This document shows, piece by piece, positions 1-64,000 of a stretch of 64,000 bases of DNA. How positions within the stretch are numbered: position 1 is the first letter of the stretch; each line of letters opens with the position of its first letter. Source of the stretch: an uncultured Candidatus Saccharibacteria bacterium (GTDB taxonomy: Bacteria > Patescibacteriota > Minisyncoccia > Phycocordibacterales > DATDWN01); NCBI GenBank assembly GCA_964616425.1, contig CAZTQY010000003.1:47402-111401 (forward strand). Reading direction: 5' to 3'. A program made the position numbers and the translations under genes. Under the pieces are notes generated by a model that was not told where the DNA came from, made no database searches, and saw only the letters and a list, made by a program, of their open reading frames with translations.

Positions 1-279
1 GGTCCTGGGTACAAGTTTGATGATGAACTGAATCCATCTACACCTTCATATAAAGAGGGATATAAAAAGGGTGTAGTCGCGATGGCAAACTCGGGTCCAA
101 ATACAAATGGAAGCCAATTTTTCATAATGACTGCAGACTACCCACTTCCTAACAACTATACGATTTTTGGAAAAGTAGTATCTGGTCAAGACATCGTGGA
201 TAAAATTGCCGGTGTTCAAACCGGGGCTAATGATAAGCCTTTATCACCAGTTACTATGACTAAAGTCACAACCGACTAA
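1..279 (+). CDS. Cyclophilin-type peptidyl-prolyl cis-trans isomerase, C-terminal fragment (5-prime end outside window)
   Basis: Frame 1 is open from base 1. The translation (..GPGYKFDDE..MANSGPNTNGSQFFI..) has cyclophilin signature motifs. Confidence 0.8.
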   Translation, partial: GPGYKFDDELNPSTPSYKEGYKKGVVAMANSGPNTNGSQFFIMTADYPLPNNYTIFGKVVSGQDIVDKIAGVQTGANDKPLSPVTMTKVTTD

Positions 280-287
280 GTAGCATT

Positions 288-317
288 GACTTTTATGGCC
301 TAAGGGTGGTATAATAG
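288..317 (+). promoter_or_regulatory. Sigma-70-type promoter (TTGACT-18-TATAAT) ahead of the RRM protein gene, with about 100-nt leader
   Basis: Sequence ttgacttttatggcctaagggtggtataat read directly. Confidence 0.45.
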
Positions 318-424
318 TACTAATGTAAGTTTCTCATAGGTTTTCGCATTTTCATTTTTGAAAGTAGGAAAAGGAGAGAGTACTAGCCGCCTTACAGTTT
401 AAAATAAAGGCTAGGTAAAATAAA

Positions 425-736
425 ATGGCAAAGAAGTTATATGTAGGAGGAATTGCTTATTCAACATCAGAGACAGCATTGAAAGATGCTTTTGCTCAGA
501 TCGGAGAAGTAACATCTGCTACAATTATCATGGATAGAATGACAGGCCGATCAAAAGGATTCGGTTTCGTCGAGATGGCAAACGATGCTGATGCAGAGGC
601 TGCTATCGCAAAGTGGAATGGTCAGGAACTAGATGGACGAAAGCTTACAGTAAATGAAGCTCGACCAATGGAACCTAGAGCACCACGAACAGGAGGCTTT
701 GATCGTGGAAACGATCGAGGTGGCCGAACATGGTAA
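425..736 (+). CDS. RRM-type RNA-binding protein with Gly/Arg-rich tail
   Basis: RNP-1 motif KGFGFVEM, RNP-2 LYVGGI, and a C-terminal RGG-like tail. Confidence 0.85.
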   Translation: MAKKLYVGGIAYSTSETALKDAFAQIGEVTSATIIMDRMTGRSKGFGFVEMANDADAEAAIAKWNGQELDGRKLTVNEARPMEPRAPRTGGFDRGNDRGGRTW

Positions 737-769
737 TCTCTCCGTTTAGCTTAAACCACTAAACAAACA

Positions 770-796
770 AAAAGCTCCCGGAAGGGAGTTTTTTGT
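770..796 (+). terminator. Rho-independent terminator
   Basis: Hairpin ctcccggaagggag followed by a T-tract. Confidence 0.6.
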
Positions 797-799
797 TGT

Positions 800-1288
800 A
801 TGAAAGTTTTGCCGTGCTACAATATTTATATGAAAAAAAACAAGATAGCGATATTTTTTGTCGTTATTATTTCTTTTGTGATTATTGTGGCTGTTTTATC
901 TAATTTTACATACAAGGCCAGGGTGACGATAGGAGAGAGTGTCTTTACAGTCAAAGTAGCAGAGACAAAATACTTTTTAGAAAAGGGTTTATCTGGTCAC
1001 AAACCTCTACAAAATAACGAAGGAATGTTTTTTGTATTTAAAAAGCCAGATAATTACGGATTTTGGATGAAAGACATGCTGTTTCCTATTGATATTGTTT
1101 GGATTAGTGAAGATTTTAAGGTGACACATATAGAAAAGTCTGTTTTACCAGAAAGCTATCCAAAAGTTTTTTATTCAGATGTTCCTTCTATGTATGTTTT
1201 GGAGATAAATTCTGGTCAATCAGATAAGAAAAATATAAAAATAGGAGATTTTGTAAAATTTGAGCGAAAGGCCGGAAAAAGCTCATAA
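800..1288 (+). CDS. DUF192-family protein with N-terminal TM segment (start may be at 830)
   Basis: Motif GFWMKDMLFPIDIVWI is typical of DUF192/COG1430. Confidence 0.55.
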   Translation: MKVLPCYNIYMKKNKIAIFFVVIISFVIIVAVLSNFTYKARVTIGESVFTVKVAETKYFLEKGLSGHKPLQNNEGMFFVFKKPDNYGFWMKDMLFPIDIVWISEDFKVTHIEKSVLPESYPKVFYSDVPSMYVLEINSGQSDKKNIKIGDFVKFERKAGKSS

Positions 1289-1409
1289 AAAATAGCGTAT
1301 TTTGGCAGGTCACTTTACACTTTTTTTAATTCATTTCATAGCGACCAAAAAAAGGTTTATCCACAGTTTTTACGTGACCCTTTGGAGTACAATTAATGAA
1401 CAAATTTGA

Positions 1410-1447
1410 AAATATCTGCAATTTTTGAAGAAAAATTGCAGATATTT
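1410..1447. promoter_or_regulatory. 38-bp perfect inverted repeat (17-4-17) in the nrdAB upstream region; candidate operator
   Basis: aaatatctgcaattttt gaag aaaaattgcagatattt, about 55 nt upstream of the nrdA start. Confidence 0.4.
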
Positions 1448-1501
1448 AGTCAAAATGAGTCACAAATTATTAAAATTTATCTTTTTTAATTTATTTTCAC
1501 A

Positions 1502-4273
1502 ATGAGTATAACAGTCACAAGGCATGATGGTAAAAAAGAACCTTTCAATGCCGATAAAATTAATCGTTCTATAGAAAGAGCATGTTATGGATTGTTCGAT
1601 CCAGTCTCAAAAGTGACTCAAATTGCGACTGAAACTCAACTCACTCTCTATGATGGAATCACAACTGATGAAATGGATCAGGCGACTATCAACGCTGCAG
1701 TTCAAAATATAAAAGATGACATCGAATACGATATTGTCGCAAAAAGACTCCTACTTAAAACTCTGTATAGACAAGTTATAAAGGATTTTCATCCTGGGGA
1801 CGAATCTGAAGTTTTTGCAGGTAAACATAGAAAGAGTTTTGTTGATTTTATAGAGACAGGAGTTGCGAATGGAAAACTTCACCCAGAAATGAAGGCAAAG
1901 TTTAACCTAGATGAACTGGCTAATACACTAAGATTGGAAAGAGATGAGTTGTTTCAATACGCTGGACTAGATGGACTCATAAACCGATATTTAATAAAAG
2001 ATATAAATCAAAAACCAATAGAAGTTCCTCAGTATTTCTTTATGCGAATCGCAATGGGTCTTTCATATAACGAAAGCAATCCAACTGAAATGGCAAAAAA
2101 GTTCTACAATAAAATGTCTAGATTGGAGTATGTTGCCGGCGGTTCTACAAACCTAGCTGCAGGAACTATTAACCCAGCGCTATCAAATTGTTATCTTTTG
2201 GAGATTCAAGATAACATGAACCACATTGCTAAATCTGTATCTGACGTTATGCTTCTATCAAAAGGCTCAGGTGGAATAGGTGCTTCTGTTACAAAACTTC
2301 GTGCTTCAGGTTCTCCACTTAGAAAATATGGAGGTACATCCACAGGACCAACACCATTTGCAAAAATAATCGATACTGCTATACGTGCTATTCAGAGAGG
2401 GGGAAAGAAAAAAGGTGCACTTTGTTTTTATATGGAAAATTGGCATATTGATTTTCCAGAATTTCTTGATTGGAAGAAGAATAATGGTGATGACTATATG
2501 AGAATGAGAACTGCAAACACTGCTGTTTATCTTTCTGACGAGTTTATGAAAAGAGTTTCTGCTGGTGATGATTGGTACATGTTTGATCCAGCTGAAACAG
2601 AAGATCTAAATGAACTTTACGGTGAAGCTTTTTCAAAGAGATATGCAGAATATGTTGAAATGGCAAACTCTGGAAAAATGAGAGTGTTTAAGAAAGCTCC
2701 GGCTACAGAACAATACAGACAAATTTTAACAGAGCTTCAGAGTTCATCTCATCCTTGGTTAGTCTGGAAAGATTCAATTAACCTTCGTGCTCTAAATAAC
2801 AATACAGGTACTATTCATATGAGTAACTTGTGTACAGAAATCTGTCTGCCACAAGATAAAGATAACGTTGCTGTTTGTAACCTCGCGTCTCTTAACCTTG
2901 CAGCTCATATAAAGAACAAAGAAGTAAATTGGGCTAGATTGGAAGAGTCTGTTCGTCTAGCCGTAAGACAACTCGATAATCTTATTGATATCAATGTTCT
3001 ACCTATCCCAGAGGCAGCAAAATCAGATAGTGAGAATCGAGCTGTAGGTTTGGGTGTGATGGGATTTTCAGATACGATAGAGCAACTTGGTATGTCATAT
3101 GATTCTCCTCATGCTTGGGATTTTGCTGACAGGATATTTGAATTTGTTTCTTATATGGCAATCGATGAGTCAGCTAATTTGGCACAAGAGCGGGGTAGTT
3201 ATGCAAACTTTCAAGGTTCTGAGTGGTCAAAGGGTAAAGTTCCAATCGACACACTTTCTACATTGGAAGCCGGCAGAGGCAAACCGCTAACAGTTTCTAA
3301 AGTTAGTAAACACAAGGGTCTGAACTGGGATGTGCTTCGTGCAAAGGTTTCAAAAGGGATAAGAAATGCAACACTAATGGCTGTAGCACCAAACGCGAAC
3401 ATTGGATTGGTTGCTGCAACAACTCCAGGAATAGATGCTAGGTTTGCTCAAGTATTTTCTAGAAATAAAATTTCTGGTAAATATCTTGATATAAATCACA
3501 ACCTCGTAAAGGATTTGATAAACCTTGGATTGTGGGATGATGTAAAAGAACAGATTATTGAAAACCAAGGAGATATTGCTGAAATCGCTCAAATACCTCA
3601 ACACATAAAAGACATATATAAAACTTCTTTCACAACATCACCATTTGCTTATATAGAAGTTGCTGCTCGTGCACAGAAATGGGTAGATCAGGCTTTATCT
3701 AGAAACATGTATCTTGAAACTAGAGATATAGATGAGACAATGAAGATATACAGTACTGCCTGGGAAAAGGGTCTCAAGTCAACATACTATCTCCACATGA
3801 AGCCTCGACATACAGCTGAACAGTCAACTACAAATGTGAACAAGGCAGCAAAGATAGGAAAAGTTGGATTCGGTGCGTTGAATTTCAGCAACTCAAATGC
3901 TTTTGCTTCTCCACTTCAAAAATCTTTTAGTGTTGTAAACCCAAGCCAGGTTGTTGCTAGTGAGCCTTCGATTAGTGAATCTGCTATAAAACAAGCAAAA
4001 GAGGATGCTATATCTAACATAACATTGGAAGAGGAAATATTAGTTTCTACTTCAAAGGCTGTTGAAGAAATTTTACCTAAAAATAATGTTGAGCCTAGTT
4101 TTGAGCCATTACAAAAGTCTATATTAGATCAGAATAAACCTGAGCTAGTTGCACAAATTCAAAAAAACGAATATAAATCACTTGAGCAGGTAAACAATAA
4201 TATTAAGAAATACAATATCATTGCTCCTGAAGATCCAGCTGATAGTGATAACATCTGTATTGCTTGTCAGTAA
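1502..4273 (+). CDS. nrdA: Ribonucleoside-diphosphate reductase alpha subunit (class I) with N-terminal ATP-cone and long C-terminal low-complexity linker ending in a Cys pair
   Basis: ATP-cone at the N-terminus, catalytic motifs (NLCTEI, PxAxxS-like), C-terminal CIACQ. Confidence 0.9.
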   Translation: MSITVTRHDGKKEPFNADKINRSIERACYGLFDPVSKVTQIATETQLTLYDGITTDEMDQATINAAVQNIKDDIEYDIVAKRLLLKTLYRQVIKDFHPGDESEVFAGKHRKSFVDFIETGVANGKLHPEMKAKFNLDELANTLRLERDELFQYAGLDGLINRYLIKDINQKPIEVPQYFFMRIAMGLSYNESNPTEMAKKFYNKMSRLEYVAGGSTNLAAGTINPALSNCYLLEIQDNMNHIAKSVSDVMLLSKGSGGIGASVTKLRASGSPLRKYGGTSTGPTPFAKIIDTAIRAIQRGGKKKGALCFYMENWHIDFPEFLDWKKNNGDDYMRMRTANTAVYLSDEFMKRVSAGDDWYMFDPAETEDLNELYGEAFSKRYAEYVEMANSGKMRVFKKAPATEQYRQILTELQSSSHPWLVWKDSINLRALNNNTGTIHMSNLCTEICLPQDKDNVAVCNLASLNLAAHIKNKEVNWARLEESVRLAVRQLDNLIDINVLPIPEAAKSDSENRAVGLGVMGFSDTIEQLGMSYDSPHAWDFADRIFEFVSYMAIDESANLAQERGSYANFQGSEWSKGKVPIDTLSTLEAGRGKPLTVSKVSKHKGLNWDVLRAKVSKGIRNATLMAVAPNANIGLVAATTPGIDARFAQVFSRNKISGKYLDINHNLVKDLINLGLWDDVKEQIIENQGDIAEIAQIPQHIKDIYKTSFTTSPFAYIEVAARAQKWVDQALSRNMYLETRDIDETMKIYSTAWEKGLKSTYYLHMKPRHTAEQSTTNVNKAAKIGKVGFGALNFSNSNAFASPLQKSFSVVNPSQVVASEPSISESAIKQAKEDAISNITLEEEILVSTSKAVEEILPKNNVEPSFEPLQKSILDQNKPELVAQIQKNEYKSLEQVNNNIKKYNIIAPEDPADSDNICIACQ

Positions 4274-4298
4274 CATTTAAAATTTAATATAAAATAAT

Positions 4299-5309
4299 AT
4301 GACACTAATTGGAAAACCATCACCAACGGATATGAATTTGCATCCTCTAAATTATAAGTGGGCATATGATTTGTATAACCAAGCTGTTCGAAACACTTGG
4401 TTCCCTCATGAAATAGCACTCAAAGAGGACTTGGAAGATTTTGAGAAAATGACTGAGGATGAGAGACACGCAATCAAGTTTCTTATGGCTTTTTTCAACC
4501 CTGCAGAGCTCATAGTTAACAGATCCATTGCTCTCGGTATATATCCATATTTGAAATCTCCAGAGTGTCACCTATATCTAGCAAAGCAAATGTGGGAAGA
4601 GGCGAACCACTGTGTGTCTTTTGAATATGTTCTAGAAACATTCCCGTTTGATAAAGAGTCTATATTTAACACTCACCTCGAAGTGGCTTCTATGACAGCA
4701 AAGGAGGCTTTCATAAACAGATATCTAACTCGAATGACTGAAGATAAGCTCGATATTGAAACAGTGGATGGTAAGAAAGATTTTATTAGAAACCTAGTTG
4801 CGACAAACATTGTGATGGAGGGTATATGGTTCTACTCAGGCTTTATGGTGGCTCTTTCTTTCCGACAGAGAAACCAACTCAGAAACTTTGGTTCTATGAT
4901 CAACTGGGTTTTGCGAGACGAAAGTTTGCACCTAAAGTTCGGTATTAACTTGGTTCACAATGTGTTGGAGGAAAATACAGAACTACTTACGGAAGAGTTT
5001 GCAGCAGAAATCAGAAACATAATCATCGAAGGAGTTGATCTAGAAGTTGCATACAACAAAGACTTGTTCCCGAACGGTATTTTGGGACTTAATGCTGACT
5101 ATGTAAACCAGTATGTTCAGTATGTGGCGGACAGAAGACTTCAGGAACTTGGAATGCCAAAATACTATAATGTGACTAATCCAGCAAAATGGATGAGTAC
5201 AGCAACAGATGTGTTTGAGTTGGTAAACTTTTTTGAATCACAAAACACAAGTTACGAGGTAGACTCTCACGCAGGGGAATCAAAAAAGAAAGATTCTGCT
5301 TCTGAGTAG
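4299..5309 (+). CDS. nrdB: Ribonucleotide reductase beta subunit (ferritin-like diiron)
   Basis: EEANHCVSFEYVLETF diiron ligand region, directly downstream of nrdA. Confidence 0.9.
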   Translation: MTLIGKPSPTDMNLHPLNYKWAYDLYNQAVRNTWFPHEIALKEDLEDFEKMTEDERHAIKFLMAFFNPAELIVNRSIALGIYPYLKSPECHLYLAKQMWEEANHCVSFEYVLETFPFDKESIFNTHLEVASMTAKEAFINRYLTRMTEDKLDIETVDGKKDFIRNLVATNIVMEGIWFYSGFMVALSFRQRNQLRNFGSMINWVLRDESLHLKFGINLVHNVLEENTELLTEEFAAEIRNIIIEGVDLEVAYNKDLFPNGILGLNADYVNQYVQYVADRRLQELGMPKYYNVTNPAKWMSTATDVFELVNFFESQNTSYEVDSHAGESKKKDSASE

Positions 5310-5356
5310 TTTGACTAAATTTCAGTAAAATTTAATATTAGTAACTGGAGGGACTG

Positions 5357-5656
5357 ATGCTCAGTCTGAAACAGTTGTTGCTGGTTGCAAAGCTGGAAGC
5401 TGTGGTGAGGAAACCGTCTGGACGTGTTGGCTCAGATAATGTTCGTGTTCCGCATGTAATGGAGCCGCAGCCTGTGGTTTTACAGCCACCTAAACCAGAA
5501 GTGCCGAAAAGGCTGTGCCAGGCATGTCAGGCACATGAGCACCATTCTTGTCGCAAATACGCTGTTCTGACGTCTTATGCCATAAAGATGAAGGCTGGAC
5601 GTCTGAAAAGGTTTAATATCACGAGGCCTTGCCAGTGCTCGTGTCGGGCAAACTGA
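5357..5656 (+). CDS. High-GC cassette A gene 1: small Cys/His-rich protein (possible zinc ribbon)
   Basis: Strong SD ggaggg at 8 nt, CQACQ..HEHHSC..CQCSC. The island is about 55% GC against a 38% background. Confidence 0.4.
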   Translation: MLSLKQLLLVAKLEAVVRKPSGRVGSDNVRVPHVMEPQPVVLQPPKPEVPKRLCQACQAHEHHSCRKYAVLTSYAIKMKAGRLKRFNITRPCQCSCRAN

Positions 5657-5687
5657 ACAGCTAGTACGAGAAAGGATTGAGACCGTT

Positions 5688-5963
5688 ATGCCAAGCATTG
5701 AAAGTCTGATGAACATTTTGAAGTTCAACCGATTCGTCGGAGGAGATGATGGCTCGTGCTTCGGGGTCACTGATCCCAGTCGCTTGCGCTCTCTCGGCCC
5801 GAGTGAGCTCCGTCCACTTCCACCCATTCTCTGCGATAGTTGTGAGAAAGGTGAACACAACTGCGCAGGAAAGGTAAAGGCGATTCGCGCTGACTTTGCT
5901 GATGACCGGCTCAAAGTCGAGCGCATCCAGGTGGACTGTGAGTGTTCTACCTGCAAGAAGTAA
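5688..5963 (+). CDS. High-GC cassette A gene 2: small Cys-rich protein
   Basis: Weak SD, CDSCEKGEHNC..CECSTC, followed by a hairpin terminator. The antisense ORFs overlap the hairpin and have no SD. Confidence 0.35.
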   Translation: MPSIESLMNILKFNRFVGGDDGSCFGVTDPSRLRSLGPSELRPLPPILCDSCEKGEHNCAGKVKAIRADFADDRLKVERIQVDCECSTCKK

Positions 5964-6015
5964 CCGCCAGTCTGGCGCTGACGGAAATCCGCCAGCATCT
6001 AGCTGGCGGTTTCCC
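5964..6015 (+). terminator. GC-rich hairpin terminator of cassette A
   Basis: ccgccagcatctagctggcgg followed by TTTCC. Confidence 0.45.
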
Positions 6016-6071
6016 ATTTACACAATATATTTGATATAATTTACACATTATTCTTTGCATAAATTAATCAA

Positions 6072-7112
6072 ATGGCATTTTTCAGTAAAACAAAAAAAGT
6101 TCGTGTTGCAATAAACGGTTTCGGTAGAATTGGCAGACAATTTCTGAAAGAGAGTTGGGATAATGAAAGTCTAGAAGTGGTTGCAGTTAACGATCTAGGA
6201 AGTGTCGATAATATGGCGTACCTTTTGAAATACGATACGGTTTATAAAACATGGAAGCATGATGTGAAAGTAGACGGTGGAAACCTTGTAATAGACGGTA
6301 GAACAGTAAAATTTGTTTCTGAAAAAGAGCCAACAAAACTTCCTTGGGGAGAGCTTGCAGTTGATGTTGTTGTTGAGTCTACAGGACTTTTCACTTCATA
6401 CGACAAAGCCTCTGTTCATTTAACTGCTGGTGCAAAGAAAGTAGTTATCTCAGCTCCTTCAAAAGGTGGAGACGGAAGTGTGAAAGGTGAAACTATACTC
6501 ATGGGTGTAAACGAGGAAAAGTTCGGTACATGTGATGTTACTTCAAATGCGTCATGTACAACAAACGCTGCTTCGCCACTTATTGCTATTTTGGATGAAA
6601 ACATTGGTATTGAAAAAGCAGTTCTGAACACTGTTCATGGATACACAGCGTCACAAGCACTAGTTGATGGTCCGTCTAAAAAAGATTTGAGAGAGGGAAG
6701 AGCAGCCGCACAGAACATCGTGCCTTCTTCTACAGGAGCAGCTATTGCGGTAACACAGGCATTCACGAAACTAGAAGGTTTGTTTGATGGTATTTCTATC
6801 AGAGTTCCTGTTCCAGCTGGTTCTATTGTGGATGTAACTTTTATTTCAAAGAAAAATACAACTGCAGAGGAAGTGAACAGTGTATTGCGAGCAGCTGCAG
6901 CAAGTGATAGATGGAAAAATATTTTCTCAGCTACAGATGAGGAACTAGTATCATCAGACATTCTCGGTAGTCATTATGGTTCTATCGCAGACCTCAAAAT
7001 GACTCGTGTTGTCGGAGGAAACTTGATAAAGGTTATGGCGTGGTATGACAATGAGGCGGGGTATACGAACATGCTGATTGACCACGTGATAAAAACTGGT
7101 AAAACAATATAA
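6072..7112 (+). CDS. gap: Glyceraldehyde-3-phosphate dehydrogenase
   Basis: NGFGRIGR Rossmann motif and the SCTTNA active-site motif. Confidence 0.95.
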   Translation: MAFFSKTKKVRVAINGFGRIGRQFLKESWDNESLEVVAVNDLGSVDNMAYLLKYDTVYKTWKHDVKVDGGNLVIDGRTVKFVSEKEPTKLPWGELAVDVVVESTGLFTSYDKASVHLTAGAKKVVISAPSKGGDGSVKGETILMGVNEEKFGTCDVTSNASCTTNAASPLIAILDENIGIEKAVLNTVHGYTASQALVDGPSKKDLREGRAAAQNIVPSSTGAAIAVTQAFTKLEGLFDGISIRVPVPAGSIVDVTFISKKNTTAEEVNSVLRAAAASDRWKNIFSATDEELVSSDILGSHYGSIADLKMTRVVGGNLIKVMAWYDNEAGYTNMLIDHVIKTGKTI

Positions 7113-7230
7113 ATTCCAAATTTGGCGAACTCCTCGTTCCCAAATTAAAAATATTCGTCACCTTAGCACTAACTAAGGCTCCTCATCTTTTTAATTTCTC
7201 ACGTCGGATTTCATCCAAATTGTGAAATTT
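7113..7230. mobile_element. MITE-like repeat, family alpha copy 1, with terminal inverted repeats and an internal conserved hairpin
   Basis: Starts immediately after the gap stop. TIRs ttccaaatttggcgaa / ttcatccaaattgtgaa. About 90% identical to 39165-39325. Confidence 0.45.
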
Positions 7231-7290
7231 TGATTTTGGAGTTGTTGAATACTTTATATCTATATACCACAGATTTAGTATAATTAAATT

Positions 7291-7737
7291 ATGCGAATCT
7301 ATATAAGTTCTGACCATGCGGGGTTTGAGATGAAAAGAAGTCTCATTGCTTTTCTTGTTGAACAGCAGTTTGAGGTGTACGACTGTGGACCAAAGCAATA
7401 TGATCATGAAGATGACTATCCAGATTATATTTCTATTGTAGCTTCTAGTGTTTCAAAAGATAGAGACTCAAAGGGAATAGTTTTAGGTTGGTCAGGTCAG
7501 GGTGAAGCTATGGTGGCAAACAGATTTCCAAACGTAAGGTGCGCACTTTTTTATGGTGGCAATAAACATATTTTGACTTTAGCTAGAGAGCATAATGATT
7601 CGAATATTCTATCTTTAGCTTCTCACTTTATAACTACCCAAGAGAGTCATCAGGCTGTATTGTTGTGGCTTAAAACACCCTTTTCTGCAGAACCTAGACA
7701 TATTAGAAGAATTAAGAAGATCGAACAATATGACTAA
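7291..7737 (+). CDS. rpiB: Ribose-5-phosphate isomerase B
   Basis: MRIYISSDHAGFE..CG motif set of the RpiB/LacAB family. TATAAT at 7278. Confidence 0.9.
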   Translation: MRIYISSDHAGFEMKRSLIAFLVEQQFEVYDCGPKQYDHEDDYPDYISIVASSVSKDRDSKGIVLGWSGQGEAMVANRFPNVRCALFYGGNKHILTLAREHNDSNILSLASHFITTQESHQAVLLWLKTPFSAEPRHIRRIKKIEQYD

Positions 7738-8401
7738 AGTTCTACCTGCAATAATTCCAGTTAATAAAATTCAACTTGAGGAAGAAATCCAGAGAGTTTT
7801 TTCTTTTGCTAATTTTGTACAAATCGATATTGCAGATGGAACTTTTGCACCAGTGAAAACTTGGCCTTACAACGGCAGAGACGAACAATATTTTGAGGAA
7901 TTAAAAAACCAAATGGCTGGTTGGCCAAAATGGGAAGAAGTCGATATAGAACTACACCTCATGGTTGCACATCCGGAAAATATGTTAGAAGAATGGATTT
8001 CAACTGGAATAGGTTCGGTTGTTGCACACATTGAATCAACAACAGATTTTCAAAAAGTAGTAGATATTTGCAAGTCTCATGAAATGTCACTAGGTGTCGC
8101 TATAAAACCAAGTACAGATATTTCAAAACTTGAACCATTTGTTTCTCAAGTTGATTTTATTCAAGTGATGGGATCAGAAAATATTGGTAGACATGGTGTT
8201 GATCTAGAAAAAAGCGCAATAGAAATGATAAAAGAATTGCGAAAGAAATATTCAGAGAGTATAATTGCTATTGATATAGGTGTTAACGAAGATACTGCAG
8301 AAATTCTTGTTGAAGCTGGCGCAAATAAACTAATTTCAGGTGGCGCAATATTAAATTCAGAAAATCCGGGAGAAGTTTTTGATTTTCTAACATCTCTTTA
8401 A
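7730..8401 (+). CDS. rpe: Ribulose-phosphate 3-epimerase
   Basis: DIADGTFAP..HLMV..ISGG motifs of a TIM-barrel epimerase. Confidence 0.8.
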   Translation: MTKVLPAIIPVNKIQLEEEIQRVFSFANFVQIDIADGTFAPVKTWPYNGRDEQYFEELKNQMAGWPKWEEVDIELHLMVAHPENMLEEWISTGIGSVVAHIESTTDFQKVVDICKSHEMSLGVAIKPSTDISKLEPFVSQVDFIQVMGSENIGRHGVDLEKSAIEMIKELRKKYSESIIAIDIGVNEDTAEILVEAGANKLISGGAILNSENPGEVFDFLTSL

Positions 8402-8402
8402 A

Positions 8403-9305
8403 ATGGCAATGCCAAATTTAACAGACGACAAAATCCGTTTGCTTTCAGAAAAGGCAAAAGCAATACGCATTTCAATCATAGAGATGCTTGTTTCTGCCGG
8501 TTCTGGTCACTCTGCTGGCCCTTTGGGTATGGCTGATATTTTCACTGCACTTTATTTTTTTATTCTACGTCATAATCCAACTGATCCGTTTTGGGAAGGC
8601 CGAGATAGGCTTATACTTTCAAACGGTCACATAAACCCTGTCTTGTATGCAACGATGGCTCACTCAGGATACTTTCCAGTTTCTGAGCTTCTGACACTGA
8701 GAAAGTTTGGCTCAAGGCTTCAGGGTCATCCACATAGAGAGTTTCTTCCAATGTTGGAAAATAGTTCAGGACCACTAGGTTCTGGTTTGTCACAAGCGGT
8801 AGGTATGGCGATAGCAGATAGAATGGATAAAGGAAGAACTTCTGATAGATTTTTCTACTGTTTGCTTGGTGATGGAGAACTAGACGAGGGACAGAACTGG
8901 GAAGCAATAATGTTGGCCAATAAAGAAAGACTTGGAAATTTAATTGTTTTTGTTGATAGAAATAATATTCAGATAGATGGATATACAGAGGATGTTATGC
9001 CTCTTGATTCTGTATTACACAAGTTTGAGAGTTTTGGTTGGCATGCAGAAGAGATAGACGGACATAACTTTGCAGAAATCATCGCTGCTGTTGGGAGAGC
9101 GCAGGCAGTCTTTGATGGACCGAGCGTGATAGTCGCTAGAACTATTCCAGGAAAGGGAGTTTCGTTTATGGAGCGTGACTACAAATGGCATGGTAACCCT
9201 CCAGGAACAGAGTTGCCTGGCGAGCCGCCAAAGGATGAACAAGCAAAAATTGCGTTGCATGACCTCCGTACTCTAGGCGGCCAGATAACATCCGAACATG
9301 AATAA
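8403..9305 (+). CDS. Transketolase, N-terminal (TPP-binding) subunit of a split enzyme
   Basis: GSGHSAGPLGMADI and GDGELDEGQNWEA motifs. Confidence 0.9.
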   Translation: MAMPNLTDDKIRLLSEKAKAIRISIIEMLVSAGSGHSAGPLGMADIFTALYFFILRHNPTDPFWEGRDRLILSNGHINPVLYATMAHSGYFPVSELLTLRKFGSRLQGHPHREFLPMLENSSGPLGSGLSQAVGMAIADRMDKGRTSDRFFYCLLGDGELDEGQNWEAIMLANKERLGNLIVFVDRNNIQIDGYTEDVMPLDSVLHKFESFGWHAEEIDGHNFAEIIAAVGRAQAVFDGPSVIVARTIPGKGVSFMERDYKWHGNPPGTELPGEPPKDEQAKIALHDLRTLGGQITSEHE

Positions 9306-9337
9306 AACTTCCAAAACTGACAAATTTCTTTGTTCTC

Positions 9338-9393
9338 GATTTTACTTTCTCCACGCGCAGTACTAGATGTACAGCTTGGTCGAAAGTAAAATC
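9338..9393 (+). repeat. Hairpin family beta copy 1: 12-bp perfect stem around a conserved 29-nt core
   Basis: gattttactttc [tccacgcgcagtactagatgtacagcttggtc] gaaagtaaaatc. The same core, with a different complementary stem, is at 58277-58330. Confidence 0.45.
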
Positions 9394-9464
9394 TGCGAAC
9401 TTCGAACTTCACACAGTTTTGAAAGTTTTAAGTTTTCAATCCGAATTGTGTTAAAATAATTTAA

Positions 9465-10463
9465 ATGTTAAATTCAAAACAAAAATTAAATCCAAAGATT
9501 TTTGATAAGAAGGTAGAACAACTACCTATTCGTCAGGGATTTGGGGAAGGGTTAGTAAAAGCGGGAGAGAAAAACTCTCAAGTTGTTGGACTTTGTTCAG
9601 ATCTTACAGAGTCAACAAAGATGAATCTGTTCCGTGATAAATTTCCTGAGAGGTTTGTTGAGATAGGTATTGCAGAACAAAACCTTGCATCAGTTGCGAG
9701 TGGAATGTCTGCAATGGGAAAAATCCCATTCATTTCGAGTTATGCAATGTTCTCTCCAGGAAGAAACTGGGAGCAGATACGAACGACTATTTGTTATAAC
9801 GACAGAGCTGTCGTCATCGCAGGAAGTCACGCCGGGATATCTGTTGGTCCAGATGGTGGAACTCATCAGGCAATAGAGGACATAGCTATTACACGTGTTA
9901 TACCAAACATGGTTGTTATTTCTCCGTGTGACGCGATAGAGGCCAGGAAAGCAACTATGGCAGCAGCAGAGCTTGGCAAACCAGTTTATTTGCGACTTGC
10001 TCGAGAAAAAACTCCAGTTATAACTACAGAGGAAACTCCTTTTGAAATCGGAAAAGCACAGATCTACTTTGGAGACGAAAAAGCAAAGGCTGATGCTGGA
10101 ATAATAGCGACAGGAGCTCTTGTTCACAAAGCACTGAAAGTTGCAGAGGATTTGAGTAAAGAGGGAATTACGGTAAAAGTTTTAAATATTTCAACAGTTA
10201 AGCCAATAGACAGTGAAGCAATAATTAATATTGCAAAAACTTGCGGAGCGATAGTTACAGTGGAGGAACATCAGATAATTGGTGGACTTGGTTCCGCAGT
10301 TTCTGAAGTTTTGGTACAAAACTTTCCTGTGCCACAGGAATTTATCGGTGTAAAAAATCTATTTGGCCAAAGTGGTAAACCCGATGAGCTAATTGAACAC
10401 TACGAGATGGGAGAGTCACATATTCTTTCAGCAGTAAAAAAAGTAATTGGAAGGAAAAATTAG
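9465..10463 (+). CDS. Transketolase, C-terminal (pyrimidine-binding) subunit
   Basis: Pyrimidine-binding and C-terminal domain similarity; follows the N-terminal subunit gene. Confidence 0.9.
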   Translation: MLNSKQKLNPKIFDKKVEQLPIRQGFGEGLVKAGEKNSQVVGLCSDLTESTKMNLFRDKFPERFVEIGIAEQNLASVASGMSAMGKIPFISSYAMFSPGRNWEQIRTTICYNDRAVVIAGSHAGISVGPDGGTHQAIEDIAITRVIPNMVVISPCDAIEARKATMAAAELGKPVYLRLAREKTPVITTEETPFEIGKAQIYFGDEKAKADAGIIATGALVHKALKVAEDLSKEGITVKVLNISTVKPIDSEAIINIAKTCGAIVTVEEHQIIGGLGSAVSEVLVQNFPVPQEFIGVKNLFGQSGKPDELIEHYEMGESHILSAVKKVIGRKN

Positions 10464-10484
10464 TCTGAATATTTTATAAATGGG

Positions 10485-10512
10485 AAAGCGCCGGATCTCG
10501 GCGCTATTTCCT
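10485..10512. terminator. Bidirectional hairpin terminator between convergent genes
   Basis: agcgccg gatct cggcgct followed by atttcc. Confidence 0.5.
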
Positions 10513-10519
10513 CCTTTGT

Positions 10520-10906
10520 TCAAAAAATAACAGAGTTGATGTTACTGTCCTCGATGAGTGGGATTGCCACATCGAGTATGGCTGGTGCAGCCTTCACATC
10601 GGTCTTCGCCATCTTTTCGAGAAGAGACGTTAGGCTCATCTTCTTCCCGAAACGCAGTCTTTCCTGACGGCAGAACCTTTGTGCGCCTTCGATCTCAAAC
10701 CCGACATAGTTTCTCTTGCCGATCGTCTCGTGGTTTCGGCGGTGGAGAGAAACGTTAGTCCCGCTCACGTGCTGTACCGTCGTAGAGCAGTCCTCAGCAA
10801 CGACCACGATCTGATCGAGGTCTTTGATGTAGTACGCGTGGGGATGGAAGGAGGGCTTGGTCTTGACCCATTCTGCAAACAGCTTGTCCAACAACTCAGT
10901 ATGCAT
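10520..10906 (-). CDS. High-GC cassette B: hypothetical protein
   Basis: SD agaggt, an AT-rich promoter region upstream, and GC about 52%. Confidence 0.45.
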   Translation of the reverse strand: MHTELLDKLFAEWVKTKPSFHPHAYYIKDLDQIVVVAEDCSTTVQHVSGTNVSLHRRNHETIGKRNYVGFEIEGAQRFCRQERLRFGKKMSLTSLLEKMAKTDVKAAPAILDVAIPLIEDSNINSVIF

Positions 10907-10964
10907 TTAGATACCTCTAGATTTTTATTGTATCAAGGTTGTTTTTATTATTCAACAAAAATGT

Positions 10965-11954
10965 TTATAACTTTCTCAGTTTGTAGTCCTCTGGAGCTTT
11001 TACCAGATACTCTTCTATTTTTTCCGGAGTGAGTAGTCCTTTTTGAGCACCGACTTGTTGTGTAACTGACATTGCATTTATTCCAGCCCAAGCAAATGCC
11101 TCTTCAAGTGATTTACCTAGAGCAATAACGCTAACAATAGTTGATTCGTACGCGTCTCCTGCTCCGGTTCTCTCAAATGGTGTATGTGGGTAAATAGGCA
11201 TAAAGTGCATATCGCCTTTTTCTGATTCAAAAATATAAGCACCGTTGAATCCATCTGTTATCACAACAGTTTTTGGACCAAGTGCATTTACTCCCTTCAT
11301 AAGAGTTGGTAAATCACGACTTGTTTCACCTAATATGTGTTGAGCCTCCTCCACGTTACAGAAAAAGATTTCTGTATTTTTATAAATTCTTTCTAGTTTT
11401 TCTTTACCCATTTTTATTTGGAATGTTCCTGGTTGGAAAGCTAGTTTTGTTTCTGGGTGTAACTCGACAAAGTCTACTATCTGCATCTGGAAATCAAAAG
11501 TATTATCACCAAGTGATGAGAGGTAGATCCATTTTGGAGCCTCATCTACTTTGAAATCGTATTTGTAGTGTTCGTGTTTAACCAAAATAGTTCGGTCAAC
11601 GTCATACCATAGTACGTAGTGGTAGTTTGTTTTATTATCTGGATCTGTGTGAACATATTTTGTTTCTACTCCGTCATTTTGTAGAGAAGATATGGAGTCT
11701 TTTCCGTTCTGGTCACCACCTACATATGCGTATAGTGCAGAAGAAAGCCCGAGTCTAGATGCTGATACGGCTGCGTTTGCACTGTTTCCAACTGCGTAAC
11801 AAATCTCTACAGATTCATACGGAACTTTGTCACCGTATCGTACACAAAGTTTACAATTTTCGTTATGTTCATCACATTTAACCTCTGCGTCGTTCATTCT
11901 AATAAAAGCGTCTACTACTATGTCGCCAATGGCCAGTATGTCTATATTTTTCAT
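10965..11954 (-). CDS. PfkB-family carbohydrate kinase (ribokinase-like)
   Basis: N-terminal GDIVVD and C-terminal GAGDAY motifs. Confidence 0.8.
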   Translation of the reverse strand: MKNIDILAIGDIVVDAFIRMNDAEVKCDEHNENCKLCVRYGDKVPYESVEICYAVGNSANAAVSASRLGLSSALYAYVGGDQNGKDSISSLQNDGVETKYVHTDPDNKTNYHYVLWYDVDRTILVKHEHYKYDFKVDEAPKWIYLSSLGDNTFDFQMQIVDFVELHPETKLAFQPGTFQIKMGKEKLERIYKNTEIFFCNVEEAQHILGETSRDLPTLMKGVNALGPKTVVITDGFNGAYIFESEKGDMHFMPIYPHTPFERTGAGDAYESTIVSVIALGKSLEEAFAWAGINAMSVTQQVGAQKGLLTPEKIEEYLVKAPEDYKLRKL

Positions 11955-12233
11955 ATGTGCTGAATTATATCATAGTGAATTCTATTTTGTTGAATACATG
12001 ATATTATTATTTGTATTAATATATTTAGGGGAACAACCGTTTTTTCTGAAAATAAGGAGGTTTATGATGTATTTATAAAAAGTACGACGCCACACTCCAA
12101 AGGTTATTTTATCCTAGCTCCTTCAGGGGCCGGCAAGACACACTATGTCAAGAATCAAATAGAAAAAAATTGGATTGATGGTGACAATCTTTGGTATTCT
12201 GCGGGAGCACATCCTGATGGTCCGTGGTGGACA

Positions 12234-12563
12234 ATGGGAATTGATGTAATAAATGAAGTTGATGCCAGAAGCGACATTATAACTCAGGAAGCAAAAAAGG
12301 TAGGTTTGTGGATTATTGGCGCATCAAATAATTGGTTAATACCTGATGCGGTAGTTTTGCCACCAAGAGAAGTTAATGTTGAATATATAAAAAAACGTGA
12401 GAATGGTGAATATGATGGTGGTTTAAAATCAGATCAATTGGAACAACTTGATTCACACCGAGAATGGATAAGAAACATGGCTGAAAAAAATGATGTGCCA
12501 ATTTTCGATTCAGTTGGTGAAGCTACAGATTATATTATGAAAATTTATTTAAATAATAATTAG
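12234..12563 (+). CDS. P-loop NTPase/kinase-like protein; reading frame is open upstream to 11994 and contains the Walker A motif without a canonical in-frame start
   Basis: Upstream in-frame YFILAPSGAGKTHY. SD aaggagg plus ATGATG at 12064 lies in another frame and hits TAA after 4 codons. Likely a 1-nt frameshift in the ttt run near 12072. Confidence 0.5.
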   Translation: MGIDVINEVDARSDIITQEAKKVGLWIIGASNNWLIPDAVVLPPREVNVEYIKKRENGEYDGGLKSDQLEQLDSHREWIRNMAEKNDVPIFDSVGEATDYIMKIYLNNN

Positions 12564-12566
12564 AAA

Positions 12567-13421
12567 ATGAAAGGTATAGAAGGCGCTCAATTTGATGATT
12601 TAAAATTAAATTCCGAAACAATAGATAGAATACCACCAGATTTAGGGGGTACTTCTATTGTAATGCAGAGGCATGGTAAATATGAAAGAGAAACAGGTAG
12701 CCTCACTGAAAGTGGTGAAGAAATTTCTCGAGAAAAGTCTACTAAAATTATTGATGATTTTATTGATAAGATCCCAGAAGACGAAAGAAAGAAGCTAGTA
12801 TTGATGGTGTTGGCTAGCCCAACAGAATTAAACGGAGGACAAAGAAGTATGGAAACTGCCAAAGTTGCTATAGATAGTGCACGTAAAGTTTTTGAAAAAT
12901 ACGGTATACCAGAGGGAAATATCTTAACTACAGATCCTCGACCCGTCGAGGATATAGAAGAGCCAAGGATATTTAAAGAAAATCTAGATTACATGAATTT
13001 CTTATTTGATAAATATGGAAAAGGGACACAGTCTTTCTGGAAAGCTTTTGAGGAAGATGTTCATAAGGATGAGAGGTTGCAATTTGGAGCTGAGGGTCCA
13101 GTTGATATGAGTGATAGGTACGCACATTTTATTGATGTTCTTGGAAGGTACTCTCGACAATTTCATGCAAAAAATCAGGAAGACAAGAAAAGGCTTATAA
13201 TTTGGGTTGTATCACATTATGATACAATAACCACATATATTAAAAATCACGTAGCAAATATTCCGCAAGAAAAGTATGTTCCTGTGGATTATGATGGTGG
13301 AGTGACGATGAATATTAATCCAGAGAACGAGGCGAGTATACAAATTGGAGATACTAAAGTTCCTGTAGAATTATCAAAGCAAGGTAATATTACTGCAAGA
13401 GTGAAAAATCAAGAAAAATAA
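12567..13421 (+). CDS. Histidine phosphatase superfamily protein (phosphoglycerate mutase-like)
   Basis: RHG motif (VMQRHGKYE) and a C-terminal SHYD region. Confidence 0.55.
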   Translation: MKGIEGAQFDDLKLNSETIDRIPPDLGGTSIVMQRHGKYERETGSLTESGEEISREKSTKIIDDFIDKIPEDERKKLVLMVLASPTELNGGQRSMETAKVAIDSARKVFEKYGIPEGNILTTDPRPVEDIEEPRIFKENLDYMNFLFDKYGKGTQSFWKAFEEDVHKDERLQFGAEGPVDMSDRYAHFIDVLGRYSRQFHAKNQEDKKRLIIWVVSHYDTITTYIKNHVANIPQEKYVPVDYDGGVTMNINPENEASIQIGDTKVPVELSKQGNITARVKNQEK

Positions 13422-13429
13422 TAATAAAT

Positions 13430-14296
13430 ATGAAAACTTTAAAACAATCAGTACTCGAGGCACGAGAGAAAAAAGTAGCAATCGGTCATTTTAATATTTC
13501 TAACTTGGAAGCGCTTTGGGGTATTTTCAAAGCAGCACAATCACTCAACGTTCCTGTTATCATAGGTGTTTCAGAAGGTGAGAGAGACTTTGTTGGTGTA
13601 AAGCAAGCTGTAGCTTTGGTAAAAAGTATTCGTGAGGAGTTCGACTATCCTATTTACTTAAACGCCGACCACACATACTCATTTGATCGAGTAAAAGAGG
13701 CGATAGATGCAGGTTTTGATTCTGTTATCATCGACGGAGCAAAACTTTCTTTCGATGAAAATGTAAAGATAACAAAACAGTGTGTTGAATATGCTCGAGC
13801 TAGCGGGCGGGAGGTTTTGGTTGAGGCTGAACTTGGTTACATTGGTCAGTCGTCAAAAGTTCTAGATGAGATACCGGAGGGAGTGCTCTTGGATGAGAGT
13901 TCTCTCACTGATCCAGTAAAGGCAAAAGAGTTCGTAGATTTAACTGGTATAGATATGCTAGCTCCTGCAATAGGAAACTTTCATGGCATGCTCAGAGGTG
14001 GTGTTGATCCAAAACTAAATATAGAGAGAACAAAATTGATTTACGAAACTACAGCTATCCCACTTACACTGCATGGAGGTTCAGGTAACTCAGAGGATGA
14101 TTTTAAACAAGCTATAGCAAACGGAGTGTCTATTGTTCATATAAATACAGAAATTCGTGTAGCTTTCAGAGATGCAATAAAGAAGTCTCTTCAAGAAAAC
14201 CCAGAGGAGGTGGCTCCGTACAAGTTCCTAAAGCCAGGAGTAAAAGCAGTCCAAGATGTGGTAGAGAAGAAACTACGATTTTTCAATAACTTATAA
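13430..14296 (+). CDS. fba: Class II fructose-bisphosphate aldolase
   Basis: NADHTYSFD and LHGGSG motifs. Confidence 0.9.
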   Translation: MKTLKQSVLEAREKKVAIGHFNISNLEALWGIFKAAQSLNVPVIIGVSEGERDFVGVKQAVALVKSIREEFDYPIYLNADHTYSFDRVKEAIDAGFDSVIIDGAKLSFDENVKITKQCVEYARASGREVLVEAELGYIGQSSKVLDEIPEGVLLDESSLTDPVKAKEFVDLTGIDMLAPAIGNFHGMLRGGVDPKLNIERTKLIYETTAIPLTLHGGSGNSEDDFKQAIANGVSIVHINTEIRVAFRDAIKKSLQENPEEVAPYKFLKPGVKAVQDVVEKKLRFFNNL

Positions 14297-14342
14297 CTTT
14301 CATTTATAAGATTTTTATTGTATAAATGTCTCGGAGGTTTGC

Positions 14343-14561
14343 GTGTTAGATTCTGATACACAGCCAGTTACATTGGATGAAGCCTTTGAAATCTGCCAGC
14401 GAGCGTTCGCTGGTGGACATGTCGATCACGAGAGAGTGCTCGACATCAAAGCCTATTGCTACGTCGATGACAACTTTGCAGTTGCTTTGTATGAGCGACT
14501 GCACTTGTCTGGACATTTCGTTATGTCCGCCCTGGATCGTGCTGTGTACGAAAGCCTGTAA
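14343..14561 (+). CDS. High-GC cassette C: hypothetical 72-aa protein (GTG start)
   Basis: SD ggagg 8 nt upstream of GTG. A terminator follows. Confidence 0.4.
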   Translation: MLDSDTQPVTLDEAFEICQRAFAGGHVDHERVLDIKAYCYVDDNFAVALYERLHLSGHFVMSALDRAVYESL

Positions 14562-14583
14562 AGTACAACACGGTCTACCTTAC

Positions 14584-14620
14584 CTCGTCTGCACGAAAAC
14601 TCGTTGCGGACGAGTTTTCA
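14584..14620 (+). terminator. Hairpin terminator of cassette C
   Basis: ctcgtctgc..gcggacgag followed by a tttt run. Confidence 0.5.
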
Positions 14621-14674
14621 ATTATTTAGCATATAGGGGTTGATTAATTAACACTTTTTGTTATACTGGCCAAC

Positions 14675-15313
14675 ATGATTAATTTAGATGCACAACTACG
14701 AGACAAGGCAGTCAGTCTTGATACTCTAAAGAAAGAGGCAAAAATGCCTGCTGTTTTTTATGGAAAAAAGACAGAATCTACACCTATTTCTATATTGAAA
14801 AAGGATTTTATTGCAGTTTGGAAAAAGGCTGGTGAGTCAGGAGTGGTTTCTATAAAGACAGAAAAGGGAACAGTTGATACTCTTATCCAGGCTGTTGATG
14901 TTGATCCTGTTACAGATATCCCACGACATGCTGACTTCTATGTATTCGAAAAGGGAAAGAAAGTGGAAGTTTCAGTTCCTCTAGAGTTCGTTGGTGTTTC
15001 TCCTGCAATAAAGGATCTAGGTGGTCTTTTGGTTAGATCTTTGCATGATCTAAAGATTTCTGCAGATCCTCAGCATATACCTCACGACATACAGGTTGAT
15101 ATCTCATCACTTGTTGATTTTTCAAGTCAGATACTTGCTTCACAGATAAAACTTCCAGCGGGAGTTGATCTAGTTGAAAACCCAGAAGAAGTGGTTGCTT
15201 CAGCATCAGCACCTAGAGAGGAAGTTGTTGAAGAGTCTGCTCCTATCGATCTTTCTGCTATTGAAGTAGAGAAAAAAGGTAAAAAAGAAGAAGAGGGAGA
15301 AGTTACTGCATAA
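14675..15313 (+). CDS. rplY: Ribosomal protein L25/Ctc-like with acidic C-terminal extension
   Basis: L25 N-terminal beta-barrel signature. Confidence 0.8.
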   Translation: MINLDAQLRDKAVSLDTLKKEAKMPAVFYGKKTESTPISILKKDFIAVWKKAGESGVVSIKTEKGTVDTLIQAVDVDPVTDIPRHADFYVFEKGKKVEVSVPLEFVGVSPAIKDLGGLLVRSLHDLKISADPQHIPHDIQVDISSLVDFSSQILASQIKLPAGVDLVENPEEVVASASAPREEVVEESAPIDLSAIEVEKKGKKEEEGEVTA

Positions 15314-15419
15314 ACTGTAATAATAACGTAAAAATATCGTCTAATTTAGAGCCATCTGGCTCTTTTTTAGTATAAATTTTAGGAGACAAAAGATTCCAAA
15401 ATGGTGTATAATCATAAAG

Positions 15420-16823
15420 ATGTCGTCACAGTTATTTTTATTGCCAAGAAATAGAATTTACAGCTTTTTATTGCTGTCTTTTTGTGTGTTGGGGCTATTT
15501 TTCAGCCACACTTTTTCTGCATATGCTATTACTGACGCTGAACAAGAAGCTCAGTGGCGAGCTGAATTGGCACAAACAGAAGCTGATATAGCCAAGTGGC
15601 AGTCTATTTTGGATAGCACAAAAGCGAACACTAAATCATTACAAAATGAAGCAGCAATACTTAACGCTAAAATAAAAGAAGCTCAAGCTACAATAAAGAA
15701 AAGAACAATCGCGATAGAACAACTCAATAAAGATATTCAGGCTAAGACCAAAACAATAGGGAACTTGGAGGACAAAATAGAGAGAGGTCATGATTCATTG
15801 GCTCAACTTCTACGACAGACCAATGAGATAGATCAAACCTCGCTACCCGAGATTATTTTGGGTAACAAAGATATATCAGATTTTTTTGCTGATATAGATT
15901 CGTTTCAAATGATAAAAAGATCAATGCAAGAATTGTTCGCTACAATACGAGAAACAAAGGTGGTAACTGAAAAGGAAAAAGCAGATTTGGATATAAAGAA
16001 GAATAAAGAAATAGATACAAAAGCCCTTGTAGAAGCTCAAAAAAAACAAGTTGAGGCCAACGAAAAACAAAAACAATATTTGATTACAGTTAATAAAACA
16101 CAAGAAAAAACTTATGAACAAGTTTTAGCTGAGAGGCAGAAAAAAGCTGCAGAAATTAGAGCTGCATTGTTTAAGCTTCGAGATACTGCCGCTATTTCTT
16201 TCGGTGATGCTTTGGTATATGCACAAGCAGCATCAGCTAAAACTGGTGTTAGAGCAGCATTTCTACTCGCTATTTTGACTCAAGAGTCTAACTTGGGACA
16301 GAATGTTGGTTCGTGTTTGGTCACAGATATAACTAACGGCGATGGTAAAGGTAAAAATACAGGTACAGTCTTTGAAAAGGTAATGAAGTCTCCTCGTGAT
16401 ACAGTCCCGTTTGAAGCTATTACTACTCGACTTGGAATGAGTTGGATGAATACTCCTGTTTCTTGTCCTCCTGGCACAAAATACACTTCGACACGAGGAT
16501 ACGGAGGTGGAATGGGTCCTTCACAGTTTATACCTTCAACATGGGAATTGTTTAAGAGTAAAGTTGGTAGTGCACTCGGCGTTTCTGCAGACTCAGCTGA
16601 TCCTTGGAACCCTCAGCATGCTTTCATGGCTACTGCGATTTATATGAAGGAGCTAGGTGCAGTTTCTGGTTCGTATACAGCAGAGAGGAATGCTGCTTGT
16701 AAGTATTATTCTGGCTCTTCTTGTTCTTCTACTAGAAAACCACCAAATATGTTTTATGGAGAGAGTGTAATGAGCATAGCTGAAAATATCCAGACAACCA
16801 TGATTGACCCACTTAATATCTAA
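15420..16823 (+). CDS. Secreted coiled-coil protein with C-terminal lysozyme-like (lytic-transglycosylase-like) domain
   Basis: Signal/TM at the N-terminus, long heptad-rich segment, and ..LLAILTQESNLGQ.. in the C-terminal domain. Confidence 0.5.
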   Translation: MSSQLFLLPRNRIYSFLLLSFCVLGLFFSHTFSAYAITDAEQEAQWRAELAQTEADIAKWQSILDSTKANTKSLQNEAAILNAKIKEAQATIKKRTIAIEQLNKDIQAKTKTIGNLEDKIERGHDSLAQLLRQTNEIDQTSLPEIILGNKDISDFFADIDSFQMIKRSMQELFATIRETKVVTEKEKADLDIKKNKEIDTKALVEAQKKQVEANEKQKQYLITVNKTQEKTYEQVLAERQKKAAEIRAALFKLRDTAAISFGDALVYAQAASAKTGVRAAFLLAILTQESNLGQNVGSCLVTDITNGDGKGKNTGTVFEKVMKSPRDTVPFEAITTRLGMSWMNTPVSCPPGTKYTSTRGYGGGMGPSQFIPSTWELFKSKVGSALGVSADSADPWNPQHAFMATAIYMKELGAVSGSYTAERNAACKYYSGSSCSSTRKPPNMFYGESVMSIAENIQTTMIDPLNI

Positions 16824-16873
16824 ATCTCTACATTCTTGCCAAAATGAGCCTATTTTGGTAGAGTATTCCGGTA

Positions 16874-17155
16874 ATGAAAAAAGAAATACATCCACAAAAC
16901 TATAGACCAGTACTATTTATCGACAACTCAAATGGCGCTGAATTTATAATATCTTCAACTGTTCCATCTACTGAAACAGCAAAAGCAAAGGCAGACAAGA
17001 AAGAGTACCCAGTTTACCGAGTTGAAATCTCAAGTGCATCACATCCTTTCTATACTGGAAACGAGAAGTCACTAGACACAGCAGGACGAGCAGAGAAGTT
17101 TAAGCAACGAGTTGCAAAAGCTACTGCTACTAAAGCTAAGAAATCAACAAAATAA
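16874..17155 (+). CDS. rpmE: Ribosomal protein L31
   Basis: MKKEIHPQNY..HPFYTG motifs. Confidence 0.9.
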   Translation: MKKEIHPQNYRPVLFIDNSNGAEFIISSTVPSTETAKAKADKKEYPVYRVEISSASHPFYTGNEKSLDTAGRAEKFKQRVAKATATKAKKSTK

Positions 17156-17157
17156 CC

Positions 17158-17194
17158 CCGCCTGCGTTGTTGCAGGTCGGGTTATTTTGTTCAA
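17158..17194 (+). terminator. rpmE terminator; first part of a repeated module also found at 56243-56325
   Basis: cccgcctgcgttgttgcaggtcggg followed by ttatttt. Confidence 0.5.
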
Positions 17195-17292
17195 TGTACT
17201 CCGTGTACACCTCACTCAAAAACCATCCTGCGCCTAGCACTCAGGGCTATTTTCTTGATTTCTTAAGTGACTAATTTGTTATAATTACTTTA

Positions 17293-18267
17293 ATGGATTT
17301 AGAAAAATTTATACAAAACCCAAAGACATCATATCTTGCACAAGAGTTTCAACGACTAGCAAAGCAAGAAGATGAAACTACACAAATGATTGCAAGTGAT
17401 CCATCACTTGCTGATTTGGCGCACAGTGATTTGGAAAATATAAAGTCACAGAAAGATGCTCTAATGAAACAGATGGAGGAAATAGTAGCTGAGGAAGAAA
17501 AAGAAGAAGAGTTCCCGAACGAGATTATTCTCGAGGTTCGAGCTGGCGCCGGTGGAGAGGAGGCTTCTATTTTTGCTGAGGACTTGGCTCATATGTATAC
17601 ACGATATGCTGAAAACCAAGGCTGGTCAGTGGCTCCTATCGATGAATCTCGAAGTGCAGTCGGTGGATACAAAGAAGCAGCCTTTGAGATACATGGCCGG
17701 GGTGTATATAAACAGCTACGTTTTGAAACAGGAGTACACAGAGTGCAGAGAATCCCAGCAACTGAGAAGATGGGACGTGTTCATACATCAACTGCAACAG
17801 TCGCAGTTCTACCACTCCGAAAGAAAACAACTATAGAAATAAAACCAAGTGATTTGGAAATAGAAACATCACGATCTGGCGGGGCAGGAGGACAAAACGT
17901 TAACAAGGTTGAAACAGCGGTAAGAATCATCCACAAACCAACAGGTATAGACGTTCGATCTACGTCGCAGCGAAGCCAGCTCAAAAACCGCGAAGCAGCG
18001 ATGAGTATTTTGACTGCAAAACTTCAAATGATGAAAGATGAGGAAGAGTCAGCAAAGTATTCTGCTGACAGAAAGTCTCAGGTTGGAACAGCAGATAGGT
18101 CAGAAAAGATTCGAACATACAACATTCTTCAGGATCGTATTACAGACCACCGTATAAAACAGTCTTGGCACAATATTGAAAAGATCCTGGCTGGGGGAAT
18201 AGAGCCAATAATAGAGTCAATGGAAAACTTTGATGGGAGTTCTGTTGTGGGTGGTGATGAGGAGTAA
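17293..18267 (+). CDS. prfA: Peptide chain release factor 1
   Basis: GGQ motif plus RIPATE (PxT-type), as in E. coli RF1 RVPATE. Confidence 0.9.
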
Positions 18268-18400
18268 GTCTTGCAAAAATGCCAATATTTTGGTATATTT
18301 TGGCCCACGCATTAAATTGCGATAATTATAAAAATAACAAAATTAGGAATCGCAAGGCACAGATAGTTGCCTGTCCCAACGGGATTGATTTAAAACAACA

Positions 18401-19132
18401 ATGAATAAAACAGATACAAATAATTCAAATAGTGGAAATGGCGTAGTAGACGCTCTATTTTCTGCAGGTGCTCACTTCGGCTTTATCAAGTCTAGACGAC
18501 ACCCTTCAACAAAACCTTTTATATACGGAGTAAAAAACAAAATCGAGATTTTTGACCTTGAGAAAACAAAGGAATCTCTTGATACAGCACTAACTTTTAT
18601 TGAGAGTGTTGCAGCAAAGAATGGTTCTATATTATTTGTTAGTGGTAAAAACGAGGCAAAAGGAGCTATTACTTCAGTTGCGGAATCTATCAACATGCCA
18701 TACGTTGCTGGACGATTTATCGGAGGAACTTTGACTAACTTCCCAGAAATCCGAAAGCGAGTAGAAAAGCTAGAATCTCTAGTTTCTCAAAAAGAAAAGG
18801 GTGAGCTAGTAAAATACACTAAGAAAGAGAGACTTTTGATAGACCGAGAAATCGACAAGCTAAGAGAGTTCTTCTTTGGACTTTCAGTTATGAAGAGACT
18901 TCCAGATGCTATATTTGTTGTAGACGCAAAGCGAGAGTCTATTGCAGTAAAGGAAGCAAAGTACATGGGAATCCCAACTATCGCTATCTGTGGAACAGAT
19001 AACAACCTAAACGAAGTAGAGTTCCCAATACCTGGAAACGATGCTTCAAAGACAAGTATTGAATTTTTCCTTGCAAAAGCAGCAGAAGCTTTCAAGGCTG
19101 GTCAGTTGAAGAAACCAGTAGCTACTGTATAA
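18401..19132 (+). CDS. rpsB: Ribosomal protein S2
   Basis: AGAHFG..RW motifs. Confidence 0.95.
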   Translation: MNKTDTNNSNSGNGVVDALFSAGAHFGFIKSRRHPSTKPFIYGVKNKIEIFDLEKTKESLDTALTFIESVAAKNGSILFVSGKNEAKGAITSVAESINMPYVAGRFIGGTLTNFPEIRKRVEKLESLVSQKEKGELVKYTKKERLLIDREIDKLREFFFGLSVMKRLPDAIFVVDAKRESIAVKEAKYMGIPTIAICGTDNNLNEVEFPIPGNDASKTSIEFFLAKAAEAFKAGQLKKPVATV

Positions 19133-19140
19133 TAATTAGG

Positions 19141-19262
19141 ACTCCCATAGATGGTGCATTTCGTTGTTGGAAAAGTAAATGTTCTCGTCACCTTACGTTA
19201 GAGTAAGGCTCCTCGCTCATTTACCTTTCCCCCTAGAACTGCATCCATCTACGTAAGTCCTA
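19141..19262. mobile_element. MITE-like palindromic element related to family alpha, between rpsB and tsf
   Basis: TIRs ggactcccatagatggtgca / tgcatccatctacgtaagtcc, and an inner tcgtcacctta..taaggctcctc core shared with 7113 and 39165. Confidence 0.4.
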
Positions 19263-19317
19263 TCTACAGTAATGGTTGCAGTGTTTTACTTCTTTAATTT
19301 ATCTTAATCTAATTTAT

Positions 19318-19815
19318 ATGACAGAAATAACAACAGAACTCGTAAAAGAACTACGGGACAAGACAGGTGTTTCAGTTATGCAATGTAAGAAAGCTCTTGA
19401 AGAGGCTGCTGGCGATATGGAAAAAGCTACAGCTCTACTAATGTCAAAAAGTGCTGAACAAGCTCTTAAAAAGGCAGATAGGACTCTAGGGGCAGGTACA
19501 ATAGGTGCTTATATCCACTCTACTGGTAATGTTGGAACTATGGTAGAATTATTGTGTGAGACTGACTTCGTTGCAAAGAACGAAGAGTTCAAGGCTCTGG
19601 CAAGAGATATAGCTATGCATGTTTCAGCATCAGATCCAAAATTCTTAAAAGCTGATGATGAGGGAGCAGAAGCTGAGCCTGAGTCTGTATTACTTACACA
19701 ACCATTCATAAAAAATCCTGATGTTACGATTACAAACCTTGTACAACAGGCAACCCAGAAATTCGGTGAAAAAATAGAAGTCTCACGATTCGTTAGATTT
19801 TCAATTGCTCAATAA
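19318..19815 (+). CDS. tsf: Elongation factor Ts (short form)
   Basis: MTEITTELVKELRDKTGVSVMQCKKAL UBA-like N-terminus. Confidence 0.85.
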   Translation: MTEITTELVKELRDKTGVSVMQCKKALEEAAGDMEKATALLMSKSAEQALKKADRTLGAGTIGAYIHSTGNVGTMVELLCETDFVAKNEEFKALARDIAMHVSASDPKFLKADDEGAEAEPESVLLTQPFIKNPDVTITNLVQQATQKFGEKIEVSRFVRFSIAQ

Positions 19816-19824
19816 TTTCTATTT

Positions 19825-20205
19825 ATGACAACAATATTATTTTTTGTTTCTCTTTTTGTGCTTGCTTTGCTTGTGGTTTCTAGGATTTTTGCAGTAAATG
19901 CAGAAGTTCAGCAATCTACTCCAAAGATGTTTATAAAGAGTGATGAAGCTATAAACAAATTCATTGATTTTGCTGTATTTAAATACAATAGATACAAAAA
20001 AATCGGACACATCTTTTTGTTTGAATTTATACCATCATATGCTTATGAGTTGTTGGTAAAGATGAAAGACTATGTTTCAAAGAAGTATTACAGTTCAGCA
20101 GATGGGTTTAGAGGAAGAAGAGTATTGCGAAGTAATGGTTCTGTATCTTTCTTTTTAGAAAGTCTTTCTGATGATAAAACTCAGCCAGAAGCTAGAAAGG
20201 TTTAG
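19825..20205 (+). CDS. Hypothetical protein with N-terminal TM/signal segment
   Basis: ORF with a hydrophobic N-terminus. No recognisable domain. Confidence 0.4.
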   Translation: MTTILFFVSLFVLALLVVSRIFAVNAEVQQSTPKMFIKSDEAINKFIDFAVFKYNRYKKIGHIFLFEFIPSYAYELLVKMKDYVSKKYYSSADGFRGRRVLRSNGSVSFFLESLSDDKTQPEARKV

Positions 20206-20333
20206 GGTTGACCCGGTAGTAGATTTTGGCATGGCGCTAATGCGCATGATGAATATCAATGTCAAAATTCACTACCGGGTTGAAATTAGTCTAGGTTTTT
20301 GATACATTAGATAGGTTGTATTAAAACAACATT

Positions 20334-20409
20334 GCCACCTTAGCTCAGTTGGTAGAGCACTCGTTTTGTAAACGAGAGCGGGTCAGTTCGAGCCTGACAG
20401 GTGGCTCCA
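20334..20409 (+). tRNA. tRNA-Thr (anticodon UGU) with encoded CCA
   Basis: Cloverleaf folded by hand: acceptor GCCACCT/AGGTGGC, D-arm GCTC..GAGC, anticodon loop TTTGTAA, T-arm GTCAG-TTCGAGC-CTGAC. Confidence 0.9.
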
Positions 20410-20412
20410 AAA

Positions 20413-20440
20413 CAAAAAAACTCCAGTATTGGAGTTTTTT
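20413..20440 (+). terminator. Terminator after the tRNA
   Basis: ctccagtattggag followed by a ttttttt run. Confidence 0.6.
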
Positions 20441-20460
20441 TGTTTTCCACAATTTATATT

Positions 20461-20488
20461 GATGGTGAACTTTCGTTCACTTATAATT
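20461..20488 (+). promoter_or_regulatory. Promoter with embedded LexA (Cheo-type) box GAAC-N4-GTTC between -35 and -10
   Basis: tgatg GTGAACtttcGTTCAC t TATAAT. The -10 ends 6 nt before the HNH ATG, so the transcript may be leaderless. Confidence 0.5.
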
Positions 20489-20494
20489 ATAGAT

Positions 20495-20914
20495 ATGAAT
20501 CAGAACAGAATTTGTATTGGTTGTGGAATTAAAATGACTTTGCGTCATAAAATAAAATATTGCTCTAATAAATGTCAGATGGGTCACCGTTATAAACTTT
20601 GGTTAATTTGTTGGAGAAATGGTTTAAATACAGGTAATGTAGGTATCACATCTGGGAATATATCAGGTCATTTAAGACGTTATTTAATTGATAAATACAA
20701 AAACAAATGCTCTCAATGTGGCTGGAACAAAATGCACCCAATTACTGGAAATGTACCACTCGAAATAGATCATATAGATGGCAATTCAGAAAATAATAAT
20801 GAAGATAATCTTCGTTTGCTTTGTCCAAACTGTCATGCGTTGACTCCATTTTTTAAAAATTTAAATAGAGGAAAAGGTAGAAAGTGGAGAACAGATAAAT
20901 ACATTAAAAATTAA
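20495..20914 (+). CDS. HNH endonuclease
   Basis: EIDHIDGNSENNNEDNLRLLCPNCH plus N-terminal Cys clusters. Confidence 0.8.
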   Translation: MNQNRICIGCGIKMTLRHKIKYCSNKCQMGHRYKLWLICWRNGLNTGNVGITSGNISGHLRRYLIDKYKNKCSQCGWNKMHPITGNVPLEIDHIDGNSENNNEDNLRLLCPNCHALTPFFKNLNRGKGRKWRTDKYIKN

Positions 20915-20933
20915 TATTGTATACTTATATCCA

Positions 20934-21098
20934 ATGGAGCGGAAAAAACTTGTCTATCTAGGTTTGTTTATAGGGTCGTCTGTTGGTGGTTTTATCCCAT
21001 CATTATGGGATGGTGGAGCGTTTTCTATGAGCGGGATAATCTGGAGTGGAATAGGGGGTATATTGGGGATTTATCTTGGTTTTAAATTTGGAGATTAG
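20934..21098 (+). CDS. 54-aa glycine-zipper membrane peptide (GlsB/YeaQ/YmgE-like)
   Basis: GxxxG repeats: GSSVGGFIPS..GIIWSGIGGILGIYLG. Confidence 0.35.
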   Translation: MERKKLVYLGLFIGSSVGGFIPSLWDGGAFSMSGIIWSGIGGILGIYLGFKFGD

Positions 21099-21790
21099 TT
21101 TCGAGTTGAAGTAGCAGTTGTACTTGTTGCAGTTTTTGCCTTTATTTTTTGTAGGTCTGGTTCAGCCTTTTCTATATCTTCTATACTCTGGAATCCATAG
21201 TAGACTTTATCGTTTATGACTATTGCTGGTAGTTCGTCTTTGACTTTGTTTATTGATATAAGAGTTTTAACTGCTGAAAGGTCAATATTGTAGTCAAAAG
21301 AGTACACTCGTAGTTCAGGGTATTCCTCTCGTAACCTAGTTAGAACATAGCCCTCCTTTTCACAATCAGGACATTTATTATCGATTGAGTAGAAATAGAT
21401 TATTGATATAGGAGTTTTCTTACACTTTTCACTTATTTTGTTCATAAGTAGGTAGTCTTTTATTTCTAAAAGAGAGTAGTATCTTTTAAGTGTCTGGACT
21501 TCCACGTCATCAGATCCACGGTCCTTTTCTGTATAAGCTAGCTTTTCTTCTAGAGTTCCAAGTTCAGTAGAGAGTGTTCCGGTACCAACATCCTTGCAAG
21601 AAGATTCCTCAAGTAATGAAAATTGAGTTTCTGAGGACAGGATATCGATAGCAATATTGTCCTGTATATCTCTTATGTCTAGAACTCTTTTGTTGGCAAA
21701 ATAGTTACTAGTAAGTATTGCTGTAGCAAAAATAACCGCAGTTATTGCAAAAGAAAAAAAGTATTGTTTCCAGTTTATTTGATTGTTCAT
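21095..21790 (-). CDS. Membrane-anchored protein with CPDC (thioredoxin-like CxxC) motif
   Basis: N-terminal TM, and CPDC in a region predicted as thioredoxin-like. Confidence 0.45.
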   Translation of the reverse strand: MNNQINWKQYFFSFAITAVIFATAILTSNYFANKRVLDIRDIQDNIAIDILSSETQFSLLEESSCKDVGTGTLSTELGTLEEKLAYTEKDRGSDDVEVQTLKRYYSLLEIKDYLLMNKISEKCKKTPISIIYFYSIDNKCPDCEKEGYVLTRLREEYPELRVYSFDYNIDLSAVKTLISINKVKDELPAIVINDKVYYGFQSIEDIEKAEPDLQKIKAKTATSTTATSTRN

Positions 21791-21794
21791 GTAA

Positions 21795-23042
21795 TTACCT
21801 CCAGGTTGTGTTTATTTTAAAGAGGGCATTGAAGGCCGCTCGTATTATCCAGATAGGTGCAATAAACATATACAAAGATAGGTAATAAATCAAATCCATA
21901 CCCAAATCGAGTTTACCTTCTGACATTCTTTTGGAAATAACAATAAACGTAATAGTTCCGATAGCTGTAGCAAATCCCAACAAAGTAAGTATCTGAGTAT
22001 TCAAATAAAATAAATCAAAATGGATACTTGGCCAGCTCAAGTTCCATCCAACAGTGCTAACAACTTTATATTGGTTGAAAATAGCTCTGATAAAACTCAA
22101 GACAGAAACACTAGAAACAAATACTACAGAAACAATAGATATGGCTGCCATAGGTAAAACAAGCATTCCTACATTTCCGTATTTTCTTTTGAAAAACATA
22201 TAGCGATAGTCCTTTGCGTTTTGAATAAAGCCATGAGACCAACGAACTCTTTGCTTTAGGAGTTTTCGAACAGTGTTTGGTGGAACAGTATAAACAAATG
22301 CATTGTGGGCATGAACTATTTTAAATCCATTTTCCTGCATTCTGAGGGCGATCTCTATGTCCTCAGTGTTGTGTGCATGCCTGTATGGTCCAAGTTTGTC
22401 GAATACGTCTCGTCTAAAAATAGAGAATGGTCCAGGTGTTATATATATAGCGTTCATGTATTGGAACATCTTCCTTGTGAATATTCCAAAGCCATACTCT
22501 ATTTTCTGGAGTAGTTGGAGTATGGATTTTGGTTCCCAAAGTTTAATAGATGGAGCCACCGCCATAGTCTCCTTGTCCTGGAAGTAATATACGATTTTCT
22601 TTAGTGTATCTTTGTGAACATATGAGTCAGCGTCTAGACAACCAACTAGTTCAGTACTAAGTTTTGATAATCCATAATTTAGTGCAGTATATTTACCTCC
22701 ATTTTTCTTTGTGTGGAGTTCAATCTGAGGGTGGTTTTTAAATTTTTGTACAACTTCCCATGTGTTGTCTGTGGAACCATCATCCACTATCATTATTTTC
22801 AGTTTATCCTTTGGGTAGTCCAAGTTGAGTATAGAGTGTATAGTTTTTCCAACTGTTCTCTCTTCATTCCAGCAAGGTACGATAACAGTTACTGTCGGGT
22901 ATTTTTTGACTCCTTGCGCGACAAGCGCCTCCTCAGCCTCGATATTTTTTTTATTTGCAAAGTATGTAATAAGCAAAAAAACTTCAAAATTTAATGAAAT
23001 AAAGAGAAATACATATGTAATTGAGTTTGTTAGGTTGTACAT
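21795..23042 (-). CDS. Family 2 glycosyltransferase, processive type (QxxRW)
   Basis: VPCWNEE, DDGSTD, QRVRW motifs and C-terminal TM helices. Confidence 0.85.
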   Translation of the reverse strand: MYNLTNSITYVFLFISLNFEVFLLITYFANKKNIEAEEALVAQGVKKYPTVTVIVPCWNEERTVGKTIHSILNLDYPKDKLKIMIVDDGSTDNTWEVVQKFKNHPQIELHTKKNGGKYTALNYGLSKLSTELVGCLDADSYVHKDTLKKIVYYFQDKETMAVAPSIKLWEPKSILQLLQKIEYGFGIFTRKMFQYMNAIYITPGPFSIFRRDVFDKLGPYRHAHNTEDIEIALRMQENGFKIVHAHNAFVYTVPPNTVRKLLKQRVRWSHGFIQNAKDYRYMFFKRKYGNVGMLVLPMAAISIVSVVFVSSVSVLSFIRAIFNQYKVVSTVGWNLSWPSIHFDLFYLNTQILTLLGFATAIGTITFIVISKRMSEGKLDLGMDLIYYLSLYMFIAPIWIIRAAFNALFKINTTWR

Positions 23043-24226
23043 TAGCGTATTGTGGCTTGGTATGCAGATTTCGTTACTTCTTCAAGCTTTTTGTGTAAAA
23101 AGTCTACATCTTCAGAGGTTAAGGTTCTATTAAGAGATCTGTATGTTACTCGGTACGCATAGCTTACTTTTCCTTCACCAAACTTTGCAGCATTTTCATA
23201 TTTATCTAGTAGCTCTACCTGCTCAACAAGTCCAGGAGCATTTTCTCGAACTAGGTCGAAATAGTCGTTAGGTAGAAAGTCATTTGTTACAACAAAAGAA
23301 ATATCTCTTACTACAGGAGGGAACTTTGAAACCTCTACGAACTTTTGTCCAAGTTTCAGCTGTTTTGTCACTCTCTCGTCGTCAGACCATAGCAGTCGGA
23401 TATCTGGTAGTTCCATAGATATGATAGCTAGTCTCTCCAATCCAAACCCGAATGCCCAACCATTGTAGACGTTAGAGTCCACTCCAAGTTTCTCTAGAAC
23501 ACTACCCTGAACAACACCTGCACCGAGTACCTCTACCCACTGCCCGTCTTTGTCCACTTCCATCTCTAGGCTGTCGTGCGTATAAGGGAATGTATCTGGA
23601 TTAAATCTATATTTTATTTCTTTGCCGAACACAGACTGTGCAACTTCGATCAAAACATCTTTGAGGTCGTCTTGATTTATTTCCTTCTCAGACTTTTTGC
23701 AGAGGTATAGTCCATCTACCTGGTGGAAGATGTTCATGTGTCTTCGATCGATCTCATCCTTTCGGTAAACTTTTCCGTGACAGATAACGGCCATGTCGAG
23801 ACCCTTTGCCATTTTTTCTTTTATTTCAGGTCTGTTGAAGTAGTACCACCACATAACTGTTGTATGTGTTCGGAGAATATAGTCTTGGTTTACATAGTAT
23901 GTGTCTGACTTGCTTCGAGCAGGGTGACTAGCAGGGAAGTCAAAGAGGTCAAAAGTCTGAACCATAGGTACTATCTCTGGGATAGTTATGACATCGAACT
24001 TTTTGAAAGTGTCGAGTGCCTTTACTCGGTCTGCTATTTCTTTGATAGGGCTACCGTCTTTTCGAGAAAGGTCATCCATTGCTAAATAGCGCTTTATTCG
24101 AGCGCTCTCTGCATCTGTTCTCTCCTCAAGCTCTTTGCGTAGAGTTTGGTCGTTACTGTCTACTTCAATGTACTCTTTTCGATCGAGTTCTGGAGAGGAG
24201 TAGAGGTCCTTCATACTGTTTGACAT
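23042..24226 (-). CDS. pheS: Phenylalanyl-tRNA synthetase alpha subunit
   Basis: Class II motifs 2 and 3 (..FHQVDG.., GFGLERLAII). Confidence 0.85.
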   Translation of the reverse strand: MSNSMKDLYSSPELDRKEYIEVDSNDQTLRKELEERTDAESARIKRYLAMDDLSRKDGSPIKEIADRVKALDTFKKFDVITIPEIVPMVQTFDLFDFPASHPARSKSDTYYVNQDYILRTHTTVMWWYYFNRPEIKEKMAKGLDMAVICHGKVYRKDEIDRRHMNIFHQVDGLYLCKKSEKEINQDDLKDVLIEVAQSVFGKEIKYRFNPDTFPYTHDSLEMEVDKDGQWVEVLGAGVVQGSVLEKLGVDSNVYNGWAFGFGLERLAIISMELPDIRLLWSDDERVTKQLKLGQKFVEVSKFPPVVRDISFVVTNDFLPNDYFDLVRENAPGLVEQVELLDKYENAAKFGEGKVSYAYRVTYRSLNRTLTSEDVDFLHKKLEEVTKSAYQATIR

Positions 24227-24276
24227 ATGTCGAAACTATAGCGAAAAATAGGCGTTTTGTAAAATTTTTGTAATCA

Positions 24277-24415
24277 AAACAAAACTTTTTTCAGACCGCT
24301 CGCTTTTCCAGCGAAAAGCTTGCTTTGTCCTCGGTCGCAACTTGTCAATGAGCCGAGCAAAGCTCGGACTTTGACAGGACCATGCTTGCGACCTGTGGGG
24401 TCATCAAAAAGTTTT
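24277..24415. ncRNA. Candidate structured RNA element gamma, copy A (strand undetermined)
   Basis: Shares cttttccagcgaaaag, tgtcctc, ttgtcaatgagc and ttgaca.ag.ccatgct with 44630-44750. Two helices covary: ggtcgcaa/ttgcgacc and cgagc/gctcg. Confidence 0.4.
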
Positions 24416-24435
24416 GTTTTGAGTAAAATTTAGTA

Positions 24436-24490
24436 AACAAAAAACCCCGCACAGAACCGGGCGCGAACTGCGCGGGGTTCTGTGTGGGTG
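24436..24490 (-). terminator. Strong bidirectional GC hairpin terminator for cassette D gene
   Basis: cacagaacc..ggttctgtgcgggg plus T6 on the minus strand. Confidence 0.55.
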
Positions 24491-24503
24491 GGGATTGATG
24501 AGA

Positions 24504-24896
24504 TTACAGAATGATGGCTGTGACTTTCTCACTTCCACCAACCATCTCAACAACTTCTTCAACTGGGTTGCGTCTGGTGTGGGCGGTCTTGGGTATCGGC
24601 TTGACCTCGAAGGTCTTGCCGTGCTTTTCGACAAGTTCCGCCAACCATACCTCCCAGTTGTCTGGGTTGACCTGTGAAGCATCGATATTCGCGAGTTGAG
24701 GGAACTGTGAAAGAAGAAATGGCTTACACTCGTCCATCACTCGGGGGACTTGGTGAGTGAACACCACATCTCCAGTCATGTAGTTCAGGATGTCGTAGTA
24801 AGCTTCCACGCCCCGTGGAGCAACCAAATAACCAGTTGTGACAGTCAGGATATCGCCCAGATGGAAACTTTTCATCGTTTTCGCCTCGTGGAACAT
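24504..24896 (-). CDS. High-GC cassette D: hypothetical protein (phage-like flavour)
   Basis: Clean 130-aa ORF, GC about 52%, with its own terminator. Confidence 0.5.
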   Translation of the reverse strand: MFHEAKTMKSFHLGDILTVTTGYLVAPRGVEAYYDILNYMTGDVVFTHQVPRVMDECKPFLLSQFPQLANIDASQVNPDNWEVWLAELVEKHGKTFEVKPIPKTAHTRRNPVEEVVEMVGGSEKVTAIIL

Positions 24897-25044
24897 GGGG
24901 CATAAATGCCCAAAATCAACTGCGCGAATTATGGCATATTTATTACCTATTTGTCAATATATAATTTACCCCAAAATTCATCACTTTTTCCTTGTGATGA
25001 CATCCAAATTTTGCTATAATTACTCGCATAACAAATCACAAAAT

Positions 25045-27102
25045 ATGGCTAAAAAAGACTCTTACGGTGCAGATGCGATACAGATTCTCGAAGGACTAGA
25101 ACCAGTTAGAAAGCGACCGGGAATGTACATTGGTACAACAGGACTCGACGGACTACATCACCTTATTTGGGAAATTTTTGACAACTCTCGTGACGAAGCC
25201 ATGGGTGGTTTCGCAAACGACATCGAGGTGACACTCCTACCTGGAAACAGAATCCGAGTTACAGACAACGGAAGAGGTATCCCTGTTGATATTCACAAAC
25301 AAACAAAAGTTTCAGCACTTGAAACTATCATGACAACTCTCCATGCTGGAGGAAAGTTCGGTGCAGAGGACGGAGGTTACAAAGTCTCTGGAGGTTTGCA
25401 CGGAGTAGGTGCGTCTGTGGTAAACGCTCTATCTATCTACTGTAAAGTAACTGTTCACAAGGAGGGCAACGGTATCTACGTGCAGGAATATTCTCAAGGA
25501 AAGAGAAAAGCTCTTGTAAAGAAAGTTGGATCAACAAAGAAAAACGGAACTATAGTTTTGTTCGAACCAGATCCAGCTATTTTCCCAATCATTGAGTTTG
25601 ATGCAAAAAGAGTTGTCGATCATTTGAGACAGCAGGCCTATCTAGTAAAAGGTCTACGTATCACAGTTAACGACGCTTCAAAATACGAAGGTAAAATAAA
25701 AGAAGACGAAGTTTTCAAAATTGGGGAGCTTGGACTCGAGATCCCATCAATGTCTTTTTACTTTGAGGGAGGACTGCTTTCTCTAGTAAAGTTCGTAAAT
25801 ACAACTTTCAAACCTGTTCACAAAAATGTTTTCTATGTTGAGAAAAAAACAAATGAATGGGAGTCAGTGGAAGTATCACTACAGTATGTTGATGATATTT
25901 CTTCTCGTATTCTTGGTTTCGCAAACAACATTCACACACCAGAAGGTGGAACACACGTTACTGGTTTTAAAACTGCTCTAACTCGTGCACTGAACTCATA
26001 CGGACGAAAGAACAACCTTATCAAAGAAAACGATGACAACTTTACTGGAGAGGATGTTCTCGAGGGTCTAACGGCGGTTGTTTCTGTAAAACTACGAGAG
26101 ATACAGTTCGAAGGTCAGACAAAAGCAAAACTTGGAACAGTGGAGGCTCAGTCTTCTGTTAACACTATTTTCTCAGAAGCATTTGCAGAATTTCTAGAAG
26201 AAAATCCGGATGATGCAAAGGCAATCATCAACAAAGTTATCCTGGCTCTAAAAGCACGAAAGGCAGCAAAGGCCGCAAAGGATTCTGTTCTACGAAAAGG
26301 TGCGCTAGAAGGAATGACACTTCCTGGAAAGCTTGCCGACTGTCAGTCAAAGTCAGCAGAGGACTCAGAACTGTTTATTGTGGAGGGAGATTCTGCGGGA
26401 GGTACAGCTAAAACAGGCCGTGATCGAAAGACACAAGCGATACTTCCACTACGAGGAAAGATCCTTAACATCGAGAGAGCTAGACTCGACCGAATGTTAG
26501 AGTCAGAGCAGATACGAAACCTCGTTATCGCACTAGGAACAGCGATAGGAGATACATTTGATATATCAAAACTGCGATATCACAAGATAATCATCGCAAC
26601 AGATGCGGACGTGGACGGTGCTCACATTCGAACTCTTATTTTGACTTTGCTATATAGATTTTTCCGACCACTTATCGATGGAGGTTTTATTTACATCGCT
26701 CAACCACCTCTATATAAAATAAAGAAAGGTAGAGAAATATTTTATGCATATTCAGATGACGAGAAAGCAAAAGTAGTTGGAAAGGAAGAAGTTGCAGAGA
26801 TAGAAGAAATAACAGAGGTAGAACCAGAAGCAGATGGTGTGGAAGAGGAAGCAGAGGAAGACACAAAATCTAAATCCAAGAAGTCTAAAATCTCAATTCA
26901 ACGATACAAAGGTCTCGGAGAAATGAATGCAGAAGAACTATGGGAAACAACAATGGATCCCGCTAGACGAGTTCTAAAACAAGTAACTATTGGCGACACA
27001 GTTGGCGCAGACAAAGTGTTTGATGTGCTCATGGGTTCAGACGTTCCATCTCGAAAGTCATTTATACAGTCGAACGCAACAAAGGCAAATTTGGATATAT
27101 AA
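25045..27102 (+). CDS. gyrB: DNA gyrase subunit B (type IIA topoisomerase ATPase subunit)
   Basis: MAKKDSYGADAIQILEGLEPVRKRPGMYIGTT..; GHKL, Toprim (EGDSAGG) and C-terminal domains. Confidence 0.9.
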   Translation: MAKKDSYGADAIQILEGLEPVRKRPGMYIGTTGLDGLHHLIWEIFDNSRDEAMGGFANDIEVTLLPGNRIRVTDNGRGIPVDIHKQTKVSALETIMTTLHAGGKFGAEDGGYKVSGGLHGVGASVVNALSIYCKVTVHKEGNGIYVQEYSQGKRKALVKKVGSTKKNGTIVLFEPDPAIFPIIEFDAKRVVDHLRQQAYLVKGLRITVNDASKYEGKIKEDEVFKIGELGLEIPSMSFYFEGGLLSLVKFVNTTFKPVHKNVFYVEKKTNEWESVEVSLQYVDDISSRILGFANNIHTPEGGTHVTGFKTALTRALNSYGRKNNLIKENDDNFTGEDVLEGLTAVVSVKLREIQFEGQTKAKLGTVEAQSSVNTIFSEAFAEFLEENPDDAKAIINKVILALKARKAAKAAKDSVLRKGALEGMTLPGKLADCQSKSAEDSELFIVEGDSAGGTAKTGRDRKTQAILPLRGKILNIERARLDRMLESEQIRNLVIALGTAIGDTFDISKLRYHKIIIATDADVDGAHIRTLILTLLYRFFRPLIDGGFIYIAQPPLYKIKKGREIFYAYSDDEKAKVVGKEEVAEIEEITEVEPEADGVEEEAEEDTKSKSKKSKISIQRYKGLGEMNAEELWETTMDPARRVLKQVTIGDTVGADKVFDVLMGSDVPSRKSFIQSNATKANLDI

Positions 27103-27103
27103 C

Positions 27104-27134
27104 AAAAAACCTCCCGTTTGGGAGGTTTTTTGTT
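27104..27134. terminator. Bidirectional terminator between gyrB and the pspC-domain gene
   Basis: cctcccgtttgggagg followed by tttttt. Confidence 0.65.
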
Positions 27135-27381
27135 ATATAGTTTCTGTTTTCTTTTCTTCGGTATGATGATGTTTTTGTGTTTGGTGAAATATTGATGGAT
27201 GCTTTGGAATAATCACCGTGGCTACTATGTAACCGAGAATTGCTGGGACAACACCTGTTAGTATTGCTAATACTATGAAAACAAGTCTAAGCACAGTTGG
27301 GTCAATATCCACATACTCACCGATACCCCCGATAACTCCTGCTAGTATTTTGTCCGTGTCACTTTTATATAGTTTTCTCAT
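27133..27381 (-). CDS. PspC-domain membrane protein
   Basis: ILAGVIGGIGEYVDIDPTVLRLVFIVL motif. Confidence 0.8.
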   Translation of the reverse strand: MRKLYKSDTDKILAGVIGGIGEYVDIDPTVLRLVFIVLAILTGVVPAILGYIVATVIIPKHPSIFHQTQKHHHTEEKKTETI

Positions 27382-27410
27382 ATTTTTATAACTTCCGGAT
27401 TTTGAAAGTT

Positions 27411-28664
27411 CTAGGATTTATTGATAATCTCTTCCTTTAGCTTTATTAGAAGTTCATCAGCTGTCATTTGTCCCAACTGTCCGTTGTCTCGTGACTCCAG
27501 AGTGACTTTTCCAGCTTCAACTTCCTTATCTCCTAATACAATCCAGTATGGCATTTTATTTGTTTTTGCATCTCGTACCTTTGATCCTAGGTTTTCATCT
27601 GCTAGATCAAGTTCAGAACGGATACCTGCTTCTATCAGCATTTTGTGGACCTTTTCTGCATACTCACCATGATTTTCTCGAACAGGGATAACTTTAACTT
27701 GAGTTGGTGAAAGCCATAGTGGGAAAGAACCGCCGTAATGTTCGATAAGGAAAGCCATAATCCTTTCGATTGCCCCAATAGATGATCGGTGTATTACAGA
27801 AGAACAAAGTTTTACCGCTCCATCAGAGTCAGTAAATGAAAGTTCAAATTTACCTGGAGCTAGAAAGTCATATTGTACAGTGAATGCAGTATTTTCAATT
27901 CCACGAACGTCTTTCATTTGGACGTCAATCTTTGGTCCATAAAATGCCGCTTCGTTTTCTGCTTCGGTAAACTTCACATCTTGTGATTGTAGAACTTCGC
28001 GCAAAGCTTGCTCTGCCTCATCCCAGGCCTCATCATTTTTAAAATATTTTTTGTCATCATTTCTGTCTCCCAAAGAAAGTCTGTACCAAAAATCTTCTCC
28101 TTTTTTTAGACCAAAAACTCCTGCAACATGTGTTATAAGGTCCAAGGCTCTTTGCACTTCTGATTTTGATTGCTCTTTATTTGCACAAATAATATGGGCA
28201 TCAGCTAGGCAGAATGAACGAACTCGAACAAGTCCAGAAAGGTTTCCAGAGGCTTCATATCGATACAATTTAGCCATCTCAGCTATACGTATTGGTAGTT
28301 CTCTGTATGAGTGAGGCTTAGAAAGATAAAGTTCGTAGTGATGAGGACAAGTCATCGGTCGTAACATAAACTCTTCACCATCAATATCGATAGGAGAATA
28401 CATCGTGTCCTTGTAATATGGATAATGGCCAGACTTTTTATATAAATCTAGTTTTGCAATATCAGGAGTTGATACATGTTTGTATCCACGTTTAATTTCT
28501 TCATCTACTATAAATCTTTCAAGTTCACGTCGGATTGTAGCTCCTTTGTCGGTGTAAAGAGGAAGACCCTTACCAACAACATCTGAGAACACGAATAACC
28601 CTAATTCTTTACCAATGACTCGATGGTCATTTTTATCCATTTCGTTGTTTTTGTCGTTTTCCAT
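27411..28664 (-). CDS. thrS: Threonyl-tRNA synthetase, catalytic core plus anticodon-binding domain; lacks the N-terminal TGS/editing domains
   Basis: HRVIGKELGLF, RPMTCPHH, class II motifs. Confidence 0.85.
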   Translation of the reverse strand: MENDKNNEMDKNDHRVIGKELGLFVFSDVVGKGLPLYTDKGATIRRELERFIVDEEIKRGYKHVSTPDIAKLDLYKKSGHYPYYKDTMYSPIDIDGEEFMLRPMTCPHHYELYLSKPHSYRELPIRIAEMAKLYRYEASGNLSGLVRVRSFCLADAHIICANKEQSKSEVQRALDLITHVAGVFGLKKGEDFWYRLSLGDRNDDKKYFKNDEAWDEAEQALREVLQSQDVKFTEAENEAAFYGPKIDVQMKDVRGIENTAFTVQYDFLAPGKFELSFTDSDGAVKLCSSVIHRSSIGAIERIMAFLIEHYGGSFPLWLSPTQVKVIPVRENHGEYAEKVHKMLIEAGIRSELDLADENLGSKVRDAKTNKMPYWIVLGDKEVEAGKVTLESRDNGQLGQMTADELLIKLKEEIINKS

Positions 28665-28753
28665 AGTAGATACAGCATATCATATCTTCTATTATTTAGA
28701 ATATGTTTGACAATATTATTTCTTTGTAACACTATTTTGTCTGGGGGGAGTTC

Positions 28754-29050
28754 ATGCACAACTCTACAGAAGAGTGTGCCCTTGTCTATTTGGAAAGGGT
28801 GCATGCGTACGTAACTTGGATCAAGGAGGCAAGAGAGAAATTCGCTAGGAGTTTCGGTAAGGACTGGGTGGAAGAGGTGGGCAGTGATGTTCACCGGTTC
28901 CCACCATTCATCAAGGGGGCTCTCCTATCCTGGAATCTTGAACTTCGTTCTATGGAACGAGTCCTTGGTCTTACTCCCGAGGAGCTTGCGAAGATCGACA
29001 ATGAGTACGGAGTTGAGCGTTATGAGAGAAAGGGGAGATCAGGACAGTGA
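28754..29050 (+). CDS. High-GC cassette P: hypothetical 98-aa protein
   Basis: SD ggggggag, GC about 52%, terminator with T6. Confidence 0.45.
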   Translation: MHNSTEECALVYLERVHAYVTWIKEAREKFARSFGKDWVEEVGSDVHRFPPFIKGALLSWNLELRSMERVLGLTPEELAKIDNEYGVERYERKGRSGQ

Positions 29051-29085
29051 GTAGTTGGCTACCGGCGCGGGGTCCCGCGTTGGGT

Positions 29086-29115
29086 CCCGCGTCGAGGCAA
29101 CTCGACGCTTTTTTA
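29086..29115 (+). terminator. Terminator of cassette P
   Basis: gtcgaggcaactcgac followed by gctttttt. Confidence 0.6.
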
Positions 29116-29155
29116 ATATTAAGATTTATATTCAGAAACAAGAAAATTTAAATTT

Positions 29156-32100
29156 TTACTCTAACAATTTCACTTTATCAACAAGGATGCTTTTTTCTCC
29201 GTTTCGAATAGAAAAAGTGCCTTTTATAACAACACAACTTTCTGGTATAAGAATGTCCTGAAACTCTTCAAGAACTTTTGGAAATGCTACACCTTCAATA
29301 GAGTCGGACAGGTCAGATATTTTAAGGAAAACCATTTTATCTCCCTTTTTTGTTACTACAGGTTTTACTTCATCAATAATACCTCCAAAAACTATAGGCT
29401 GTTTTTCTTTTGCTGATTCTTTCATCTTTTTTATATCAGTAGTTTTGTTCTCTAGTCTTTCTTTGAAAGATTCCAATGGGTGACCGGAAATATAGAGGCC
29501 AAGAAGTTCCTTTTCCCATAGTAGTTTGTCTGCCGCATTTCCATGTGGAGCCTTTTCAAGATTGATTTCTGTTGCTTCTCCACTTCCAACTAATCCGCCA
29601 AAAAGTGAATCTTGATCATTTTCTTTTGCACGTTCTTCTTTGTTATAAGTTAGGAGGCGATCTAGGTTGTGCAGTAGTGTAAATCTATATTGTTCTTTAT
29701 CGTCTGTATCTTTTGCTAATGAGTCAAAAGCTCCTGTTTTGATGAGGGATTCCATGGACTTTTTATTTAGATTTTTATCTTTTATCCTACCAAGGAAGTC
29801 AGAAAGTGTTTTGAATGGTCCGTTAGCTTTTCTTTCTTCGATGATAGATGTTGCTACACTCTCACCAAAGTTTTTTATTGTCGTTAGACCGAAACGTATA
29901 GTATCTATCTCACCTGGATTTTTTGCCTTGTTCACTCCGAACCCTTCGAAAGAAAAGTTTACATCTGGCGGAAGAACAGGAATGTTCATGTGTTTACACT
30001 CACCGATTATTTCAGCAATCATTGCGGTATCGCCAGACTCAGCTGTTAGCACAGCAGACATATATATAGCAGGGAAGTTGGCTTTCATATATGCAGTTTG
30101 ATATGCAACACGTCCGTAACTTGCGGCATGAGCTTTGTTAAAACCGTAACCTTGGAAAGGTTCAAACAAAAGCCAAAGTTCTTCAGCTTTTTTTTCTGTC
30201 ATTCCTCCAAATTTTTGGCATCCTTCTACGAATTTAACATGTTGCTTCTTCATCTCCTCTGGGATTTTCTTTCCAACTGCTTTTCGGAATTTATCCACCT
30301 CACCCCAATCATAGCCAGCTATTTCGATAGCGGTGTAGAGAAGGTCGTCTTGGTACACAAGCACTCCGTATGTTCTAGCCAAAAAGTTTTTCATTTTTGG
30401 ATGTAGATAAACAACGGGCTTTTTACCATGTTTTCTTGCAATGTACTCATTTATGTTATCCATCGGACCAGGACGATACAGAGCTACCATAACGTTGATA
30501 TCGTGAATAGTTGATGGTTTGAGTTCTTTCAATGCACGAGTCATCCCGTCGCCGTTTAGTTGGAATAGTCCAATAGTTTCTCCTCGAGCTAGCATTTCAA
30601 AAGTTTTTTTGTCGTCTATTGGAACAGTGTCCATGTCCACATCTACACCTTCAACTTTTTTTGTAATTTTCACTGCATCTGCAAGTATGGAAAGGTTTCG
30701 TATTCCTAGAAAGTCGAATTTCAAAAGTCCTACACCATCTTCTCCAACGGCGTGCATGTCGTATTGAGTGATGATTTTGTTGTCACCTTTTGTATCGTAT
30801 TGGAGTGGTACATAGTCAGTTAGTGGGGTGGGTGAAATAACAACTCCGGCAGCATGAACTGAGATGTGGCGAGCACAACCTTCGATTTTTTTTGCCATTT
30901 CGATAACTTTTTTTACATCTGCGTCATCGTTATACATTTTTTTGAGCTCTGGATTTTCTTTAATAGCTCTTTCTATTGTCATTGGAAAACCTTGAGCTCC
31001 CATTGGTATAGCTTTTGCTATAGAGTCTCCAAGACTGTACGGCAAACCAAGGGCTCGAGTTACATCTCGAACAGAACCTCGAGCTGCCATAGTACCGAAA
31101 GTACCGATCTGAGCCACTTTATCAACTCCATATTTCCCACGAGCGTAGTCGATAACTTCATCGCGTCTGTTGTCAGCAAAGTCCATATCGATATCGGGAG
31201 CAGATGGTCTAGATGGGTTTAAGAATCGTTCGAAAGGTAAGTAGTACTCAATAGGATCCACGTTTGTAATACGTGTTAGGTATGTTGTTAGAGATCCAGC
31301 AACAGAACCTCGGATGTTTGTTAGTATTCCGTGGTCGTGAGCGTAGTGTAGTAAGTCTGACACCACTAGAAAGTACGGTGCGTAGCCTTTGTCTTTAATA
31401 ACTTTGAGTTCGTATTCTAAACGTTCTACATACTCTGGAGTTTGTTTTAGGTTTCGCTTTTCAAAACCTGCATAAGCTATTTTCTTTAGTTCCTCGTCGT
31501 AAGATAGTCCACTCTCCACAATATAGTTTGGTAAAAACCATTTGCCTATGGAGATTTCTAGGTTGCATCTATCAGCTATTTTGACAGTATTTTCAAGCGC
31601 TTCTGGTATCTGTTTAAAAATTTTATCAGCCTGCTTTTGTGTAATAAAAGAAAAGTCTTCATCGCTTTCTTCTATTTTGTCATCATGTTGCGACTGGATA
31701 GACATTAGAGTCTGTCTGGCTATTCTGTCTTCTGTATTTAAATAATACACATCCTGAGCGCCAACTAATGGGGTATTTGTTTCTTTTGCAAAAGCTACTA
31801 TTTTTTGCATTGTTTGCTCAAAGCCTTTTACCTCGGGATGATGTGTTACTTCTAGAAAAAAGTTCGGGCCGTCATCACTATCCTTAAAAGTTTTTTTGTA
31901 CCAATTCAATCTTTCATTTGCTTGCTCAGTGTTTGAAAGTTGTAAAGATTTTACAATATCGCTAGAAAAGGAAGGAGCAATAGCTATAAGTCCTTCGCTA
32001 TATTTTTCTAAAACTTCTCGGTCAATACGTGGTTTATAATAAAAACCTTCTAGGTGGGCCGCAGTCACAAGCTTGATTAAGTTTTTGTACCCCAAATCGT

Positions 32101-32389
32101 TTTTGGCTAGTAGTACTAGTCGGTAACGTTCTTTATCTACACCAGATTCTTTGCTAAGTCTTGATCTGTAAGCAACATATGCATCAATACCAATAATAGG
32201 TTTAATCTCCTTTTTTTTACATTTTTGATAAAACTCGATTGCTCCATAAAGGTTACAGTTGTCAGTTAGAGCTATTGCTGTTTGCCCGTCTTTTACTGCG
32301 GCGTCTATTAGATCTGGTATTTTTGGCAGAGCGTTTAGTAGGGAGTAGTGAGAGTGAGTATGTAGGTGTACAAATTTTGAGTCGGCCAT
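29156..32389 (-). CDS. dnaE: DNA polymerase III alpha subunit
   Basis: PHP domain HLHTHSHYSLL, polymerase core, and OB fold. Confidence 0.95.
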   Translation of the reverse strand: MADSKFVHLHTHSHYSLLNALPKIPDLIDAAVKDGQTAIALTDNCNLYGAIEFYQKCKKKEIKPIIGIDAYVAYRSRLSKESGVDKERYRLVLLAKNDLGYKNLIKLVTAAHLEGFYYKPRIDREVLEKYSEGLIAIAPSFSSDIVKSLQLSNTEQANERLNWYKKTFKDSDDGPNFFLEVTHHPEVKGFEQTMQKIVAFAKETNTPLVGAQDVYYLNTEDRIARQTLMSIQSQHDDKIEESDEDFSFITQKQADKIFKQIPEALENTVKIADRCNLEISIGKWFLPNYIVESGLSYDEELKKIAYAGFEKRNLKQTPEYVERLEYELKVIKDKGYAPYFLVVSDLLHYAHDHGILTNIRGSVAGSLTTYLTRITNVDPIEYYLPFERFLNPSRPSAPDIDMDFADNRRDEVIDYARGKYGVDKVAQIGTFGTMAARGSVRDVTRALGLPYSLGDSIAKAIPMGAQGFPMTIERAIKENPELKKMYNDDADVKKVIEMAKKIEGCARHISVHAAGVVISPTPLTDYVPLQYDTKGDNKIITQYDMHAVGEDGVGLLKFDFLGIRNLSILADAVKITKKVEGVDVDMDTVPIDDKKTFEMLARGETIGLFQLNGDGMTRALKELKPSTIHDINVMVALYRPGPMDNINEYIARKHGKKPVVYLHPKMKNFLARTYGVLVYQDDLLYTAIEIAGYDWGEVDKFRKAVGKKIPEEMKKQHVKFVEGCQKFGGMTEKKAEELWLLFEPFQGYGFNKAHAASYGRVAYQTAYMKANFPAIYMSAVLTAESGDTAMIAEIIGECKHMNIPVLPPDVNFSFEGFGVNKAKNPGEIDTIRFGLTTIKNFGESVATSIIEERKANGPFKTLSDFLGRIKDKNLNKKSMESLIKTGAFDSLAKDTDDKEQYRFTLLHNLDRLLTYNKEERAKENDQDSLFGGLVGSGEATEINLEKAPHGNAADKLLWEKELLGLYISGHPLESFKERLENKTTDIKKMKESAKEKQPIVFGGIIDEVKPVVTKKGDKMVFLKISDLSDSIEGVAFPKVLEEFQDILIPESCVVIKGTFSIRNGEKSILVDKVKLLE

Positions 32390-32492
32390 ATGTTGGCGTC
32401 ATTATAGCACAGTGAAAAATTTGGATAATGAATGTAATAATTGACAATATCTAAACAATATAACATAATCCAAAAAGGCATGGAGGCCGAAA

Positions 32493-32612
32493 ATGAAGAA
32501 GTATTTTTGGGATGACATTAAGTGGCTGTACCGCTGTCACAAAACCAAGGTCGAGTGGACTCTTGTTTTGGCCATGGTGGTCGTGGTGGTCGTGGTGGTC
32601 GTGATCTTTTAG
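32493..32612 (+). CDS. High-GC cassette E gene 1: 39-aa single-TM peptide
   Basis: SD ggagg at 8 nt. MKKYFWDDIKWLYRCHKTKVEWTLVLAMVVVVVVVVVIF. Confidence 0.4.
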   Translation: MKKYFWDDIKWLYRCHKTKVEWTLVLAMVVVVVVVVVIF

Positions 32613-32658
32613 TACGGCGCTAGATAGTCATTCTCAGTGCCGTAAGGAGAGTTCTCTG

Positions 32659-32874
32659 ATGAAAGTGAAACTCCCAAACCCTCCGAGCACGAGGAATTGC
32701 CTCGCGGTCTGTGGTGGACTAATGATCGCCCAGTTCCTATCTGGGGCAACGGTGCGATCCACCGATATCATGGAGGCGCTCGAATTTGCGACAGCTCTTT
32801 TTCTCATCTTCTGCGTAATTGGTTTCCTGTTCAGGAGACGACAGCCGGAGGATAGGCGAGAGTACCTCTCGTGA
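32659..32874 (+). CDS. High-GC cassette E gene 2: 71-aa protein with C-terminal TM helix
   Basis: SD aaggag at 10 nt, followed by a strong terminator. Confidence 0.45.
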   Translation: MKVKLPNPPSTRNCLAVCGGLMIAQFLSGATVRSTDIMEALEFATALFLIFCVIGFLFRRRQPEDRREYLS

Positions 32875-32887
32875 CCAAGTTCTTTCT

Positions 32888-32926
32888 GGAGGCTACCGCG
32901 CACACGCGCCGGTAGCCTCTTTTCTT
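32888..32926 (+). terminator. Terminator of cassette E
   Basis: ggaggctaccg..cggtagcctc followed by ttttctt. Confidence 0.6.
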
Positions 32927-32942
32927 GTGTTAAAATTTAGAT

Positions 32943-33545
32943 ATGACAACCATTATTGGTATAGATGAAGTTGGTCGAGGACCTTTAGCTGGTCCAGTTA
33001 CTCTGTGTGCTGTTTCTTGTGAAGAAATAACATACAGATCACTTTTTAAAAACAAAAATCTTCCACCACTTGGAAAAGATAGTAAAAAGTTAAAAGAGAA
33101 AGATCGAAAAGTTTATGACAAATTTCTAAGAGAACTTTCTGAAGTCGGAAAGATAAAATTTAAGATAGTTCATGTTTCAAATAAAATCATTGATAGAAGT
33201 GGTATTTCATTTTCGATAAAAAAAGCTATGGCTGATTGTATAAACAGTTTGCAAGTAAAAAATGAATCAAAATTTTTGTTAGATGGAGGGTTAAGAGTCT
33301 CGAGTGAATTTAAAAATCAAAAAACAATAATAAAAGGGGATGAGAAGGAGAGAATAATAGCTTGGGCATCTATTTTGGCAAAAGTTTCGAGGGATAGTTT
33401 GATGATAAAAACATCAAAAAAATACTCCGAATACGGTTTTGATGTTCATAAAGGTTATGGAACAAAGAAACATCGAGATGCTATAAAAAAATATGGTATT
33501 ACTGATTTTCATCGGAGTACTTTTTGTAAAAAGATAAATATTTGA
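32943..33545 (+). CDS. rnhB: Ribonuclease HII
   Basis: GIDEVGRGPLAGPV motif. Confidence 0.9.
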   Translation: MTTIIGIDEVGRGPLAGPVTLCAVSCEEITYRSLFKNKNLPPLGKDSKKLKEKDRKVYDKFLRELSEVGKIKFKIVHVSNKIIDRSGISFSIKKAMADCINSLQVKNESKFLLDGGLRVSSEFKNQKTIIKGDEKERIIAWASILAKVSRDSLMIKTSKKYSEYGFDVHKGYGTKKHRDAIKKYGITDFHRSTFCKKINI

Positions 33546-33640
33546 CTATAAATAAATAATATTGTACTATATATTTTTGAAGCTTAGCTTTTGGCTGAGC
33601 ACAGGCTCTTTTAACAAAGTAAATTAATTGGAGGAAGGTC

Positions 33641-34150
33641 ATGGTACTAGACTGGTACTCCGGTGCCATTATATGGAAAGTAGAAGATGGGGTACTCAAG
33701 TTCCTCGTCTTCTGGACTTGGTTCACAAGTTCGAAATACAGAATCAGTCCAGCTCAGCTCAAGTTCCCAGGTGGGAAGAGCCGGGGCCATCCAGAGGACT
33801 CCAATCCTTTGGACACACTCAGGAGAGAAGTGATGGAGGAACTGGGTCAAGAGTTGGGAGATGTGAGAATACATCCAAACGCTCGACCAATAGCCGTCCA
33901 TTTCTCACCTTCTGAGCAGGAGGTTCGACAGTATCCTGGAGTACCGATGCATCAGAAGATTTTCTTTCTGTTGCACGAGAGTGAGCTGGTTGGGAAAATC
34001 CGCAAGTCTAGCAAGCTTGATGGAGGCTCAGAGATGGGCACTCCGATGTGGCTTCCGGCAAGTGGGATTCCGCTCTATGGTCAGCATCGCAAGGCTGCAC
34101 GTAGAGCAGTAAAACTACTATCTCGAACTCCTCTTCTTCTCACGGCATGA
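33641..34150 (+). CDS. High-GC cassette F: Nudix hydrolase
   Basis: Nudix box GGKSRGHPEDSNPLDTLRREVMEELG. SD ggagg. Confidence 0.7.
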   Translation: MVLDWYSGAIIWKVEDGVLKFLVFWTWFTSSKYRISPAQLKFPGGKSRGHPEDSNPLDTLRREVMEELGQELGDVRIHPNARPIAVHFSPSEQEVRQYPGVPMHQKIFFLLHESELVGKIRKSSKLDGGSEMGTPMWLPASGIPLYGQHRKAARRAVKLLSRTPLLLTA

Positions 34151-34179
34151 TCAACTCATATCGTGGGAAGAATTACACA

Positions 34180-34210
34180 GCCGACCCGGTTTACTGGGTC
34201 GGCCTTTTTC
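34180..34210 (+). terminator. Terminator of cassette F
   Basis: gccgacccgg ttta ctgggtcggc followed by ctttttc. Confidence 0.6.
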
Positions 34211-34256
34211 ATAAACATTTGATTAATTAGAGCATTTAGTGTAATGTGTTCCTATT

Positions 34257-34475
34257 ATGGTAGTACGAATGCGTCACACAAAGGGTCACCGAAACAACAG
34301 ACGATCTCACGATGGTCTATCAAAGCCGGCTGTAACTTTAGACAAAAATACAAACGTTCCACATTTGCGACATAGAGCATCAACAGTTACAGGTCAATAC
34401 AATGGCCGAATGGTTATTGATGTTGCTTCTAAAATTGCAAAGAAAGCTAAAAAAATGAAGAGTGAGGGTCGGTAA
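34257..34475 (+). CDS. rpmF: Ribosomal protein L32
   Basis: N-terminal basic region ..RRSHDGL.. and the HLRH motif. Confidence 0.8.
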   Translation: MVVRMRHTKGHRNNRRSHDGLSKPAVTLDKNTNVPHLRHRASTVTGQYNGRMVIDVASKIAKKAKKMKSEGR

Positions 34476-34543
34476 TCCACACCTCAATCATTTTTAGTTT
34501 TGTTTTGCATTAAAATATTGTACACTGATATACATACAGTTGT

Positions 34544-35434
34544 ATGGCAAACAGGCACCTTTCTAGATCAATAGTTTTACAATCCCTTTTTGAATGGGAT
34601 TTCTCCAACAAGTCTATAGATGAGGCTACAACAATTTTTGTGCGTAATGCTAAGGAATTTGCTCCCGGTATGGGGGATTTTTCTTTTATGGAAACTCTTC
34701 TAAATGGAATTTTGGAAAAGAGAAAAGACATAGATTTGATTATTGAAAAAGCTGCGCCAGATTGGCCAATAGATAAGATAAGTATAATGGATAGAAATAT
34801 ACTTCGACTTGGTTTATATGAGTTACTTTTTTCTGATAGATCTCAGGTCCCACCAAAGGTTGCTATAAACGAAGCTATAGAACTTTCAAAAGCTTTTGGT
34901 GGTGAGACATCTAGTAAGTTTGTTAATGGAGTTTTGGGTGCAGTGTATAAAGAACTGGGCGAGCCGGGAAAAGAAGAGACATCAAAAGATAAAAATAAAA
35001 ATGGTAATGGTGTGGTAAATACTGAACATTTGGGCGGAGCTGTTGTTTTTGCTAAAGATGGAGAAGATATATATCTTGCACTTGTTCATGATGTTTTTGG
35101 AAGATGGACTCTTTCAAAGGGGAAAATTCCTCCTGATGTGGATATAGAAGTTGGAACAATACAGGGGATAAAAGACGAGATGGGTCTGGATGTAACTCTT
35201 AAAGAGAAGCTTGGTGAGAATGAGTATATTGCATATCATCCAGAAAAAGGTAAAACAAAAAAGCATGTTGTTTATTATTTAGCTGAGTCAGCATATACAG
35301 ATATAGTCCCAGAAAAGAAAGGTGGTCTCGATGATGCTAGGTGGTTCAAACTCGCCGAAATTCTCGATCTAAATTTCTATAACGATATACTTCCTCTAGT
35401 TACTAAAGCAATAAATATCTTACTCAAGAAGTAA
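34544..35434 (+). CDS. nusB: NusB antitermination factor fused to a C-terminal Nudix-like domain
   Basis: N-terminal NusB fold (LFEWDF.., LRLGLYELLF); about 150 C-terminal residues with a Nudix-like GKI..E..RE..EE.G-like pattern. Confidence 0.7.
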   Translation: MANRHLSRSIVLQSLFEWDFSNKSIDEATTIFVRNAKEFAPGMGDFSFMETLLNGILEKRKDIDLIIEKAAPDWPIDKISIMDRNILRLGLYELLFSDRSQVPPKVAINEAIELSKAFGGETSSKFVNGVLGAVYKELGEPGKEETSKDKNKNGNGVVNTEHLGGAVVFAKDGEDIYLALVHDVFGRWTLSKGKIPPDVDIEVGTIQGIKDEMGLDVTLKEKLGENEYIAYHPEKGKTKKHVVYYLAESAYTDIVPEKKGGLDDARWFKLAEILDLNFYNDILPLVTKAINILLKK

Positions 35435-35476
35435 ATTGTGTGAAGGAGTCTCTACCTTCTCATTTAATTTTACTCA

Positions 35477-35788
35477 ACACGCATAAATCGTTGCTACGAT
35501 TTTGCTTTTCTCGGCTCGTCAGCCTGCGAAGGTCTCGTAAAATGAAATGAGTCAACGAGACTCTTAGGTGACACATTCTTGTTTTTGTGTTAGTGTATTC
35601 TCAATTATTATTAAATGTAAGATTAGTGTTTTTTGAGACTTCGCAGATAATTTAGAAAACAACGACGAAGATAAAGTAAGCCCGAAGCTTGTTTGAGCAA
35701 AGCGAGTTTGCGAAAGGGCTACATATCTAGGAGATTGTTTTCTTAGATTATTGAGATAAGCGAAATCGTACCAACGATTTACGCGGTT
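35477..35788. mobile_element. MITE-like non-coding element (about 312 bp) with 36-bp imperfect terminal inverted repeats in the nusB-rnc spacer
   Basis: Left TIR acacgcataaatcgttgctacgattttgcttttctc matches the reverse complement of the right TIR gagataagcgaaatcgtaccaacgatttacgcggtt at 30/36. No ORF inside. The mismatches are not RNA-compensatory. Confidence 0.45.
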
Positions 35789-35810
35789 TCAAAAGACACT
35801 AATCTGAAAT

Positions 35811-36512
35811 GTGTATATGAATCCGGATTTAAAAACATTCCAGGAGAAAATAGATATCAATTTCAAAGACGCTGGGTTACTTACTCAGGCTTTTGTGCAT
35901 CGCTCATATATAAATGAAAACAAAGCATCAGGTCTTTCTCACAACGAGCGACTTGAGTTTTTAGGTGACGCAGTTTTGGAATTAGTTATAACTGACTTTT
36001 TATACAAAGAATACGAAAATAAAGCAGAGGGTGAGTTAACCGCATATAGATCAGCTTTAGTTAATGCGGATACTTGTGCCAATATAGCGACAACTCTTGG
36101 TATAAATGATCACCTACTACTTTCAAAAGGTGAGAGCAAAGATACTGGAAGAGCGAGACAATACATACTAGCAAACGCACTAGAAGCTCTTATTGGTGCT
36201 ATTTATCTTGACCAAGGATATGATTCTGCAAAAGTTTTTATTGAGAAAAATTTTACTCCACTAATACACAAAATTATTTCTGACGGTGCATTTATCGACA
36301 GTAAGAGTTTGTTTCAAGAGAAATCACAAGAGTTTGAAGGTGTTACTCCATCATATAAAACCGTAAAAGAGTCTGGACCAGACCATGAAAAGAAATTTAC
36401 TGTGGGCGTTTATGTTGGAAAGGATTTGATTGCTACTGGAGAAGGTAAGTCAAAGCAGGACGCAGAACAGATAGCTGCTAGAGAGGCTTTGGCAAAGAAA
36501 GGTTGGAATTAG
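35811..36512 (+). CDS. rnc: Ribonuclease III
   Basis: ERLEFLGDAVLEL signature and a C-terminal dsRBD. Confidence 0.9.
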   Translation: MYMNPDLKTFQEKIDINFKDAGLLTQAFVHRSYINENKASGLSHNERLEFLGDAVLELVITDFLYKEYENKAEGELTAYRSALVNADTCANIATTLGINDHLLLSKGESKDTGRARQYILANALEALIGAIYLDQGYDSAKVFIEKNFTPLIHKIISDGAFIDSKSLFQEKSQEFEGVTPSYKTVKESGPDHEKKFTVGVYVGKDLIATGEGKSKQDAEQIAAREALAKKGWN

Positions 36513-36574
36513 TAGACACCCTCATGTTTTTGTTGTAAAGTGTTTGTGGCTTAAGTCCTTTCCTGAGGAGTGTA

Positions 36575-36804
36575 TGTTAACAAAAACCTTCGTTCTGAAG
36601 TACAAAGTGAGCATCTTCGAAAAAGCGAAACCGCTGAATTTCGAAGCCACCGAAAAGTCGGCGGAGGCGTTGGCACGGGGTCACGCCAGAAACATCTATC
36701 AGGCGACAGGTGTCGCCAATTTCGACCTTCATTGGCCCGACGGGAGCATCACAAGCTTCATGCTTTCTAAAGAAGAGCGGATGGTCCCAGTCCAGCATGA
36801 CTGA
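36575..36804 (+). CDS. High-GC cassette G: hypothetical 76-aa protein
   Basis: SD gaggag 5 nt upstream of ATG at 36575, followed by a GC hairpin terminator. Confidence 0.4.
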
Positions 36805-36810
36805 GGACGA

Positions 36811-36848
36811 GCGACCGACGACCGGACCCAATGCGGGCCGGTCGTTTA
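36811..36848 (+). terminator. Terminator of cassette G
   Basis: cgaccggaccc aat gcgggccggtcg followed by ttt. Confidence 0.55.
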
Positions 36849-36902
36849 ACTTATATTTTAAATATTTTCAAAAAATTTGTTATACTAAATAAAACTTTAT
36901 TT

Positions 36903-39164
36903 ATGTACCTCAAGTCTATAGAACTAACAGGTTTCAAATCTTTTGCAAAAAAAGCAGAGCTTAACTTTACGTCTCGTGTTTCTGCTATCGTAGGTCCTAA
37001 CGGTTCTGGAAAGTCCAATATCGCAGAAGCTTTCCGTTTTGTGCTAGGTGAGCAGTCTATTAAAAGTTTGCGCGGTAAAAAAGGTGAAGATCTTATTTTC
37101 AATGGAGCAGGTGATTTGCCTCGAGGAAATAGAGCAAGTGTGAAAGTAACTTTTGATAATAGTTCAAAGTTTCTACCGTTAGACTATGAGTTGGTAACTA
37201 TTGAACGCATTGTGCACAGAGACTCAGTGAACGAATACATGATAAACGGATCCCAAGTTAGACTGCGAGACGTTGTTGAGCTTTTGTCGTCTGCTCATAT
37301 CGGAGCATCTGGTCATCATATTATTTCTCAGGGTGAGGCTGACAGAATACTAAATGCTAGTATAAAAGAACGAAAGGCAATGATAGAAGATGCTCTTGGT
37401 TTGAAACTATATCAATATAAAAAACAAGAAAGTGAAAGAAAGTTAGAAAAGACTCGAGAAAATATTGAGAAAGTAGAGTCGTTACGTCGAGAAATAATGC
37501 CTCATCTAAAGTTTTTGAAAAAGCAGGTGGAAAAGGTAGAAAAGGCGATACAGATGAAAGACGAGTTGCAGAAAGAGGCTTTAGAGTACTGTAAACGTGA
37601 AGATGAGTACATAAAGCGAACAGAAGAGAAGATCAAAACTTCAAAAGAACCTCTGATTCACAAAGAAAAAGAGTTGGATAAAGAGCTTGCCGAGGCAAAG
37701 TCTATTTTGGAAAATGCAAAAGATAAAGATGGTTTGTCAGAGGAACTTATTCAGTTGGAAAATGATTTGCACAAAGCTAGGGATGAAAAAGATGGTCTCT
37801 TTAGGGACTTTGGACGTATAGATGGAGAGTTGAACTCTTTGGTTAGGATGGTTAAAAAGCAACAGGAAGTGGCTAACTCGATGGAGCATAAAACAGTAAC
37901 TCTGGTTTCTGTCGAGGATCTTTCCAAAAAAATAGAAGATAGAGTTCAAAAAGCAAAAGAGACAAAAGACGTAGATGCGCTTTTATCTGCCTTGGACGAA
38001 GTTTATAATCTCGTTTCAGATTTTATTGACTACAACAAAGACAAAGTTGAAATGACTTTGATAGAAGATGTGCAGAGAGATATCGATGCTCTGCAAAAGT
38101 CTAAAAAGGAGTTAGAAACAAAACTAGAAGAAATAAAAAAACGTGAAGGGGATTTGTCTGAGTCATATAACAAACTAAAAACAGAAATAGAAAAGGAAAA
38201 GGACTCTAACAGAGATGCAGAAAAAGCAGTTTTTAGAATCATGGCAGAGTCACAAGAAGTACGCTCACAGATTCATAGTATACATTCTGATGAAGAAACT
38301 TTGAGAGTTGTAAAAGAAGATTTTAAAAGAGAACTTACAGAGCTTGGTATGCTTTTGGGTACACATGTATTACAGTTCCAAAATCTTGAATACGACTTTA
38401 GTGAGCCACGTCATGAACAAGACGAGCGAAGACGAAGAATAGAGAAAATTAAAATCCGTTTGGAAGATTCAGGTGTTGCGGGTGGGGCTGAGACACTAAA
38501 GGAATACACAGATGCAACTGAACGAGATGAGTTCCTGGCAAAAGAACTTTTGGATTTAGAAAACTCGGCAAACTCACTCACTGAACTTATAAAGGATTTG
38601 GATGTTCGACTTTCGACAGAGTTCAAAACTGGTTTGGATAAAATAAACCATCAGTTCAAAGAATATTTTGCTCTTATGTTTGGTGGAGGTGAAGCACATC
38701 TTTCTGTTTCCTTGCCACCAAAAAAGAAGAAGGACACTGACTTAATGATGGATGATGGAGAAGATACTTTCAGCGACGCTCCATCTATGACAGCTGAGGC
38801 CGAAGGCTCCGATGGTATCGACATCGAGGTTAATTTACCAAAGAAAAAAGTTAAGGGTCTCATGATGCTTTCCGGAGGAGAAAGGGCTCTGACATCTATT
38901 GCGCTTTTGTTTGCTATATCACAGGTTAACCCACCACCATTTATTATTCTTGATGAAACTGATGCCGCACTCGACGAAGCAAACTCAAAGAAATATGCAG
39001 ATATGATAGAAAATCTTTCAAAGTATTCTCAGCTTATTGTGATAACTCACAATAGAGAGACAATGTCTCGCGCAGGATTATTGTACGGAGTAACTATGGG
39101 AATGGGTGGGGGATCGAAACTGCTATCCGTCGCCTTCGAGGAAGCACTAGCCGTCGCAAAGTAA
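36903..39164 (+). CDS. smc: SMC-like chromosome segregation ATPase (short form)
   Basis: N-terminal Walker A GPNGSGKSN, long coiled coil, C-terminal LSGGE signature and Walker B ILDETDAALD. Confidence 0.8.
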   Translation: MYLKSIELTGFKSFAKKAELNFTSRVSAIVGPNGSGKSNIAEAFRFVLGEQSIKSLRGKKGEDLIFNGAGDLPRGNRASVKVTFDNSSKFLPLDYELVTIERIVHRDSVNEYMINGSQVRLRDVVELLSSAHIGASGHHIISQGEADRILNASIKERKAMIEDALGLKLYQYKKQESERKLEKTRENIEKVESLRREIMPHLKFLKKQVEKVEKAIQMKDELQKEALEYCKREDEYIKRTEEKIKTSKEPLIHKEKELDKELAEAKSILENAKDKDGLSEELIQLENDLHKARDEKDGLFRDFGRIDGELNSLVRMVKKQQEVANSMEHKTVTLVSVEDLSKKIEDRVQKAKETKDVDALLSALDEVYNLVSDFIDYNKDKVEMTLIEDVQRDIDALQKSKKELETKLEEIKKREGDLSESYNKLKTEIEKEKDSNRDAEKAVFRIMAESQEVRSQIHSIHSDEETLRVVKEDFKRELTELGMLLGTHVLQFQNLEYDFSEPRHEQDERRRRIEKIKIRLEDSGVAGGAETLKEYTDATERDEFLAKELLDLENSANSLTELIKDLDVRLSTEFKTGLDKINHQFKEYFALMFGGGEAHLSVSLPPKKKKDTDLMMDDGEDTFSDAPSMTAEAEGSDGIDIEVNLPKKKVKGLMMLSGGERALTSIALLFAISQVNPPPFIILDETDAALDEANSKKYADMIENLSKYSQLIVITHNRETMSRAGLLYGVTMGMGGGSKLLSVAFEEALAVAK

Positions 39165-39325
39165 ACTTCCAAATTTGGCGAATACCACAAGAGTACTTCT
39201 TGTTTTATAAACAAAACAAAGTCGCTCCTCGTTCCCAAATTAAAAATATTCGTCACCTTACAGGTGTAAGGCTCCTCATCTTTTTAATTTCTCACGTCGG
39301 ATTTCATTCAAATTATGAAAGTTTG
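39165..39325. mobile_element. MITE-like repeat, family alpha copy 2 (with about a 40-bp internal insertion relative to copy 1)
   Basis: Starts directly after the smc stop. Same TIRs and the same tcgtcacctta..taaggctcctcatctttttaatttctcacgtcggatttcat core as 7113-7230. Confidence 0.45.
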
Positions 39326-39333
39326 GTGTACTA

Positions 39334-39363
39334 TTGACTATATAGTCAAGATAGTGGTATAAT
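39334..39363 (+). promoter_or_regulatory. Promoter TTGACT-18-TATAAT for cassette H
   Basis: ttgactatatagtcaagatagtggtataat. Confidence 0.5.
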
Positions 39364-39395
39364 ATGTAAGTATAGTTCGTTAACAATTACTTGTG

Positions 39396-39446
39396 AAGTG
39401 GTTAGCCAAAAGCCCCTGAAAATCAAGGGTTTTTGGCTAACCACTT
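39396..39446 (+). promoter_or_regulatory. Leader hairpin with 20-bp perfect stem between promoter and cassette H gene; candidate attenuator or regulatory structure
   Basis: aagtggttagccaaaagccc ctgaaaatcaa gggtttttggctaaccactt. Confidence 0.4.
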
Positions 39447-39510
39447 CTGGAAAGCCCCTTAACTCGCGGGTAGCGAGAAACTTCTCGGCAATTAGCCGAA
39501 AAGGAGAAGT

Positions 39511-40044
39511 ATGATCAAGAACAGCGAACTCAACTTGGGTCAGATCGAGGCGATCGTCAACAAGCTTGGTGGGATGAGTGGTGTTGACCGTTTCCTCGCT
39601 GGTGAGTTGGTTGTCGTCCCGGCATATTCTGCCGTTGTGGACTACAGCCAGTCACTTGTTGAGATGGTCTCTGCAGGGAAGTACGACTGGGTGAGCGAGG
39701 GTATCACTGAGAAGAACTTCCCTAAAACCATGTCGGGCAAAGTTCGGGTCAATTTCGAACTTGTCCACTTCAATCGGAACATCACGTCGGACATCGCAGT
39801 GATGGGGCTCGGTGGGATGGGATTACGCCCTGCGACCATCTGGGAACTTCTAGCATTCGGGGCTAAGTACCCCGAACTTCAGAGAGAGTTTCCTGTCGTC
39901 GCCCTAGGATCGGTCGCCAAGATTGAGGATTCTCGTCATGTTGTCGGTTTCTTCATGATTGTTTCCAAGCGGAGTGTTGATCACCTCTGCACGTGGGGTC
40001 ATGATTGGACACGTAACGTGCGTTTCCTCGCCGTTCGCAAGTAA
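39511..40044 (+). CDS. High-GC cassette H gene 1: hypothetical 177-aa protein
   Basis: SD aaggag, GC about 55%, followed by a terminator. Confidence 0.5.
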   Translation: MIKNSELNLGQIEAIVNKLGGMSGVDRFLAGELVVVPAYSAVVDYSQSLVEMVSAGKYDWVSEGITEKNFPKTMSGKVRVNFELVHFNRNITSDIAVMGLGGMGLRPATIWELLAFGAKYPELQREFPVVALGSVAKIEDSRHVVGFFMIVSKRSVDHLCTWGHDWTRNVRFLAVRK

Positions 40045-40106
40045 GAAAATTGGATTCGTGCTCTTCTCCATAAAAAGAGAGCTCCTCGCCTTGGAGGTCA
40101 AAGGTG

Positions 40107-40135
40107 GCCCAGCATACGTGCTGGGCTTATTCGTA
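40107..40135 (+). terminator. Terminator after cassette H gene 1
   Basis: gcccagcatacgtgctgggc followed by ttattcg. Confidence 0.45.
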
Positions 40136-40280
40136 TATAAATTAAAGTAGTGTTATTCCAAGACTCTCGACAATCGAGGTCTATAGTGATTGCTTCGAAC
40201 TTCACTCAGTTTATGAAAGTTTGAGAGGAATAATTTGACTTTTGTAAAAATTGTGTTAGATTCTTTGGTGGAGAAATTAT

Positions 40281-40484
40281 ATGACAATCATGCATGTTAT
40301 CGGAATTATTGGGTGCCTCAAAAATCGGCGCCCTGTGTCGGAAAGACAGGTTGTGGAAGTGCGAAGGGCTCTTGACCACAACCACTCCCTTCGTTCAAAA
40401 GTGGCTCACCAGTACGGGGTTTCTGTCGAGAAAATCGGCGAGATCCTCAACATGAAGCCACATCTTCCACCACGGAGGCGTTAG
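40281..40484 (+). CDS. High-GC cassette H gene 2: small HTH-type DNA-binding protein (67 aa)
   Basis: Own promoter TTGACT-16-TAGATT, SD ggtggag, and an HTH-like ..LRSKVAHQYGVSVEKIGEIL segment. Confidence 0.45.
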   Translation: MTIMHVIGIIGCLKNRRPVSERQVVEVRRALDHNHSLRSKVAHQYGVSVEKIGEILNMKPHLPPRRR

Positions 40485-40514
40485 ACTAGACATATTTTTC
40501 TGTTCGCGGATTGG

Positions 40515-40549
40515 GGGCTCGGAGACATGATCTCTGAGCCCTTTGTGTT
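40515..40549 (+). terminator. Terminator of cassette H gene 2 (abuts the rnr stop)
   Basis: gggctcggagacatgatctctgagccc followed by tttgtgtt. Confidence 0.5.
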
Positions 40550-42473
40550 ATTGCAAAGCATAGTCCAAAACTCTACGATCTAGATCTGCAGAAACTACTT
40601 TGAATTTTACTGAGTCACCTAGCATAAACTTCTTTCCAGTTTTTTCACCTTTGAGTGTGTAGTTTTTTTCATCGAGAGAGTAAAAGTCATCACCGATGTC
40701 ACGTATCTTTACCATGCCTTCGCATTTTGTTTCTTTGTCTTCAATAAAAATTCCAAACTCTGAAACGCCTGTGATAGTTCCATCAAAAGTCTCACCGATA
40801 TGTTCCATCATGTATTCCACTTGTTTGTATTTAACACTAGCTCGCTCAGCATCACTAGCTCTTTTTTCAAGCTCACTTGAGGCTATACATATACTCTCGA
40901 ACTTTTGGTATTCATCTAGTTCTATTTTACCGCCTTTCAGTTCTCTCTCTAAAAATCTATGAACTAACACGTCTGGGTATCTTCGGATAGGAGAAGTAAA
41001 GTGTGTGTAGTAAGCGAAGGCCAAACTAAAATGTCCAATATTTTTTGTTGAATAAACTGCTTTTTGCATACTTCTAACTGTCGCGGTATTTATGAGTTCC
41101 TCGTTTGGAGTACCTTTTGCATCAGCTAGGAGTTTGTTCAGATCTTTTGAAGTTACTTCTCCGTCTTCGTTGTGTAGATCAAAACCAAGAGCTTTTAGGA
41201 AAGTTGCTAGGTCTTTGATTCTGTCTTTGTCTGGTTTTGCGTGGATGCGATAAACTGACTGCCAACCTTTTTTCTTTATATCTTGGTTCTGAGACATAAA
41301 AATAAACTTTGCTACTGCTCTGTTAGCTAGGAGCATGTATTCCTCAACCAGTTTGTGAGTATCGAGTCTGTGTTTTCTGTATACAGATATAGGTTTTCCT
41401 TTTTCGTCTAATATAAATTTTACCTCATCTGTATCAAAAACCATCGCACCATTTTTAATTTTATTTTTTTCAAGAATTTGAGCAATTTCTCGAAGTTTAA
41501 GTAGTTCATTTCTGTATGGGCCATCTTGTTTACCATCGATAACTTCTTGCGCATCTTCGTAAGTAAAACGTCTGTCACTATGTATAACTGTTCGGCCAAA
41601 CCATTCTTCTAATACTTTTCCGTCACCTGACATTTTAAATACAGCAGAAAATGTTAGCTTGTCCTCGTTCGGGTTCAGTGAACATAGGTCATTGGAAAGG
41701 ACTTCTGGAAGCATGGGTATGGTTCTGTCGACTAGGTATACAGATACTCCTCGTTTCTCAGACTCACGATCTAGTTCTGAACCAGGTGTTACAAAGTGAG
41801 ATACATCGGCGATGTGTATTCCTATCTCATATATGTCATCACCAAGGTCTTTGAAAGAAATAGCATCGTCAAAATCCTTTGCTTCCAAAGGATCTATCGT
41901 CATAGTGATTGTGTCACGCATGTCCCTTCTATTTTTTATTTCGTCAGAGAGAGTTTTTTTGTAGTTCGCTAGAACTTCCTCGGCTTCTGCTTCTTCTGCA
42001 GGAGGGAATTCAACACGAAATCCTTTTTCCAAAACTATAGACTCCATTTCTGCATTGTTTTCACCTTTTTTACCGATAACTTTTACTATTTCTCCACGTA
42101 GAGTATCCCAGTCAACTATTTTTACTAGAACTTTTGTGTCTATTGGAACATTTTCAACATTGTCTAGAAAAATATCTACATACATTCTTTTGTCATCTGG
42201 TACTACAAATGTTTTACCATCGTTTGTTTCAACTGTTCCAACAAACTCTTCTTTGACTCGTTTTATTATTTTCTCAACTTTGCCTTGTTCTCGATTTTTT
42301 ATTTTTTGTCCAAGCAAAACAACTTCAACTGTGTCTCCATGGAAAGCTCGGTTCACATTTGAGGGTTGTATTTCAATACTATTTGTTCGGTCTTTTACTT
42401 CTGGGTTAGGATCAAAAAAACCAACGCCTTTTGAGTTGATGCTTATGGGACCTATTAGAGAATCTTTTTTCAT
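40548..42473 (-). CDS. rnr: Ribonuclease R / RNase II family exoribonuclease
   Basis: RNB domain (DPLEAKDFDDAIS), OB folds, and a C-terminal S1 domain. Confidence 0.9.
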   Translation of the reverse strand: MKKDSLIGPISINSKGVGFFDPNPEVKDRTNSIEIQPSNVNRAFHGDTVEVVLLGQKIKNREQGKVEKIIKRVKEEFVGTVETNDGKTFVVPDDKRMYVDIFLDNVENVPIDTKVLVKIVDWDTLRGEIVKVIGKKGENNAEMESIVLEKGFRVEFPPAEEAEAEEVLANYKKTLSDEIKNRRDMRDTITMTIDPLEAKDFDDAISFKDLGDDIYEIGIHIADVSHFVTPGSELDRESEKRGVSVYLVDRTIPMLPEVLSNDLCSLNPNEDKLTFSAVFKMSGDGKVLEEWFGRTVIHSDRRFTYEDAQEVIDGKQDGPYRNELLKLREIAQILEKNKIKNGAMVFDTDEVKFILDEKGKPISVYRKHRLDTHKLVEEYMLLANRAVAKFIFMSQNQDIKKKGWQSVYRIHAKPDKDRIKDLATFLKALGFDLHNEDGEVTSKDLNKLLADAKGTPNEELINTATVRSMQKAVYSTKNIGHFSLAFAYYTHFTSPIRRYPDVLVHRFLERELKGGKIELDEYQKFESICIASSELEKRASDAERASVKYKQVEYMMEHIGETFDGTITGVSEFGIFIEDKETKCEGMVKIRDIGDDFYSLDEKNYTLKGEKTGKKFMLGDSVKFKVVSADLDRRVLDYALQ

Positions 42474-42540
42474 ATTGCCGTTATAGTATCAAATAATGTG
42501 TTATTTGACCATTTTATAAAGTTTTGTTACTATAGGGGCC

Positions 42541-42990
42541 ATGTTAAAAATACGATTACAGAGAGTAGGAAGAACTCACGAGCCATCATTTCGGCTTGTT
42601 TTGACTGATTCAAAGAATGCAACAAAGAGTGGAAAGTACGTAGAGTCTCTAGGTAGCTTTGATGCTAGAAGAGGAGAAAAGGCAGAGTTTAAAGCTGATA
42701 GAATAAAAGAGTTGATAGGAAAAGGAGCTCAACCTACAGATACAGTTCACAATCTACTTGTTTCAAAAAAGATAATAGAAGGAAAGAAGATTAATGTTCT
42801 TCCGTTGAAAAAAGCTATAGTGAAAGATGTTCCTGCAGAAGCGGTATCTGCTCCTGTTGCAGAGACACCTGCACCAGCTCAAGCTGAACCAGTTGTTGAG
42901 GCAACTCCAGAGGTAGCTCCAGAAGCCCCTGCACCTGCTCCTGCTGAAGTACCTTCAGCTGAAAATCCTACTCCAGAAGCAACTGCATAA
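42541..42990 (+). CDS. rpsP: Ribosomal protein S16 with Ala/Pro/Glu-rich C-terminal extension
   Basis: MLKIRLQRVGRTHEPSFRLV motif. Confidence 0.9.
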   Translation: MLKIRLQRVGRTHEPSFRLVLTDSKNATKSGKYVESLGSFDARRGEKAEFKADRIKELIGKGAQPTDTVHNLLVSKKIIEGKKINVLPLKKAIVKDVPAEAVSAPVAETPAPAQAEPVVEATPEVAPEAPAPAPAEVPSAENPTPEATA

Positions 42991-43062
42991 GCTGTTGACT
43001 CATTGTATATATACTATTAAAATTAATACCGTAAAGGTTTGGTTTATAATTAACTGAAATCC

Positions 43063-43380
43063 ATGGAAAAAGACGTAGAATTTCTTGATTTTGTTATAAA
43101 AGCTTTGGTTGAGAAACCAGAAGACGTAAAAATAGTTCGAACCGTAGATGAGATGGGTGTGCTTATGACTTTGGATGTTAACAAAGACGACATGGGTAAA
43201 ATCATTGGTCGTGAAGGTAACACAGCAAAGGCGATTCGAACACTTCTTCGAGTTGTTGGAATGAAAAATAACTCAAGAGTAAATCTAAAGATAAATGAAC
43301 CAGCTGATAGTGGCCGAGATATGAAACCAACTAGTGCCACAAAGTCTCTTGATGAGGCAATGTCTGATCTAAATCTTTAA
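43063..43380 (+). CDS. KH-domain RNA-binding protein (KhpA/YlqC-like)
   Basis: KIIGREGNTAKAIRTLL (GxxG loop of a KH domain). Confidence 0.8.
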   Translation: MEKDVEFLDFVIKALVEKPEDVKIVRTVDEMGVLMTLDVNKDDMGKIIGREGNTAKAIRTLLRVVGMKNNSRVNLKINEPADSGRDMKPTSATKSLDEAMSDLNL

Positions 43381-43401
43381 TTTGATATCTATAATTTAAA
43401 T

Positions 43402-43432
43402 AAAAGCACCCTAACTGGGTGTTTTTATTTTG
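43402..43432 (+). terminator. Terminator after the KH gene
   Basis: gcaccctaactgggtgt followed by ttttatttt. Confidence 0.5.
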
Positions 43433-43484
43433 GTAAAACTGTGTTATAATAACCGGAGAAATTTAACCCCGGACAGGAGGGCGG

Positions 43485-43889
43485 ATGGCTATGACTGTCG
43501 TCATCTCGAGTAGGGTCCTAAAGTGGACATTGGTGTTGGTTTTCGCCATGTTCGTTGGCAGTTTGGTACTGCCGACACCTCAGGAACTGGTCAGAGATTT
43601 CCAGATCCAACTGCTCATCGAAGAGCAGAACAAGATCTGTGGAATGCTCGAGGCTGAACTTGAGGCAAGCATCCACCAGCTGTACGGAGTTCCTCAGGAT
43701 CTGATTTTGCCCAAGTCAGTCCAGGAGAACTTTCGTCTGAGGTACGCATCATCCAAGGCTTTTACGGAAGAAGGTGCGCGAAGCCTCGACGATGCAATTC
43801 TGGCCTGTACGGTCAGAACCAAATGGCAAAGTCTGGTTGATAGGATAAGTGAGGGAGCTTTCCCTCATAGATACCAGTCAGCTGACTGA
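43485..43889 (+). CDS. High-GC cassette I: hypothetical protein with N-terminal TM/signal segment
   Basis: Extended -10 tgttataat upstream, SD ggaggg, and a strong terminator. Confidence 0.5.
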   Translation: MAMTVVISSRVLKWTLVLVFAMFVGSLVLPTPQELVRDFQIQLLIEEQNKICGMLEAELEASIHQLYGVPQDLILPKSVQENFRLRYASSKAFTEEGARSLDDAILACTVRTKWQSLVDRISEGAFPHRYQSAD

Positions 43890-43899
43890 CACGGGGGAT

Positions 43900-43932
43900 C
43901 AGGGGAGGCCACAGTGGCCTCCCTTTCTCATA
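43900..43932 (+). terminator. Terminator of cassette I
   Basis: ggggaggccacagtggcctccc followed by tttctcat. Confidence 0.6.
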
Positions 43933-43965
43933 TACAAAAATAGAAAATTGTGGTATAAATTCGGA

Positions 43966-44619
43966 ATGAATTTTCATATCATAAGTCTTTTTCCTAACGC
44001 ATTCGACTCATATCTAAATGAGTCTATTATTTCTCGTGCAATAGAGGATAAGAAAATTAAAGTCAGTTTTTATAACCCTCGTGATTATTCTGATGATAAA
44101 TGGAAAAGGGTTGATCAGAAACCATATGCTGGTGGCCCAGGTATGGTTATTCAGGCTCTGCCTGTCATCAAAGCAATACAGAAAGCTTTGATGAAGTTAA
44201 AAGTTAAAAGTAAAAAGTCGAAAGTAAAGATTATTTTTTTCTCTCCTGGTGGGAAGGAGTTTAATACAGACTATGCAAAAAAATCTGCAAAAAAATACAC
44301 TGATATTATTTTTGTTTGCGGGAGATATGAAGGTATTGATGCTCGAGTAAAAAAAGTTTTTAAAATGGAAGATGTATCTATTGGAAATTATGTTTTAACT
44401 GGTGGCGAGTTGCCAGCTATGGTGTTGATCGATTCTATTTCTCGACAGGTTGAAGGAGTGCTCGGTAACTTTAACTCTCTAGAGGAGTCGCGTGTTTCTA
44501 GTCACGACTCATACACAAGGCCAGAAGTTTTTGAATATAAAAAGAAAAAATACAGAGTGCCAAAGGTTTTGCTTTCAGGAAATCATAAAGAGATTGAGGA
44601 GTGGAAAAGAACTAGATAG
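43966..44619 (+). CDS. trmD: tRNA (guanine37-N1)-methyltransferase
   Basis: SPOUT knot motifs: ISLFPN, GGPGMV, YEGIDARV, NYVLTGGELPAMVLIDS. Confidence 0.9.
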   Translation: MNFHIISLFPNAFDSYLNESIISRAIEDKKIKVSFYNPRDYSDDKWKRVDQKPYAGGPGMVIQALPVIKAIQKALMKLKVKSKKSKVKIIFFSPGGKEFNTDYAKKSAKKYTDIIFVCGRYEGIDARVKKVFKMEDVSIGNYVLTGGELPAMVLIDSISRQVEGVLGNFNSLEESRVSSHDSYTRPEVFEYKKKKYRVPKVLLSGNHKEIEEWKRTR

Positions 44620-44629
44620 AATTTTTTAG

Positions 44630-44750
44630 AGACAAAAACTTTTCCAGCGAAAAGTTTTTTCTGTCCTCAGCCTTGATTTGTCAATGAGCTCTGATTACAG
44701 AGTCGTTGACAAAGCCATGCTCAAGGCTTGCGGATGCTCTAAAAAACGTC
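44630..44750. ncRNA. Candidate structured RNA element gamma, copy B
   Basis: Shares the conserved blocks of copy A. The long-range helix covaries (agccttga/tcaaggct), as does the internal hairpin (ctctg/cagag). Confidence 0.4.
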
Positions 44751-44848
44751 TATCTAGTTCTTTGTGTTTTGGGTAACAAAAAACACCACTCCGACCCAAG
44801 GGGGAAAATTTCTCCCACCTTGTGTCGACGCGGCGTCGTGTGTACTGG

Positions 44849-45223
44849 CTAGACTGCGGCGAGCTGCTGTCCGTGAGCTGTCTGCGGATGCTCGCTCCGG
44901 TTCTCGTTGAAGAGCTCTTCGTACCGGCGGTGCATTTCCGCCTGCTCCTCGAACACGGCGATGAAGGCCGCCAAGGCCTTGGACTGATTCGCCTTGTGTT
45001 CTTCGCTCGATTCCATGTGTGAGCGAACGACGCCGGACTTGAGCATGTCGTTGATGGTCGTGGGTCCCTTGTCGCGCTTGACGATCTTGATGATCTTCAC
45101 CCCGCTCAGGACGGCCGCTGCCATCATGAGTTCTTCCTCGTAGGCCATGCAGGGATGTTCCTGCAACAGGCACTGAACCGACTTACCTTTCAACTTCTCG
45201 TACGTGCCGATCGTTTCCGACAT
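44849..45223 (-). CDS. High-GC cassette J: hypothetical 124-aa protein
   Basis: SD ggagg at 8 nt on the minus strand, GC about 58%. Confidence 0.5.
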   Translation of the reverse strand: MSETIGTYEKLKGKSVQCLLQEHPCMAYEEELMMAAAVLSGVKIIKIVKRDKGPTTINDMLKSGVVRSHMESSEEHKANQSKALAAFIAVFEEQAEMHRRYEELFNENRSEHPQTAHGQQLAAV

Positions 45224-45313
45224 GTGTCTGCCTCCAGGTGAGAATCTTTACATTATATTTTTTTACTGTCAAATACTTTTCCACCTTTTTGTATTGCTGG
45301 TACAATAACTAAC

Positions 45314-47038
45314 ATGACTCAAGCTGAAGCTCTCGATATTTTAAAAATGGGCAAAAATGTTTTTCTCACTGGTCCTGCTGGTAGTGGAAAGACTCATGTT
45401 GTAAATGCGTATGTAAAGTATCTCAAGGAACATGCTGTTGATGTTGCAGTGACAGCATCTACTGGTATCGCAGCTACACACATAGGTGGACAAACTATAC
45501 ACTCATGGTCAGGACTCGGAATAAAAGATACTTTGACGGATTATGACATTGAAAATTTGATGGAGAGGCAGTACCTATATAAAAGATTTGAGAAAACAAA
45601 AGTTTTGATAATCGACGAGGTTTCAATGCTTCATCATTTTCGTCTCGACCTGATTGAGTGGATATGTCGTCAGATGAAACGTAACGAGTCACCGTTCGGA
45701 GGAATGCAAATTATTCTTTGTGGAGATTTTTTCCAGCTTCCTCCAGTTTCCCGCAGACGTTTTGATGGGGTGGATTTTATTGAACCTATAGAGTCTGAGT
45801 TCGCATTCAAAGCAGAAAGTTTTTTGAATTCAAAATTTACTATTTGCTACTTGTCTGAACAGCATAGACAAAAAGATAATACTTATTTATCAATTTTAAA
45901 TCAGATTCGTCAAAATAGAGTTAGTCAGAAAACTATAGATCTTTTGAAAACTCGTTTAAATATGGATCCAGATACGGGTAATGTTGTAACTCGTTTATAT
46001 ACTCACAATATTGATGTTGACGAGATAAACAAGAAACATTTGGGTCTGATAGATGGAAGTGAAAAAGTATATAGAATGAACTCAAAGGGGGCTCCATCTC
46101 TTGTTGAGTCTTTGAAAAAAAGTTGTCTTTCTCCAGAAGAATTAGTTTTAAAAAAGGGAGCAAGAGTGATGTTTACAAAAAATCAGCCTGAAGGTGGGTA
46201 TGTAAATGGAACATTGGGAGTTGTAAAAGACTTTAGCTCGTTTGGTGATCCTATTGTAGAAACAAATAACGGCATGACATTTCATGTATCACCTCAGCCA
46301 TGGAAGATAGAAGAAGAAGGAAAAGTTAAAGCAGAAATCGAACAACTCCCGCTCCGTCTAGCTTGGGCTATTACTGTTCACAAAAGTCAGGGAATGTCTC
46401 TAGATGCAATGGAAGTGGATTTATCAAAATCGTTTGTGAAAGGTATGGGTTACGTAGCTTTGTCACGAGTGCGATCACTAGATGGTATGAAGTTGCTTGG
46501 TTTCAATGACATGTCGCTTGAGATTGATATGGAGGTTTTGGAAATGGATCAGAGTTTTCAGGAAAAGTCAGATGAGGCAGTAGATAAACTAAAATCTATG
46601 GATAGAAAAGATATTGAGGATAAGCAGAAAAAGTTTATCGAAAGTATCGAGCCAGAAGAAAAAGTAAAAATTAAAGGAAAGCAACCGCTGAAAGCGAGCA
46701 GTGGTCGTATGACCGGAAAAGAACAAAAGAAAAGTACCCACGAAATTACTCGTGAAATGTTAGAGAAACAAATGTCTCTTGCGATGATTGCAGATAAAAG
46801 GGGAATCAAACAAGAAACAGTTGTCTCTCATGTTGAGGATTTGGTTAGAGAAAACAACTGTCCAGATATTGATTATCTAAAAAAAGAGTTGAAGCGAAGT
46901 GAGCTAGAGGAGATACTATCTGCTTTCGAAGAGCTCGACACTGATACGTTGTCATCAGTCTATAATTTACTTCAAAAAAGAAAAAAGAAGCCAAGTTATT
47001 TGAAAATTAGAATTGCTCGACTTTTTCTTGGTAAGTAA
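45314..47038 (+). CDS. Pif1-family ATP-dependent DNA helicase with C-terminal HTH-like extension
   Basis: Walker A GPAGSGKTH, Pif1 signature CGDFFQLPPV, Walker B LIIDEVSM. Confidence 0.8.
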   Translation: MTQAEALDILKMGKNVFLTGPAGSGKTHVVNAYVKYLKEHAVDVAVTASTGIAATHIGGQTIHSWSGLGIKDTLTDYDIENLMERQYLYKRFEKTKVLIIDEVSMLHHFRLDLIEWICRQMKRNESPFGGMQIILCGDFFQLPPVSRRRFDGVDFIEPIESEFAFKAESFLNSKFTICYLSEQHRQKDNTYLSILNQIRQNRVSQKTIDLLKTRLNMDPDTGNVVTRLYTHNIDVDEINKKHLGLIDGSEKVYRMNSKGAPSLVESLKKSCLSPEELVLKKGARVMFTKNQPEGGYVNGTLGVVKDFSSFGDPIVETNNGMTFHVSPQPWKIEEEGKVKAEIEQLPLRLAWAITVHKSQGMSLDAMEVDLSKSFVKGMGYVALSRVRSLDGMKLLGFNDMSLEIDMEVLEMDQSFQEKSDEAVDKLKSMDRKDIEDKQKKFIESIEPEEKVKIKGKQPLKASSGRMTGKEQKKSTHEITREMLEKQMSLAMIADKRGIKQETVVSHVEDLVRENNCPDIDYLKKELKRSELEEILSAFEELDTDTLSSVYNLLQKRKKKPSYLKIRIARLFLGK

Positions 47039-47100
47039 TACATACTTGACAAGTTTATATTATATGTTATGTTACCACTCAGTAACTAGGAGGGACGTAA

Positions 47101-47652
47101 GTGGCACATATAGATGAGGCAAGAGCAATTGAATACGTCAGGAATATCACTGTTTCGTATCTGAAGCGCAACGGTGTGCCCTGGCAAGTGTGGGATGATG
47201 CCATCCAGGAAGCACACCTCAAGATGGTCGTTCTCCTGCCCAAGTTCGATCCGACTCTGTCGTCGCTCAATACGTACCTGTACGTGCCGGTCATCGGGGC
47301 AGTCATTGATTTGCTTCGGCGGGCCGAGCACTACACGCGGGGTAAGAACCCGCGAACGATGCTTTCGATCGAGGATTGCAGAGAGCGAGTCAGCTCGTAC
47401 TTCCTTGATCGGGTGACAAGGTGTCGGGAAGAAAATCCTGAGCAGAGGTACTTCATGGACGTTGAGTGGCCGGAAATCGCCGCTCAAATGTTGGCTCGGT
47501 TGGAGCCGAGAGAACGGACTGTCGTCGAGATGTTGTACTTCCGCGGCATGTGCCAATCTGAGGTAGCCGCTCAAGTTGGCCTCTCTCAAAGCCGAGTTGC
47601 TCAGCTCAAGGCCTGCGCCTTCAAACACATGCAGGAAGCAGTTGCTAGTTAG
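47101..47652 (+). CDS. High-GC cassette K: sigma-70 family RNA polymerase sigma factor (small, ECF-like; GTG start)
   Basis: Region 2-like DAIQEAHLKMVVLLPKFDP..YLYVPVIGAVIDLLRR; region 4 HTH LEPRERTVVEMLYFRGMCQSEVAAQVGLSQSRVAQL. SD ggaggg. Confidence 0.7.
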   Translation: MAHIDEARAIEYVRNITVSYLKRNGVPWQVWDDAIQEAHLKMVVLLPKFDPTLSSLNTYLYVPVIGAVIDLLRRAEHYTRGKNPRTMLSIEDCRERVSSYFLDRVTRCREENPEQRYFMDVEWPEIAAQMLARLEPRERTVVEMLYFRGMCQSEVAAQVGLSQSRVAQLKACAFKHMQEAVAS

Positions 47653-47653
47653 A

Positions 47654-47690
47654 GGGCAGTCCTACGAAAAGGGACTGTCCCTTTTCGTAT
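47654..47690 (+). terminator. Terminator of cassette K
   Basis: gggcagtccc tacgaaaa gggactgtccc followed by ttttcg. Confidence 0.65.
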
Positions 47691-47740
47691 ATAAAAAAAT
47701 GAAAATGGTATAATGTGAACATAATATAATATTAATTATT

Positions 47741-48139
47741 ATGAACAATACATATTCTTGGTATCAAAATTTAATAAAACCTACCTGGGCACCACCTAGT
47801 TATTTGTTTGGTCCAGTTTGGTCTGTGCTTTATGTTTTAATCACTGTTTCGTATGGTTATGTTGGTTATTTGTATTTTGCGAAAAAGATTCCGTTTGTTG
47901 TGGTTCTACCTTTTATTTTGAATTTAATTTTTAATTTTGCTTTTTCTCCTATCCAGTTTGGATTACAAAATAATGTTTTGGCTTTGGTGGATATTTTGCT
48001 GGTTTTTGGAACTCTAGTCTGGGCGCTGTATTCTATATATCCGTATTTACCATGGGTCTCATACATTAACGTTCCTTATCTTCTATGGGTTTCTTTTGCG
48101 ACAGTTTTACAAATGACGATTACATATCTAAATAAATAA
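47741..48139 (+). CDS. TspO/MBR family membrane protein (short)
   Basis: WYQNLIKPTWAPP..GPVWSVLYVL signature. Confidence 0.75.
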   Translation: MNNTYSWYQNLIKPTWAPPSYLFGPVWSVLYVLITVSYGYVGYLYFAKKIPFVVVLPFILNLIFNFAFSPIQFGLQNNVLALVDILLVFGTLVWALYSIYPYLPWVSYINVPYLLWVSFATVLQMTITYLNK

Positions 48140-48471
48140 TGAAAAAAGATATTGATTTGGGTTTTATTCCACCAGCCAATGTTTCCAAAGAGGCTATTGA
48201 AGGATTGCGACTTAGGAAAAAGTTTGGTCGTGGTGGAACTATGGTTGGTGTTGCTCGCGCTAGGGATTTGAAGAACAGAAGACGATTGTCGAAAAAAACT
48301 ATTATTCGTATGTACTCATATTTTTCTAGACACAATGTCGACAAGCAGGGTAAAGATTTTTTTAATGAAATAAAGCCTTCCAATGGAAAGATTGCGTGGC
48401 TCCTGTGGGGCGGAGACAGTGGAGCAAGGTGGTGTTATGAGGTGTATAATAAGATAAAGTCTAAAAGTTAA
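48139..48471 (+). CDS. Hypothetical basic protein
   Basis: ORF with Lys/Arg-rich composition. No recognisable domain. Confidence 0.45.
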   Translation: MKKDIDLGFIPPANVSKEAIEGLRLRKKFGRGGTMVGVARARDLKNRRRLSKKTIIRMYSYFSRHNVDKQGKDFFNEIKPSNGKIAWLLWGGDSGARWCYEVYNKIKSKS

Positions 48472-48636
48472 AATACCAAAACACAGGAGCCTGTGGGGGG
48501 AGGTTGGGATTGGGACCCAACCGCAAGGCCGGAGCGCGGCGGCGCGAGGAGGGGTCGCAAGAAAAGTCAGCAGACTTTTACTTGTGACGTGACTCTCGAG
48601 CAAGATGGTGTTACGAAGTATATAAAAAAATAAAGA

Positions 48637-49635
48637 ATGAAACTTAGAGCATTGTATATTTTTACTGTCATATTGGTTATCTCTGGATTTTTTTATTTTA
48701 GAAATCCAGAGCATATATTTTTCTCTAGCATAAACATTTTCCAAGAACAAAAATTTTCTATTTTGAATTTTGGTGATGTGATGTTTGATAGAGGAGTTAG
48801 GAATATTATTGAAAACAGGGGTAGAGATCCGTTTGAATACATAAAAAAGGATTTAGATTTGATAAAAAAATATGATGTTGTTATTGCAAACCTGGAGGGT
48901 CCAATAGTGGAGATGGACAGGTCTCTCTGTCAGCAGAAAGCCTATAACTTTCAGTTTGCTCCCGATACTACAGATAGACTAAAGAGCGTTGGAATAAATA
49001 TGGTAAACATAGCAAACAACCATTCATATGACTGCTTTAGTCAGGGTTTTGAAAGTACAAAAAAATATTTGCAAAAAGCTGGGATTGATTATGTTGGTGA
49101 TACAGATATCGAAAAGAGTTATGTTGTTAAAAATATAAACGGAAAGAAAATTGCATTTGTTGGCATAGACCAGACTCTCCAAGCAATACCAGTTTCTAGT
49201 TTTTATCCTTTGATAAAAAAACTTAAATTAGAAAACGACTTTGTTGTAGTTGATATACATTGGGGCACAGAGTATGAGTTGACTGAGACTCCGACCCAAA
49301 CAGCTATTGCTCACAAGCTAATAGATAGTGGTGTAGATATTATTTTCGGACATCACCCACATGTCATAGAGCCAGTTAGGATATATAACGGAAAGGCGAT
49401 TTTCTACTCACTTGGAAATTTTGTTTTTGATCAGGTTGGAGAAAATGAGAATTCTGGTATTGGTGTTGGGGCAGAGTTCCAAAGTGGGAAGATAAAGTTT
49501 GAAATAATGCCTTATAAAATAAAAATATTTGATACAGATTTTCTAAAATACACAGATAAAAATAATTTTTGTGAAAAGTTTTTAAAAGATATAAAACACA
49601 ATAGTTGTAGTTTCGAATTGACAACTGGCCGTTAA
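48637..49635 (+). CDS. CapA/PgsA-family metallophosphatase (poly-gamma-glutamate capsule synthesis-like)
   Basis: ANLEGP, NIANNH, and GHHPHV motifs. Confidence 0.8.
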   Translation: MKLRALYIFTVILVISGFFYFRNPEHIFFSSINIFQEQKFSILNFGDVMFDRGVRNIIENRGRDPFEYIKKDLDLIKKYDVVIANLEGPIVEMDRSLCQQKAYNFQFAPDTTDRLKSVGINMVNIANNHSYDCFSQGFESTKKYLQKAGIDYVGDTDIEKSYVVKNINGKKIAFVGIDQTLQAIPVSSFYPLIKKLKLENDFVVVDIHWGTEYELTETPTQTAIAHKLIDSGVDIIFGHHPHVIEPVRIYNGKAIFYSLGNFVFDQVGENENSGIGVGAEFQSGKIKFEIMPYKIKIFDTDFLKYTDKNNFCEKFLKDIKHNSCSFELTTGR

Positions 49636-49681
49636 AGATTTATATAAGATATAGAACAAAGTCCATGGAGGGGCGAAAACT

Positions 49682-50059
49682 ATGTCTGTAAGTAGGAGTT
49701 GGGTTGTCGAGATCGATGATTCGATGAGCATCGCAATCATCACGTCGGTAAAGCTTCGGGGTAACTTCGGAAACGGGACCAGAACTTTCTATCCGGGTCA
49801 GCGAGTCCTGCTGACCGTGGATGTCACGGCTCTCGGTCTCGTAAAGGGAGATGAGGTCGTTATTCAAAGCCTCAGCATTCCTGGCGGAGGCAGAAAGTTC
49901 ATCCAGATCGGTCCTGTGCCAAGCGGACAGAAGGTTGACATTTCTCACCTCCAAGTTGCTGAGCTTCCTCAGTCGGTGGAGCCTGCACTGCCGGATTCTG
50001 TTCCTCATGACTGCTCGGCAGTCGAGGAGCCGGAGCCGGCTGGCTACGGTCTCGTCTGA
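49682..50059 (+). CDS. High-GC cassette M gene 1: hypothetical 125-aa protein
   Basis: SD ggagggg, followed by a terminator. Confidence 0.5.
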   Translation: MSVSRSWVVEIDDSMSIAIITSVKLRGNFGNGTRTFYPGQRVLLTVDVTALGLVKGDEVVIQSLSIPGGGRKFIQIGPVPSGQKVDISHLQVAELPQSVEPALPDSVPHDCSAVEEPEPAGYGLV

Positions 50060-50075
50060 AGATCTTTTCTTTACG

Positions 50076-50114
50076 CCTCGCGTGTGGTTTTCACCACTCG
50101 CGAGGTTTCACTTT
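50076..50114 (+). terminator. Terminator, copy 1 of a duplicated terminator element
   Basis: cctcgcgtgtggttttcaccactcgcgagg followed by tttcacttt. Confidence 0.6.
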
Positions 50115-50122
50115 AAAAAAAT

Positions 50123-50151
50123 TTGACCATTGGTGGTATTAAGATTATAAA
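50123..50151 (+). promoter_or_regulatory. Promoter TTGACC-17-TATAAA for cassette M gene 2
   Basis: ttgaccattggtggtattaagattataaa, then SD aggagg. Confidence 0.5.
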
Positions 50152-50168
50152 TATGTGTAGGAGGAGCT

Positions 50169-50558
50169 ATGTCAAAAAGCTCAGTTTACTACTATGTCGG
50201 CTACGACAAGAGCGAGGGAGCTGAGCCAAGAGTCGAGTCGGTCTCAGTTGAGACTGCATCGCGGTCCTTGTACTTCGAGTTGTCGGGTACGATTATCTTG
50301 GAGAAATTCATCCACGGCTTGAGTCGGACTTTTTTCCCAGCTGAGAGAGCCAGTATTATGGAGCTGAAGGCTCCATGCTTTTCAAGCAGTGAAGAAGATT
50401 TGGCTTTTATCGGGGCTATGTTCGAAGGTTCCGACGAGTTGGTTTGGGTTCGACTCAGCCAGGTCAAGAAAGCGTTCACTGCGAAGAAAAGCGAAAGGAG
50501 TGAGGTTCATCCAGAAGATCTGTATGTCTACCCACCCGCTGGCTCCGAGCCGTTCTAG
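50169..50558 (+). CDS. High-GC cassette M gene 2: hypothetical 129-aa protein
   Basis: SD aggagg, with its own promoter and terminator. Confidence 0.5.
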   Translation: MSKSSVYYYVGYDKSEGAEPRVESVSVETASRSLYFELSGTIILEKFIHGLSRTFFPAERASIMELKAPCFSSSEEDLAFIGAMFEGSDELVWVRLSQVKKAFTAKKSERSEVHPEDLYVYPPAGSEPF

Positions 50559-50581
50559 TTCCGTCTACCCCTAGTACCTCG

Positions 50582-50621
50582 CGTGTGGTCGTTCACCACC
50601 CGCGAGGTTTCTCTTTGTTAG
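50582..50621 (+). terminator. Terminator, copy 2 of duplicated element
   Basis: cctcgcgtgtggtcgttcaccacccgcgagg followed by tttctcttt. Confidence 0.6.
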
Positions 50622-50698
50622 AACTCACATAAATTTGACGCTTTTTGAAAAATTTATTGAAGTAATTGACATCAAGAACCTAATGGTATAATTGTCTT

Positions 50699-53600
50699 AT
50701 GAAAAAATTAATGTATATTTTAATCGCCGTCATTGTGCTGAACGGCTTTTTTATTACAAAAACGTATTCTTATTCTTCGTCAGATTTAAATAATAATGGA
50801 ATTCTCGATAACACTGAGTCAGAGGTAATAGTGGATACAAATCAAACACTTCCTTCAGGAGAATACATATTCAATGATTTATATATTACTAATGGCGCAA
50901 CACTGACTTTGGAAGGTAACCCGGATTCTCTAGAATCTTTTAAGGGTGTGAAAATAATTTCAAATAATTTAACTGTAGATTTTGATTCTTCAATCTCCGC
51001 AGACAAAAATGGTTACGGATATTTGTCGGGACTAGGAGCACCAACAACTTTGTATTCTGACGGTGCAAGTTACGGAGGTGCTGGTAGTGGTAACAGTACT
51101 TCCACAATATATGGTTCTTCTGAAATTCCATTGGACCTAGGTAGTGGTGGGGTATTAAATGGTGGTGGAGCAATTCAGCTTATAATCAGTAATAGTTTAA
51201 TAAATAATGGAAGCATTTCAGCCAGAGGGGATGCTTCAGGTAGTGGAGGTAGTATATATGTAAGAACTGGTAGTCTCATGGGTTCTGGTGTTTTTGACGC
51301 AGATGGGGGTAGACTTTTTGCACGCGGATATTTTTGGGGTCCTGGTGGAGGTGGTCGTGTAGCCGTGTATTATAATTCATCAAATTTTTCTGGAACAGTT
51401 TCAGCAAATGGTGGTTGTGGTAGCTATGATGGTTGGTCTATGACTTGTGCAGAAAATGGTACTGCGGGCATGTTTGACGTTCTTGGTAATGATTTATATG
51501 TTAATAAATCTTGGAGGTTTCAAAAGAACGATAGTCCAATAAATCTTAATCATATTTATCTAACACCAAATACTGAGTTAAAAACCGATGAGGATGTAAT
51601 AATAAATATTGCTACTCTATTACTTAATTCTAGATCTACTTTGAATTTATCTAAGAATGATACTGTAAATATTCCAAGTATATATTTATCTGGTGAATCA
51701 AAAATAAATCTTTCTGGAGAAGAAATTTTAAATACTAGTTTATTGGATTTGTCTGGTGGCTCAAGTGTAACTGTGGCTCAGAAAAAAGTTTTGAAACTTG
51801 AGATTCCTAAAATATCAATTTCTTTAGATTCATTTATTTCTGCTGATGAAAAGGGATATGATTATGGTACTGGACCTGGATCTTCTCCAGAATATACATC
51901 AGGGGCAAGTTATGGGGGGTTGGGCTATAACAATATACCTAGTTCAATCTATGGGTCAGATTTAGCTCCCATAGATTTTGGTAGTGCTGGTAACGGTCGT
52001 AATCCAAACGGTGGCGGTGCTATCCGTTTGATTGTATCTGATACTCTGTTAAATAATGGGAGGATATCTGCAAATGGTTCAAATACTTCAAGTGGTGGAA
52101 GTGTTTATATTACAACTAAAAAATTGGATGGAACTGGAGTTATTCAGGCGAATGGTGGCCCCTCATATTGTCCAAATATCTGCTTGGGTCCTGGTGGAGG
52201 AGGTCGTGTGGCTGTGTATTATCAAGATAATACATTTACTGGTTCAATAAAGGCTTCAGGTTATAGTGGGTACGGAGGATTTAGTGAGAATGGTACAGTT
52301 GTGTTTGAATCATCAACTCCAGAATGTGCTGTAGATTGTTTTTCAAATGTTTTATTTATTCCTGGACTCGAAGCAAGTAGGTTGTACGAAAAGAAGACTG
52401 TTCTTGGGATAGAAGTTGAAGATCAATTGTGGGAGCCGAATTTTCCAGGGGAAGTGAATAAGCTTTATTTAAATGAGAATGGCTCATCTTTAAATGAAAA
52501 TATTTATACAAAAGATATTATCAGAACTGGTAGTTTATTCGGCTTTTTTCAATTAGATATTTATAAGAGTTTTGAGGACAGTATGGGTAGTCTGGTTTTG
52601 GAGAACAAAATTAATGATTGGGAATCTTTTCCATATGATTGGAGACAGGATGTCCAGGATATTGTCGATAATGGGACAATGTATAAAGATGGTCAAGTTG
52701 TTTCAATAATAGACACTCTTCAGTCATTGGTTGATTCATCAAAAAATGGAAAAGTCACAATTATCTCTCATAGTAATGGTGGTTTGATAGCCAAGGCTTT
52801 AGTTAAAAAAATTGGTGAAATGAAGCAATCAGGTCAAAGTGATTTGATTGATCATATTGATAGGGTTATTTTAGTCGCTTCTCCTCAACTTGGTACACCA
52901 AGCGCTTTATCTGGTGTATTGCATGGTTATAAACAATCGATACCGGCAGGATTAATGACTGAAATTCAGGCACGTAATTTGGCTAAAAATATGCCGTCTG
53001 CATATGGTCTTTTGCCATCAAAAAAATATTTTGATCAGCTTGGTGTTGGATACGTTGGAATTTTCTCTTCAACTTCTCCGGGAATATATAAAAATATTTA
53101 TAGTAGTGAAATAAATAATTATGAAGAGCAAAATAATTTTATTTTGGGTGTGGAGGGTAGGTCTGAACCTAAAGAAACAGACTTGATCAATCCAATTAAA
53201 GGTAACGAACTATTGTTAGAAAAAGCGGAAAATTTGCATGATTTAATTGATCAGAATGTTTTTCCAGATTCAATTAAAGTTATAGATATAGCAGGTTGGG
53301 GTAAGGAAACTATTTCTGGTATAACATATACAGATTCTGATATACAACCAATATACACAATACGAGGAGACAAAACAGTGGTGGTCCCAAGTGCTTTGTA
53401 TGGACAAGGAACAAAGTATTGGCTGGACTTAAGTCAATCAAAATTGCAACATAATAATATTTTAGAAGATTCTCAGCTCCTAGATTTTATTGTAAGTACA
53501 TTAACTCAAAAACCTCCAGTTTTTTCTCTAGTAACAGATAGTGAGCCTCTACAAGTTGGAGATAGATTACATTTGAGTGTTCATTCTCCAGTTTCTATTG

Positions 53601-54244
53601 GTGTGCATGACGAGTATGGAAATTTTACAGGTAAAGTTTGTGATGATAGTGGCCTCTGTAATGTTATAGAGGATATACCAGGAAGTACGTATTTTGAATT
53701 TGGCGAAGGTAAATATTTAAATTTAGGTAATGGGAATATTCAAAAGATTGAATTACATGGAACAGGCGTAGGAACATTCACTTTTGATTTAGACATAGTT
53801 CATGCAGACAAAACGACTACAGACTTTAGTTTTATCGATATTCCAGTTACAAATTTATCAAAAGCAGAAGTTGTGTTAGATCAAAATAATATCCCAAACA
53901 TTAAGCTTGATGTTTCTGGAGATGGTGTTAATGATTTTGATATAGAACCATCTAATAATTTTGATCCAGTTACTTATCTTCAGATAATGAAAAGCACGAT
54001 AAATTCTCTAGATATTTCACGAAATAAAAAAGAAGAATTGAATAAAAAAATAGATAAGATAATAAAATCTATACAGAAGAACAAATTGAAGAAAATTACC
54101 GAGGCTCTAAATAAATTTAAGCAAGAGGTAAATAAGAGCATGTCTAGAGAGGACCGAGAGCATAGTAAAAAAGGGAACATATCAAAATCGGATGCACAGA
54201 TGTTGCTTGATATGTTGAACAAATTATTAGATAATTTAAGTTAA
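50699..54244 (+). CDS. Giant secreted/surface protein (1181 aa): signal peptide, tandemly duplicated Gly-rich beta-helix-like repeat (about 250 aa x2), central alpha/beta-hydrolase (lipase/PGAP1-like) domain, C-terminal coiled coil
   Basis: Internal repeat ISAD.NGYGY..GASYGG..GGGAI.LI.S..L.NNG.ISA.G..SGGS.Y..T.....G...A.GG..GPGGGGRVAVYY. Nucleophile elbow ISHSNGG. Confidence 0.75.
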   Translation: MKKLMYILIAVIVLNGFFITKTYSYSSSDLNNNGILDNTESEVIVDTNQTLPSGEYIFNDLYITNGATLTLEGNPDSLESFKGVKIISNNLTVDFDSSISADKNGYGYLSGLGAPTTLYSDGASYGGAGSGNSTSTIYGSSEIPLDLGSGGVLNGGGAIQLIISNSLINNGSISARGDASGSGGSIYVRTGSLMGSGVFDADGGRLFARGYFWGPGGGGRVAVYYNSSNFSGTVSANGGCGSYDGWSMTCAENGTAGMFDVLGNDLYVNKSWRFQKNDSPINLNHIYLTPNTELKTDEDVIINIATLLLNSRSTLNLSKNDTVNIPSIYLSGESKINLSGEEILNTSLLDLSGGSSVTVAQKKVLKLEIPKISISLDSFISADEKGYDYGTGPGSSPEYTSGASYGGLGYNNIPSSIYGSDLAPIDFGSAGNGRNPNGGGAIRLIVSDTLLNNGRISANGSNTSSGGSVYITTKKLDGTGVIQANGGPSYCPNICLGPGGGGRVAVYYQDNTFTGSIKASGYSGYGGFSENGTVVFESSTPECAVDCFSNVLFIPGLEASRLYEKKTVLGIEVEDQLWEPNFPGEVNKLYLNENGSSLNENIYTKDIIRTGSLFGFFQLDIYKSFEDSMGSLVLENKINDWESFPYDWRQDVQDIVDNGTMYKDGQVVSIIDTLQSLVDSSKNGKVTIISHSNGGLIAKALVKKIGEMKQSGQSDLIDHIDRVILVASPQLGTPSALSGVLHGYKQSIPAGLMTEIQARNLAKNMPSAYGLLPSKKYFDQLGVGYVGIFSSTSPGIYKNIYSSEINNYEEQNNFILGVEGRSEPKETDLINPIKGNELLLEKAENLHDLIDQNVFPDSIKVIDIAGWGKETISGITYTDSDIQPIYTIRGDKTVVVPSALYGQGTKYWLDLSQSKLQHNNILEDSQLLDFIVSTLTQKPPVFSLVTDSEPLQVGDRLHLSVHSPVSIGVHDEYGNFTGKVCDDSGLCNVIEDIPGSTYFEFGEGKYLNLGNGNIQKIELHGTGVGTFTFDLDIVHADKTTTDFSFIDIPVTNLSKAEVVLDQNNIPNIKLDVSGDGVNDFDIEPSNNFDPVTYLQIMKSTINSLDISRNKKEELNKKIDKIIKSIQKNKLKKITEALNKFKQEVNKSMSREDREHSKKGNISKSDAQMLLDMLNKLLDNLS

Positions 54245-54245
54245 T

Positions 54246-54557
54246 ATGGTTGAAAAAATAAAAATAACTAAATGGGTGTATAGATTTTCACTAGTACTTT
54301 TTTTTGTCACACTACTTTCATTGTTTACTGAATTTACTAAGTTTGGCTACAACTTTCTCTATTTAGCGTCTTGGTTGGTTTTGTATTGTGTTTACTTGTC
54401 TCCAATTATGATTTTTTTAGTATTTATTGATTGGATATTTAGGCACGATTCAAGTTCTAAAAAAGGAATTATAGCAGTTATTATAAACGTTCTCATTCTC
54501 ATTGTTGTAGTATATTACGGTAATCATCTTTTTGATAACTTTATGTCATTAAGTTAA
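54246..54557 (+). CDS. Small polytopic membrane protein (103 aa), translationally coupled to the giant protein gene
   Basis: Three hydrophobic segments, 1-nt spacer from the upstream stop. Confidence 0.5.
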   Translation: MVEKIKITKWVYRFSLVLFFVTLLSLFTEFTKFGYNFLYLASWLVLYCVYLSPIMIFLVFIDWIFRHDSSSKKGIIAVIINVLILIVVVYYGNHLFDNFMSLS

Positions 54558-54569
54558 TATAAATAAATC

Positions 54570-55157
54570 TTGCAAACTATCTCAAATTTCATAAAAGAAT
54601 ATCAAAAGACAATACTCTGGGGTATTTTGATTTTTGTCGCAACTGGAGCCATTGAGTATTTTTCTGGTAGATCAGTTTTTGGTCCTGATGGAATGTTTGG
54701 ATGGTGGGAGGGGGGTATTTGGAGTTCAGAAAACTCTCAACGTGTAGCAGATGTTTACACTTTTTCTCACATTATTCACGGGATGTTGTTTTACGCGTTT
54801 CTATGGTTGGTTGCTCGCAAGGTTCCAGCAAAATACAGATTTGTTTTTGCTTTGGGTATCGAGGCTGGCTGGGAACTACTAGAAAACTCGCCGATTATTA
54901 TCGACAGATACAGAGCTGTAACTGTTTCTCTGGGTTATGTTGGTGATAGTATTTTAAATTCTCTTTCAGATATTATGTTTGCGGGGTTGGGATTCTTTAT
55001 TGCAAAGTATTCAAAGTTTTGGATTTCAGTTTTGCTTATTGTCGTTATGGAACTCGGAGCTTTGTATTTTGTCAGAGACAACTTAACTTTAAATATTTTA
55101 ATGCTTGTTTACCCGGTTAAGTTTATTCAAGTTTGGCAATCAGCTGGACACGTATAA
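54570..55157 (+). CDS. Polytopic membrane protein (195 aa)
   Basis: At least 5 TM helices and an IEAGWELLENSP motif. Confidence 0.5.
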   Translation: MQTISNFIKEYQKTILWGILIFVATGAIEYFSGRSVFGPDGMFGWWEGGIWSSENSQRVADVYTFSHIIHGMLFYAFLWLVARKVPAKYRFVFALGIEAGWELLENSPIIIDRYRAVTVSLGYVGDSILNSLSDIMFAGLGFFIAKYSKFWISVLLIVVMELGALYFVRDNLTLNILMLVYPVKFIQVWQSAGHV

Positions 55158-55164
55158 AACGAGT

Positions 55165-55199
55165 TGGCCACCCACGCATGTTGCGGGGTGGCCAGATTT
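55165..55199. terminator. Bidirectional hairpin
   Basis: ggccaccc acgcatgttgcg gggtggcc. Confidence 0.4.
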
Positions 55200-55421
55200 C
55201 TAGAGGGCTATGCCTTGATGTTCCATGGACCACAATAGCAGTCCAATCAACAAGAAGAGCACGATGATGCCGAGTGTGAACGCCCGAGGATGTTTCTCGT
55301 ATAGCTGAGCGAGCTCATCCTCGATTTCTTTGTTTGTTGCGTAAGTGCCCCGGTATTCCAGATTCATGGAGCGCTCGACGTCGGTGGTTAGAGCCTCTGG
55401 GTCGGAGATCTCTTGGGTCAT
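55200..55421 (-). CDS. High-GC cassette N gene 1: 73-aa protein with C-terminal TM helix (start at the internal ATG that has the SD)
   Basis: SD gaggaggg 4 nt upstream of ATG at 55421. C-terminal LGIIVLFLLIGLLLW. Confidence 0.45.
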   Translation of the reverse strand: MTQEISDPEALTTDVERSMNLEYRGTYATNKEIEDELAQLYEKHPRAFTLGIIVLFLLIGLLLWSMEHQGIAL

Positions 55422-55454
55422 GCACCCTCCTCTCAAAATAGCATACAGAAGTGT

Positions 55455-55505
55455 AGAATTTTTTCAAATAAGGAAAGGGCCGTCACCTTTGTAAGATGAC
55501 GGCCT
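55455..55505 (-). terminator. Minus-strand terminator for the small ORF 55549-55719
   Basis: ggccgtca..tgacggcc followed on the minus strand by ctttccttatttg. Confidence 0.5.
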
Positions 55506-55548
55506 TGTATTGCGGATTGTGTGGTGGGGGGGTCTTGCGGGGAACTTG

Positions 55549-55719
55549 CTACTTCTGTACTTCTCGTACGACGTAGCCCGTTTCTGGGCTCCATGCGCGG
55601 ACGACGACCTTGGATTCGGGCTGGTCCTGTTTTTCCTCGACCAACTTGACCTCGTCGAGGGCCAGGAAGTGACGGGGAACCACGTGCCCGACGGAACGGC
55701 GACTCCTTAGTGACGGCAT
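55549..55719 (-). CDS. High-GC cassette N gene 2: 56-aa protein (not in the supplied ORF track; below its length cut-off)
   Basis: SD aggaga 6 nt upstream of ATG at 55719, followed by a terminator. MPSLRSRRSVGHVVPRHFLALDEVKLVEEKQDQPESKVVVRAWSPETGYVVREVQK. Confidence 0.35.
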   Translation of the reverse strand: MPSLRSRRSVGHVVPRHFLALDEVKLVEEKQDQPESKVVVRAWSPETGYVVREVQK

Positions 55720-55866
55720 ATTTGTCTCCTACATAAATAGTAGCACAGTATGGTATATATGTCAAGTATATTTAAATATCAATATTTTAACGTATTTTTG
55801 AATAAAAAATTTAGGAAATAAGTTTTGTGATATAATTTCTTCATTAAAATTTAATTTTTTAAAAAA

Positions 55867-56220
55867 ATGGAAGGAAATAATCAAAATCGATGTGATGTTT
55901 GTGGATCAGGATATGGTCATTGTGGTAAGTGTGGAAACATGTGCGGTTTCGGCGGACGACATATGCTTCGATGGATTTTGGGAATCATTATTATTACTTG
56001 GATTTTTTGTATTGGTATGAAAGTTGGTGAACTAAAAGCGAGTTTGGATCAGTCTTACTTTGGATATGGCCATTCTCGAGTTATGCCAATGATGTATGGT
56101 GCACAAGGCGCTACATGGTCAGGTGATCAAGGAAATGTAATGTTCACTACATCTTCAGCTCCAGCGAGTATGATGACTGGTGTGAAGAGTGGGACTATAC
56201 AAGTTATAAAATCTAACTAG
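55867..56220 (+). CDS. Hypothetical membrane protein with Cys-rich N-terminus
   Basis: CDVCGSGYGHCGKCGNMCGFGG followed by a TM helix. Confidence 0.45.
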   Translation: MEGNNQNRCDVCGSGYGHCGKCGNMCGFGGRHMLRWILGIIIITWIFCIGMKVGELKASLDQSYFGYGHSRVMPMMYGAQGATWSGDQGNVMFTTSSAPASMMTGVKSGTIQVIKSN

Positions 56221-56361
56221 GAAAACAAATAAAATGGCATCATCTGCGGTGTTGCAGTTCAAATTTTTTCGTTCACCATACGCAAAGTATGGCTCACTCT
56301 AAAATTTTCCTGCGCCTAGCATCTGAAACCATTTAATTAGTTTTTAAAAAACAAATAAAAT

Positions 56362-56760
56362 ATGAAAAACAGAGTCGTCCATTTTGAAATATATGCAGAT
56401 GACGTAGAACGTGCAAAGAAATTCTATGCTGATGTTTTTGGTTGGGAATTTACTGATTGGTCTGGTGTTACTGGCACTCCATACTGGGGAGTTATGACTG
56501 CTCCAATGGGAAGTGCTGAACCTGGAATAAACGGTGGACTAATGAAAAGACGAGGACCACAAGTTTCTCCAGATATTGCTGTTATAGGATATGTCTGCAC
56601 AGTTCAAGTAGAAAATATCGATGAAATAATATCAAAAGTTGAGAACGCTGGCGGTGTTGTATCGATGCCAAAATATGCTTTGGGAGATATGGCTGTGCAG
56701 GCATACTACAAAGATACTGAAGGAAATGTTTTCGGGATTCATCAGGTGATAAAGAAATAA
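56362..56760 (+). CDS. VOC-family (glyoxalase/bleomycin-resistance-like) protein
   Basis: VHFEIYADD..FGWEF..GINGGLM..GNVFGIH motifs. Confidence 0.8.
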   Translation: MKNRVVHFEIYADDVERAKKFYADVFGWEFTDWSGVTGTPYWGVMTAPMGSAEPGINGGLMKRRGPQVSPDIAVIGYVCTVQVENIDEIISKVENAGGVVSMPKYALGDMAVQAYYKDTEGNVFGIHQVIKK

Positions 56761-56806
56761 TTGCAAATAGTTTTTTCTTGTATAGAATAAAAAATAGAGG
56801 TGGCCG

Positions 56807-57310
56807 ATGAAGCCGTTCGCTGAGTTGTTGGGGTCTAACAAGGAAAACACCTTCAACTTTTTTCTTTACGGACTGGGTGAGGTAACCGGCAGAAAGAGTG
56901 AGAGTGATCGTGAACTGATGTATGTTACAAGTATTCTGGCACACTTTGCCGGAACACCTTGCTCCTCGAAATACAGGCCGTTTGTTACGCCCACAGATTT
57001 TCGTGTAGTGGTCGATAACTTCGTACTTGGGAGCATTGCGTTTTATGACTCCCATTGTCTTGCAGACGGAGGGGCCAAGACCCTGTTTTTGGCCGGGTTC
57101 TTCCGTAGTCAGATGGCGGGTAGGCATAACGTAAACTGGTGTGACAGTGTTGGCTCGAGTTTGTTCAGACGCGCCGCATCAGTATCCTCAAGTAGGAGAG
57201 AAGCTATCCTGTTTGAAGGTCTCTCACACAGTTTCACCTACTGGACTTTCGTTTGTTCAGAGTTGCAAAAGCATCTACACGAAAGCAGGCTTATGATCAA
57301 AAGTTTGTAA
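56807..57310 (+). CDS. High-GC cassette O: hypothetical 167-aa protein
   Basis: SD agaggtgg, GC about 52%, and a terminator. Confidence 0.45.
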   Translation: MKPFAELLGSNKENTFNFFLYGLGEVTGRKSESDRELMYVTSILAHFAGTPCSSKYRPFVTPTDFRVVVDNFVLGSIAFYDSHCLADGGAKTLFLAGFFRSQMAGRHNVNWCDSVGSSLFRRAASVSSSRREAILFEGLSHSFTYWTFVCSELQKHLHESRLMIKSL

Positions 57311-57321
57311 ATCGTGATTGG

Positions 57322-57358
57322 AAAGGGGCTGGGTATTCGTACCCATGCCCCTTTGTCG
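57322..57358 (+). terminator. Terminator of cassette O
   Basis: aggggctgggtattcgtacccatgcccct followed by ttgtcg. Confidence 0.55.
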
Positions 57359-57388
57359 TAGTTATCCACATATTCTTTATTAACAATG

Positions 57389-57418
57389 TTGACCAGTGAA
57401 CCCTAGTTCACTTATAAT
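57389..57418 (+). promoter_or_regulatory. lexA operon promoter with embedded LexA box (GAAC-N4-GTTC)
   Basis: TTGACC a GTGAACcctaGTTCAC t TATAAT. Confidence 0.55.
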
Positions 57419-57469
57419 AAAAACATAACAAATTACCAGGGTTTAGATTATAAGTTTAACTATCAAAAT

Positions 57470-57661
57470 ATGAGTAAACAAAATTTTGAAAAATCATTGA
57501 AAAAAGAGTTGAGGGTCATAAATGAAATTATAGATATGAAAATTATCCGTGGTCTGTCATATGCTAACGAAGCAAAGAGACATAAGTTTATTCTTTCTAG
57601 TCTTGCAAATATAAAGAGAGCAAATTCTAACTGGATGGTGAGGACATTTAATTTTGCCTAA
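57470..57661 (+). CDS. Small hypothetical protein (63 aa) overlapping the lexA start by 8 nt
   Basis: Co-oriented with lexA and lies downstream of the LexA-box promoter. Confidence 0.4.
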   Translation: MSKQNFEKSLKKELRVINEIIDMKIIRGLSYANEAKRHKFILSSLANIKRANSNWMVRTFNFA

Positions 57662-58241
57662 AATGAGTAACGAAAAATATTCAACATATAGAGACCGTAT
57701 ACTTTCTTTTTATCGAAAGAACCGACGTATGCCTGGGTATAAAGAGATAATGACTCTGGTTGGTTTCAAATCAAAAAATGCAGTCTATAAACTTATCAAC
57801 AAACTAGTTGATGATGGTATTGTAGACAAAGACTCTGAAGGGCATTTAACTCCTATGAAAATTTTTGGCGAAGTTCCACTGCTTGGACTTGTTGAAGCCG
57901 GAATACCAACAACTGTGGACCAAGGTACTGACACACTGAGTTTGGAGGAATATCTGATAGGTGGTAAAAAAAGCTCCGTTTACTTGCTCGAGGTAAAAGG
58001 AGACTCCATGATTGACGAAGGAATACACGAAGGTGACTTGGTTTTGGTTGAGCGTCGTGGGGATCCAAAAGATGGAGATATAGTTATCGCTGAAGTAGAT
58101 GGTGGTTGGACAATGAAATATTTTAAAAAGAAAGGAAGTATCGTGTACCTCAAAGCCGCTAACAAAAACTATTCACCAATATATCCTCAGTATGATTTGA
58201 AAGTGGCAGCTATAGTAAAGGGTGTTATTCGTAAGTACTAA
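57654..58241 (+). CDS. lexA: LexA repressor (S24 peptidase)
   Basis: N-terminal winged HTH, GDSM catalytic Ser, and a downstream Lys. Confidence 0.9.
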   Translation: MPKMSNEKYSTYRDRILSFYRKNRRMPGYKEIMTLVGFKSKNAVYKLINKLVDDGIVDKDSEGHLTPMKIFGEVPLLGLVEAGIPTTVDQGTDTLSLEEYLIGGKKSSVYLLEVKGDSMIDEGIHEGDLVLVERRGDPKDGDIVIAEVDGGWTMKYFKKKGSIVYLKAANKNYSPIYPQYDLKVAAIVKGVIRKY

Positions 58242-58276
58242 ATTTCTGGTCTTTTTGCCCGATTTCTACGTTGCTA

Positions 58277-58330
58277 GTTTTGTTTGTTTCCGCAGAGTAC
58301 TAAATGTACACTTTGGTCACAAACAAAACG
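58277..58330 (+). repeat. Hairpin family beta copy 2
   Basis: gttttgtttgtttc [cgcagagtactaaatgtacactttggtca] caaacaaaac. Core about 80% identical to 9350-9381, stems unrelated but complementary. Confidence 0.4.
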
Positions 58331-58391
58331 TCGCGCCTTGAACTCAAACAAAAATCCTCAGAAATTACAATCATGAATATTTTTAATTTAT

Positions 58392-58679
58392 ATGAAAGTT
58401 CTTAAGTTCAAGTCTCAGGTTTGGAGATGGCCAGGGGATATGGGCTGGCATTTTGTTACTTTACCAAAAAAGCTTTCCGAAGAGATAAAAGAGGTTGGCA
58501 AAATCTATGGCGCTGGATTTATAAAGGTAAAAGCTACTGTTGGAGATAGTGTCTGGGTTACAGCACTTTTCCCCCATAAGATGTCAAAAGCATATTTACT
58601 CTCAATAAAGCAAAATATACGAAAAAAGGAAGGAATCTGGGAAGGTGATATAATACAAGCATCATTAACCCTAGAATAA
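58392..58679 (+). CDS. DUF1905-like small protein
   Basis: WRWPGDMGWHFVTLP pattern. Confidence 0.5.
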   Translation: MKVLKFKSQVWRWPGDMGWHFVTLPKKLSEEIKEVGKIYGAGFIKVKATVGDSVWVTALFPHKMSKAYLLSIKQNIRKKEGIWEGDIIQASLTLE

Positions 58680-58680
58680 A

Positions 58681-58932
58681 ATGAGAATCTTTGTAAAAGT
58701 TAAAGCGGGTAGTAAACAAAACAAAATAGAAGAACCTCCACAGAGACTTTTGCAAGCGGATGAACGCCTGGACGACTACTACACGGTTTATGTTAAAGAG
58801 CCTCCAGTTGAAGGAAAAGCAAATGATGCAGTTATCAGAGTGATAGCTGAACATTTTGATCTCCCTAGATCTCATGTAACTTTGATATCTGGTGCTGTAT
58901 CAAAAATAAAAGTTTTTGAAATATTGAGATGA
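58681..58932 (+). CDS. DUF167/YggU-family protein
   Basis: ..GKANDAVIRVIAEHFDLPRSHVTLISGAVSKIKVF. Confidence 0.7.
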   Translation: MRIFVKVKAGSKQNKIEEPPQRLLQADERLDDYYTVYVKEPPVEGKANDAVIRVIAEHFDLPRSHVTLISGAVSKIKVFEILR

Positions 58933-59198
58933 TAGTAAATAAATCTTTTTCAGATAAAGTTCGTGATGTAGTTAAAAAAATACCTAAAGGCAAGGTCCTA
59001 ACCTATAAAGAAGTCGCGAGAAAGGCCGGAAATGAGAAAGCCAGTCGAGCAGTGGGAAGTATTATGAAGAAAAACTACGATAACACTATTCCTTGTCACA
59101 GGGTTATACGTTCCGATGGCACTGCTGGTGAATATAACAGAGGAGGCTCAAAGAAGAAGCTAATGATCTTAAAAAGTGAAGGTGTTTTGTTAAGTTAA
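58929..59198 (+). CDS. Methylated-DNA-protein-cysteine methyltransferase DNA-binding-domain protein (MGMT family)
   Basis: PCHRVI motif. Start overlaps the upstream stop (ATGA). Confidence 0.75.
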   Translation: MIVNKSFSDKVRDVVKKIPKGKVLTYKEVARKAGNEKASRAVGSIMKKNYDNTIPCHRVIRSDGTAGEYNRGGSKKKLMILKSEGVLLS

Positions 59199-59244
59199 TC
59201 TTTAGATAGTATAATTTGTTCTATTATAAGATTATCCCAAAATT

Positions 59245-59799
59245 ATGAGTAAACAATTGATTGGTGTGTTTGTGGCTATTGTGGTGGTTGGAGGTGGTTT
59301 ATTTATTTATTCAAATTCAAATAAAGCAGAAAACAACACAGTTGATAATGCCATGATGGAGGATGGCAGTACCGTATCTACAGAAACAAAAAGTTCAGAT
59401 GGTAAAAAGATGGCTTTTGAATCATTTATTAAAAATGGTGGTTCATATGTCTGTACTGTAAATCAATATGTTCAAAATATCGAAAGTAAGGGAACAGTCT
59501 ATATTGACGGTAGTAAAATTAGTGGAGAATTTAAAACATCTGTTCAGGGTATGAATATTGGAACTTCATTTATATCAAAAGATGGATATTCATATACTTG
59601 GTCATCAGTAATGCCAAATACTGGATACAAAGTTGCAGTTACTTCTAGTACTAATGCTAGTGATAGTAGTACTGGAACTTCTGGAACATATGGATTTAAT
59701 GCACAAGATATCGGAGATTATGATTGTCAGGCTTGGACCCCAGATGCTTCAAAGTTCGATTTGCCTTCATCTGTTAAATTTACGGAGATAAAGAGGTAG
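59245..59799 (+). CDS. Hypothetical secreted/membrane-anchored protein
   Basis: N-terminal TM segment. No recognisable domain. Confidence 0.45.
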   Translation: MSKQLIGVFVAIVVVGGGLFIYSNSNKAENNTVDNAMMEDGSTVSTETKSSDGKKMAFESFIKNGGSYVCTVNQYVQNIESKGTVYIDGSKISGEFKTSVQGMNIGTSFISKDGYSYTWSSVMPNTGYKVAVTSSTNASDSSTGTSGTYGFNAQDIGDYDCQAWTPDASKFDLPSSVKFTEIKR

Positions 59800-60162
59800 A
59801 GAGGTAAAATATAATAAAAGCCTACTTAGGCTGTATTAAATATTAAGGGAGTTTGACCATAAAAAGTGTTGTCAAATATGATGTTAATAGTAAGTGGATA
59901 ACTTTGTTGACTTTATTGTTGACAAAATATACCTACTTGACGTATACTCCTATTTAACTTCACACGATTGAGTTTTGGCAGATGGAGTGAGGATTACAAA
60001 GCTTATTGGTTCTCTACTACTTTCTTGGGTTTCAATCGCTAACAAAAAAATAAACAAAAAATAAACCACATAGGGGGTGGGGTATTTTTTGTTCGTTTTT
60101 TCATTTCCAAGGGGTGGGTGTTTTTTCGGGTTTTATTATTAGAAAAATACAACACTATATAT

Positions 60163-64000
<3,838 letters not shown>

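Follow-up and report, generated by a model that had tools for sequence, protein, structure and literature searches.

The question raised by this locus is what kind of element recurs, with its helices rewritten, at two separate places in the window (the whole 64 kb stretch of DNA that was analysed). The original prediction described two copies, A and B, of a conserved element of roughly 120 nt with compensatory base changes, taken as a candidate novel structured RNA and possibly as part of the high-GC gene cassettes beside it. The sequence blocks on which it drew are all present in both copies, in identical order and on the same strand; a 16-mer (CTTTTCCAGCGAAAAG) and a 12-mer (TTGTCAATGAGC) each occur exactly twice in the window, once per copy, again in identical order and on the same strand. 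Both helices said to swap sequence while keeping complementarity do so: the long-range helix is ggtcgcaa/ttgcgacc in copy A and agccttga/tcaaggct in copy B, and the internal hairpin is cgagc/gctcg and ctctg/cagag, respectively. An outer helix that had escaped description compensates in the same way (AAAACUUUUU/AAAAAGUUUU in A, UUUAGAG/CUCUAAA in B). The elements are thus real, although the extents first given to them (24277–24415 and 44630–44750) were too short, since they did not take in the closing stems in full. The full elements, their neighbours and two more members of the family, both in the spacer 35434–35811, are as follows:

24275–24421, + strand: copy A, a full type-1 element with closing stem included (sequence, fold, covariance model). 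Closing stem caaaacaaaacttttt (24275–24290) pairs with aaaaagttttgttttg (24406–24421); inner pairing of gacc (24294–24297) with ggtc (24398–24401); P2 hairpin 24302–24319; junction tgtcctc 24326–24332; P3 24333–24340 with 24386–24393; P4 ttgtcaa (24342–24348) with ttgaca (24371–24376); P5 24353–24367; bulge ggaccatgc 24377–24385; tgtgg 24394–24398.
44609–44760, + strand: copy B, a full type-1 element with closing stems included (sequence, fold, covariance model, empty-site comparison). Outer closing stem gaactagatag (44609–44619, the last trmD codons and stop) pairs with ctatctagttc (44750–44760); second stem ttttttagag (44622–44631) with ctctaaaaaa (44737–44746); P2 44634–44659; tgtcctc 44662–44668; P3 44669–44676 with 44721–44728; P4 44678–44684 with 44706–44712; P5 44689–44702; bulge agccatgc 44713–44720; tgcgg 44729–44733.
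35443–35565, + strand: 'mini' member (covariance model R1 25 bits, E 5e-4; model R2 33 bits, E 9e-6; fold z = −4.5).
About 35619–35805, − strand: 'type-2' member, assigned by eye (fold z = −6.2; alignment with a variant in locus L004).
23042–24226, − strand: pheS, divergent from copy A (Pfam tRNA-synt_2d and FDX-ACB).
24504–24896, − strand: DUF7736 high-GC cassette gene beside copy A (Pfam E 6e-22), with a terminator at about 24440–24490.
43966–44619, + strand: trmD (Pfam PF01746 on homologues; exact 217-aa match P0001).
44849–45223, − strand: high-GC cassette gene beside copy B, 124 aa, with no Pfam family and a terminator at about 44775–44835.

When compared with shuffled sequences, copies A and B gave fold-energy z-scores of −5.8 and −6.6, respectively, and none of the 200 shuffles equalled them. 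The antisense strands scored −4.5 and −4.9, giving the sense strand a slight advantage in folding. R1, a covariance model that was built from relatives, recognized copy A with 136.7 bits (E 3e-33) and copy B with 140.2 bits, the E-values of both being of the order of 1e-33. Copy A is antisense to both of its neighbours, pheS and the DUF7736 gene, while copy B covers the last 11 nt of trmD, whose stop and last codons form the 5′ arm of its closing stem. The two copies have different surroundings, pheS and the DUF7736 cassette for A and trmD and a different cassette for B, and the similarity stops at the element. Because the flanks are unrelated, the copies are not a segmental duplication, a concern attached to the original prediction.

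The mini copy has the closing stem, internal loop, P2 and junction of the type-1 elements, with the long arm replaced by a 4-bp hairpin (GGCT-cgtc-AGCC). It lies 3′ of a NusB-like gene, a position at which a syntenic relative (L012) has a full type-1 copy, and a related mini copy is found in L003 (1345–1433). The type-2 copy converges on the mini copy. Its scaffold is that of the family (P1, GAAACCGC, P2 GUAAAUCGUUGGUACGAUUUCGC, UUAUCUC ... CUGCGAAGUCUC), and its arm is a different one (AAUCUAAGAAAA...UUUUCUAAAUU) shared with L004 3823–3952. Neither R1 nor R2, a scaffold-only covariance model for the wider superfamily, returned the type-2 copy as a single full-length match: R1 gave two weak partial matches (13 and 10 bits, E 0.7 and 3) and R2, which recovered only A, B and the mini copy, gave none. 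Convergent pairs of this kind (+ then −, 40–80 nt apart in one spacer) occur in the window (35443–35565/35619–35805) and also in L025 (1690–1830 (+)/1907–2035 (−)) and L105 (7591–7731/7808–7936).

Copies A and B belong to a large family, apparently not described before, whose members are interspersed intergenic elements of 150–230 nt that form hairpins. The search for homologues with a covariance model, suggested along with the original prediction, was carried out, and the family now comprises no fewer than 66 distinct copies, from genomes and metagenomes of Patescibacteria (Paceibacteria/Parcubacteria). When one genome per GTDB species was scanned with an exact pattern, 51 loci were found, 34 of which have the features of the family and come without exception from Patescibacteria (labelled Paceibacterota, Minisyncoccia, Zambryskibacteria, Parcubacteria group or 'Saccharibacteria'); one short contig among the exact-pattern matches was binned as Nitrospira. 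The remaining 17 are chance matches within genes of other phyla. R1 found additional, more diverged copies within the same GTDB loci, including a seventh in a metagenome-assembled genome that already had six pattern matches, the most in any one genome, and a scan of metagenomes provided 44 further matches. Homologues reached E-values as low as 1e-35. The TrmD proteins of the window and of Parcubacteria bacterium C7867-006 share 89% identity.

The family does not correspond to a catalogued RNA. It is absent from Rfam: the Rfam 15 models at gathering threshold gave no match on elements in the window and 16 loci, and at E ≤ 10 no relevant match on copy A, the 35400–35830 pair or a canonical copy from L032. 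An ARAGORN scan for tRNA and tmRNA returned only a tRNA-Thr (20334–20409), so the elements are neither. No copies were present in viral contigs (searched with two patterns), a plasmid collection or a phage collection, and we found no description of such an element in the literature; TIGR arrays and Patescibacteria group I introns, which turned up in that search, are unrelated to it. With at least 66 distinct homologues elsewhere and unrelated flanks at A and B, the probability of chance similarity, or of a simple duplication of one cassette region, is practically negligible, and nothing speaks for either beyond the fact that the window shows only two full copies.

Every copy shares an architecture consisting of a long, copy-specific closing stem, a three-way junction, a P2 hairpin with the loop C-N-G-C and a modular arm. 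The long arm of copies A and B is made up of P3, P4 and P5 with a bulge of 7–9 nt, and the invariant type-1 arm reads UUGUCAA-UGAGC ... GUCG-UUGACAA-ACCAUGCU. P4 (UUGUCAA/UUGACAA) is invariant or nearly so, and the mostly invariant unpaired positions are the P2 loop CCnGCG, UGUCCUC, UGAGC, GUCG, ACCAnGCU and UGyGG, giving some 45 unpaired or P4 nucleotides that are deeply conserved, across orders. The closing stem has a median of 30 Watson–Crick pairs (range 13–53) and a different sequence in every copy. Many copies have a canonical periphery, which is AAAAUCUC-UUUCUCAC... at the 5′ end and ...CUCRAC-GAGAUUUU, often followed by GCUAGUGGU, at the 3′ end. Conserved terminal inverted repeats were not found among the copies, only some of which share AAAATCTC/GAGATTTT.

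Covariation in this fold is strong. In the alignment of the 66 distinct copies, standard pairs occupy 95.3% of cells and 20 of the 30 core pairs have changed on both sides; these double changes amount to 379 cells, whereas one-sided changes are limited to 0–2 sequences per pair, except for 12 at pair 61–215. None of 500 shuffles reached any of the pairing or covariation measures, and when the 3′ partner was slid by one to three columns as a control, pairing dropped to 37–52%. The compensatory changes first noticed between two copies are therefore genuine changes in a structured element. Some copies contain long, perfectly palindromic insertions in P5 (L042 5961–6166, arm of 126 nt; L033 5313–5476, 84 nt; about 60 nt is usual), which identifies P5 as an expansion site. 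At the pheS locus, a broken B-type copy (L002 4865–5004, − strand) has an insertion of about 42 nt (GGGCATAAGGATTACCTCATGCATAAGTGTTCCCTTACTTCC) in place of the 3′ strand of P3. Two coding or regulatory interpretations of the conserved sequence were rejected. A small ORF from the conserved ATGAGC would differ in frame and length between A and B, P5 does not have a length divisible by 3 and no ATG is present in the mini copies; a promoter on the invariant TTGACA of P4 would have no −10 hexamer at 16–18 nt on either strand.

We also analysed the position of the elements relative to genes. Of 69 distinct copies, 40 have a 5′ neighbouring gene in their own orientation, 22 have one in the opposite orientation and seven have none. 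Upstream genes, named by reading their translations, are housekeeping genes such as scpA, prfA, ftsZ, dnaK, recA, rpoD, rpmB, rpsI, RNase J, ybeY, gyrA, dnaE, fba and trmD. Measured from the end of the stop codon, the first base of the closing stem lies at −16 to +22 nt (median +4) in 33 sense copies, nine of which overlap the coding end, and copies take up whole intergenic spacers. Co-directional gene pairs contain 27 sense and 17 antisense copies; the latter score as high as the former with the covariance model, and no consistent promoter lies upstream of them. The same gene carries an element in distant genomes in three instances: recA (L011, L032), rpsI (L021, L028) and dnaE (L039, L042). 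Likewise, the mini copy of the window and the full copy of L012 are orthologous. This looks like long-term vertical retention, and therefore function, and implies that some sites are old or else are preferred targets. By cumulative GC skew, three of the four members in the window lie on the leading (+) strand, while the ratio across loci is 24:15 and is confounded by gene orientation. The stop codons upstream of the 33 sense copies are TAA in 24 cases, TAG in nine and TGA in none, with an ORF caller that counts TGA as a stop; this may reflect the codon usage or release-factor content of these lineages. In L038, an RNase P RNA (RF00010, 105.7 bits; 4540–4879, + strand) lies 60 nt from an element on the opposite strand (4340–4480).

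Comparison of close relatives revealed considerable turnover. The site after trmD holds a B-type core in the window and in L056, another type-1 subtype between the same flanks in L054 and L055, and no element in L052, L058, L059 and L060, all in genomes whose TrmD proteins are 83–93% identical. The pheS locus is A-type in the window and L043 and B-type in L046 and L002, with flanking genes that are 79–90% identical at the nucleotide level. Near-identical B-type cores are found at three different loci, namely trmD (window), pheS (L046) and scpA (L050). These patterns of site and subtype point to insertion and loss, or to gene conversion between copies, and cannot be explained by divergence in place. 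The only candidate for a target duplication is an imperfect direct repeat of 7–8 nt (TAGATAG/TAGATAA), seen in L056 only.

The closing stems at trmD suggest how the arms arise. The 3′ arm in the window, CTATCTAGTTC, matches the reverse complement of GAACTAGATAG, the final codons and stop of trmD, at 11 of 11 bases; that of the different subtype in L054, TTATTTACTTTTT, is likewise complementary to AAAAAGTAAATAA, encoding KSK*, at 13 of 13 bases. The C-terminus of TrmD is KRTR* in the window as opposed to KLKSK* in most relatives. From these matches we infer that the 3′ arm was probably templated from the flank at the DNA level, for example by template switching in a hairpin, a mechanism known for quasipalindrome correction. 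Stems extended by long AT-rich stretches are not peculiar to the element but common in this genome, as illustrated by a typical bidirectional terminator (27096–27139), with a 20-bp stem (TATATAACAAAAAACCTCCC-GTTT-GGGAGGTTTTTTGTTATATA) in which the A tract pairs with the T tract together with AT-rich flanks.

Whether the pairing is maintained in RNA or in DNA can be approached through the mismatches. True RNA families tolerate G.U far more than A.C. Here, the 1980 cells of the core include 29 G.U, of which 12 fall at one site, and 24 A.C, and the closing stems have 29 G.U against 68 A.C, although the scarcity of wobble pairs could be due in part to the AT-rich context and to alignment to the covariance model. 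As G.U is about as frequent as A.C and one-sided changes are rare, the pairing is strictly Watson–Crick and equal on both strands. Orientation is only weakly biased and antisense copies are intact, and all of this speaks more for a constraint acting on DNA, or on both strands, than for a function of the sense RNA only. The invariant unpaired nucleotides, in turn, demand a sequence-specific reader. The original prediction took the covariation as the hallmark of selection on RNA (or DNA cruciform) structure. Selection on structure is upheld; as a sign of RNA specifically, the covariation is weakened by the strict Watson–Crick pairing, which the hairpin or cruciform alternative in DNA fits at least as well.

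Our preferred reading, to which we assign a probability of roughly 45%, is that of a palindromic repeat, mobile or convertible, which is maintained in DNA and co-transcribed at the 3′ ends of mRNAs. Such an element would behave as a non-autonomous mobile or gene-converting palindromic repeat, with arms kept complementary in DNA by intrastrand templating in a hairpin or cruciform and a stem that could extend into the end of the flanking gene. The conserved unpaired core would be the recognition surface for a putative protein. The element would be tolerated, and possibly useful, at gene 3′ ends, where co-transcription would produce a very stable terminal mRNA structure that could protect the 3′ end, act in a terminator-like manner or serve as an RNase III site. 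Several observations run against this reading: conserved terminal inverted repeats are absent, a candidate target duplication occurs in one lineage only, and the recurrence of the element at the same genes in distant genomes looks like retention for a function. Moreover, judged from the alignment, the deep conservation of the ~45-nt core exceeds that of typical selfish repeats.

It is also possible, although we lean against it, that the family is a cis-acting or processed structured RNA, a vertically inherited 3′-UTR or intercistronic module of housekeeping operons. Such an RNA could define, protect or terminate mRNA 3′ ends, be an RNase III site or a self-cleaving ribozyme, or serve as the precursor of a stable small RNA or ribonucleoprotein. 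Strong covariation combined with invariant junction and loop nucleotides is the usual signature of a functional RNA, and the tight link between element start and stop codon, the filling of intergenic spacers inside operons, the slightly better fold of the sense strand and the presence of the element at recA, rpsI, dnaE and nusB-like genes in distant genomes all agree with this. What tells against it is the lack of wobble tolerance (G.U being about as rare as A.C, or rarer), the 17 equally intact antisense copies among the 44 in co-directional gene pairs, which have no consistent promoter upstream, the empty sites and subtype swaps among close relatives, and the absence of any Rfam family, ribozymes included, at E ≤ 10. 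A family of independently transcribed, trans-acting small RNA genes, whose paralogues would have different helices, is quite unlikely. Several diverged copies per genome would suit it, as would a promoter-like TTGACA-N18-AAAAAT upstream of copy A and its orthologues, but conservation of that site at the pheS locus is confounded because it overlaps the pheS start region. Other orphan copies lack promoter-like sites, no terminator consistently follows the elements, and, with most copies starting 0–10 nt past the upstream stop, a promoter would not fit in.

The strictly Watson–Crick helices with conserved unpaired bases, and the weak effect of transcription direction, could also suit a single-stranded-DNA signal of the cell itself, such as a site for priming, for a replication-fork or recombination protein or for DNA uptake and processing, which would be read once replication or transformation exposes the strand. 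The leading-strand position of three of the four window members agrees with this idea, but we regard it as unlikely: the skew ratio across loci is confounded, presence and absence vary among close relatives, contrary to expectation for an essential chromosomal signal, and the TTGACA of P4 has no −10 partner on either strand.

The closest analogues of the element are REP/REPIN sequences, ERIC- and Correia-type repeats and integron attC sites, and most of the defining features that were checked for them proved to be absent. REPs and REPINs resemble it in being multi-copy, extragenic and hairpin-forming, often just downstream of genes and co-transcribed, in either orientation, with pairing kept in DNA and variation within a genome. 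However, REPs are simple palindromes of 20–40 nt (REPINs 60–110 nt) with a conserved GTAG or CGTC head, mobilized by RAYT transposases, whereas the element spans 150–230 nt and has a three-way junction, a conserved internal core, modular arms and copy-specific ends. A palindrome of 20–40 nt with a GTAG/CGTC head in inverted doublets is absent from it, and both architecture and consensus differ. The MITE-like ERIC, Correia (CREE), BOX and RUP repeats are likewise intergenic, 100–200 nt long and form long RNA hairpins when co-transcribed, with possible effects on mRNA stability or processing, and their presence differs between strains. In those families, terminal inverted repeats are conserved, target sites are duplicated (TA for Correia) and interiors diverge, while the element has variable termini, a conserved interior and covariation through several internal helices. 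Integron attC sites share with it folded single strands defined by structure, conserved unpaired bases, a position at gene 3′ ends and many diverged copies. Unlike attC, the element has a three-way junction rather than a single hairpin, no R″/L″/L′/R′ boxes and no ordered cassette array, its copies being scattered after housekeeping genes. The core sites R″ (RYYYAAC) and R′ (GTTRRRY) were sought, and the bases at the stem are copy-specific with no conserved AAC/GTT; no integrase was seen in ORFs beside elements or among the called genes of the trmD loci.

Among RNAs, orphan Rfam motifs (raiA, ROOL, GOLLD, OLE, twister, hatchet, pistol) are similar in their multi-helix covariation, invariant junction nucleotides and lack of a known biochemical role, and differ from the element, which lacks the tolerance of G.U expected of them, has only a weak bias in transcriptional orientation and is polymorphic in its insertion. 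The RNase III stems of phage T7 and of rRNA operons are comparable as long duplexes with an internal loop around a structured segment between cistrons, although these processing sites are about 50–60 nt or flank rRNAs. An intrinsic terminator was considered and rejected, as the terminator scan catches only the small P2 hairpin of copy A and not the whole element, and the closing stems are AT-rich, span at least 150 nt and have no regular U tract after them. Likenesses to the cores of hairpin and hammerhead ribozymes and to the CS-6 motif of plasmid ssoA found no support, with no match in Rfam.

The family could be a genuinely new kind of genetic element, a proposition that we consider doubtful and that takes one of two forms. 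At the DNA level, it would be a Paceibacteria-wide, self-propagating three-way-junction palindrome, read as folded single-stranded DNA by a dedicated putative enzyme, with a closing stem built by copying the end of the gene behind which it landed. At the RNA level, it would be a new functional class, for example a ribozyme or ribonucleoprotein scaffold, with the task of marking housekeeping mRNAs at their 3′ ends in bacteria whose genomes are minimal. Patescibacteria genomes are about 1 Mb in size with very little non-coding DNA, so it matters that about 600 nt of the 64 kb window is given to four copies of one elaborately folded element and that relatives carry several copies each. If it is a mobile palindromic repeat, it is an unrecognized driver of intergenic turnover in a huge uncultured radiation, able to rewrite the C-termini of genes, as the two forms of TrmD illustrate; as a functional RNA or DNA signal, it would be a motif without known counterpart that is widespread and deeply conserved. 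The family also offers a clean test of covariation alone as evidence for RNA, since covariation here is strand-symmetric.

The remaining aspect of the original prediction, that the element may be a component of the high-GC cassette unit, serving as an att-like or recombination site or as a 3′ UTR of the cassette, is highly improbable. It arose from the window, where both type-1 copies adjoin the 3′ end of a minus-strand cassette, and a nearby high-GC block is indeed always on the 3′ side of the element (eight versus none). That asymmetry is explained by the housekeeping gene against which the element lies at its 5′ end. Within 450 nt, high-GC blocks accompany only eight of the 66 copies, leaving 58 with none adjacent; conserved attC-type R/L boxes are absent from the base of the stem; copies A and B are both on the strand opposite the cassette gene; and none of the remaining high-GC cassettes of the window has a copy beside it. 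Nor are the two inherited together. The element sits between trmD and the cassette in the window, L056 and L054/L055. In L052 and L058, the trmD stop abuts the conserved terminator of the cassette (CAAAAAACACC...CCCAAGGGGG) with no element between, in L059 a different cassette and terminator follow trmD, again without an element, and L060 has neither; where a cassette occurs without the element, the trmD stop is immediately beside it or no more than about 65 nt away. L043, L046 and L002 all have an element by pheS with differing cassette content. The spacer from copy A to a 754-aa gene is hypervariable: it measures 0.46 kb with one DUF7736 gene in the window (24430–24950), and 1.7–3.1 kb with different content in these relatives (L043 3866–6951, L046 5158–6828, L002 3168–5039), between flanks that are 80–90% identical.

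The cassettes themselves show a pattern of exchange. At the trmD–pif1 locus, different high-GC cassette ORFs (~103–145 aa) are swapped between close relatives, while one conserved 3′ module of about 60 nt that includes the terminator (CAAAAAACACCACTCCGACCCAAGGGGGAAAT..TCTCCC.CCTTGTGTCGACGCGGCG) is found in the window (44775–44840) and downstream of trmD in L052, L054, L055, L056 and L058. From its sequence, this looks like a replaceable cassette with a constant end. An exact look-up of the DUF7736 cassette protein showed that it is not on record, and eight other small high-GC ORFs in the window have no Pfam family. Two further repeats were observed. One, of about 100 nt (CTCCTCGTTCCCAAATTAAAAATATTCGTCACCTTA ... 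TAAGGCTCCTCATCTTTTTAATTTCTCACGTCGGATTTCAT...) and unrelated to the element, occurs at 7130–7232 and 39225–39325 in copies that are 95–100% identical, each just downstream of a + strand gene, with the latter adjoining a high-GC block (39435–40042). The other is a direct repeat of 33 nt (CTTCGAACTTCACACAGTTT...), 79% identical between 9400–9432 and 40193–40225, where both copies are intergenic and near high-GC blocks.

Follow-up and report, generated by a model that had tools for sequence, protein, structure and literature searches.

We report that gamma, a branched hairpin element present in two full copies in the stretch of DNA analysed here (64 kb, hereafter the window), is best supported as a Paceibacteria-wide new family of ornate palindromic repeats. 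More than 110 distinct copies were confirmed in Paceibacteria/Parcubacteria genomes and metagenomes. The family is built on a three-way-junction core of ~110 nt set on an outer stem that is mostly locus-specific, and it joins two unusual properties, i.e., strict Watson-Crick covariation with invariant loops, and stems that appear to arise by inverted copying of gene ends. Patescibacteria have tiny, gene-dense genomes, and almost nothing is known of their non-coding DNA, transcript boundaries and mobile elements.

The copy that was the starting point, copy B, lies at the end of trmD. RNA and DNA folding and the covariance model placed its whole hairpin at 44606..44763 of the positive strand (158 nt). 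Folded as RNA, this hairpin had an MFE of -72.5 kcal/mol (z -9.2; none of 200 shuffles was equally good) and, as DNA, an MFE of -48.1 (z -10.6); the covariance model scored 137.7 bits over 44620-44751. The element is larger than the interval 44630-44750 first assigned to it, since it runs from the outer stem at 44606 to the end of the 3' arm at 44763. Nor does it begin 11 nt after the trmD stop, as the earlier note had it: P1 begins at 44622 and the outer stem at 44606, inside trmD, so that the 5' arm holds the last four-plus codons of the gene and its TAG stop (44617-44619). According to the fold, the 5' arm of outer stem and P1 together spans 44606..44631 (+), where AAAGAACTAGATAGA pairs with 44749-44763 and TTTTTTAGAG with 44737-44746. 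The corresponding 3' arm (44737..44763, +) is complementary in inverse orientation to the end of trmD, TCTATCTAGTTCTTT being the exact inverted complement of the trmD-end arm AAAGAACTAGATAGA. This outer arm is specific to the locus, as L027 and L031 have the same core on unrelated arms.

Inside the outer stem and P1 comes the P2 hairpin (44634..44659, +), with the loop CAGC and 11 bp in copy B, 7 bp being conserved in the family; the loop consensus is C-N-G-C with a closing C-G pair, and double compensatory changes were found in 6 of the 7 model pairs among 89 distinct copies. The conserved junction UGUCCUC (44662..44668, +), whose positions were fixed by the search patterns, contributes its UCC to P3 by pairing with GGA at 44732-44734. 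The pairing partners of this UCC alternate between A and G in the family (U-A 66, U.G 22). The 5' strand of P4, AGCCTTGA (44669..44676, +), pairs with TCAAGGCT at 44721-44728, and no other helix of the family covaries as strongly. P5 (TTGTCAA/TTGACAA, 44678..44711, +) encloses an internal loop, UGAG/UCG, and the variable apical hairpin P6 (44689-44702); its sequence was demanded by the search patterns and its invariance within the sample is thus not independent. The asymmetric bulge CCAUGCU (44715..44721, +; family consensus ACC(A/G)(U/A/-)GCU) was outside the first search pattern, yet it was kept in 30 of the 32 genome copies.

Copy B had been described as sharing the conserved blocks and covarying helices of copy A, and both alignment and folds agree. 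The blocks CTTTTCCAGCGAAAAG, TGTCCTC, TTGTCAATGAGC, TTGACA and CCATGCT are identical in the two copies, and one helix is fully compensated between them, with GGTCGCAA/TTGCGACC in A and AGCCTTGA/TCAAGGCT in B. Compared with shuffled sequences, the cores of the two window copies folded with z values of -3.9 and -6.2. The core of copy A (24284..24416, +; whole hairpin ~24262 to 24438) is located 58 nt upstream of a divergent pheS-like gene and adjoins a cassette terminator. With default filters the covariance model found exactly two full copies in the window, at 137.7 bits (B) and 128.4 bits (A). With the filters off, a weak match appeared at 35467-35547 (22.6 bits, E 3e-4) within what we call mini-gamma, a truncated family member in the gap between nusB-NUDIX and rnc (35444..35566, +). 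Mini-gamma folds as a three-way junction (z -3.4), and at the orthologous site L007 carries a full gamma copy.

A pattern taken from both copies retrieved 32 loci from GTDB species genomes, against an estimated ~0.4 by chance, and 31 of them were confirmed with covariance model R1. These genome loci came nearly all from Paceibacterota, Minisyncoccia, Zambryskibacteria or Parcubacteria MAGs, several per genome, and with the exact pattern several MAGs had at least four copies each. A looser pattern gave 100 metagenome stretches; R1 gave 66 and 18 matches in two sets of metagenome loci, a few of them weak. The pattern had matched by chance, with no match to the model, at around 15-20 of the 100 metagenome loci and also at L030 (Clostridiales), L116 and L137. 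In unbiased sequence the density of gamma was about 1 per 37 kb, which extrapolates to some 20 copies in a genome of <1 Mb. Viral contigs searched with two patterns gave 0 and 1 matches, the single one lying inside coding sequence and attributable to chance.

No Rfam 15 family accounted for the element. The whole window matched only tRNA-Thr at gathering thresholds, and the 300-nt regions round both copies, searched up to E 10, gave chance matches of the miRNA/snoRNA type far below gathering. The models without a match include L19_leader, T-box, twister, twister-sister, pistol, hatchet, hammerhead, HDV-like, 6S, SRP and Y RNA. Full-text literature searches on structured RNAs or repeats of Patescibacteria/Parcubacteria did not turn up gamma and returned unrelated TIGR-Tas papers only.

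Covariation was assessed on a set of 89 distinct sequences. Standard pairs occupied 95.7% of the paired cells, versus 78.9% in the shuffled control and at most 52% when the partners were slid; changes on both sides were found in 21 of the 29 pairs, and the covariation score was 0.486 vs 0.171. The consensus runs in the order outer stem, P1 (UUUUC-N-GAGAC ... GCUC-N-GAAAA), a 7-bp P2 with its C-N-G-C loop, the junction UGUCCUC and a long arm. The latter is composed of P3, the strongly covarying P4, P5 (UUGUCAA/UUGACAA), an internal loop and the variable apical P6, with the conserved bulge ACCAUGCU on its 3' side. The whole hairpin measures about 160-175 nt overall (median 173 nt); its outer stem reaches at least about 16 bp in ~90% of the copies, the median being 28 bp. 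At its base the stem reads G(C/U)AAAAU...AUUUU(G/A)C in some copies and is specific to the locus in others. Terminal inverted arms, AAAUCUCUUUCUCACC...GGCUCAACGAGAUUU, are conserved in one large subfamily that occupies many loci, and the arms of other copies are unique; truncated relatives lacking the whole long arm also exist, mini-gamma being one of them.

The window has ~39% GC with patches of ~500 bp at 50-54% GC. In the region of copy B it contains rpsP (42541-42990), the gene of a KhpA-type KH protein (43063-43380), cassette I, a high-GC ORF with no Pfam family (43485-43889), and trmD (43966..44619, +; Pfam tRNA_m1G_MT, E 1e-39; 100% identical to a database protein). A canonical short terminator is present after the KH gene (~43403-43433). 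To the right of copy B, the junction GGGTAAC is followed by an A-tract and a GC-rich hairpin (44771..44843, -), which form the terminator of cassette J and are native flank, common to the empty sites L133 and L145. The ORF of cassette J (44849..45223, -; 124 aa), a high-GC ORFan with no Pfam family and one homologue only among 5.8 billion proteins, is outside the element, and a PIF1-type helicase follows (45314-47038). The position originally given for copy B, directly after trmD and before cassette J, holds, with the element overlapping the trmD end.

The proposal that gamma fills the slot of rplS, and that rimM and rplS were replaced here by cassettes and the element, did not survive comparison with relatives. 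L133-L136 (TrmD 79-89% identical) have RNase R, rpsP, the KH gene, 0-2 small variable genes and trmD, and beyond trmD again 0-2 small variable genes and then PIF1. Neither rimM nor rplS nor gamma was found at the trmD locus in any of these four relatives, so that the lack of both genes is the ordinary gene order of the lineage. In L135, pif1 starts 7 nt after trmD, and the succession of trmD and pif1, with or without small variable genes, was observed in L133-L136, L037, L091 and L145. In the 64-kb window, tblastn with L19 of E. coli and B. subtilis detected no L19-like sequence; an L19 that the same queries found in the unrelated locus L116 served as positive control. The absence of rimM follows mainly from Pfam finding nothing in the ORF between the KH gene and trmD, the RimM query having had no positive control. 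The absence of the element from relatives with the same gene order, a point raised in the earlier note, held for L133-L136 and L145 and not for the closest ones, L037 and L091. From the gene order of the relatives and the empty sites, copy B is evidently an insertion restricted to a sublineage and not a stand-in for rplS, which this gene order never had at that place.

Comparison of filled and empty trmD sites indicated how the stem may have been made. In L133 (Parcubacteria bacterium C7867-006, TrmD 89% identical) trmD ends with ...AAA TCT AAG TAA C, followed by AAAAAACACC; both here and in L145 the TAA stop abuts the same cassette terminator without gamma. L145 is empty, yet it carries an 88%-identical cassette J. 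The filled sites are those of the window, L037 (TrmD 91% identical) and L091 (97%), and in the last two an unrelated ORF occupies the promoter/terminator slot of cassette J. In L037 the native trmD end is intact and recurs, reverse-complemented, as the 3' arm TTATTTACTTTTTA; the insert is flanked by a 5-bp direct repeat, (A/G)TAAC (GTAAC/ATAAC). The window has the same right GTAAC and flank as L037; its left repeat was overwritten, and the last trmD codons were replaced and are perfectly complementary to the 3' arm. As a result of this difference in the gene end, the C-terminal tail of TrmD is WKRTR* in the window vs WKLKSK* in L037, L133 and L145. The length of TrmD homologues varies between 213 and 240 aa, a spread that would fit repeated rewriting of the tail; for annotators, the family thus offers both a covariance model and a possible explanation of such odd C-terminal length variation.

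The pheS locus of L027 presented the opposite polarity: there the outermost part of the 3' arm consists of native right flank, AAAATTTA-GTAAAC, with the 5' arm repeating that flank (AAAATTTA) in inverted form. The sequence AAAATTTA-GTAAAC is also present between cassettes. Another pair consisted of a filled site in L002, with a possible TAA repeat, and an empty one in L019; a clear target duplication was seen at one site only (L037). Judging from these alignments, template switching at a replication hairpin would be a simple mechanism for stems made of inverted flanks. The B-type core, near-identical from GAGAC to GCUC, was found after trmD in the window, at pheS in L027, L086 and L001, and at scpA-scpB in L031, and the outer stems at these three kinds of loci are unrelated to each other. 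L031 and L133 belong to the same genome, whose trmD site is empty. Between the cores of the window and L031, the sole differences in P4 are two fully compensated pairs. Conversely, close relatives have different hairpins at the same locus, as seen for window copy A vs L027 and for window copy B vs L037.

Retained copies nevertheless changed slowly. Orthologous copies were 94-99% identical versus 73-91% for their flanks in three informative pairs: L008/L023 (element 98%, flank 89%), L018/L049 (97% vs 73-83%) and window A/L026 (94-95% vs 91% for the coding flank). In the remaining close pairs the conservation of the element was about that of the flank. The same intergenic site was found occupied where flanks are only 66-80% identical, e.g., rpsI-grpE in six loci. 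Mobility together with the slower change of retained copies indicates that the family is both duplicative and constrained.

As to location, in 54 of the 89 copies P1 begins 0-45 nt after the end of a co-oriented ORF (80 codons or more), and in 15 of those 54 the stop of this ORF is inside the stem or at its very base. In only 12 copies does the element adjoin the stop of a convergent gene, and 23 are placed between two co-oriented genes. In 24 of the 89 the start of a divergent gene is located 30-95 nt upstream, which means that these copies are not the 3' UTR of the upstream gene. The upstream genes are ordinary housekeeping ones, among them recA, dnaK, gyrA, rpoD, RNase J, prfA, rpsI, rpmB, ybeY, scpA, nusB, dnaE and fba; most were assigned by eye from translations and some via Pfam on window orthologs.

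Evidence on whether selection acts on RNA or DNA, and on which strand, pointed in more than one direction. In the core pairs, leaving out one position (22 U.G), G.U numbered 24 vs 30 A.C, and in the outer stems 28 vs 78 A.C/C.A, the latter partly from one recurrent C.A. In the control, eight tRNAs from the same loci had 9 G.U and 0 mismatches in 168 pairs. The whole-hairpin MFE was on average 3.2 kcal/mol better on the negative strand, and no excess of U-tracts was detected downstream (maximum T in 8 nt 4.11, vs 4.35 for the mirrored upstream A; p 0.45). An RNA on the positive strand is favoured by the location of copies after co-oriented stops and by the one P3 pair that is U-A in 66 and U.G in 22 copies. 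This P3 pair and the better positive-strand folds of the two window copies would by themselves suggest such an RNA, but the family-wide counts and energies did not confirm it. The strict Watson-Crick upkeep fits a structure at the DNA level, a structure on both strands, or arms re-templated from each other.

The explanation that we tentatively favour is a constrained gene-end hairpin module comparable to REP/REPIN or Correia elements, with occasional insertion or conversion and stem growth by inverted copying of the flank. Gamma would spread through occasional duplicative insertion or conversion, and its stem would lengthen through template switching at the hairpin. Copies would be retained where the 3' hairpin on the upstream transcript blocks exonucleases, helps termination or is cut by RNase III; alternatively or additionally, a DNA hairpin or cruciform may be the functional form. 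A TAGTGG-type promoter box, frequently found after the element, would serve the following transcription unit. The invariant loop nucleotides would make up a putative protein-binding site, one candidate for the protein being the RAYT-like Y1/HUH transposase homologue that is conserved in these genomes.

It is unlikely that gamma copies are independent sRNA genes, i.e., that RNase III cuts the long stem and releases a three-way-junction RNA of ~130 nt, trans-acting and protein-bound, transcribed from its own promoter or within the upstream mRNA, much like multicopy sRNAs or Y RNAs. The conservation of loop and junction nucleotides over a class-level clade and a constraint that exceeds the pairing requirement are what such a gene would show, the stem lengths would suit RNase III (rnc is in the window), a TAGTGG-type box precedes the L027/L001 copy, and the 24 copies without a co-oriented upstream gene would need a promoter of their own. 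However, no promoter at a fixed distance is conserved and no terminator-like U tract follows; G.U is not favoured over mismatches, unlike in the tRNAs of the same loci; variants without the whole long arm exist; and gain, loss and replacement between close relatives would be unusual for a trans-acting RNA family. A purely selfish MITE, moved in trans by a DDE or other transposase and with no host role, the structure being a by-product of palindromic ends, likewise seems improbable to us. It would account for the presence/absence polymorphism with a short target duplication containing TAA, for the terminal inverted arms that the AAAUCUCUUUCUCACC...GGCUCAACGAGAUUU subfamily shows at many loci and for the same core type at different loci of related genomes. 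Against it, the element evolves more slowly than adjacent coding sequence in three close pairs and orthologous sites are kept at ~70% flank identity, and the copies within a genome are old, divergent and compensated, with no recent burst; moreover, the conserved part is the middle and not the ends, and ~1 Mb of loci contained no transposase with matching ends.

Two further readings are very improbable in our estimation. The abutment of both window copies on a cassette terminator at (G)GTAA(A)C|AAAAA, and the arrays of 1-3 different cassettes after gamma A in four relatives, would be expected of an att-like recombination site for the high-GC ORFan cassettes, recognised as folded single-stranded DNA like attC/attI. 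AttC sites, which act as folded ssDNA, also are located at or over the co-oriented stop, keep structure over sequence and are strictly Watson-Crick. This reading is largely refuted by L133 and L145, where cassettes adjoin trmD without gamma; many other window cassettes also lack gamma, and most gamma copies elsewhere follow housekeeping genes with no cassette. The R''/R' boxes (RYYYAAC/GTTRRRY), and R/L boxes in general, are absent, and no integrase is nearby: tblastn with IntI1 gave no match near any gamma and one match in L104, a locus free of gamma according to the model. A cis-regulatory RNA (a riboswitch, an r-protein leader of the L19 type or a self-cleaving ribozyme) has in its favour the three-way junction with invariant unpaired nucleotides, a trait of aptamers and ribozymes, and the 23 copies between two co-oriented genes. 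However, no Rfam 15 family matched with E up to 10, the downstream genes are unrelated or on the opposite strand, copies A and B both facing a convergent gene, and G.U pairs are not tolerated.

The gene-end module has several relatives in kind. Like REP/REPIN-RAYT systems, gamma consists of extragenic palindromes in tens of copies at gene 3' ends, long-lived and vertically retained, able to fold as single-strand hairpins, in genomes where a RAYT-like gene is conserved as a single copy. REP sequences, in contrast, are 20-40 nt long with conserved arms and a GTAG-type foot, whereas gamma has a conserved centre of 110 nt and locus-specific arms; the REPIN/MITE layout of conserved arms and variable middle is the reverse of gamma. 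Correia/nemis MITEs of Neisseria and ERIC sequences of enterobacteria are also imperfect palindromes of 100-160 nt in transcribed intergenic DNA with TA-containing targets. These elements form long RNA hairpins, those of nemis being RNase III substrates, and can carry outward promoters; gamma copies often precede a TAGTGG-type promoter box. But Correia and ERIC are conserved throughout, have terminal repeats and show no compensatory covariation among old copies, while gamma has a branched conserved core with variable arms and is class-wide in Patescibacteria, its cleavage by RNase III being a prediction. An intrinsic terminator resembles gamma in being a hairpin right after the stop, between a transcription unit and the next promoter; the gamma stem is 3-5 times longer, contains the 110-nt branched insert and has no downstream U-tract enrichment. 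If the partner protein and the active strand were identified, gamma would provide a handle on how transcription is ended and restarted in these organisms, or on a new hairpin-recognising recombination system.

A candidate partner came from tblastn, which detected Y1_Tnp proteins (IS200/RAYT-like) 2-3 kb from gamma in L123/L021 and L057; their Pfam E values were 2e-6 and 5e-12, and the HUH and Y motifs are visible. This RAYT-like family has more than 5400 homologues, and those with a named source come from Paceibacterota/Parcubacteria; the name 'REP element-mobilizing transposase RayT' is attached to them in some sources. Several of the genes are in the conserved synteny SodA, RAYT-like, Lactamase_B. 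L138 has two gamma copies 3-6 kb from the RAYT-like gene, and across loci the nearest copies are at 2-6 kb; gamma does not directly flank the gene in L123, L057 or L138-L144, and at least three RAYT-like loci, in the set L141-L144, have no gamma within 6 kb. IS200/RAYT-type (Y1) enzymes make no target duplications; in contrast, the L037 gamma site has one of 5 bp, and the RAYT-like genes are not repeat-flanked. That gamma is the repeat partner of a domesticated RAYT-like Y1/HUH protein conserved throughout Paceibacteria, a 'replicator within the genome' of the REPIN-RAYT type in candidate-phyla-radiation bacteria, is an idea we consider possible but rather doubtful. If true, the system would have a new architecture, with a branched core recognised by the protein and a stem remade at every locus from an inverted copy of the flank, and in these minimal genomes it would routinely rewrite the ends of essential genes, stop codon and C-terminal tail included, while supplying gene-end hairpins and promoters. 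RNase III, encoded by rnc in the window, is also a candidate partner.

Many copies are followed by the motif UAGUGGU(G)AUUUU, which resembles the local extended -10 promoter type, examples of which are GATAGTGGTATAAT at 39351 and TTGTGGTATAAAT before trmD. A 3' 'tail motif', UAGUGGUGAUUUU, was weighed as an RNA 3' tail, an SD-like sequence and a tRNA-like end; it is most like the extended -10 promoter type TAGTGG/TGTGG-TATAAT, and in L027 it is located on the 5' side of the element.

Copies of gamma, a hairpin repeat family with a conserved three-way-junction core on an outer stem, were in many cases adjoined at the hairpin base by the sequence UAGUGGU(G)AUUUU or UAGUGCCA, a conserved motif. 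The motif lay on the 3' side of gamma in many of the related loci compared with the window (e.g., L097, L020, L009, L042 and L013) and on the 5' side in L027/L001, and in some copies an upstream (G/U)RCAC pairs with it. The motif resembles the local TAGTGG-TATAAT promoter type. It also appears to have come with the gamma insertion in L002, as compared with L019, where the site is empty, i.e., the same locus without gamma. A second shared detail was found in the extension of P1, the stem at the base of the core (e.g., AACCUUUU / AAAAGAUU). Counting outward from the UUUU/AAAA run, the fifth pair in many copies is a recurrent C.A mismatch, common to copies at many loci and genomes.

Gamma copies also occurred as adjoining pairs in opposite orientation, either convergent, in L017 (1700-1832(+)/1905-2025(-)) and L073 (1085-1219(+)/1252-1384(-)), or back-to-back, in L106 (2329-2463(-)/2869-3004(+)). 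Within the window, a truncated relative, "mini-gamma" (35444-35566, plus strand), lies between nusB-NUDIX and rnc; it adopts a three-way-junction fold and was detected, at 22.6 bits, only when filters were off. The orthologous position in L007 holds a full gamma, and truncated copies resembling mini-gamma were located in L006 (3519-3602) and L003 (3821-3941).

The gene for a RAYT-like Y1_Tnp protein, a candidate partner of gamma, was found in L123 (2490-3191), L057 (38-559) and L138-L144 (about 6001-6705), in the conserved order SodA, RAYT-like, Lactamase_B/ComEC-like and rpmB. More than 5400 homologues were retrieved at an E value of 1e-10 or better, and those with a named source belonged to Paceibacterota/Parcubacteria. 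The gene looks like a domesticated single-copy gene.

High-GC ORFan cassettes were present as GC-rich patches at 43438-43944, 44771-45300 and 24433-24930 of the window and at about 12 other positions, and also in loci L026, L001, L027, L037, L091, L133 and L145. Every cassette had its own TTGACA-17-TATAAT promoter, SD sequence and GC-rich terminator; in the corresponding slots of close relatives the promoter and terminator were kept and the ORF was exchanged for an unrelated one. The interval from gamma A to gyrB held arrays of one to three cassettes sharing a terminator repeat of ~60 nt. Cassette J, the neighbour of gamma B, had only one homologue among 5.8 billion proteins.

An ECF-like sigma factor gene (47101-47652, plus strand; Sigma70_r2 and r4) is likewise located within a GC-rich patch and is overlapped by an antisense ORF of similar length. 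The 394-aa protein encoded at 23042-24226 (minus strand) unites the class II PheRS core (tRNA-synt_2d) and an FDX-ACB anticodon-binding domain in a single chain, a domain layout like that of the monomeric mitochondrial-type enzyme and different from the bacterial alpha2-beta2 form.

Two further repeats were noted in the window. One, of ~110 nt, has two copies (7112-7232 and 39166-39325) with 95-100% mutual identity, contains a CCTTAG...CTAAGG hairpin and gave no match in Rfam; the 39166-39325 copy is closely followed by a promoter, TAGTGGTATAAT, and by a GC-rich cassette. The other, a 33-nt repeat (CTTCGAACTTCAC.CAGTTT...), occurs at 9400-9432 and 40193-40225 with 79% identity.

Follow-up and report, generated by a model that had tools for sequence, protein, structure and literature searches.

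The window analysed here is a 64-kb stretch of DNA from a low-GC Parcubacteria-like (Patescibacteria) genome; the features of the sigma locus given below with coordinates lie on its forward strand. A gene for a sigma-70-family protein was located at 47101..47652, where an open reading frame (ORF) starts with GTG right behind an in-frame TAA and encodes 183 aa, as in the original prediction. It is bordered on the left by the core gene for a Pif1-family helicase (45314..47038; Pfam PIF1/AAA_30 on the orthologous product) and on the right by the core gene for TspO (47741..48139; Pfam TspO_MBR), the same neighbors as had been proposed. The GC content of the ORF is 0.543 and its GC3 is 0.64, versus 0.37 in the non-island part of the window, and its earlier description as a compositionally foreign, self-contained unit held. 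No second sigma factor gene was identified within the 64-kb window, and a structured-RNA scan (Rfam, gathering thresholds) yielded a tRNA-Thr alone from the window.

The sigma factor gene and its expression signals

Matches to Pfam and NCBIfam models were judged against the curated cut-offs. TIGR02937 matched over aa 12-180 (2.3e-20, 72.9 bits; cut-off 42.9), Sigma70_r4 (PF04545) over aa 131-178 (3.4e-12, 46.1 bits; cut-off 24.1), and Sigma70_r2 (PF04542) over aa 28-76 (9.6e-7, 29.0 bits; cut-off 24). Sigma70_r4_2 (PF08281) was also matched above its cut-off (2.6e-7, 30.6 bits; cut-off 25.7). The region 2 and the region 4 helix-turn-helix (HTH) originally recognized in the protein were thereby confirmed.

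The AF2 model of the protein (pLDDT 87.4) had the order sigma2, linker, sigma4, with sigma3 absent, and its Foldseek matches in PDB were exclusively sigma factors. The sigma2 domain (47116..47328, aa 6-76) was modeled as three helices with pLDDT >90, in which regions 2.1-2.4 were placed by AF2 secondary structure. It is followed by a linker of low confidence (47329..47436, aa 77-112; pLDDT 52-59) in place of sigma3, and by the sigma4 domain (47437..47646, aa 113-182), assigned by the Sigma70_r4 match and the AF2 helices, with the HTH and recognition helix at aa 163-182. Judged from its sequence and structural model, the product appears to be a genuine accessory sigma factor, divergent and functional-looking, its function being putative.

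The gene forms a monocistronic unit bounded by its own promoter and terminator. The promoter is of the sigma-70 type (47046..47073), with a -35 TTGACA (47046-47051), a 16-nt spacer, and a TG-extended -10 TATGTT (47068-47073), and reached 10/12 matches plus the TG in the promoter scan. This TTGACA/TATGTT promoter was not mentioned in the original prediction. The Shine-Dalgarno (SD) sequence and the 10-bp hairpin said there to bracket the gene were both found: an AGGAGG, read from the sequence, lies 7 nt before the GTG (47088..47093), and the terminator scan identified an intrinsic terminator (47654..47690) with a 10-bp stem, a 7-nt loop and a T-rich tail. Six of the ten pairs in the hairpin (47654-47680) are G-C, its tail is CTTTTCGT, and its folding energy is -16 kcal/mol; it was the best terminator-like site in 43000-51000, where 18 such sites were found versus 5.9 expected.

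Insertion site, alleles and their probable exchange

The core genes flanking the unit are syntenic in 30 species. Pif1 shares 81-90% aa identity with its counterparts in the closest GTDB species (99.1% in assembly L035), and TspO shares 76-87% with those of the closest species, in which it lies directly behind Pif1. At four such empty sites (L006, L007, L026, and L029), the Pif1 stop is followed by 'tataat...' and TspO, the gaps being 13-32 nt. Since Pif1 abuts TspO in the five closest species, the segment of about 670 bp at 47039..47712, delimited against these empty sites, represents a lineage-specific insertion, and most of the clade lacks the sigma gene. The extended -10 of TspO (TGgTATAAT, 47706..47714) has its counterpart in the 'tataat' of the empty sites and is on this comparison ascribed to the recipient site, not to the insertion. 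The same protein occurs in the same context in independent assemblies (L001-L004), so that the sigma gene is not an assembly artefact, and a 97%-identical variant was present in L037.

Only one clear relative was found among 1.84 billion representative proteins (P0003), which has 42% aa identity and is encoded at the same site. The flanks of the strain carrying this allele are 96-99% identical to those of the window. In an identity profile against L035, where the ORF is replaced, identity changes sharply from 95-100% to about 50% at 47064 and back to 95-98% at 47640, delimiting an allele-specific, idiomorph-like segment (47064..47640) that extends from the promoter spacer and -10 to two codons before the stop. 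The L035 promoter keeps the -35 and has TATATT as -10, an equivalent AGGAGG precedes an ATG start, and the terminator is 95% conserved despite the replaced ORF. Between the two alleles, dN is 0.55 and dS is saturated, with codon-position identities of 0.57/0.68/0.33; the flanks of the two strains differ by dS of 0.13-0.30 and dN of 0.005-0.012. The dN/dS of the sigma gene was below 1 against both L035 and L037, the latter differing from the window by 5 nonsynonymous and 7 synonymous changes, which indicates purifying selection.

Both alleles are intact ORFs of 183 aa. This equal length is partly due to compensating terminal differences, since the true alignment is shifted by 2 aa at each end and gap-free internally over 169 aa. 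Equal length was therefore rejected as a sign that indels are lacking; an ungapped alignment from residue 1 gives 5% identity. Conservation between the alleles peaks in regions 2.1-2.4 and is 31% in the linker. The -10-reading helix of regions 2.3-2.4 is fairly conserved (67% identical) and the -35-reading recognition helix of sigma4 is not (only 37%); a different -35 specificity, or a different partner binding sigma4, is probable for the two alleles.

Among 15 billion proteins, two discrete allele groups with zero intermediates were found. A word-indexed search with P0003 returned P0003 alone, and no further alleles were detected in JGI metagenomes with the two-allele alignment or a conserved flank 24-mer. 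Among the remote relatives, P0005, P0007, and P0010 are encoded chromosomally on CPR-like contigs, and the nearest remote relatives lie in cellular contigs at native GC.

These observations are probably best explained by a functional accessory alternative sigma factor of minimal sigma2-sigma4 build, which is carried as a self-contained single-gene module and whose alleles are kept in a recombining population. The primary holoenzyme of the host would transcribe the gene from the canonical promoter, while the terminator would insulate TspO, which would keep its own promoter. Sigma2 and sigma4 would bind core RNA polymerase (RNAP), a fraction of which would be redirected to another promoter set. 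The sharp, ORF-precise step in divergence probably reflects a long-standing polymorphism, or an allele gained by introgression, that is kept in a highly recombining host population, probably naturally transformable, in which homologous exchange would homogenize the flanks up to the non-recombinable core.

Zero-mismatch blocks were observed in related assemblies: a 5.5-kb tract of L050 has zero mismatches amid 1-2.4% divergence, and L002 has 0 mismatches in about 1100 positions over sigma and TspO, with flanks diverging by 1-2.7%. Cassette-specific conservation was considered for L002 and rejected, the zero-mismatch block being part of a general recombination mosaic. Neighboring cassettes show the same slot behavior. 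'Balanced polymorphism' is here based on a very small sample of two allele groups only. In addition, flanks of intermediate divergence, as would be expected for introgression, were not seen in the identity profile, so this explanation requires that much recombination followed. The allele-exchange model leaves the lasting GC richness of the module unaccounted for.

GC-rich modules and alternative explanations

About 16 GC-rich modules of one gene each lie in the window, the sigma gene among them. This class of modules is present across the whole clade, fast-evolving and persistently GC-rich, and orthologs of cassettes are retained at syntenic positions over dS >1, still GC-rich. In a full-text literature search, neither the GC-rich modules nor this sigma factor were found to have been described. 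The protein is of an ordinary kind, belonging to the known sigma-70 family, and its setting is unusual and apparently undescribed. In a PADLOC scan for defense systems, neither the sigma nor any of eight further cassette proteins was matched. The term 'cassette-borne' used in the original prediction is fair, because the closest species lack the sigma gene at this site, but it does not apply in the integron sense, there being no integrase and each unit having its own promoter. Like integron cassettes, the modules are small, single-ORF accessory units; unlike them, they are scattered rather than arrayed. No integrase was detected among the scanned ORFs of the 64-kb window, and neither a transposase, a shared attC-like site, nor a repeat family common to the cassette ends was found; the hairpins of cassettes c125 and c129 are alike, and those of other cassettes are simple terminators of differing sequences. 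An integron or transposon mechanism was accordingly rejected.

A phage origin, either as a moron or prophage remnant or by recent capture from a Patescibacteria phage or plasmid, is unlikely. The unit does resemble phage morons in having its own sigma-70-type promoter, a single ORF, an intrinsic terminator, a deviant composition, and a precise insertion between two genes, and one cassette (24504-24896, DUF7736) strongly matches a phage family (PHROG 15963, 2.5e-22). Unlike morons, however, it occupies a cellular core-gene region rather than a prophage, with core genes on both sides and no phage structural or integrase genes nearby, and the module is GC-richer than its host and stays so over long divergence; the syntenic persistence of the cassette orthologs also speaks against a phage origin. 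Small sigma factors are known in phages, but the matches of this protein to PHROG 351 and 1740 (about 1e-12) were no better than generic sigma similarity. No relative was found in IMG/VR, and PLSDB plasmids and GenBank phages gave only partial matches of <40% (in the phages, four at about 30% identity), whereas the nearest remote relatives are the cellular ones described above. The suggestion that this size is typical of phages and ECF systems was likewise not upheld, given these generic PHROG matches, a marginal ECF match, and PDB matches to group 3 sigma factors (see below).

It is still less probable that the other GC-rich cassettes have the sigma as their master regulator, acting through a shared promoter class, as implied by the proposal that it redirects host RNAP to them. 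Apart from its placement among the modules, this idea draws on cassette upstream regions that carry signals mostly absent from core genes, TTGAC being found upstream of 10/18 cassettes versus 5/35 core genes. By k-mer enrichment and best-match scan of cassette versus core upstream regions, only TTGAC(A) and GGAGG were enriched, not the distinct -35/-10 pair that had been envisaged; the former is the -35 of canonical sigma-70 promoters, to which type the promoter of the sigma itself also belongs, and the latter is a strong SD. Both signals likewise characterize the GC-rich ORFs of 29 related species without any relative of this sigma (TTGACA at 27% of GC-rich versus 2% of core ORFs; GGAGG at 31% versus 1%; TTGAC enrichment, p = 5e-6). 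Further, the promoter of the adjacent c124 slot is conserved between strains whose sigma alleles differ strongly, and the set of cassettes varies irrespective of which sigma allele is carried. The anti-sigma candidate proposed at 56807-57310 gave no Pfam match and has homologs in species without the sigma; no anti-sigma gene is adjacent either, since the neighbors are Pif1 and TspO, both found in relatives that lack the sigma.

Slightly less probable again is the view that the protein is not a working sigma factor, being instead a sigma-derived DNA-binding regulator, an RNAP-binding decoy, or the product of a decaying gene. Complete and confidently folded sigma2 and sigma4 (AF2), intact ORFs in both alleles despite saturated dS, with regions 2.1-2.4 the most conserved, and strong expression signals kept in both strains stand against it, even though the protein is a near-orphan with a long, poorly predicted linker and an r2 score modestly above the cut-off, and the gene is dispensed with by most of the clade. 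Least probable of all is that the alleles differ through targeted in-situ hypermutation (retroelement-like or error-prone, GC-biased) rather than exchange: at two adjacent slots, divergence hardly extends beyond the transcribed ORF, the internal alignment is gap-free, and the module class is fast-evolving and GC-rich, but the short-term rate is not elevated (0/552 differences in L002 and 1/552 in L004, with flanks at 1-2.7%), the 43485 cassette is 97-99% identical in the divergent-sigma strain, two allele groups without intermediates are found, every codon position is affected with dN < dS, and no reverse transcriptase or template repeat was seen in the window.

Relation to known systems and significance

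The accessory sigma factor favored here falls outside the FliA subfamily and does not fit clearly among the ECF sigmas. Its best sequence relatives among solved structures are group 3 sigma factors (FliA/sigma-28, WhiG, SigB/SigF/SigG): all single-sequence PDB matches (9/9) were to region 4 of SigB, SigF, or FliA, the family profile scored 4e-44 on FliA, and its region 2.4 'GAxIDxLR', read from the alignment, resembles that of FliA-type sigmas. Unlike group 3, the protein has no sigma3 domain, and it scored far below the cut-offs of the subfamily models for FliA/WhiG (sigma-28; TIGR02479, 61 versus 189.6) and SigB/SigF/SigG (TIGR02980, 47.6 versus 234.35, region 4 only). No flagellar, sporulation, or partner-switching genes were found near the sigma gene.

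With ECF (group 4) sigma factors, it shares the sigma2-linker-sigma4 order, the lack of sigma3 and region 1.1, a score above the TIGR02937 cut-off, and a size of about 180 aa, and the top Foldseek matches included the ECF-type SigL/SigH of M. tuberculosis and SigE of E. coli. The ECF model PF07638 was matched marginally (22.1 bits versus a cut-off of 21.1, E = 1.6e-4), all NCBIfam ECF subfamily models remained far under their cut-offs, and ECF sigmas were absent from the sequence-level PDB matches. Unlike ECF genes, it has no adjacent or co-transcribed cognate anti-sigma, and its promoter (TTGACA-16-TGnTATGTT) is of the housekeeping rather than the ECF autoregulated type.

Minimal mobile elements, replacement-type flexible islands, and idiomorph-like loci are known from naturally transformable bacteria. 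By analogy, the present locus may be compared with them in its divergent alleles or content between conserved flanks of near-identical strains, and in a recombination mosaic without mobility genes. Unlike in these systems, the sigma unit is a single small gene; exchange is ORF-precise, as the conserved flanks include the -35 and terminator of the unit itself; and it belongs to a class with GC-rich composition and consensus expression signals.

Tentatively, and with more doubt than confidence, the sigma may be a member of a hitherto undescribed class of Parcubacteria accessory elements in which several features would be combined. Such elements would be fast-evolving single genes with a GC content of ~50-57% in genomes of 35-40% GC, each equipped with three expression signals: a TTGACA promoter of consensus type, a strong SD (GGAGG), and a terminator with a strong hairpin. 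Their positions would be fixed intergenic 'slots' flanked by core genes, and they would keep their deviant composition over long times, and would have idiomorph-like alleles with ORF-precise replacement between near-identical strains.

Patescibacteria are uncultured episymbionts whose genomes are tiny and encode very few regulators. An extra, strain-variable sigma factor therefore offers a rare handle on how transcription diversifies in them. The setting is unusual in that the core genome around this GC-rich, self-contained module is AT-rich, and in that a strain with 96-99% identical flanks has a 42%-identical allele in the same slot. If the reading as an undescribed class is true, the two sigma idiomorphs would mean different promoter specificities between strains, and thus a strain-level switch of the transcription program, possibly arising from conflict with phages or hosts. 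If the class is real and general, it would represent a pool of accessory genes that has expression signals of its own and a force that maintains high GC, and its promoter, ribosome-binding site, and terminator could serve as natural portable parts for an intractable phylum.

Sequence features, structure and relatives of the sigma factor

The open reading frame at 47101-47652 (+), encoding 183 aa, was located between the genes for a Pif1-family helicase and TspO, as the original prediction had stated, and began with a GTG codon immediately 3' of an in-frame TAA. Its GC content was 0.543 (GC3 0.64), against an average of 0.369 for the window minus the GC-rich islands. The proposed sigma-70-family membership was upheld by HMM searches, in which Pfam Sigma70_r2 (29.0 bits; curated cut-off 24), Sigma70_r4 (3.4e-12, 46.1 bits; 24.1) and Sigma70_r4_2 (30.6 bits; 25.7), and NCBIfam TIGR02937 (2.3e-20, 72.9 bits; 42.9), all scored above their cut-offs. 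The predicted expression signals were also present: a Shine-Dalgarno sequence (SD), AGGAGG, upstream of the GTG (47088-47093), and a terminator hairpin downstream (47654-47680; 10 pairs, 7-nt loop) followed by a T-rich tail, which was the top terminator-like site within 43000-51000. In addition, a sigma-70-type promoter was identified at 47046-47073 (TTGACA, 16-nt spacer, TG-extended TATGTT). Most likely, the primary holoenzyme transcribes the gene from this canonical promoter and the terminator insulates it; the product would be an alternative sigma factor.

The AlphaFold2 model, built from a 67-sequence alignment (mean pLDDT 87.4), contained a sigma2 domain of three helices (aa 6-76), a poorly predicted linker (aa 77-112) and a sigma4 domain of four helices (aa 113-182); the sigma3 domain was absent from the model. 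Foldseek against the PDB returned sigma factors exclusively, including ECF (SigL, SigH, SigE) and group 3 (SigB, FliA, WhiG) members, and all nine sequence-level PDB matches were group-3 sigmas, via region 4. The profile of the remote sigma family was nearest to FliA (4e-44). Scores were far below the cut-offs of all subfamily models, including FliA_WhiG (61 vs 189.6) and SigBFG (47.6 vs 234), and marginal for the ECF Pfam model (22.1 vs 21.1). The protein shares the ECF-like architecture but lacks the genetic context of ECF sigmas, and in sequence it is nearest to group 3, yet it falls outside the subfamilies of that group. It is therefore a bona fide sigma-70-family member outside every curated subfamily. 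It adds a new and highly divergent protein to a known family.

HMMER, run in full over 1.84 billion representative proteins (E <= 1e-3), gave 779 matches, with P0003, the other allele of this sigma, as the sole clear relative (6.4e-37, 42% identity, likewise 183 aa); the runner-up reached only 1e-15. Word-indexed searches, one per allele, found no further relatives. The next-nearest proteins (P0005, P0007, P0010; ~25-31% identity to the sigma) had the motif GAIxDxLRxxEGYSR in common and were encoded on cellular, CPR-like contigs, with neighboring genes for ATP synthase, PGA_cap, an EPSP_synthase-family (Pfam) protein and peptidoglycan enzymes. The GC contents of P0005 and P0007 were near those of their own loci, and P0010 was moderately GC-richer than its locus (0.479 vs 0.421). 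No close relatives were found in GenBank phages, PLSDB plasmids, IMG/VR or JGI metagenome contigs; PHROG gave generic matches only and PADLOC no match.

Four independent assemblies, 98.9-99.9% identical to the window, encoded the identical protein, again between Pif1 and TspO, and a fifth carried a 97.3% identical variant with five nonsynonymous and seven synonymous changes. The locus is thus real and belongs to a real organism. The gene content of the window (RNR, GAPDH, transketolase, S2, EF-Ts, GyrB, ThrRS, DnaE, SMC, S16, TrmD and RpoB), together with thirty related loci from GTDB genomes, placed the host within Patescibacteria, as a Parcubacteria/Zambryskibacteria-like member. The sole tRNA of the window, tRNA-Thr (anticodon TGT; 20334-20409), was directly followed by a low-GC HNH-endonuclease ORF (20429-20914).

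The Pif1-TspO site and its two sigma alleles

In the five closest species (L006, L007, L013, L026, L029), with Pif1 proteins 81-88% identical to that of the window, TspO followed Pif1 by 13-79 nt, and none of the 30 species had a relative of this sigma at the locus. In the junction alignment, ~670 bp (47039-47712) separated the Pif1 stop codon from the 'tataat' leader of TspO itself, and this segment contained the -35, -10, SD, sigma ORF and terminator. The module is thus an insertion. In another related species (L015), a different GC-rich ORF of 94 aa occupied exactly this site with the same anatomy (TTGACT-16-TAACAT, G-rich SD, hairpin terminator). Next to TspO, a 110-aa ORF (48139-48471) without a Pfam family overlapped the TspO stop codon, in place of the 168-aa post-TspO gene conserved in the five closest species; it represents another local gene replacement, without GC enrichment.

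In two related assemblies (L035 and L036), the P0003 gene occupied the site of the sigma gene itself. L035 was nearly identical to the window in Pif1 (99.1%) and TspO (97.7%) at the protein level, with flanking DNA at ~96%. The identity profile formed a step: 95-100% as far as ~47063, inside the promoter spacer, ~50% across 47064-47640, and again 95-98% from two codons ahead of the sigma stop, through the terminator and on. Between the alleles, identities at the three codon positions were 0.57, 0.68 and 0.33, dN was 0.55 and dS was saturated, against dS of 0.13-0.30 and dN of 0.005-0.012 in the flanking genes. Both alleles were intact. They were closest in regions 2.1-2.4 (67% identity in the r2.3-2.4 helix) and differed most in the linker (31% identity) and in the recognition helix of sigma4 (37%). 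This pattern points to a protein that is functional, with alleles that probably differ in -35 specificity or in the partner of sigma4. The equal length of 183 aa is in part coincidental, since the two alleles align with a shift of two residues at either end. P0003 is an idiomorph-like, hyperdivergent and ORF-precise allele (42% identical) in a near-identical strain, which was unexpected.

The population clearly recombines, and the strain comparisons form a recombination mosaic. A 5.5-kb zero-mismatch tract (28665-34150) lay inside 1-2.4% divergence in one strain (L050; comparison over 24851-35846), and another (L002) was identical to the window across ~1.1 kb spanning sigma and TspO (47039-48139). 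We infer, as the most economical though not a proven reading of the two alleles sampled, an old or introgressed pair kept up in a recombining population, in which exchange of the flanks would wipe out linked divergence as far as a non-recombinable core. Clock-like hypermutation is unlikely to have produced the divergence: the sigma cassette had 0/552 and 1/552 differences in strains whose flanks differed by 1-2.7%, cassette 43485 was 97-99% identical in the strain with the divergent sigma, and just two discrete allele groups exist.

GC-rich modules across the clade

The window contained approximately 16 GC-rich islands between core genes, covering 13.9% of its length at 50% GC, compared with 36.9% elsewhere; these included 5331-6050, 10481-10930, 14321-14640, 24321-24940, 28731-29150, 32471-32990, 33631-34220, 36541-36880, 39401-40140, 40261-40580, 43431-43950, 44691-45260, 49651-50680, 55101-55770 and 56861-57290. 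A small ORF, a strong SD and a stable hairpin (-16 to -28 kcal/mol) leading into a T-rich tail were found in nearly all of them, and most also had a sigma-70-like promoter, usually with a consensus-like TTGACA. Family matches among the cassettes were obtained only for the DUF7736 cassette, the NUDIX cassette and sigma. The DUF7736 cassette (24504-24896, -; DUF7736 5.9e-22; PHROG 15963, 2.5e-22) was the sole one with a clear phage link. No integrase or transposase was found within the window.

Every one of the 29 related species had islands of this kind, which accounted for 7-30% of the locus in each. Among the ORFs of these species, TTGACA was found upstream of 27% of the GC-rich (n=62, median 125 aa) vs 2% of the core ORFs (n=217), and a GGAGG SD in 31% vs 1% (p = 5e-12). 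The original prediction held as an observation and its interpretation was borne out in part only: the idea that this sigma drives the other cassettes was unsupported, as their shared upstream signals were canonical and recurred in species without this sigma, and the promoter of the adjacent slot was kept across strains with different sigma alleles. The window contained no second sigma-like ORF, and the search for an anti-sigma factor, including the suggested candidate at 56807-57310, found none. That 167-aa GC-rich ORF (+), whose coding strand is putative since a 181-aa ORF (56582-57127, -) overlaps it, had homologs of 31-34% identity in three other species (L015 13547-14044; L022 13816-14289; L020 7592-7924). 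In at least two of these (L015, L022), the homolog lay directly 3' of the PGA_cap gene, the slot that cassette c125 holds in the window, so the module families are found in more than one slot.

Replacement was also detected at other slots. At the c124 site (ORF 44849-45223, -; 44841-45234), L035 (1-870) encoded a different GC-rich ORF of 101 aa (25% identity to c124 over 77 aa, E = 0.005), flanked by the conserved terminator (44773-44840, 94%) and promoter (45235-45280, 85%), with an extra DUF2103 module upstream of Pif1. This was a second ORF-precise replacement, adjoining the sigma slot. L041, a strain with a core identity of 98.6%, had an unrelated 179-aa ORF in place of the 177-aa cassette ORF at 39511-40044, and the 67-aa cassette at 40281-40484 was just 63% identical, in rearranged order (L041 915-2130 vs window 39325-40560).

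Several repeats were also observed. The adjacent cassettes c125 and c129, whose proteins are unrelated, ended in near-identical terminator hairpins (50074-50105 and 50575-50607; CCTCGCGTGTGGT...ACCAC.CGCGAGGT), which could stem from duplication of the 3' end of a slot or from a module 'chassis' common to both. An AT-rich intergenic repeat of ~100 nt (95-100% identity; families D2/D3) had one copy following the GAPDH gene and another upstream of the 39511 island (7130-7232 and 39225-39325; also L041 814-915), and shorter repeats at cassette borders paired 24303-24353 with 44639-44689 (80%) and 9400-9432 with 40193-40225 (79%); none matched Rfam. The 13-nt string GGCTACCGGCGCG was shared by 29051-29075 (terminator region of the 28754 cassette) and 32903-32930 (GC hairpin beside the 32634/32659 island), which may be a chance match.

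Cassette c125 was 61.6% identical (aa) to its L007 counterpart, with dN/dS of ~0.25 and dS of 1.33, like that of the flanks; c124 was 74% identical to that in L043, and c43485 30-35% to those in L026 and L006, where Pif1 was 88%. Cassette genes evolve fast, but under purifying selection. They were GC-rich in every lineage across long divergence; their high GC is thus a maintained property, not a transient mark of recent import. Biased gene conversion at recombination-prone slots might, speculatively, maintain it. The sigma unit resembles phage morons as a GC-rich module, but resides in a Patescibacteria core genome. No paper describing the module class was found in the literature, and sigma belongs to a clade-wide class that appears to be undescribed. 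The interest of this sigma factor lies in that setting: a module in the core genome, with a divergent allele, within a class that spans the clade.

Follow-up and report, generated by a model that had tools for sequence, protein, structure and literature searches.

The SOS core of lexA, dinB and umuDC is shared across phyla (PMC8565304), and the LexA consensus of Gram-positive bacteria is GAAC-N4-GTTC (PMC11442139). Boxes of the Cheo type, found in Bacillus subtilis, Staphylococcus aureus and Mycobacterium, have a palindromic core of this form (PMC11442139). They lie in lexA's own promoter, over the RNA polymerase contacts, and genes for error-prone polymerases are also controlled in these systems. 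To our knowledge, autoregulation of lexA is universal. Small LexA-controlled genes adjoin lexA in several of these bacteria and encode YneA in B. subtilis, SosA in S. aureus, ChiZ in M. tuberculosis and DivS in Corynebacterium. Both YneA, which has a LysM domain, and SosA cross the membrane once, and their genes are usually divergent from lexA; SulA is a non-membrane protein with a Pfam family of its own. SosA is reportedly not conserved even within the staphylococci (PMC11442139). Small proteins that work together with a repressor have also been described: gp7 of phage GIL01 is a co-factor of the host LexA that boosts operator binding and inhibits RecA-mediated cleavage (PMC4551915), and DdrR of Acinetobacter is a co-repressor encoded beside the LexA-like repressor UmuDAb (PMC7273328).

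The locus described here lies in a window of 64,000 nucleotides, the whole stretch of DNA that was analysed, and its host is a Zambryskibacteria-like Patescibacterium of the Parcubacteria/Paceibacteria. For Patescibacteria, the same superphylum, a study by Sanchez-Osuna, Barbe and Erill (2017, Environ Microbiol 19:3465) reportedly described the SOS network with its LexA motif and regulon. In PMC7739468, a later paper from the same laboratory, that study is cited among cases in which LexA has evolved to direct-repeat recognition, and it is also cited in PMC8565304.

At 57389-57418 the window reads TTGACC-a-GTGAACcctaGTTCAC-t-TATAAT, 5' of a 63-aa ORF and lexA. The consensus promoter scan ranked this as the top sigma-70-like site within 56700-58800, with 11 of 12 hexamer positions matched and an 18-nt spacer, and transcription would start near 57425. 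The upstream gene ORF167 (56807-57310), which by tblastn encodes a conserved hypothetical protein of 167 aa, ends in a terminator-like hairpin, so that the lexA promoter stands alone and insulated in its intergenic region. The features are collected in Table 1.

Table 1. Features of the lexA operon, its promoter and the second operator-containing promoter in the window
Feature	Position	Strand	Evidence and remarks
-35 hexamer TTGACC	57389..57394	+	Promoter scan; followed by the single base a at 57395
Candidate LexA operator (SOS box) GTGAAC-CCTA-GTTCAC	57396..57411		Perfect 16-base palindrome filling the promoter spacer
-10 hexamer TATAAT	57413..57418	+	1 nt past the operator; preceded by the base t at 57412
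Terminator-like hairpin GGGGCTGGGTA-TTCG-TACCCATGCCCC, then TTTGT	57325..57351	+	Terminator scan, RNA fold; closes ORF167
First operon gene, for a conserved basic helical-hairpin protein of 63 aa	57470..57661	+	Conservation, pN/pS, AlphaFold2
lexA, 192 aa	57663..58241	+	Peptidase_S24, TIGR00498, structure alignment, homologue lengths, public gene calls
DUF1905, DUF167/YggU and minimal MGMT-like alkyltransferase (89 aa, PCHR active-site motif)	58392..59198	+	Pfam
Second promoter TTGATG, GTGAACtttcGTTCAC (GTGAAC-TTTC-GTTCAC), t, TATAAT	20459..20487	+	Same operator-in-spacer design
HNH endonuclease gene, 139 aa	20495..20914	+	Pfam HNH; just past tRNA-Thr (20334-20409)

The original prediction had placed a palindrome in the -35/-10 spacer of the lexA-operon promoter, and its letters and coordinates are exact. 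Its proposed match to the Cheo-type consensus CGAACRNRYGTTYC held for the 8-base core but not beyond it: the site reads TGAAC-CCTA-GTTCA, with T and A in the flanks instead of C, and CCTA misfits RNRY. The consensus of the lineage is GTGAAC-N4-GTTCAC. The flanks are GT/AC where Cheo-type boxes have C/G (CGAAC...GTTCG), and N4 lacks the RNRY preference of the latter. The locus also differs from Cheo-type systems in having just one operator, with a fixed place exactly between -35 and -10, and in that the host is a Patescibacterium. The site is very probably a LexA operator of the GAAC-N4-GTTC class with lineage-specific flanks, and an ordinary kind of switch.

Conservation of the operator was examined in relatives by scanning one genome per species, which gave 80 lexA loci with LexA proteins 58-96% identical to that of the window. 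The 500 nt 5' of each lexA were searched for the 8-base core with at most one mismatch, and the flanking GT/AC was not demanded. The perfect 16-mer was found within this distance in 74 of the 80 loci; a wider search yielded four further perfect 16-mers at 512-779 nt and one copy with a single mismatch. One of the 80 loci is uninformative, with only 246 nt of upstream DNA, and the denominator is thus 79. The perfect 16-mer occupies the same promoter position in 78 of the 79 informative loci, so the palindrome is kept upstream of lexA orthologues, the point on which the original prediction had made itself open to refutation. The relatives' operators all lie between a -35 element (TTGAC or TTGCA) and a -10 element (TATAAT or TATACT) and end 1-2 nt before the latter. 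Across the 78 promoters the arms, including the GT/AC flanks, do not vary (about 2 bits at each position), and N4 conveys almost no information (0.3-0.4 bits). Synonymous sites of the adjacent small gene have reached saturation (pS 0.44-0.93, mostly >0.55); unconstrained DNA would therefore not have kept 12 bases over such divergence.

The product of the second gene of the operon carries an S24 peptidase domain (PF00717, E=1.2e-25 in Pfam) and scores 114.6 bits against TIGR00498, the NCBI equivalog model for LexA (COG1974), with a cut-off of 110.95 and an alignment that begins at residue 17. Its residues 15-191 align with the LexA structures of T. maritima (3K2Z) and E. coli (7B5G). In these alignments the serine of GDSM and the lysine of TMKYF fall on the catalytic residues of both proteins, and LVEAGIP, with the Ala-Gly cleavage site, lies opposite VAAGEP of E. 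coli LexA. On the N-terminal domain the Pfam model LexA_DNA_bind found no match at E<0.01, yet residues 15-70 align to the winged-helix N-domains of the solved LexA structures, which suggests a DNA-binding domain that is divergent but still alignable. The nearest homologues share 78-93% identity with it and have 192-193 aa; those with a name are annotated as LexA in MAGs of Parcubacteria, Zambryskibacteria and Paceibacterota. By domain content, structural alignment and homology, the downstream protein is a true LexA. The order and strand of the 63-aa ORF and lexA were as originally proposed; the 8-nt overlap between them was probably an artefact of a TTG start at 57654. In public gene calls lexA begins 2 nt beyond the end of the small ORF, and these calls together with the length of the homologues indicate that lexA most likely starts at ATG 57663, 1 nt past the TAA of the small ORF and hence without the overlap.

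Metagenome contigs were then scanned for the composite of operator plus -10 element, GTGAACNNNNGTTCACYTATAMT, and at least 120 loci were found. Among the matches listed, a lexA or S24 gene lies downstream in 98 of 120 metagenomic loci. The arrangement of box, small ORF and lexA accounts for 62 loci among these listed matches. In another 33 of the listed matches the box stands directly before lexA or an umuD-like S24 gene, without the small ORF, and most of these 33 S24 genes are leaderless, with the ATG 6-7 nt past the -10. Three of the listed loci (L083, L104 and L181) have the box followed by a leaderless lexA and then the small ORF. Among the remaining listed matches with enough sequence, three have a leaderless gene for a Y-family polymerase (IMS domains) behind the composite. 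The composite is also found before genes for a phage small terminase subunit (Terminase_2) and for N6 DNA methylase/Eco57I-like proteins (L125, L187, L085 and L124), which suggests that prophage and restriction-modification genes are SOS-controlled in these metagenomic lineages; a LexA-controlled terminase operon is already known from S. aureus pathogenicity islands (PMC11442139). In the loci sampled, recA was not among the targets behind the operator. In sister lineages with higher GC the genes for LexA, Y-family polymerase and umuD-like proteins that stand behind this operator are leaderless, their ATG being 6-7 nt past the -10 (L082-L201, for example L082, L095, L120, L108, L186 and L201). 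Viral contigs gave one match, without a -35 element and next to unrelated genes, which is probably due to chance.

Whether the palindrome could be a functionless chance feature of an AT-rich promoter depends on how much of it is considered. The 8-base core GAACNNNNGTTC (GAAC-N4-GTTC) by itself is at chance frequency in the window, with two copies against 1.14 expected; 29 of 100 shuffles reach two copies, and the core alone is thus not significant. The full 16-mer GTGAACNNNNGTTCAC (GTGAAC-N4-GTTCAC) behaves differently: it too has two copies in the window, the second at 20465-20480, both located 1 nt 5' of a TATAAT, and none of 100 dinucleotide-preserving shuffles gave any. In 1.25 Mb comprising the window and the related loci there are 81 perfect 16-mers, of which 79 are at lexA. 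With the arms invariant in all but one of the informative species despite saturated synonymous divergence, the conservation data have already refuted the functionless reading, and its probability is negligible. Weaker sites with up to two mismatches number 22 in the window against 40.7 expected, which leaves no hidden second tier of sites there. A functional palindrome might still serve a regulator other than LexA, for example the small protein or some unlinked repressor, and a small basic protein is indeed encoded behind every such promoter in this clade. We regard this as highly improbable. The operator is in the same place in the 33 listed lexA or umuD-like loci that have no small ORF, so that LexA is the one factor common to all these promoters. 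It also precedes Y-family polymerase genes, its core is the motif established for LexA of Gram-positive bacteria (PMC11442139), and a two-fold symmetric 16-mer suits a LexA dimer. The LexA identity of the downstream protein, the conserved position and the canonical SOS genes behind the composite all point to a LexA operator of the GAAC-N4-GTTC type, as had been predicted. The palindrome at 57396-57411 is thus very probably the LexA operator of an autoregulated SOS operon.

For this operon we infer that LexA binds, that RNA polymerase is occluded and that induction depends on RecA, in the following way. A LexA dimer would bind GTGAAC-N4-GTTCAC with one winged-helix domain on each arm. Since the operator takes up the 18-nt spacer, with a single nucleotide between it and the -10, bound LexA is proposed to exclude RNA polymerase. 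Upon DNA damage, RecA-stimulated self-cleavage at the Ala-Gly bond would leave less LexA on the operator, and the operon would be transcribed from about 57425 to give the 63-aa protein, then LexA, and possibly the DUF1905, YggU and MGMT-like proteins. Translation of lexA would be coupled to that of the small ORF through the TAA-A-ATG junction. The same operator-in-spacer design would also drive the HNH promoter in the window and the metagenomic genes for Y-family polymerase and umuD-like proteins.

The first gene of the operon was examined as well. The small ORF lies upstream of lexA in 80 of 80 relatives, a conservation that the original prediction had proposed to look for, and the gap between the two genes is usually 1-30 nt. 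Its pN of 0.08-0.35 stands against the saturated pS given above, and this substitution pattern shows the small ORF to be a genuine gene that is under purifying selection. The protein follows the pattern M-S-K..L....E...LN..ID.KII.G..Y..EA.RHK.L...L, to which are joined a linker that differs in length, W..R and a C-terminus of hydrophobic character. The residues N18, D22, G28, Y31 and H38 do not vary among 75 sequences. When 1.84 billion representative proteins were searched with a profile, 311 clusters were obtained at E<=1e-3, all of them small proteins, and the cluster look-ups returned only the annotation 'hypothetical protein'. In the AlphaFold2 prediction (mean pLDDT 78) the protein forms a helical hairpin from two helices, 3-26 and 31-62. 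The 75 sequences are very basic, with a median pI of 10.5 and a net charge of +8; the linker is variable and basic, and the conserved C-terminus is hydrophobic or aromatic. A transmembrane segment was not found in the 75 sequences, the top 19-residue Kyte-Doolittle window being 1.16 and the median 0.26. The small protein had no match in Pfam, NCBIfam, the PDB sequence profile search or Foldseek against PDB; for Pfam, including SulA (PF03846) and LysM, this holds at E<=0.01 for the window protein and at E<=1 for three homologues.

In some public gene calls for homologues of the small ORF (P0175, P0187, P0244 and P0266) the N-terminus is over-extended and contains 'ERSFTYT'-like peptides. Read in frame, 'ERSFTYT' is the translated SOS box plus -10, an annotation artefact that marks the operator, which indicates that the operator also precedes distant members of the small-protein family. 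In some relatives an extra conserved small ORF is located between the hairpin-protein gene and lexA (L057, L068, L070 and L073; L041 and L048). One type has 54-58 aa and starts with M[ST]K[SN]KILYS..GF.KFR..FGD, and the other type, in L041 and L048, has 41 aa.

Like the genes for YneA, SosA, ChiZ and DivS, the gene for the small protein is apparently LexA-controlled and adjoins lexA. In contrast to YneA and SosA, however, its product is predicted to be a soluble basic helical hairpin without a transmembrane segment, LysM or SulA domain, and its gene would be co-transcribed and translationally coupled with lexA. Rather than acting as a classical downstream effector, the small protein may be a partner in the LexA circuit, either as a co-repressor or by modulating RecA or the cleavage of LexA; we favour this reading tentatively and give it less than even confidence. 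Adjacency to lexA in either gene order, translational coupling and universality in the clade together point to a role in the LexA circuit, and the other members of the regulon come and go, unlike the small protein. Strict linkage in both gene orders points to a LexA partner at least as strongly as to a division inhibitor; operon linkage alone cannot separate a LexA partner from an effector that needs co-induction. The role of gp7 is of the kind that such linkage suggests, gp7 itself being phage-encoded; the small protein has no sequence similarity to it (PDB profile search, E<=10) and no fold match (Foldseek against PDB). DdrR resembles the small protein in being lineage-restricted and under the same operator as the adjacent S24 repressor, but it is divergently transcribed, comes from a different phylum and has no detectable homology to it. 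Without homology to gp7 or DdrR, the small protein might be said to work like them, not to be a member of either family. The broader proposal, that it is a new chromosomal LexA partner across all Paceibacteria sampled and makes the SOS switch a two-protein module, a cellular counterpart of gp7 or DdrR, is conceivable but somewhat unlikely.

An SOS effector that blocks cell division, as SulA, YneA, SosA, ChiZ and DivS do, is in our estimate an unlikely role for the small protein. The Gram-positive inhibitors are also small, LexA-controlled and adjoin lexA. In Pseudomonas, lexA and sulA are co-transcribed. The W-x-x-R motif and the hydrophobic tail could be a membrane-targeting or degradation signal. 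YneA, SosA, SidA, DidA and ChiZ are membrane proteins, whereas the small protein lacks a transmembrane segment; matches to SulA, LysM or another Pfam family are likewise missing. The core SOS regulon of Gram-positive bacteria includes a cell-division inhibitor (PMC7739468), and SosA, with 77 aa, is encoded upstream of lexA (PMC11442139), but the five residues invariant across a class-level clade make the small protein far better conserved than SosA. Because its gene opens the lexA operon, it would moreover be produced whenever LexA is. Effectors of another kind that merely share the lexA transcript, such as a basic factor that binds DNA, the replisome or the clamp, or a peripheral-membrane toxin, are in our estimate about as unlikely. 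The high pI and net charge would fit such a factor, and a basic linker followed by a hydrophobic or aromatic C-terminus would be an apt design for binding nucleic acid and docking through a short tail; against this, no homology backs any such role, the tail is without the glutamine of clamp-binding motifs, and adjacency to lexA in both gene orders exceeds what co-regulation needs.

Scans of the 150-nt gap between lexA and the DUF1905 gene found no promoter or terminator. In 19-24 relatives the DUF1905, YggU and MGMT-like genes follow lexA in the same direction, and in several of these relatives they directly adjoin its stop codon. They may be the distal genes of the operon, forming a DNA-repair extension of the SOS operon.

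The second perfect 16-mer of the window lies in the promoter of the HNH endonuclease gene (Table 1), whose ATG is 7 nt past the -10, so that the gene is nearly leaderless. The box is kept, with a different N4 (TATA), only in the closest relative at 88% identity; it is missing in relatives at 61-71% identity, where a plain extended -10 is found instead. The HNH gene is a putative lineage-specific member of the SOS regulon. With the box confined to the closest relative, it is not ancient, and recruitment of the gene into the regulon looks recent. The HNH gene family is syntenic and chromosomal in Parcubacteria, in the order rpsB, tsf, hypothetical gene, tRNA and HNH, and this synteny rules out a mobile homing endonuclease.

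The operator follows textbook SOS logic and offers a very clean natural case of it, with 12 invariant bases fixed in the promoter spacer, class-wide, in uncultured bacteria. Given how few genomic copies lie away from lexA (two of 81), the 16-mer is a ready-made and highly specific SOS-regulon probe for Patescibacteria metagenomes. The regulon appears small and plastic: lexA, Y-family polymerase and umuD-like genes are joined sporadically by the HNH nuclease, restriction-modification methylases and phage terminase. The small LexA-linked protein is moderately interesting, more so than the operator, and worth an experiment. It forms at least 311 sequence clusters, is unannotated, and is found beside lexA wherever genomic context could be examined, in minimal-genome organisms whose kept genes are unlikely to be dispensable. 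Should it prove to modulate LexA or RecA, or to represent a new type of division inhibitor, a pathway with fifty years of research behind it would gain a component.

Several other features of the window were noted. Two islands of about 50% GC, at 55150-55750 and 56807-57310, stand out from the window mean of 38.7% GC. For the island at 55150-55750 no convincing ORF was identified, Rfam gave no match, and relatives showed no nucleotide conservation. The GC-rich stretch 5' of the lexA promoter was considered as a non-coding RNA and rejected, with no Rfam match at E<=1 and a modest folding score (z=-2.9); it is the ORF167 gene. The nrdAB genes are reportedly a possible SOS target according to the Patescibacteria literature. 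In the window nrdA, for ribonucleotide reductase, is at 1502-4273 and nrdB at 4299-5309, and no SOS box lies upstream of nrdA, and nrdAB was rejected as an SOS target here. A perfect 17-bp inverted repeat (AAATATCTGCAATTTTT, gaag, AAAAATTGCAGATATTT) is located at 1410-1447, 55 nt 5' of nrdA, and may be the site of another regulator or an RNA hairpin.
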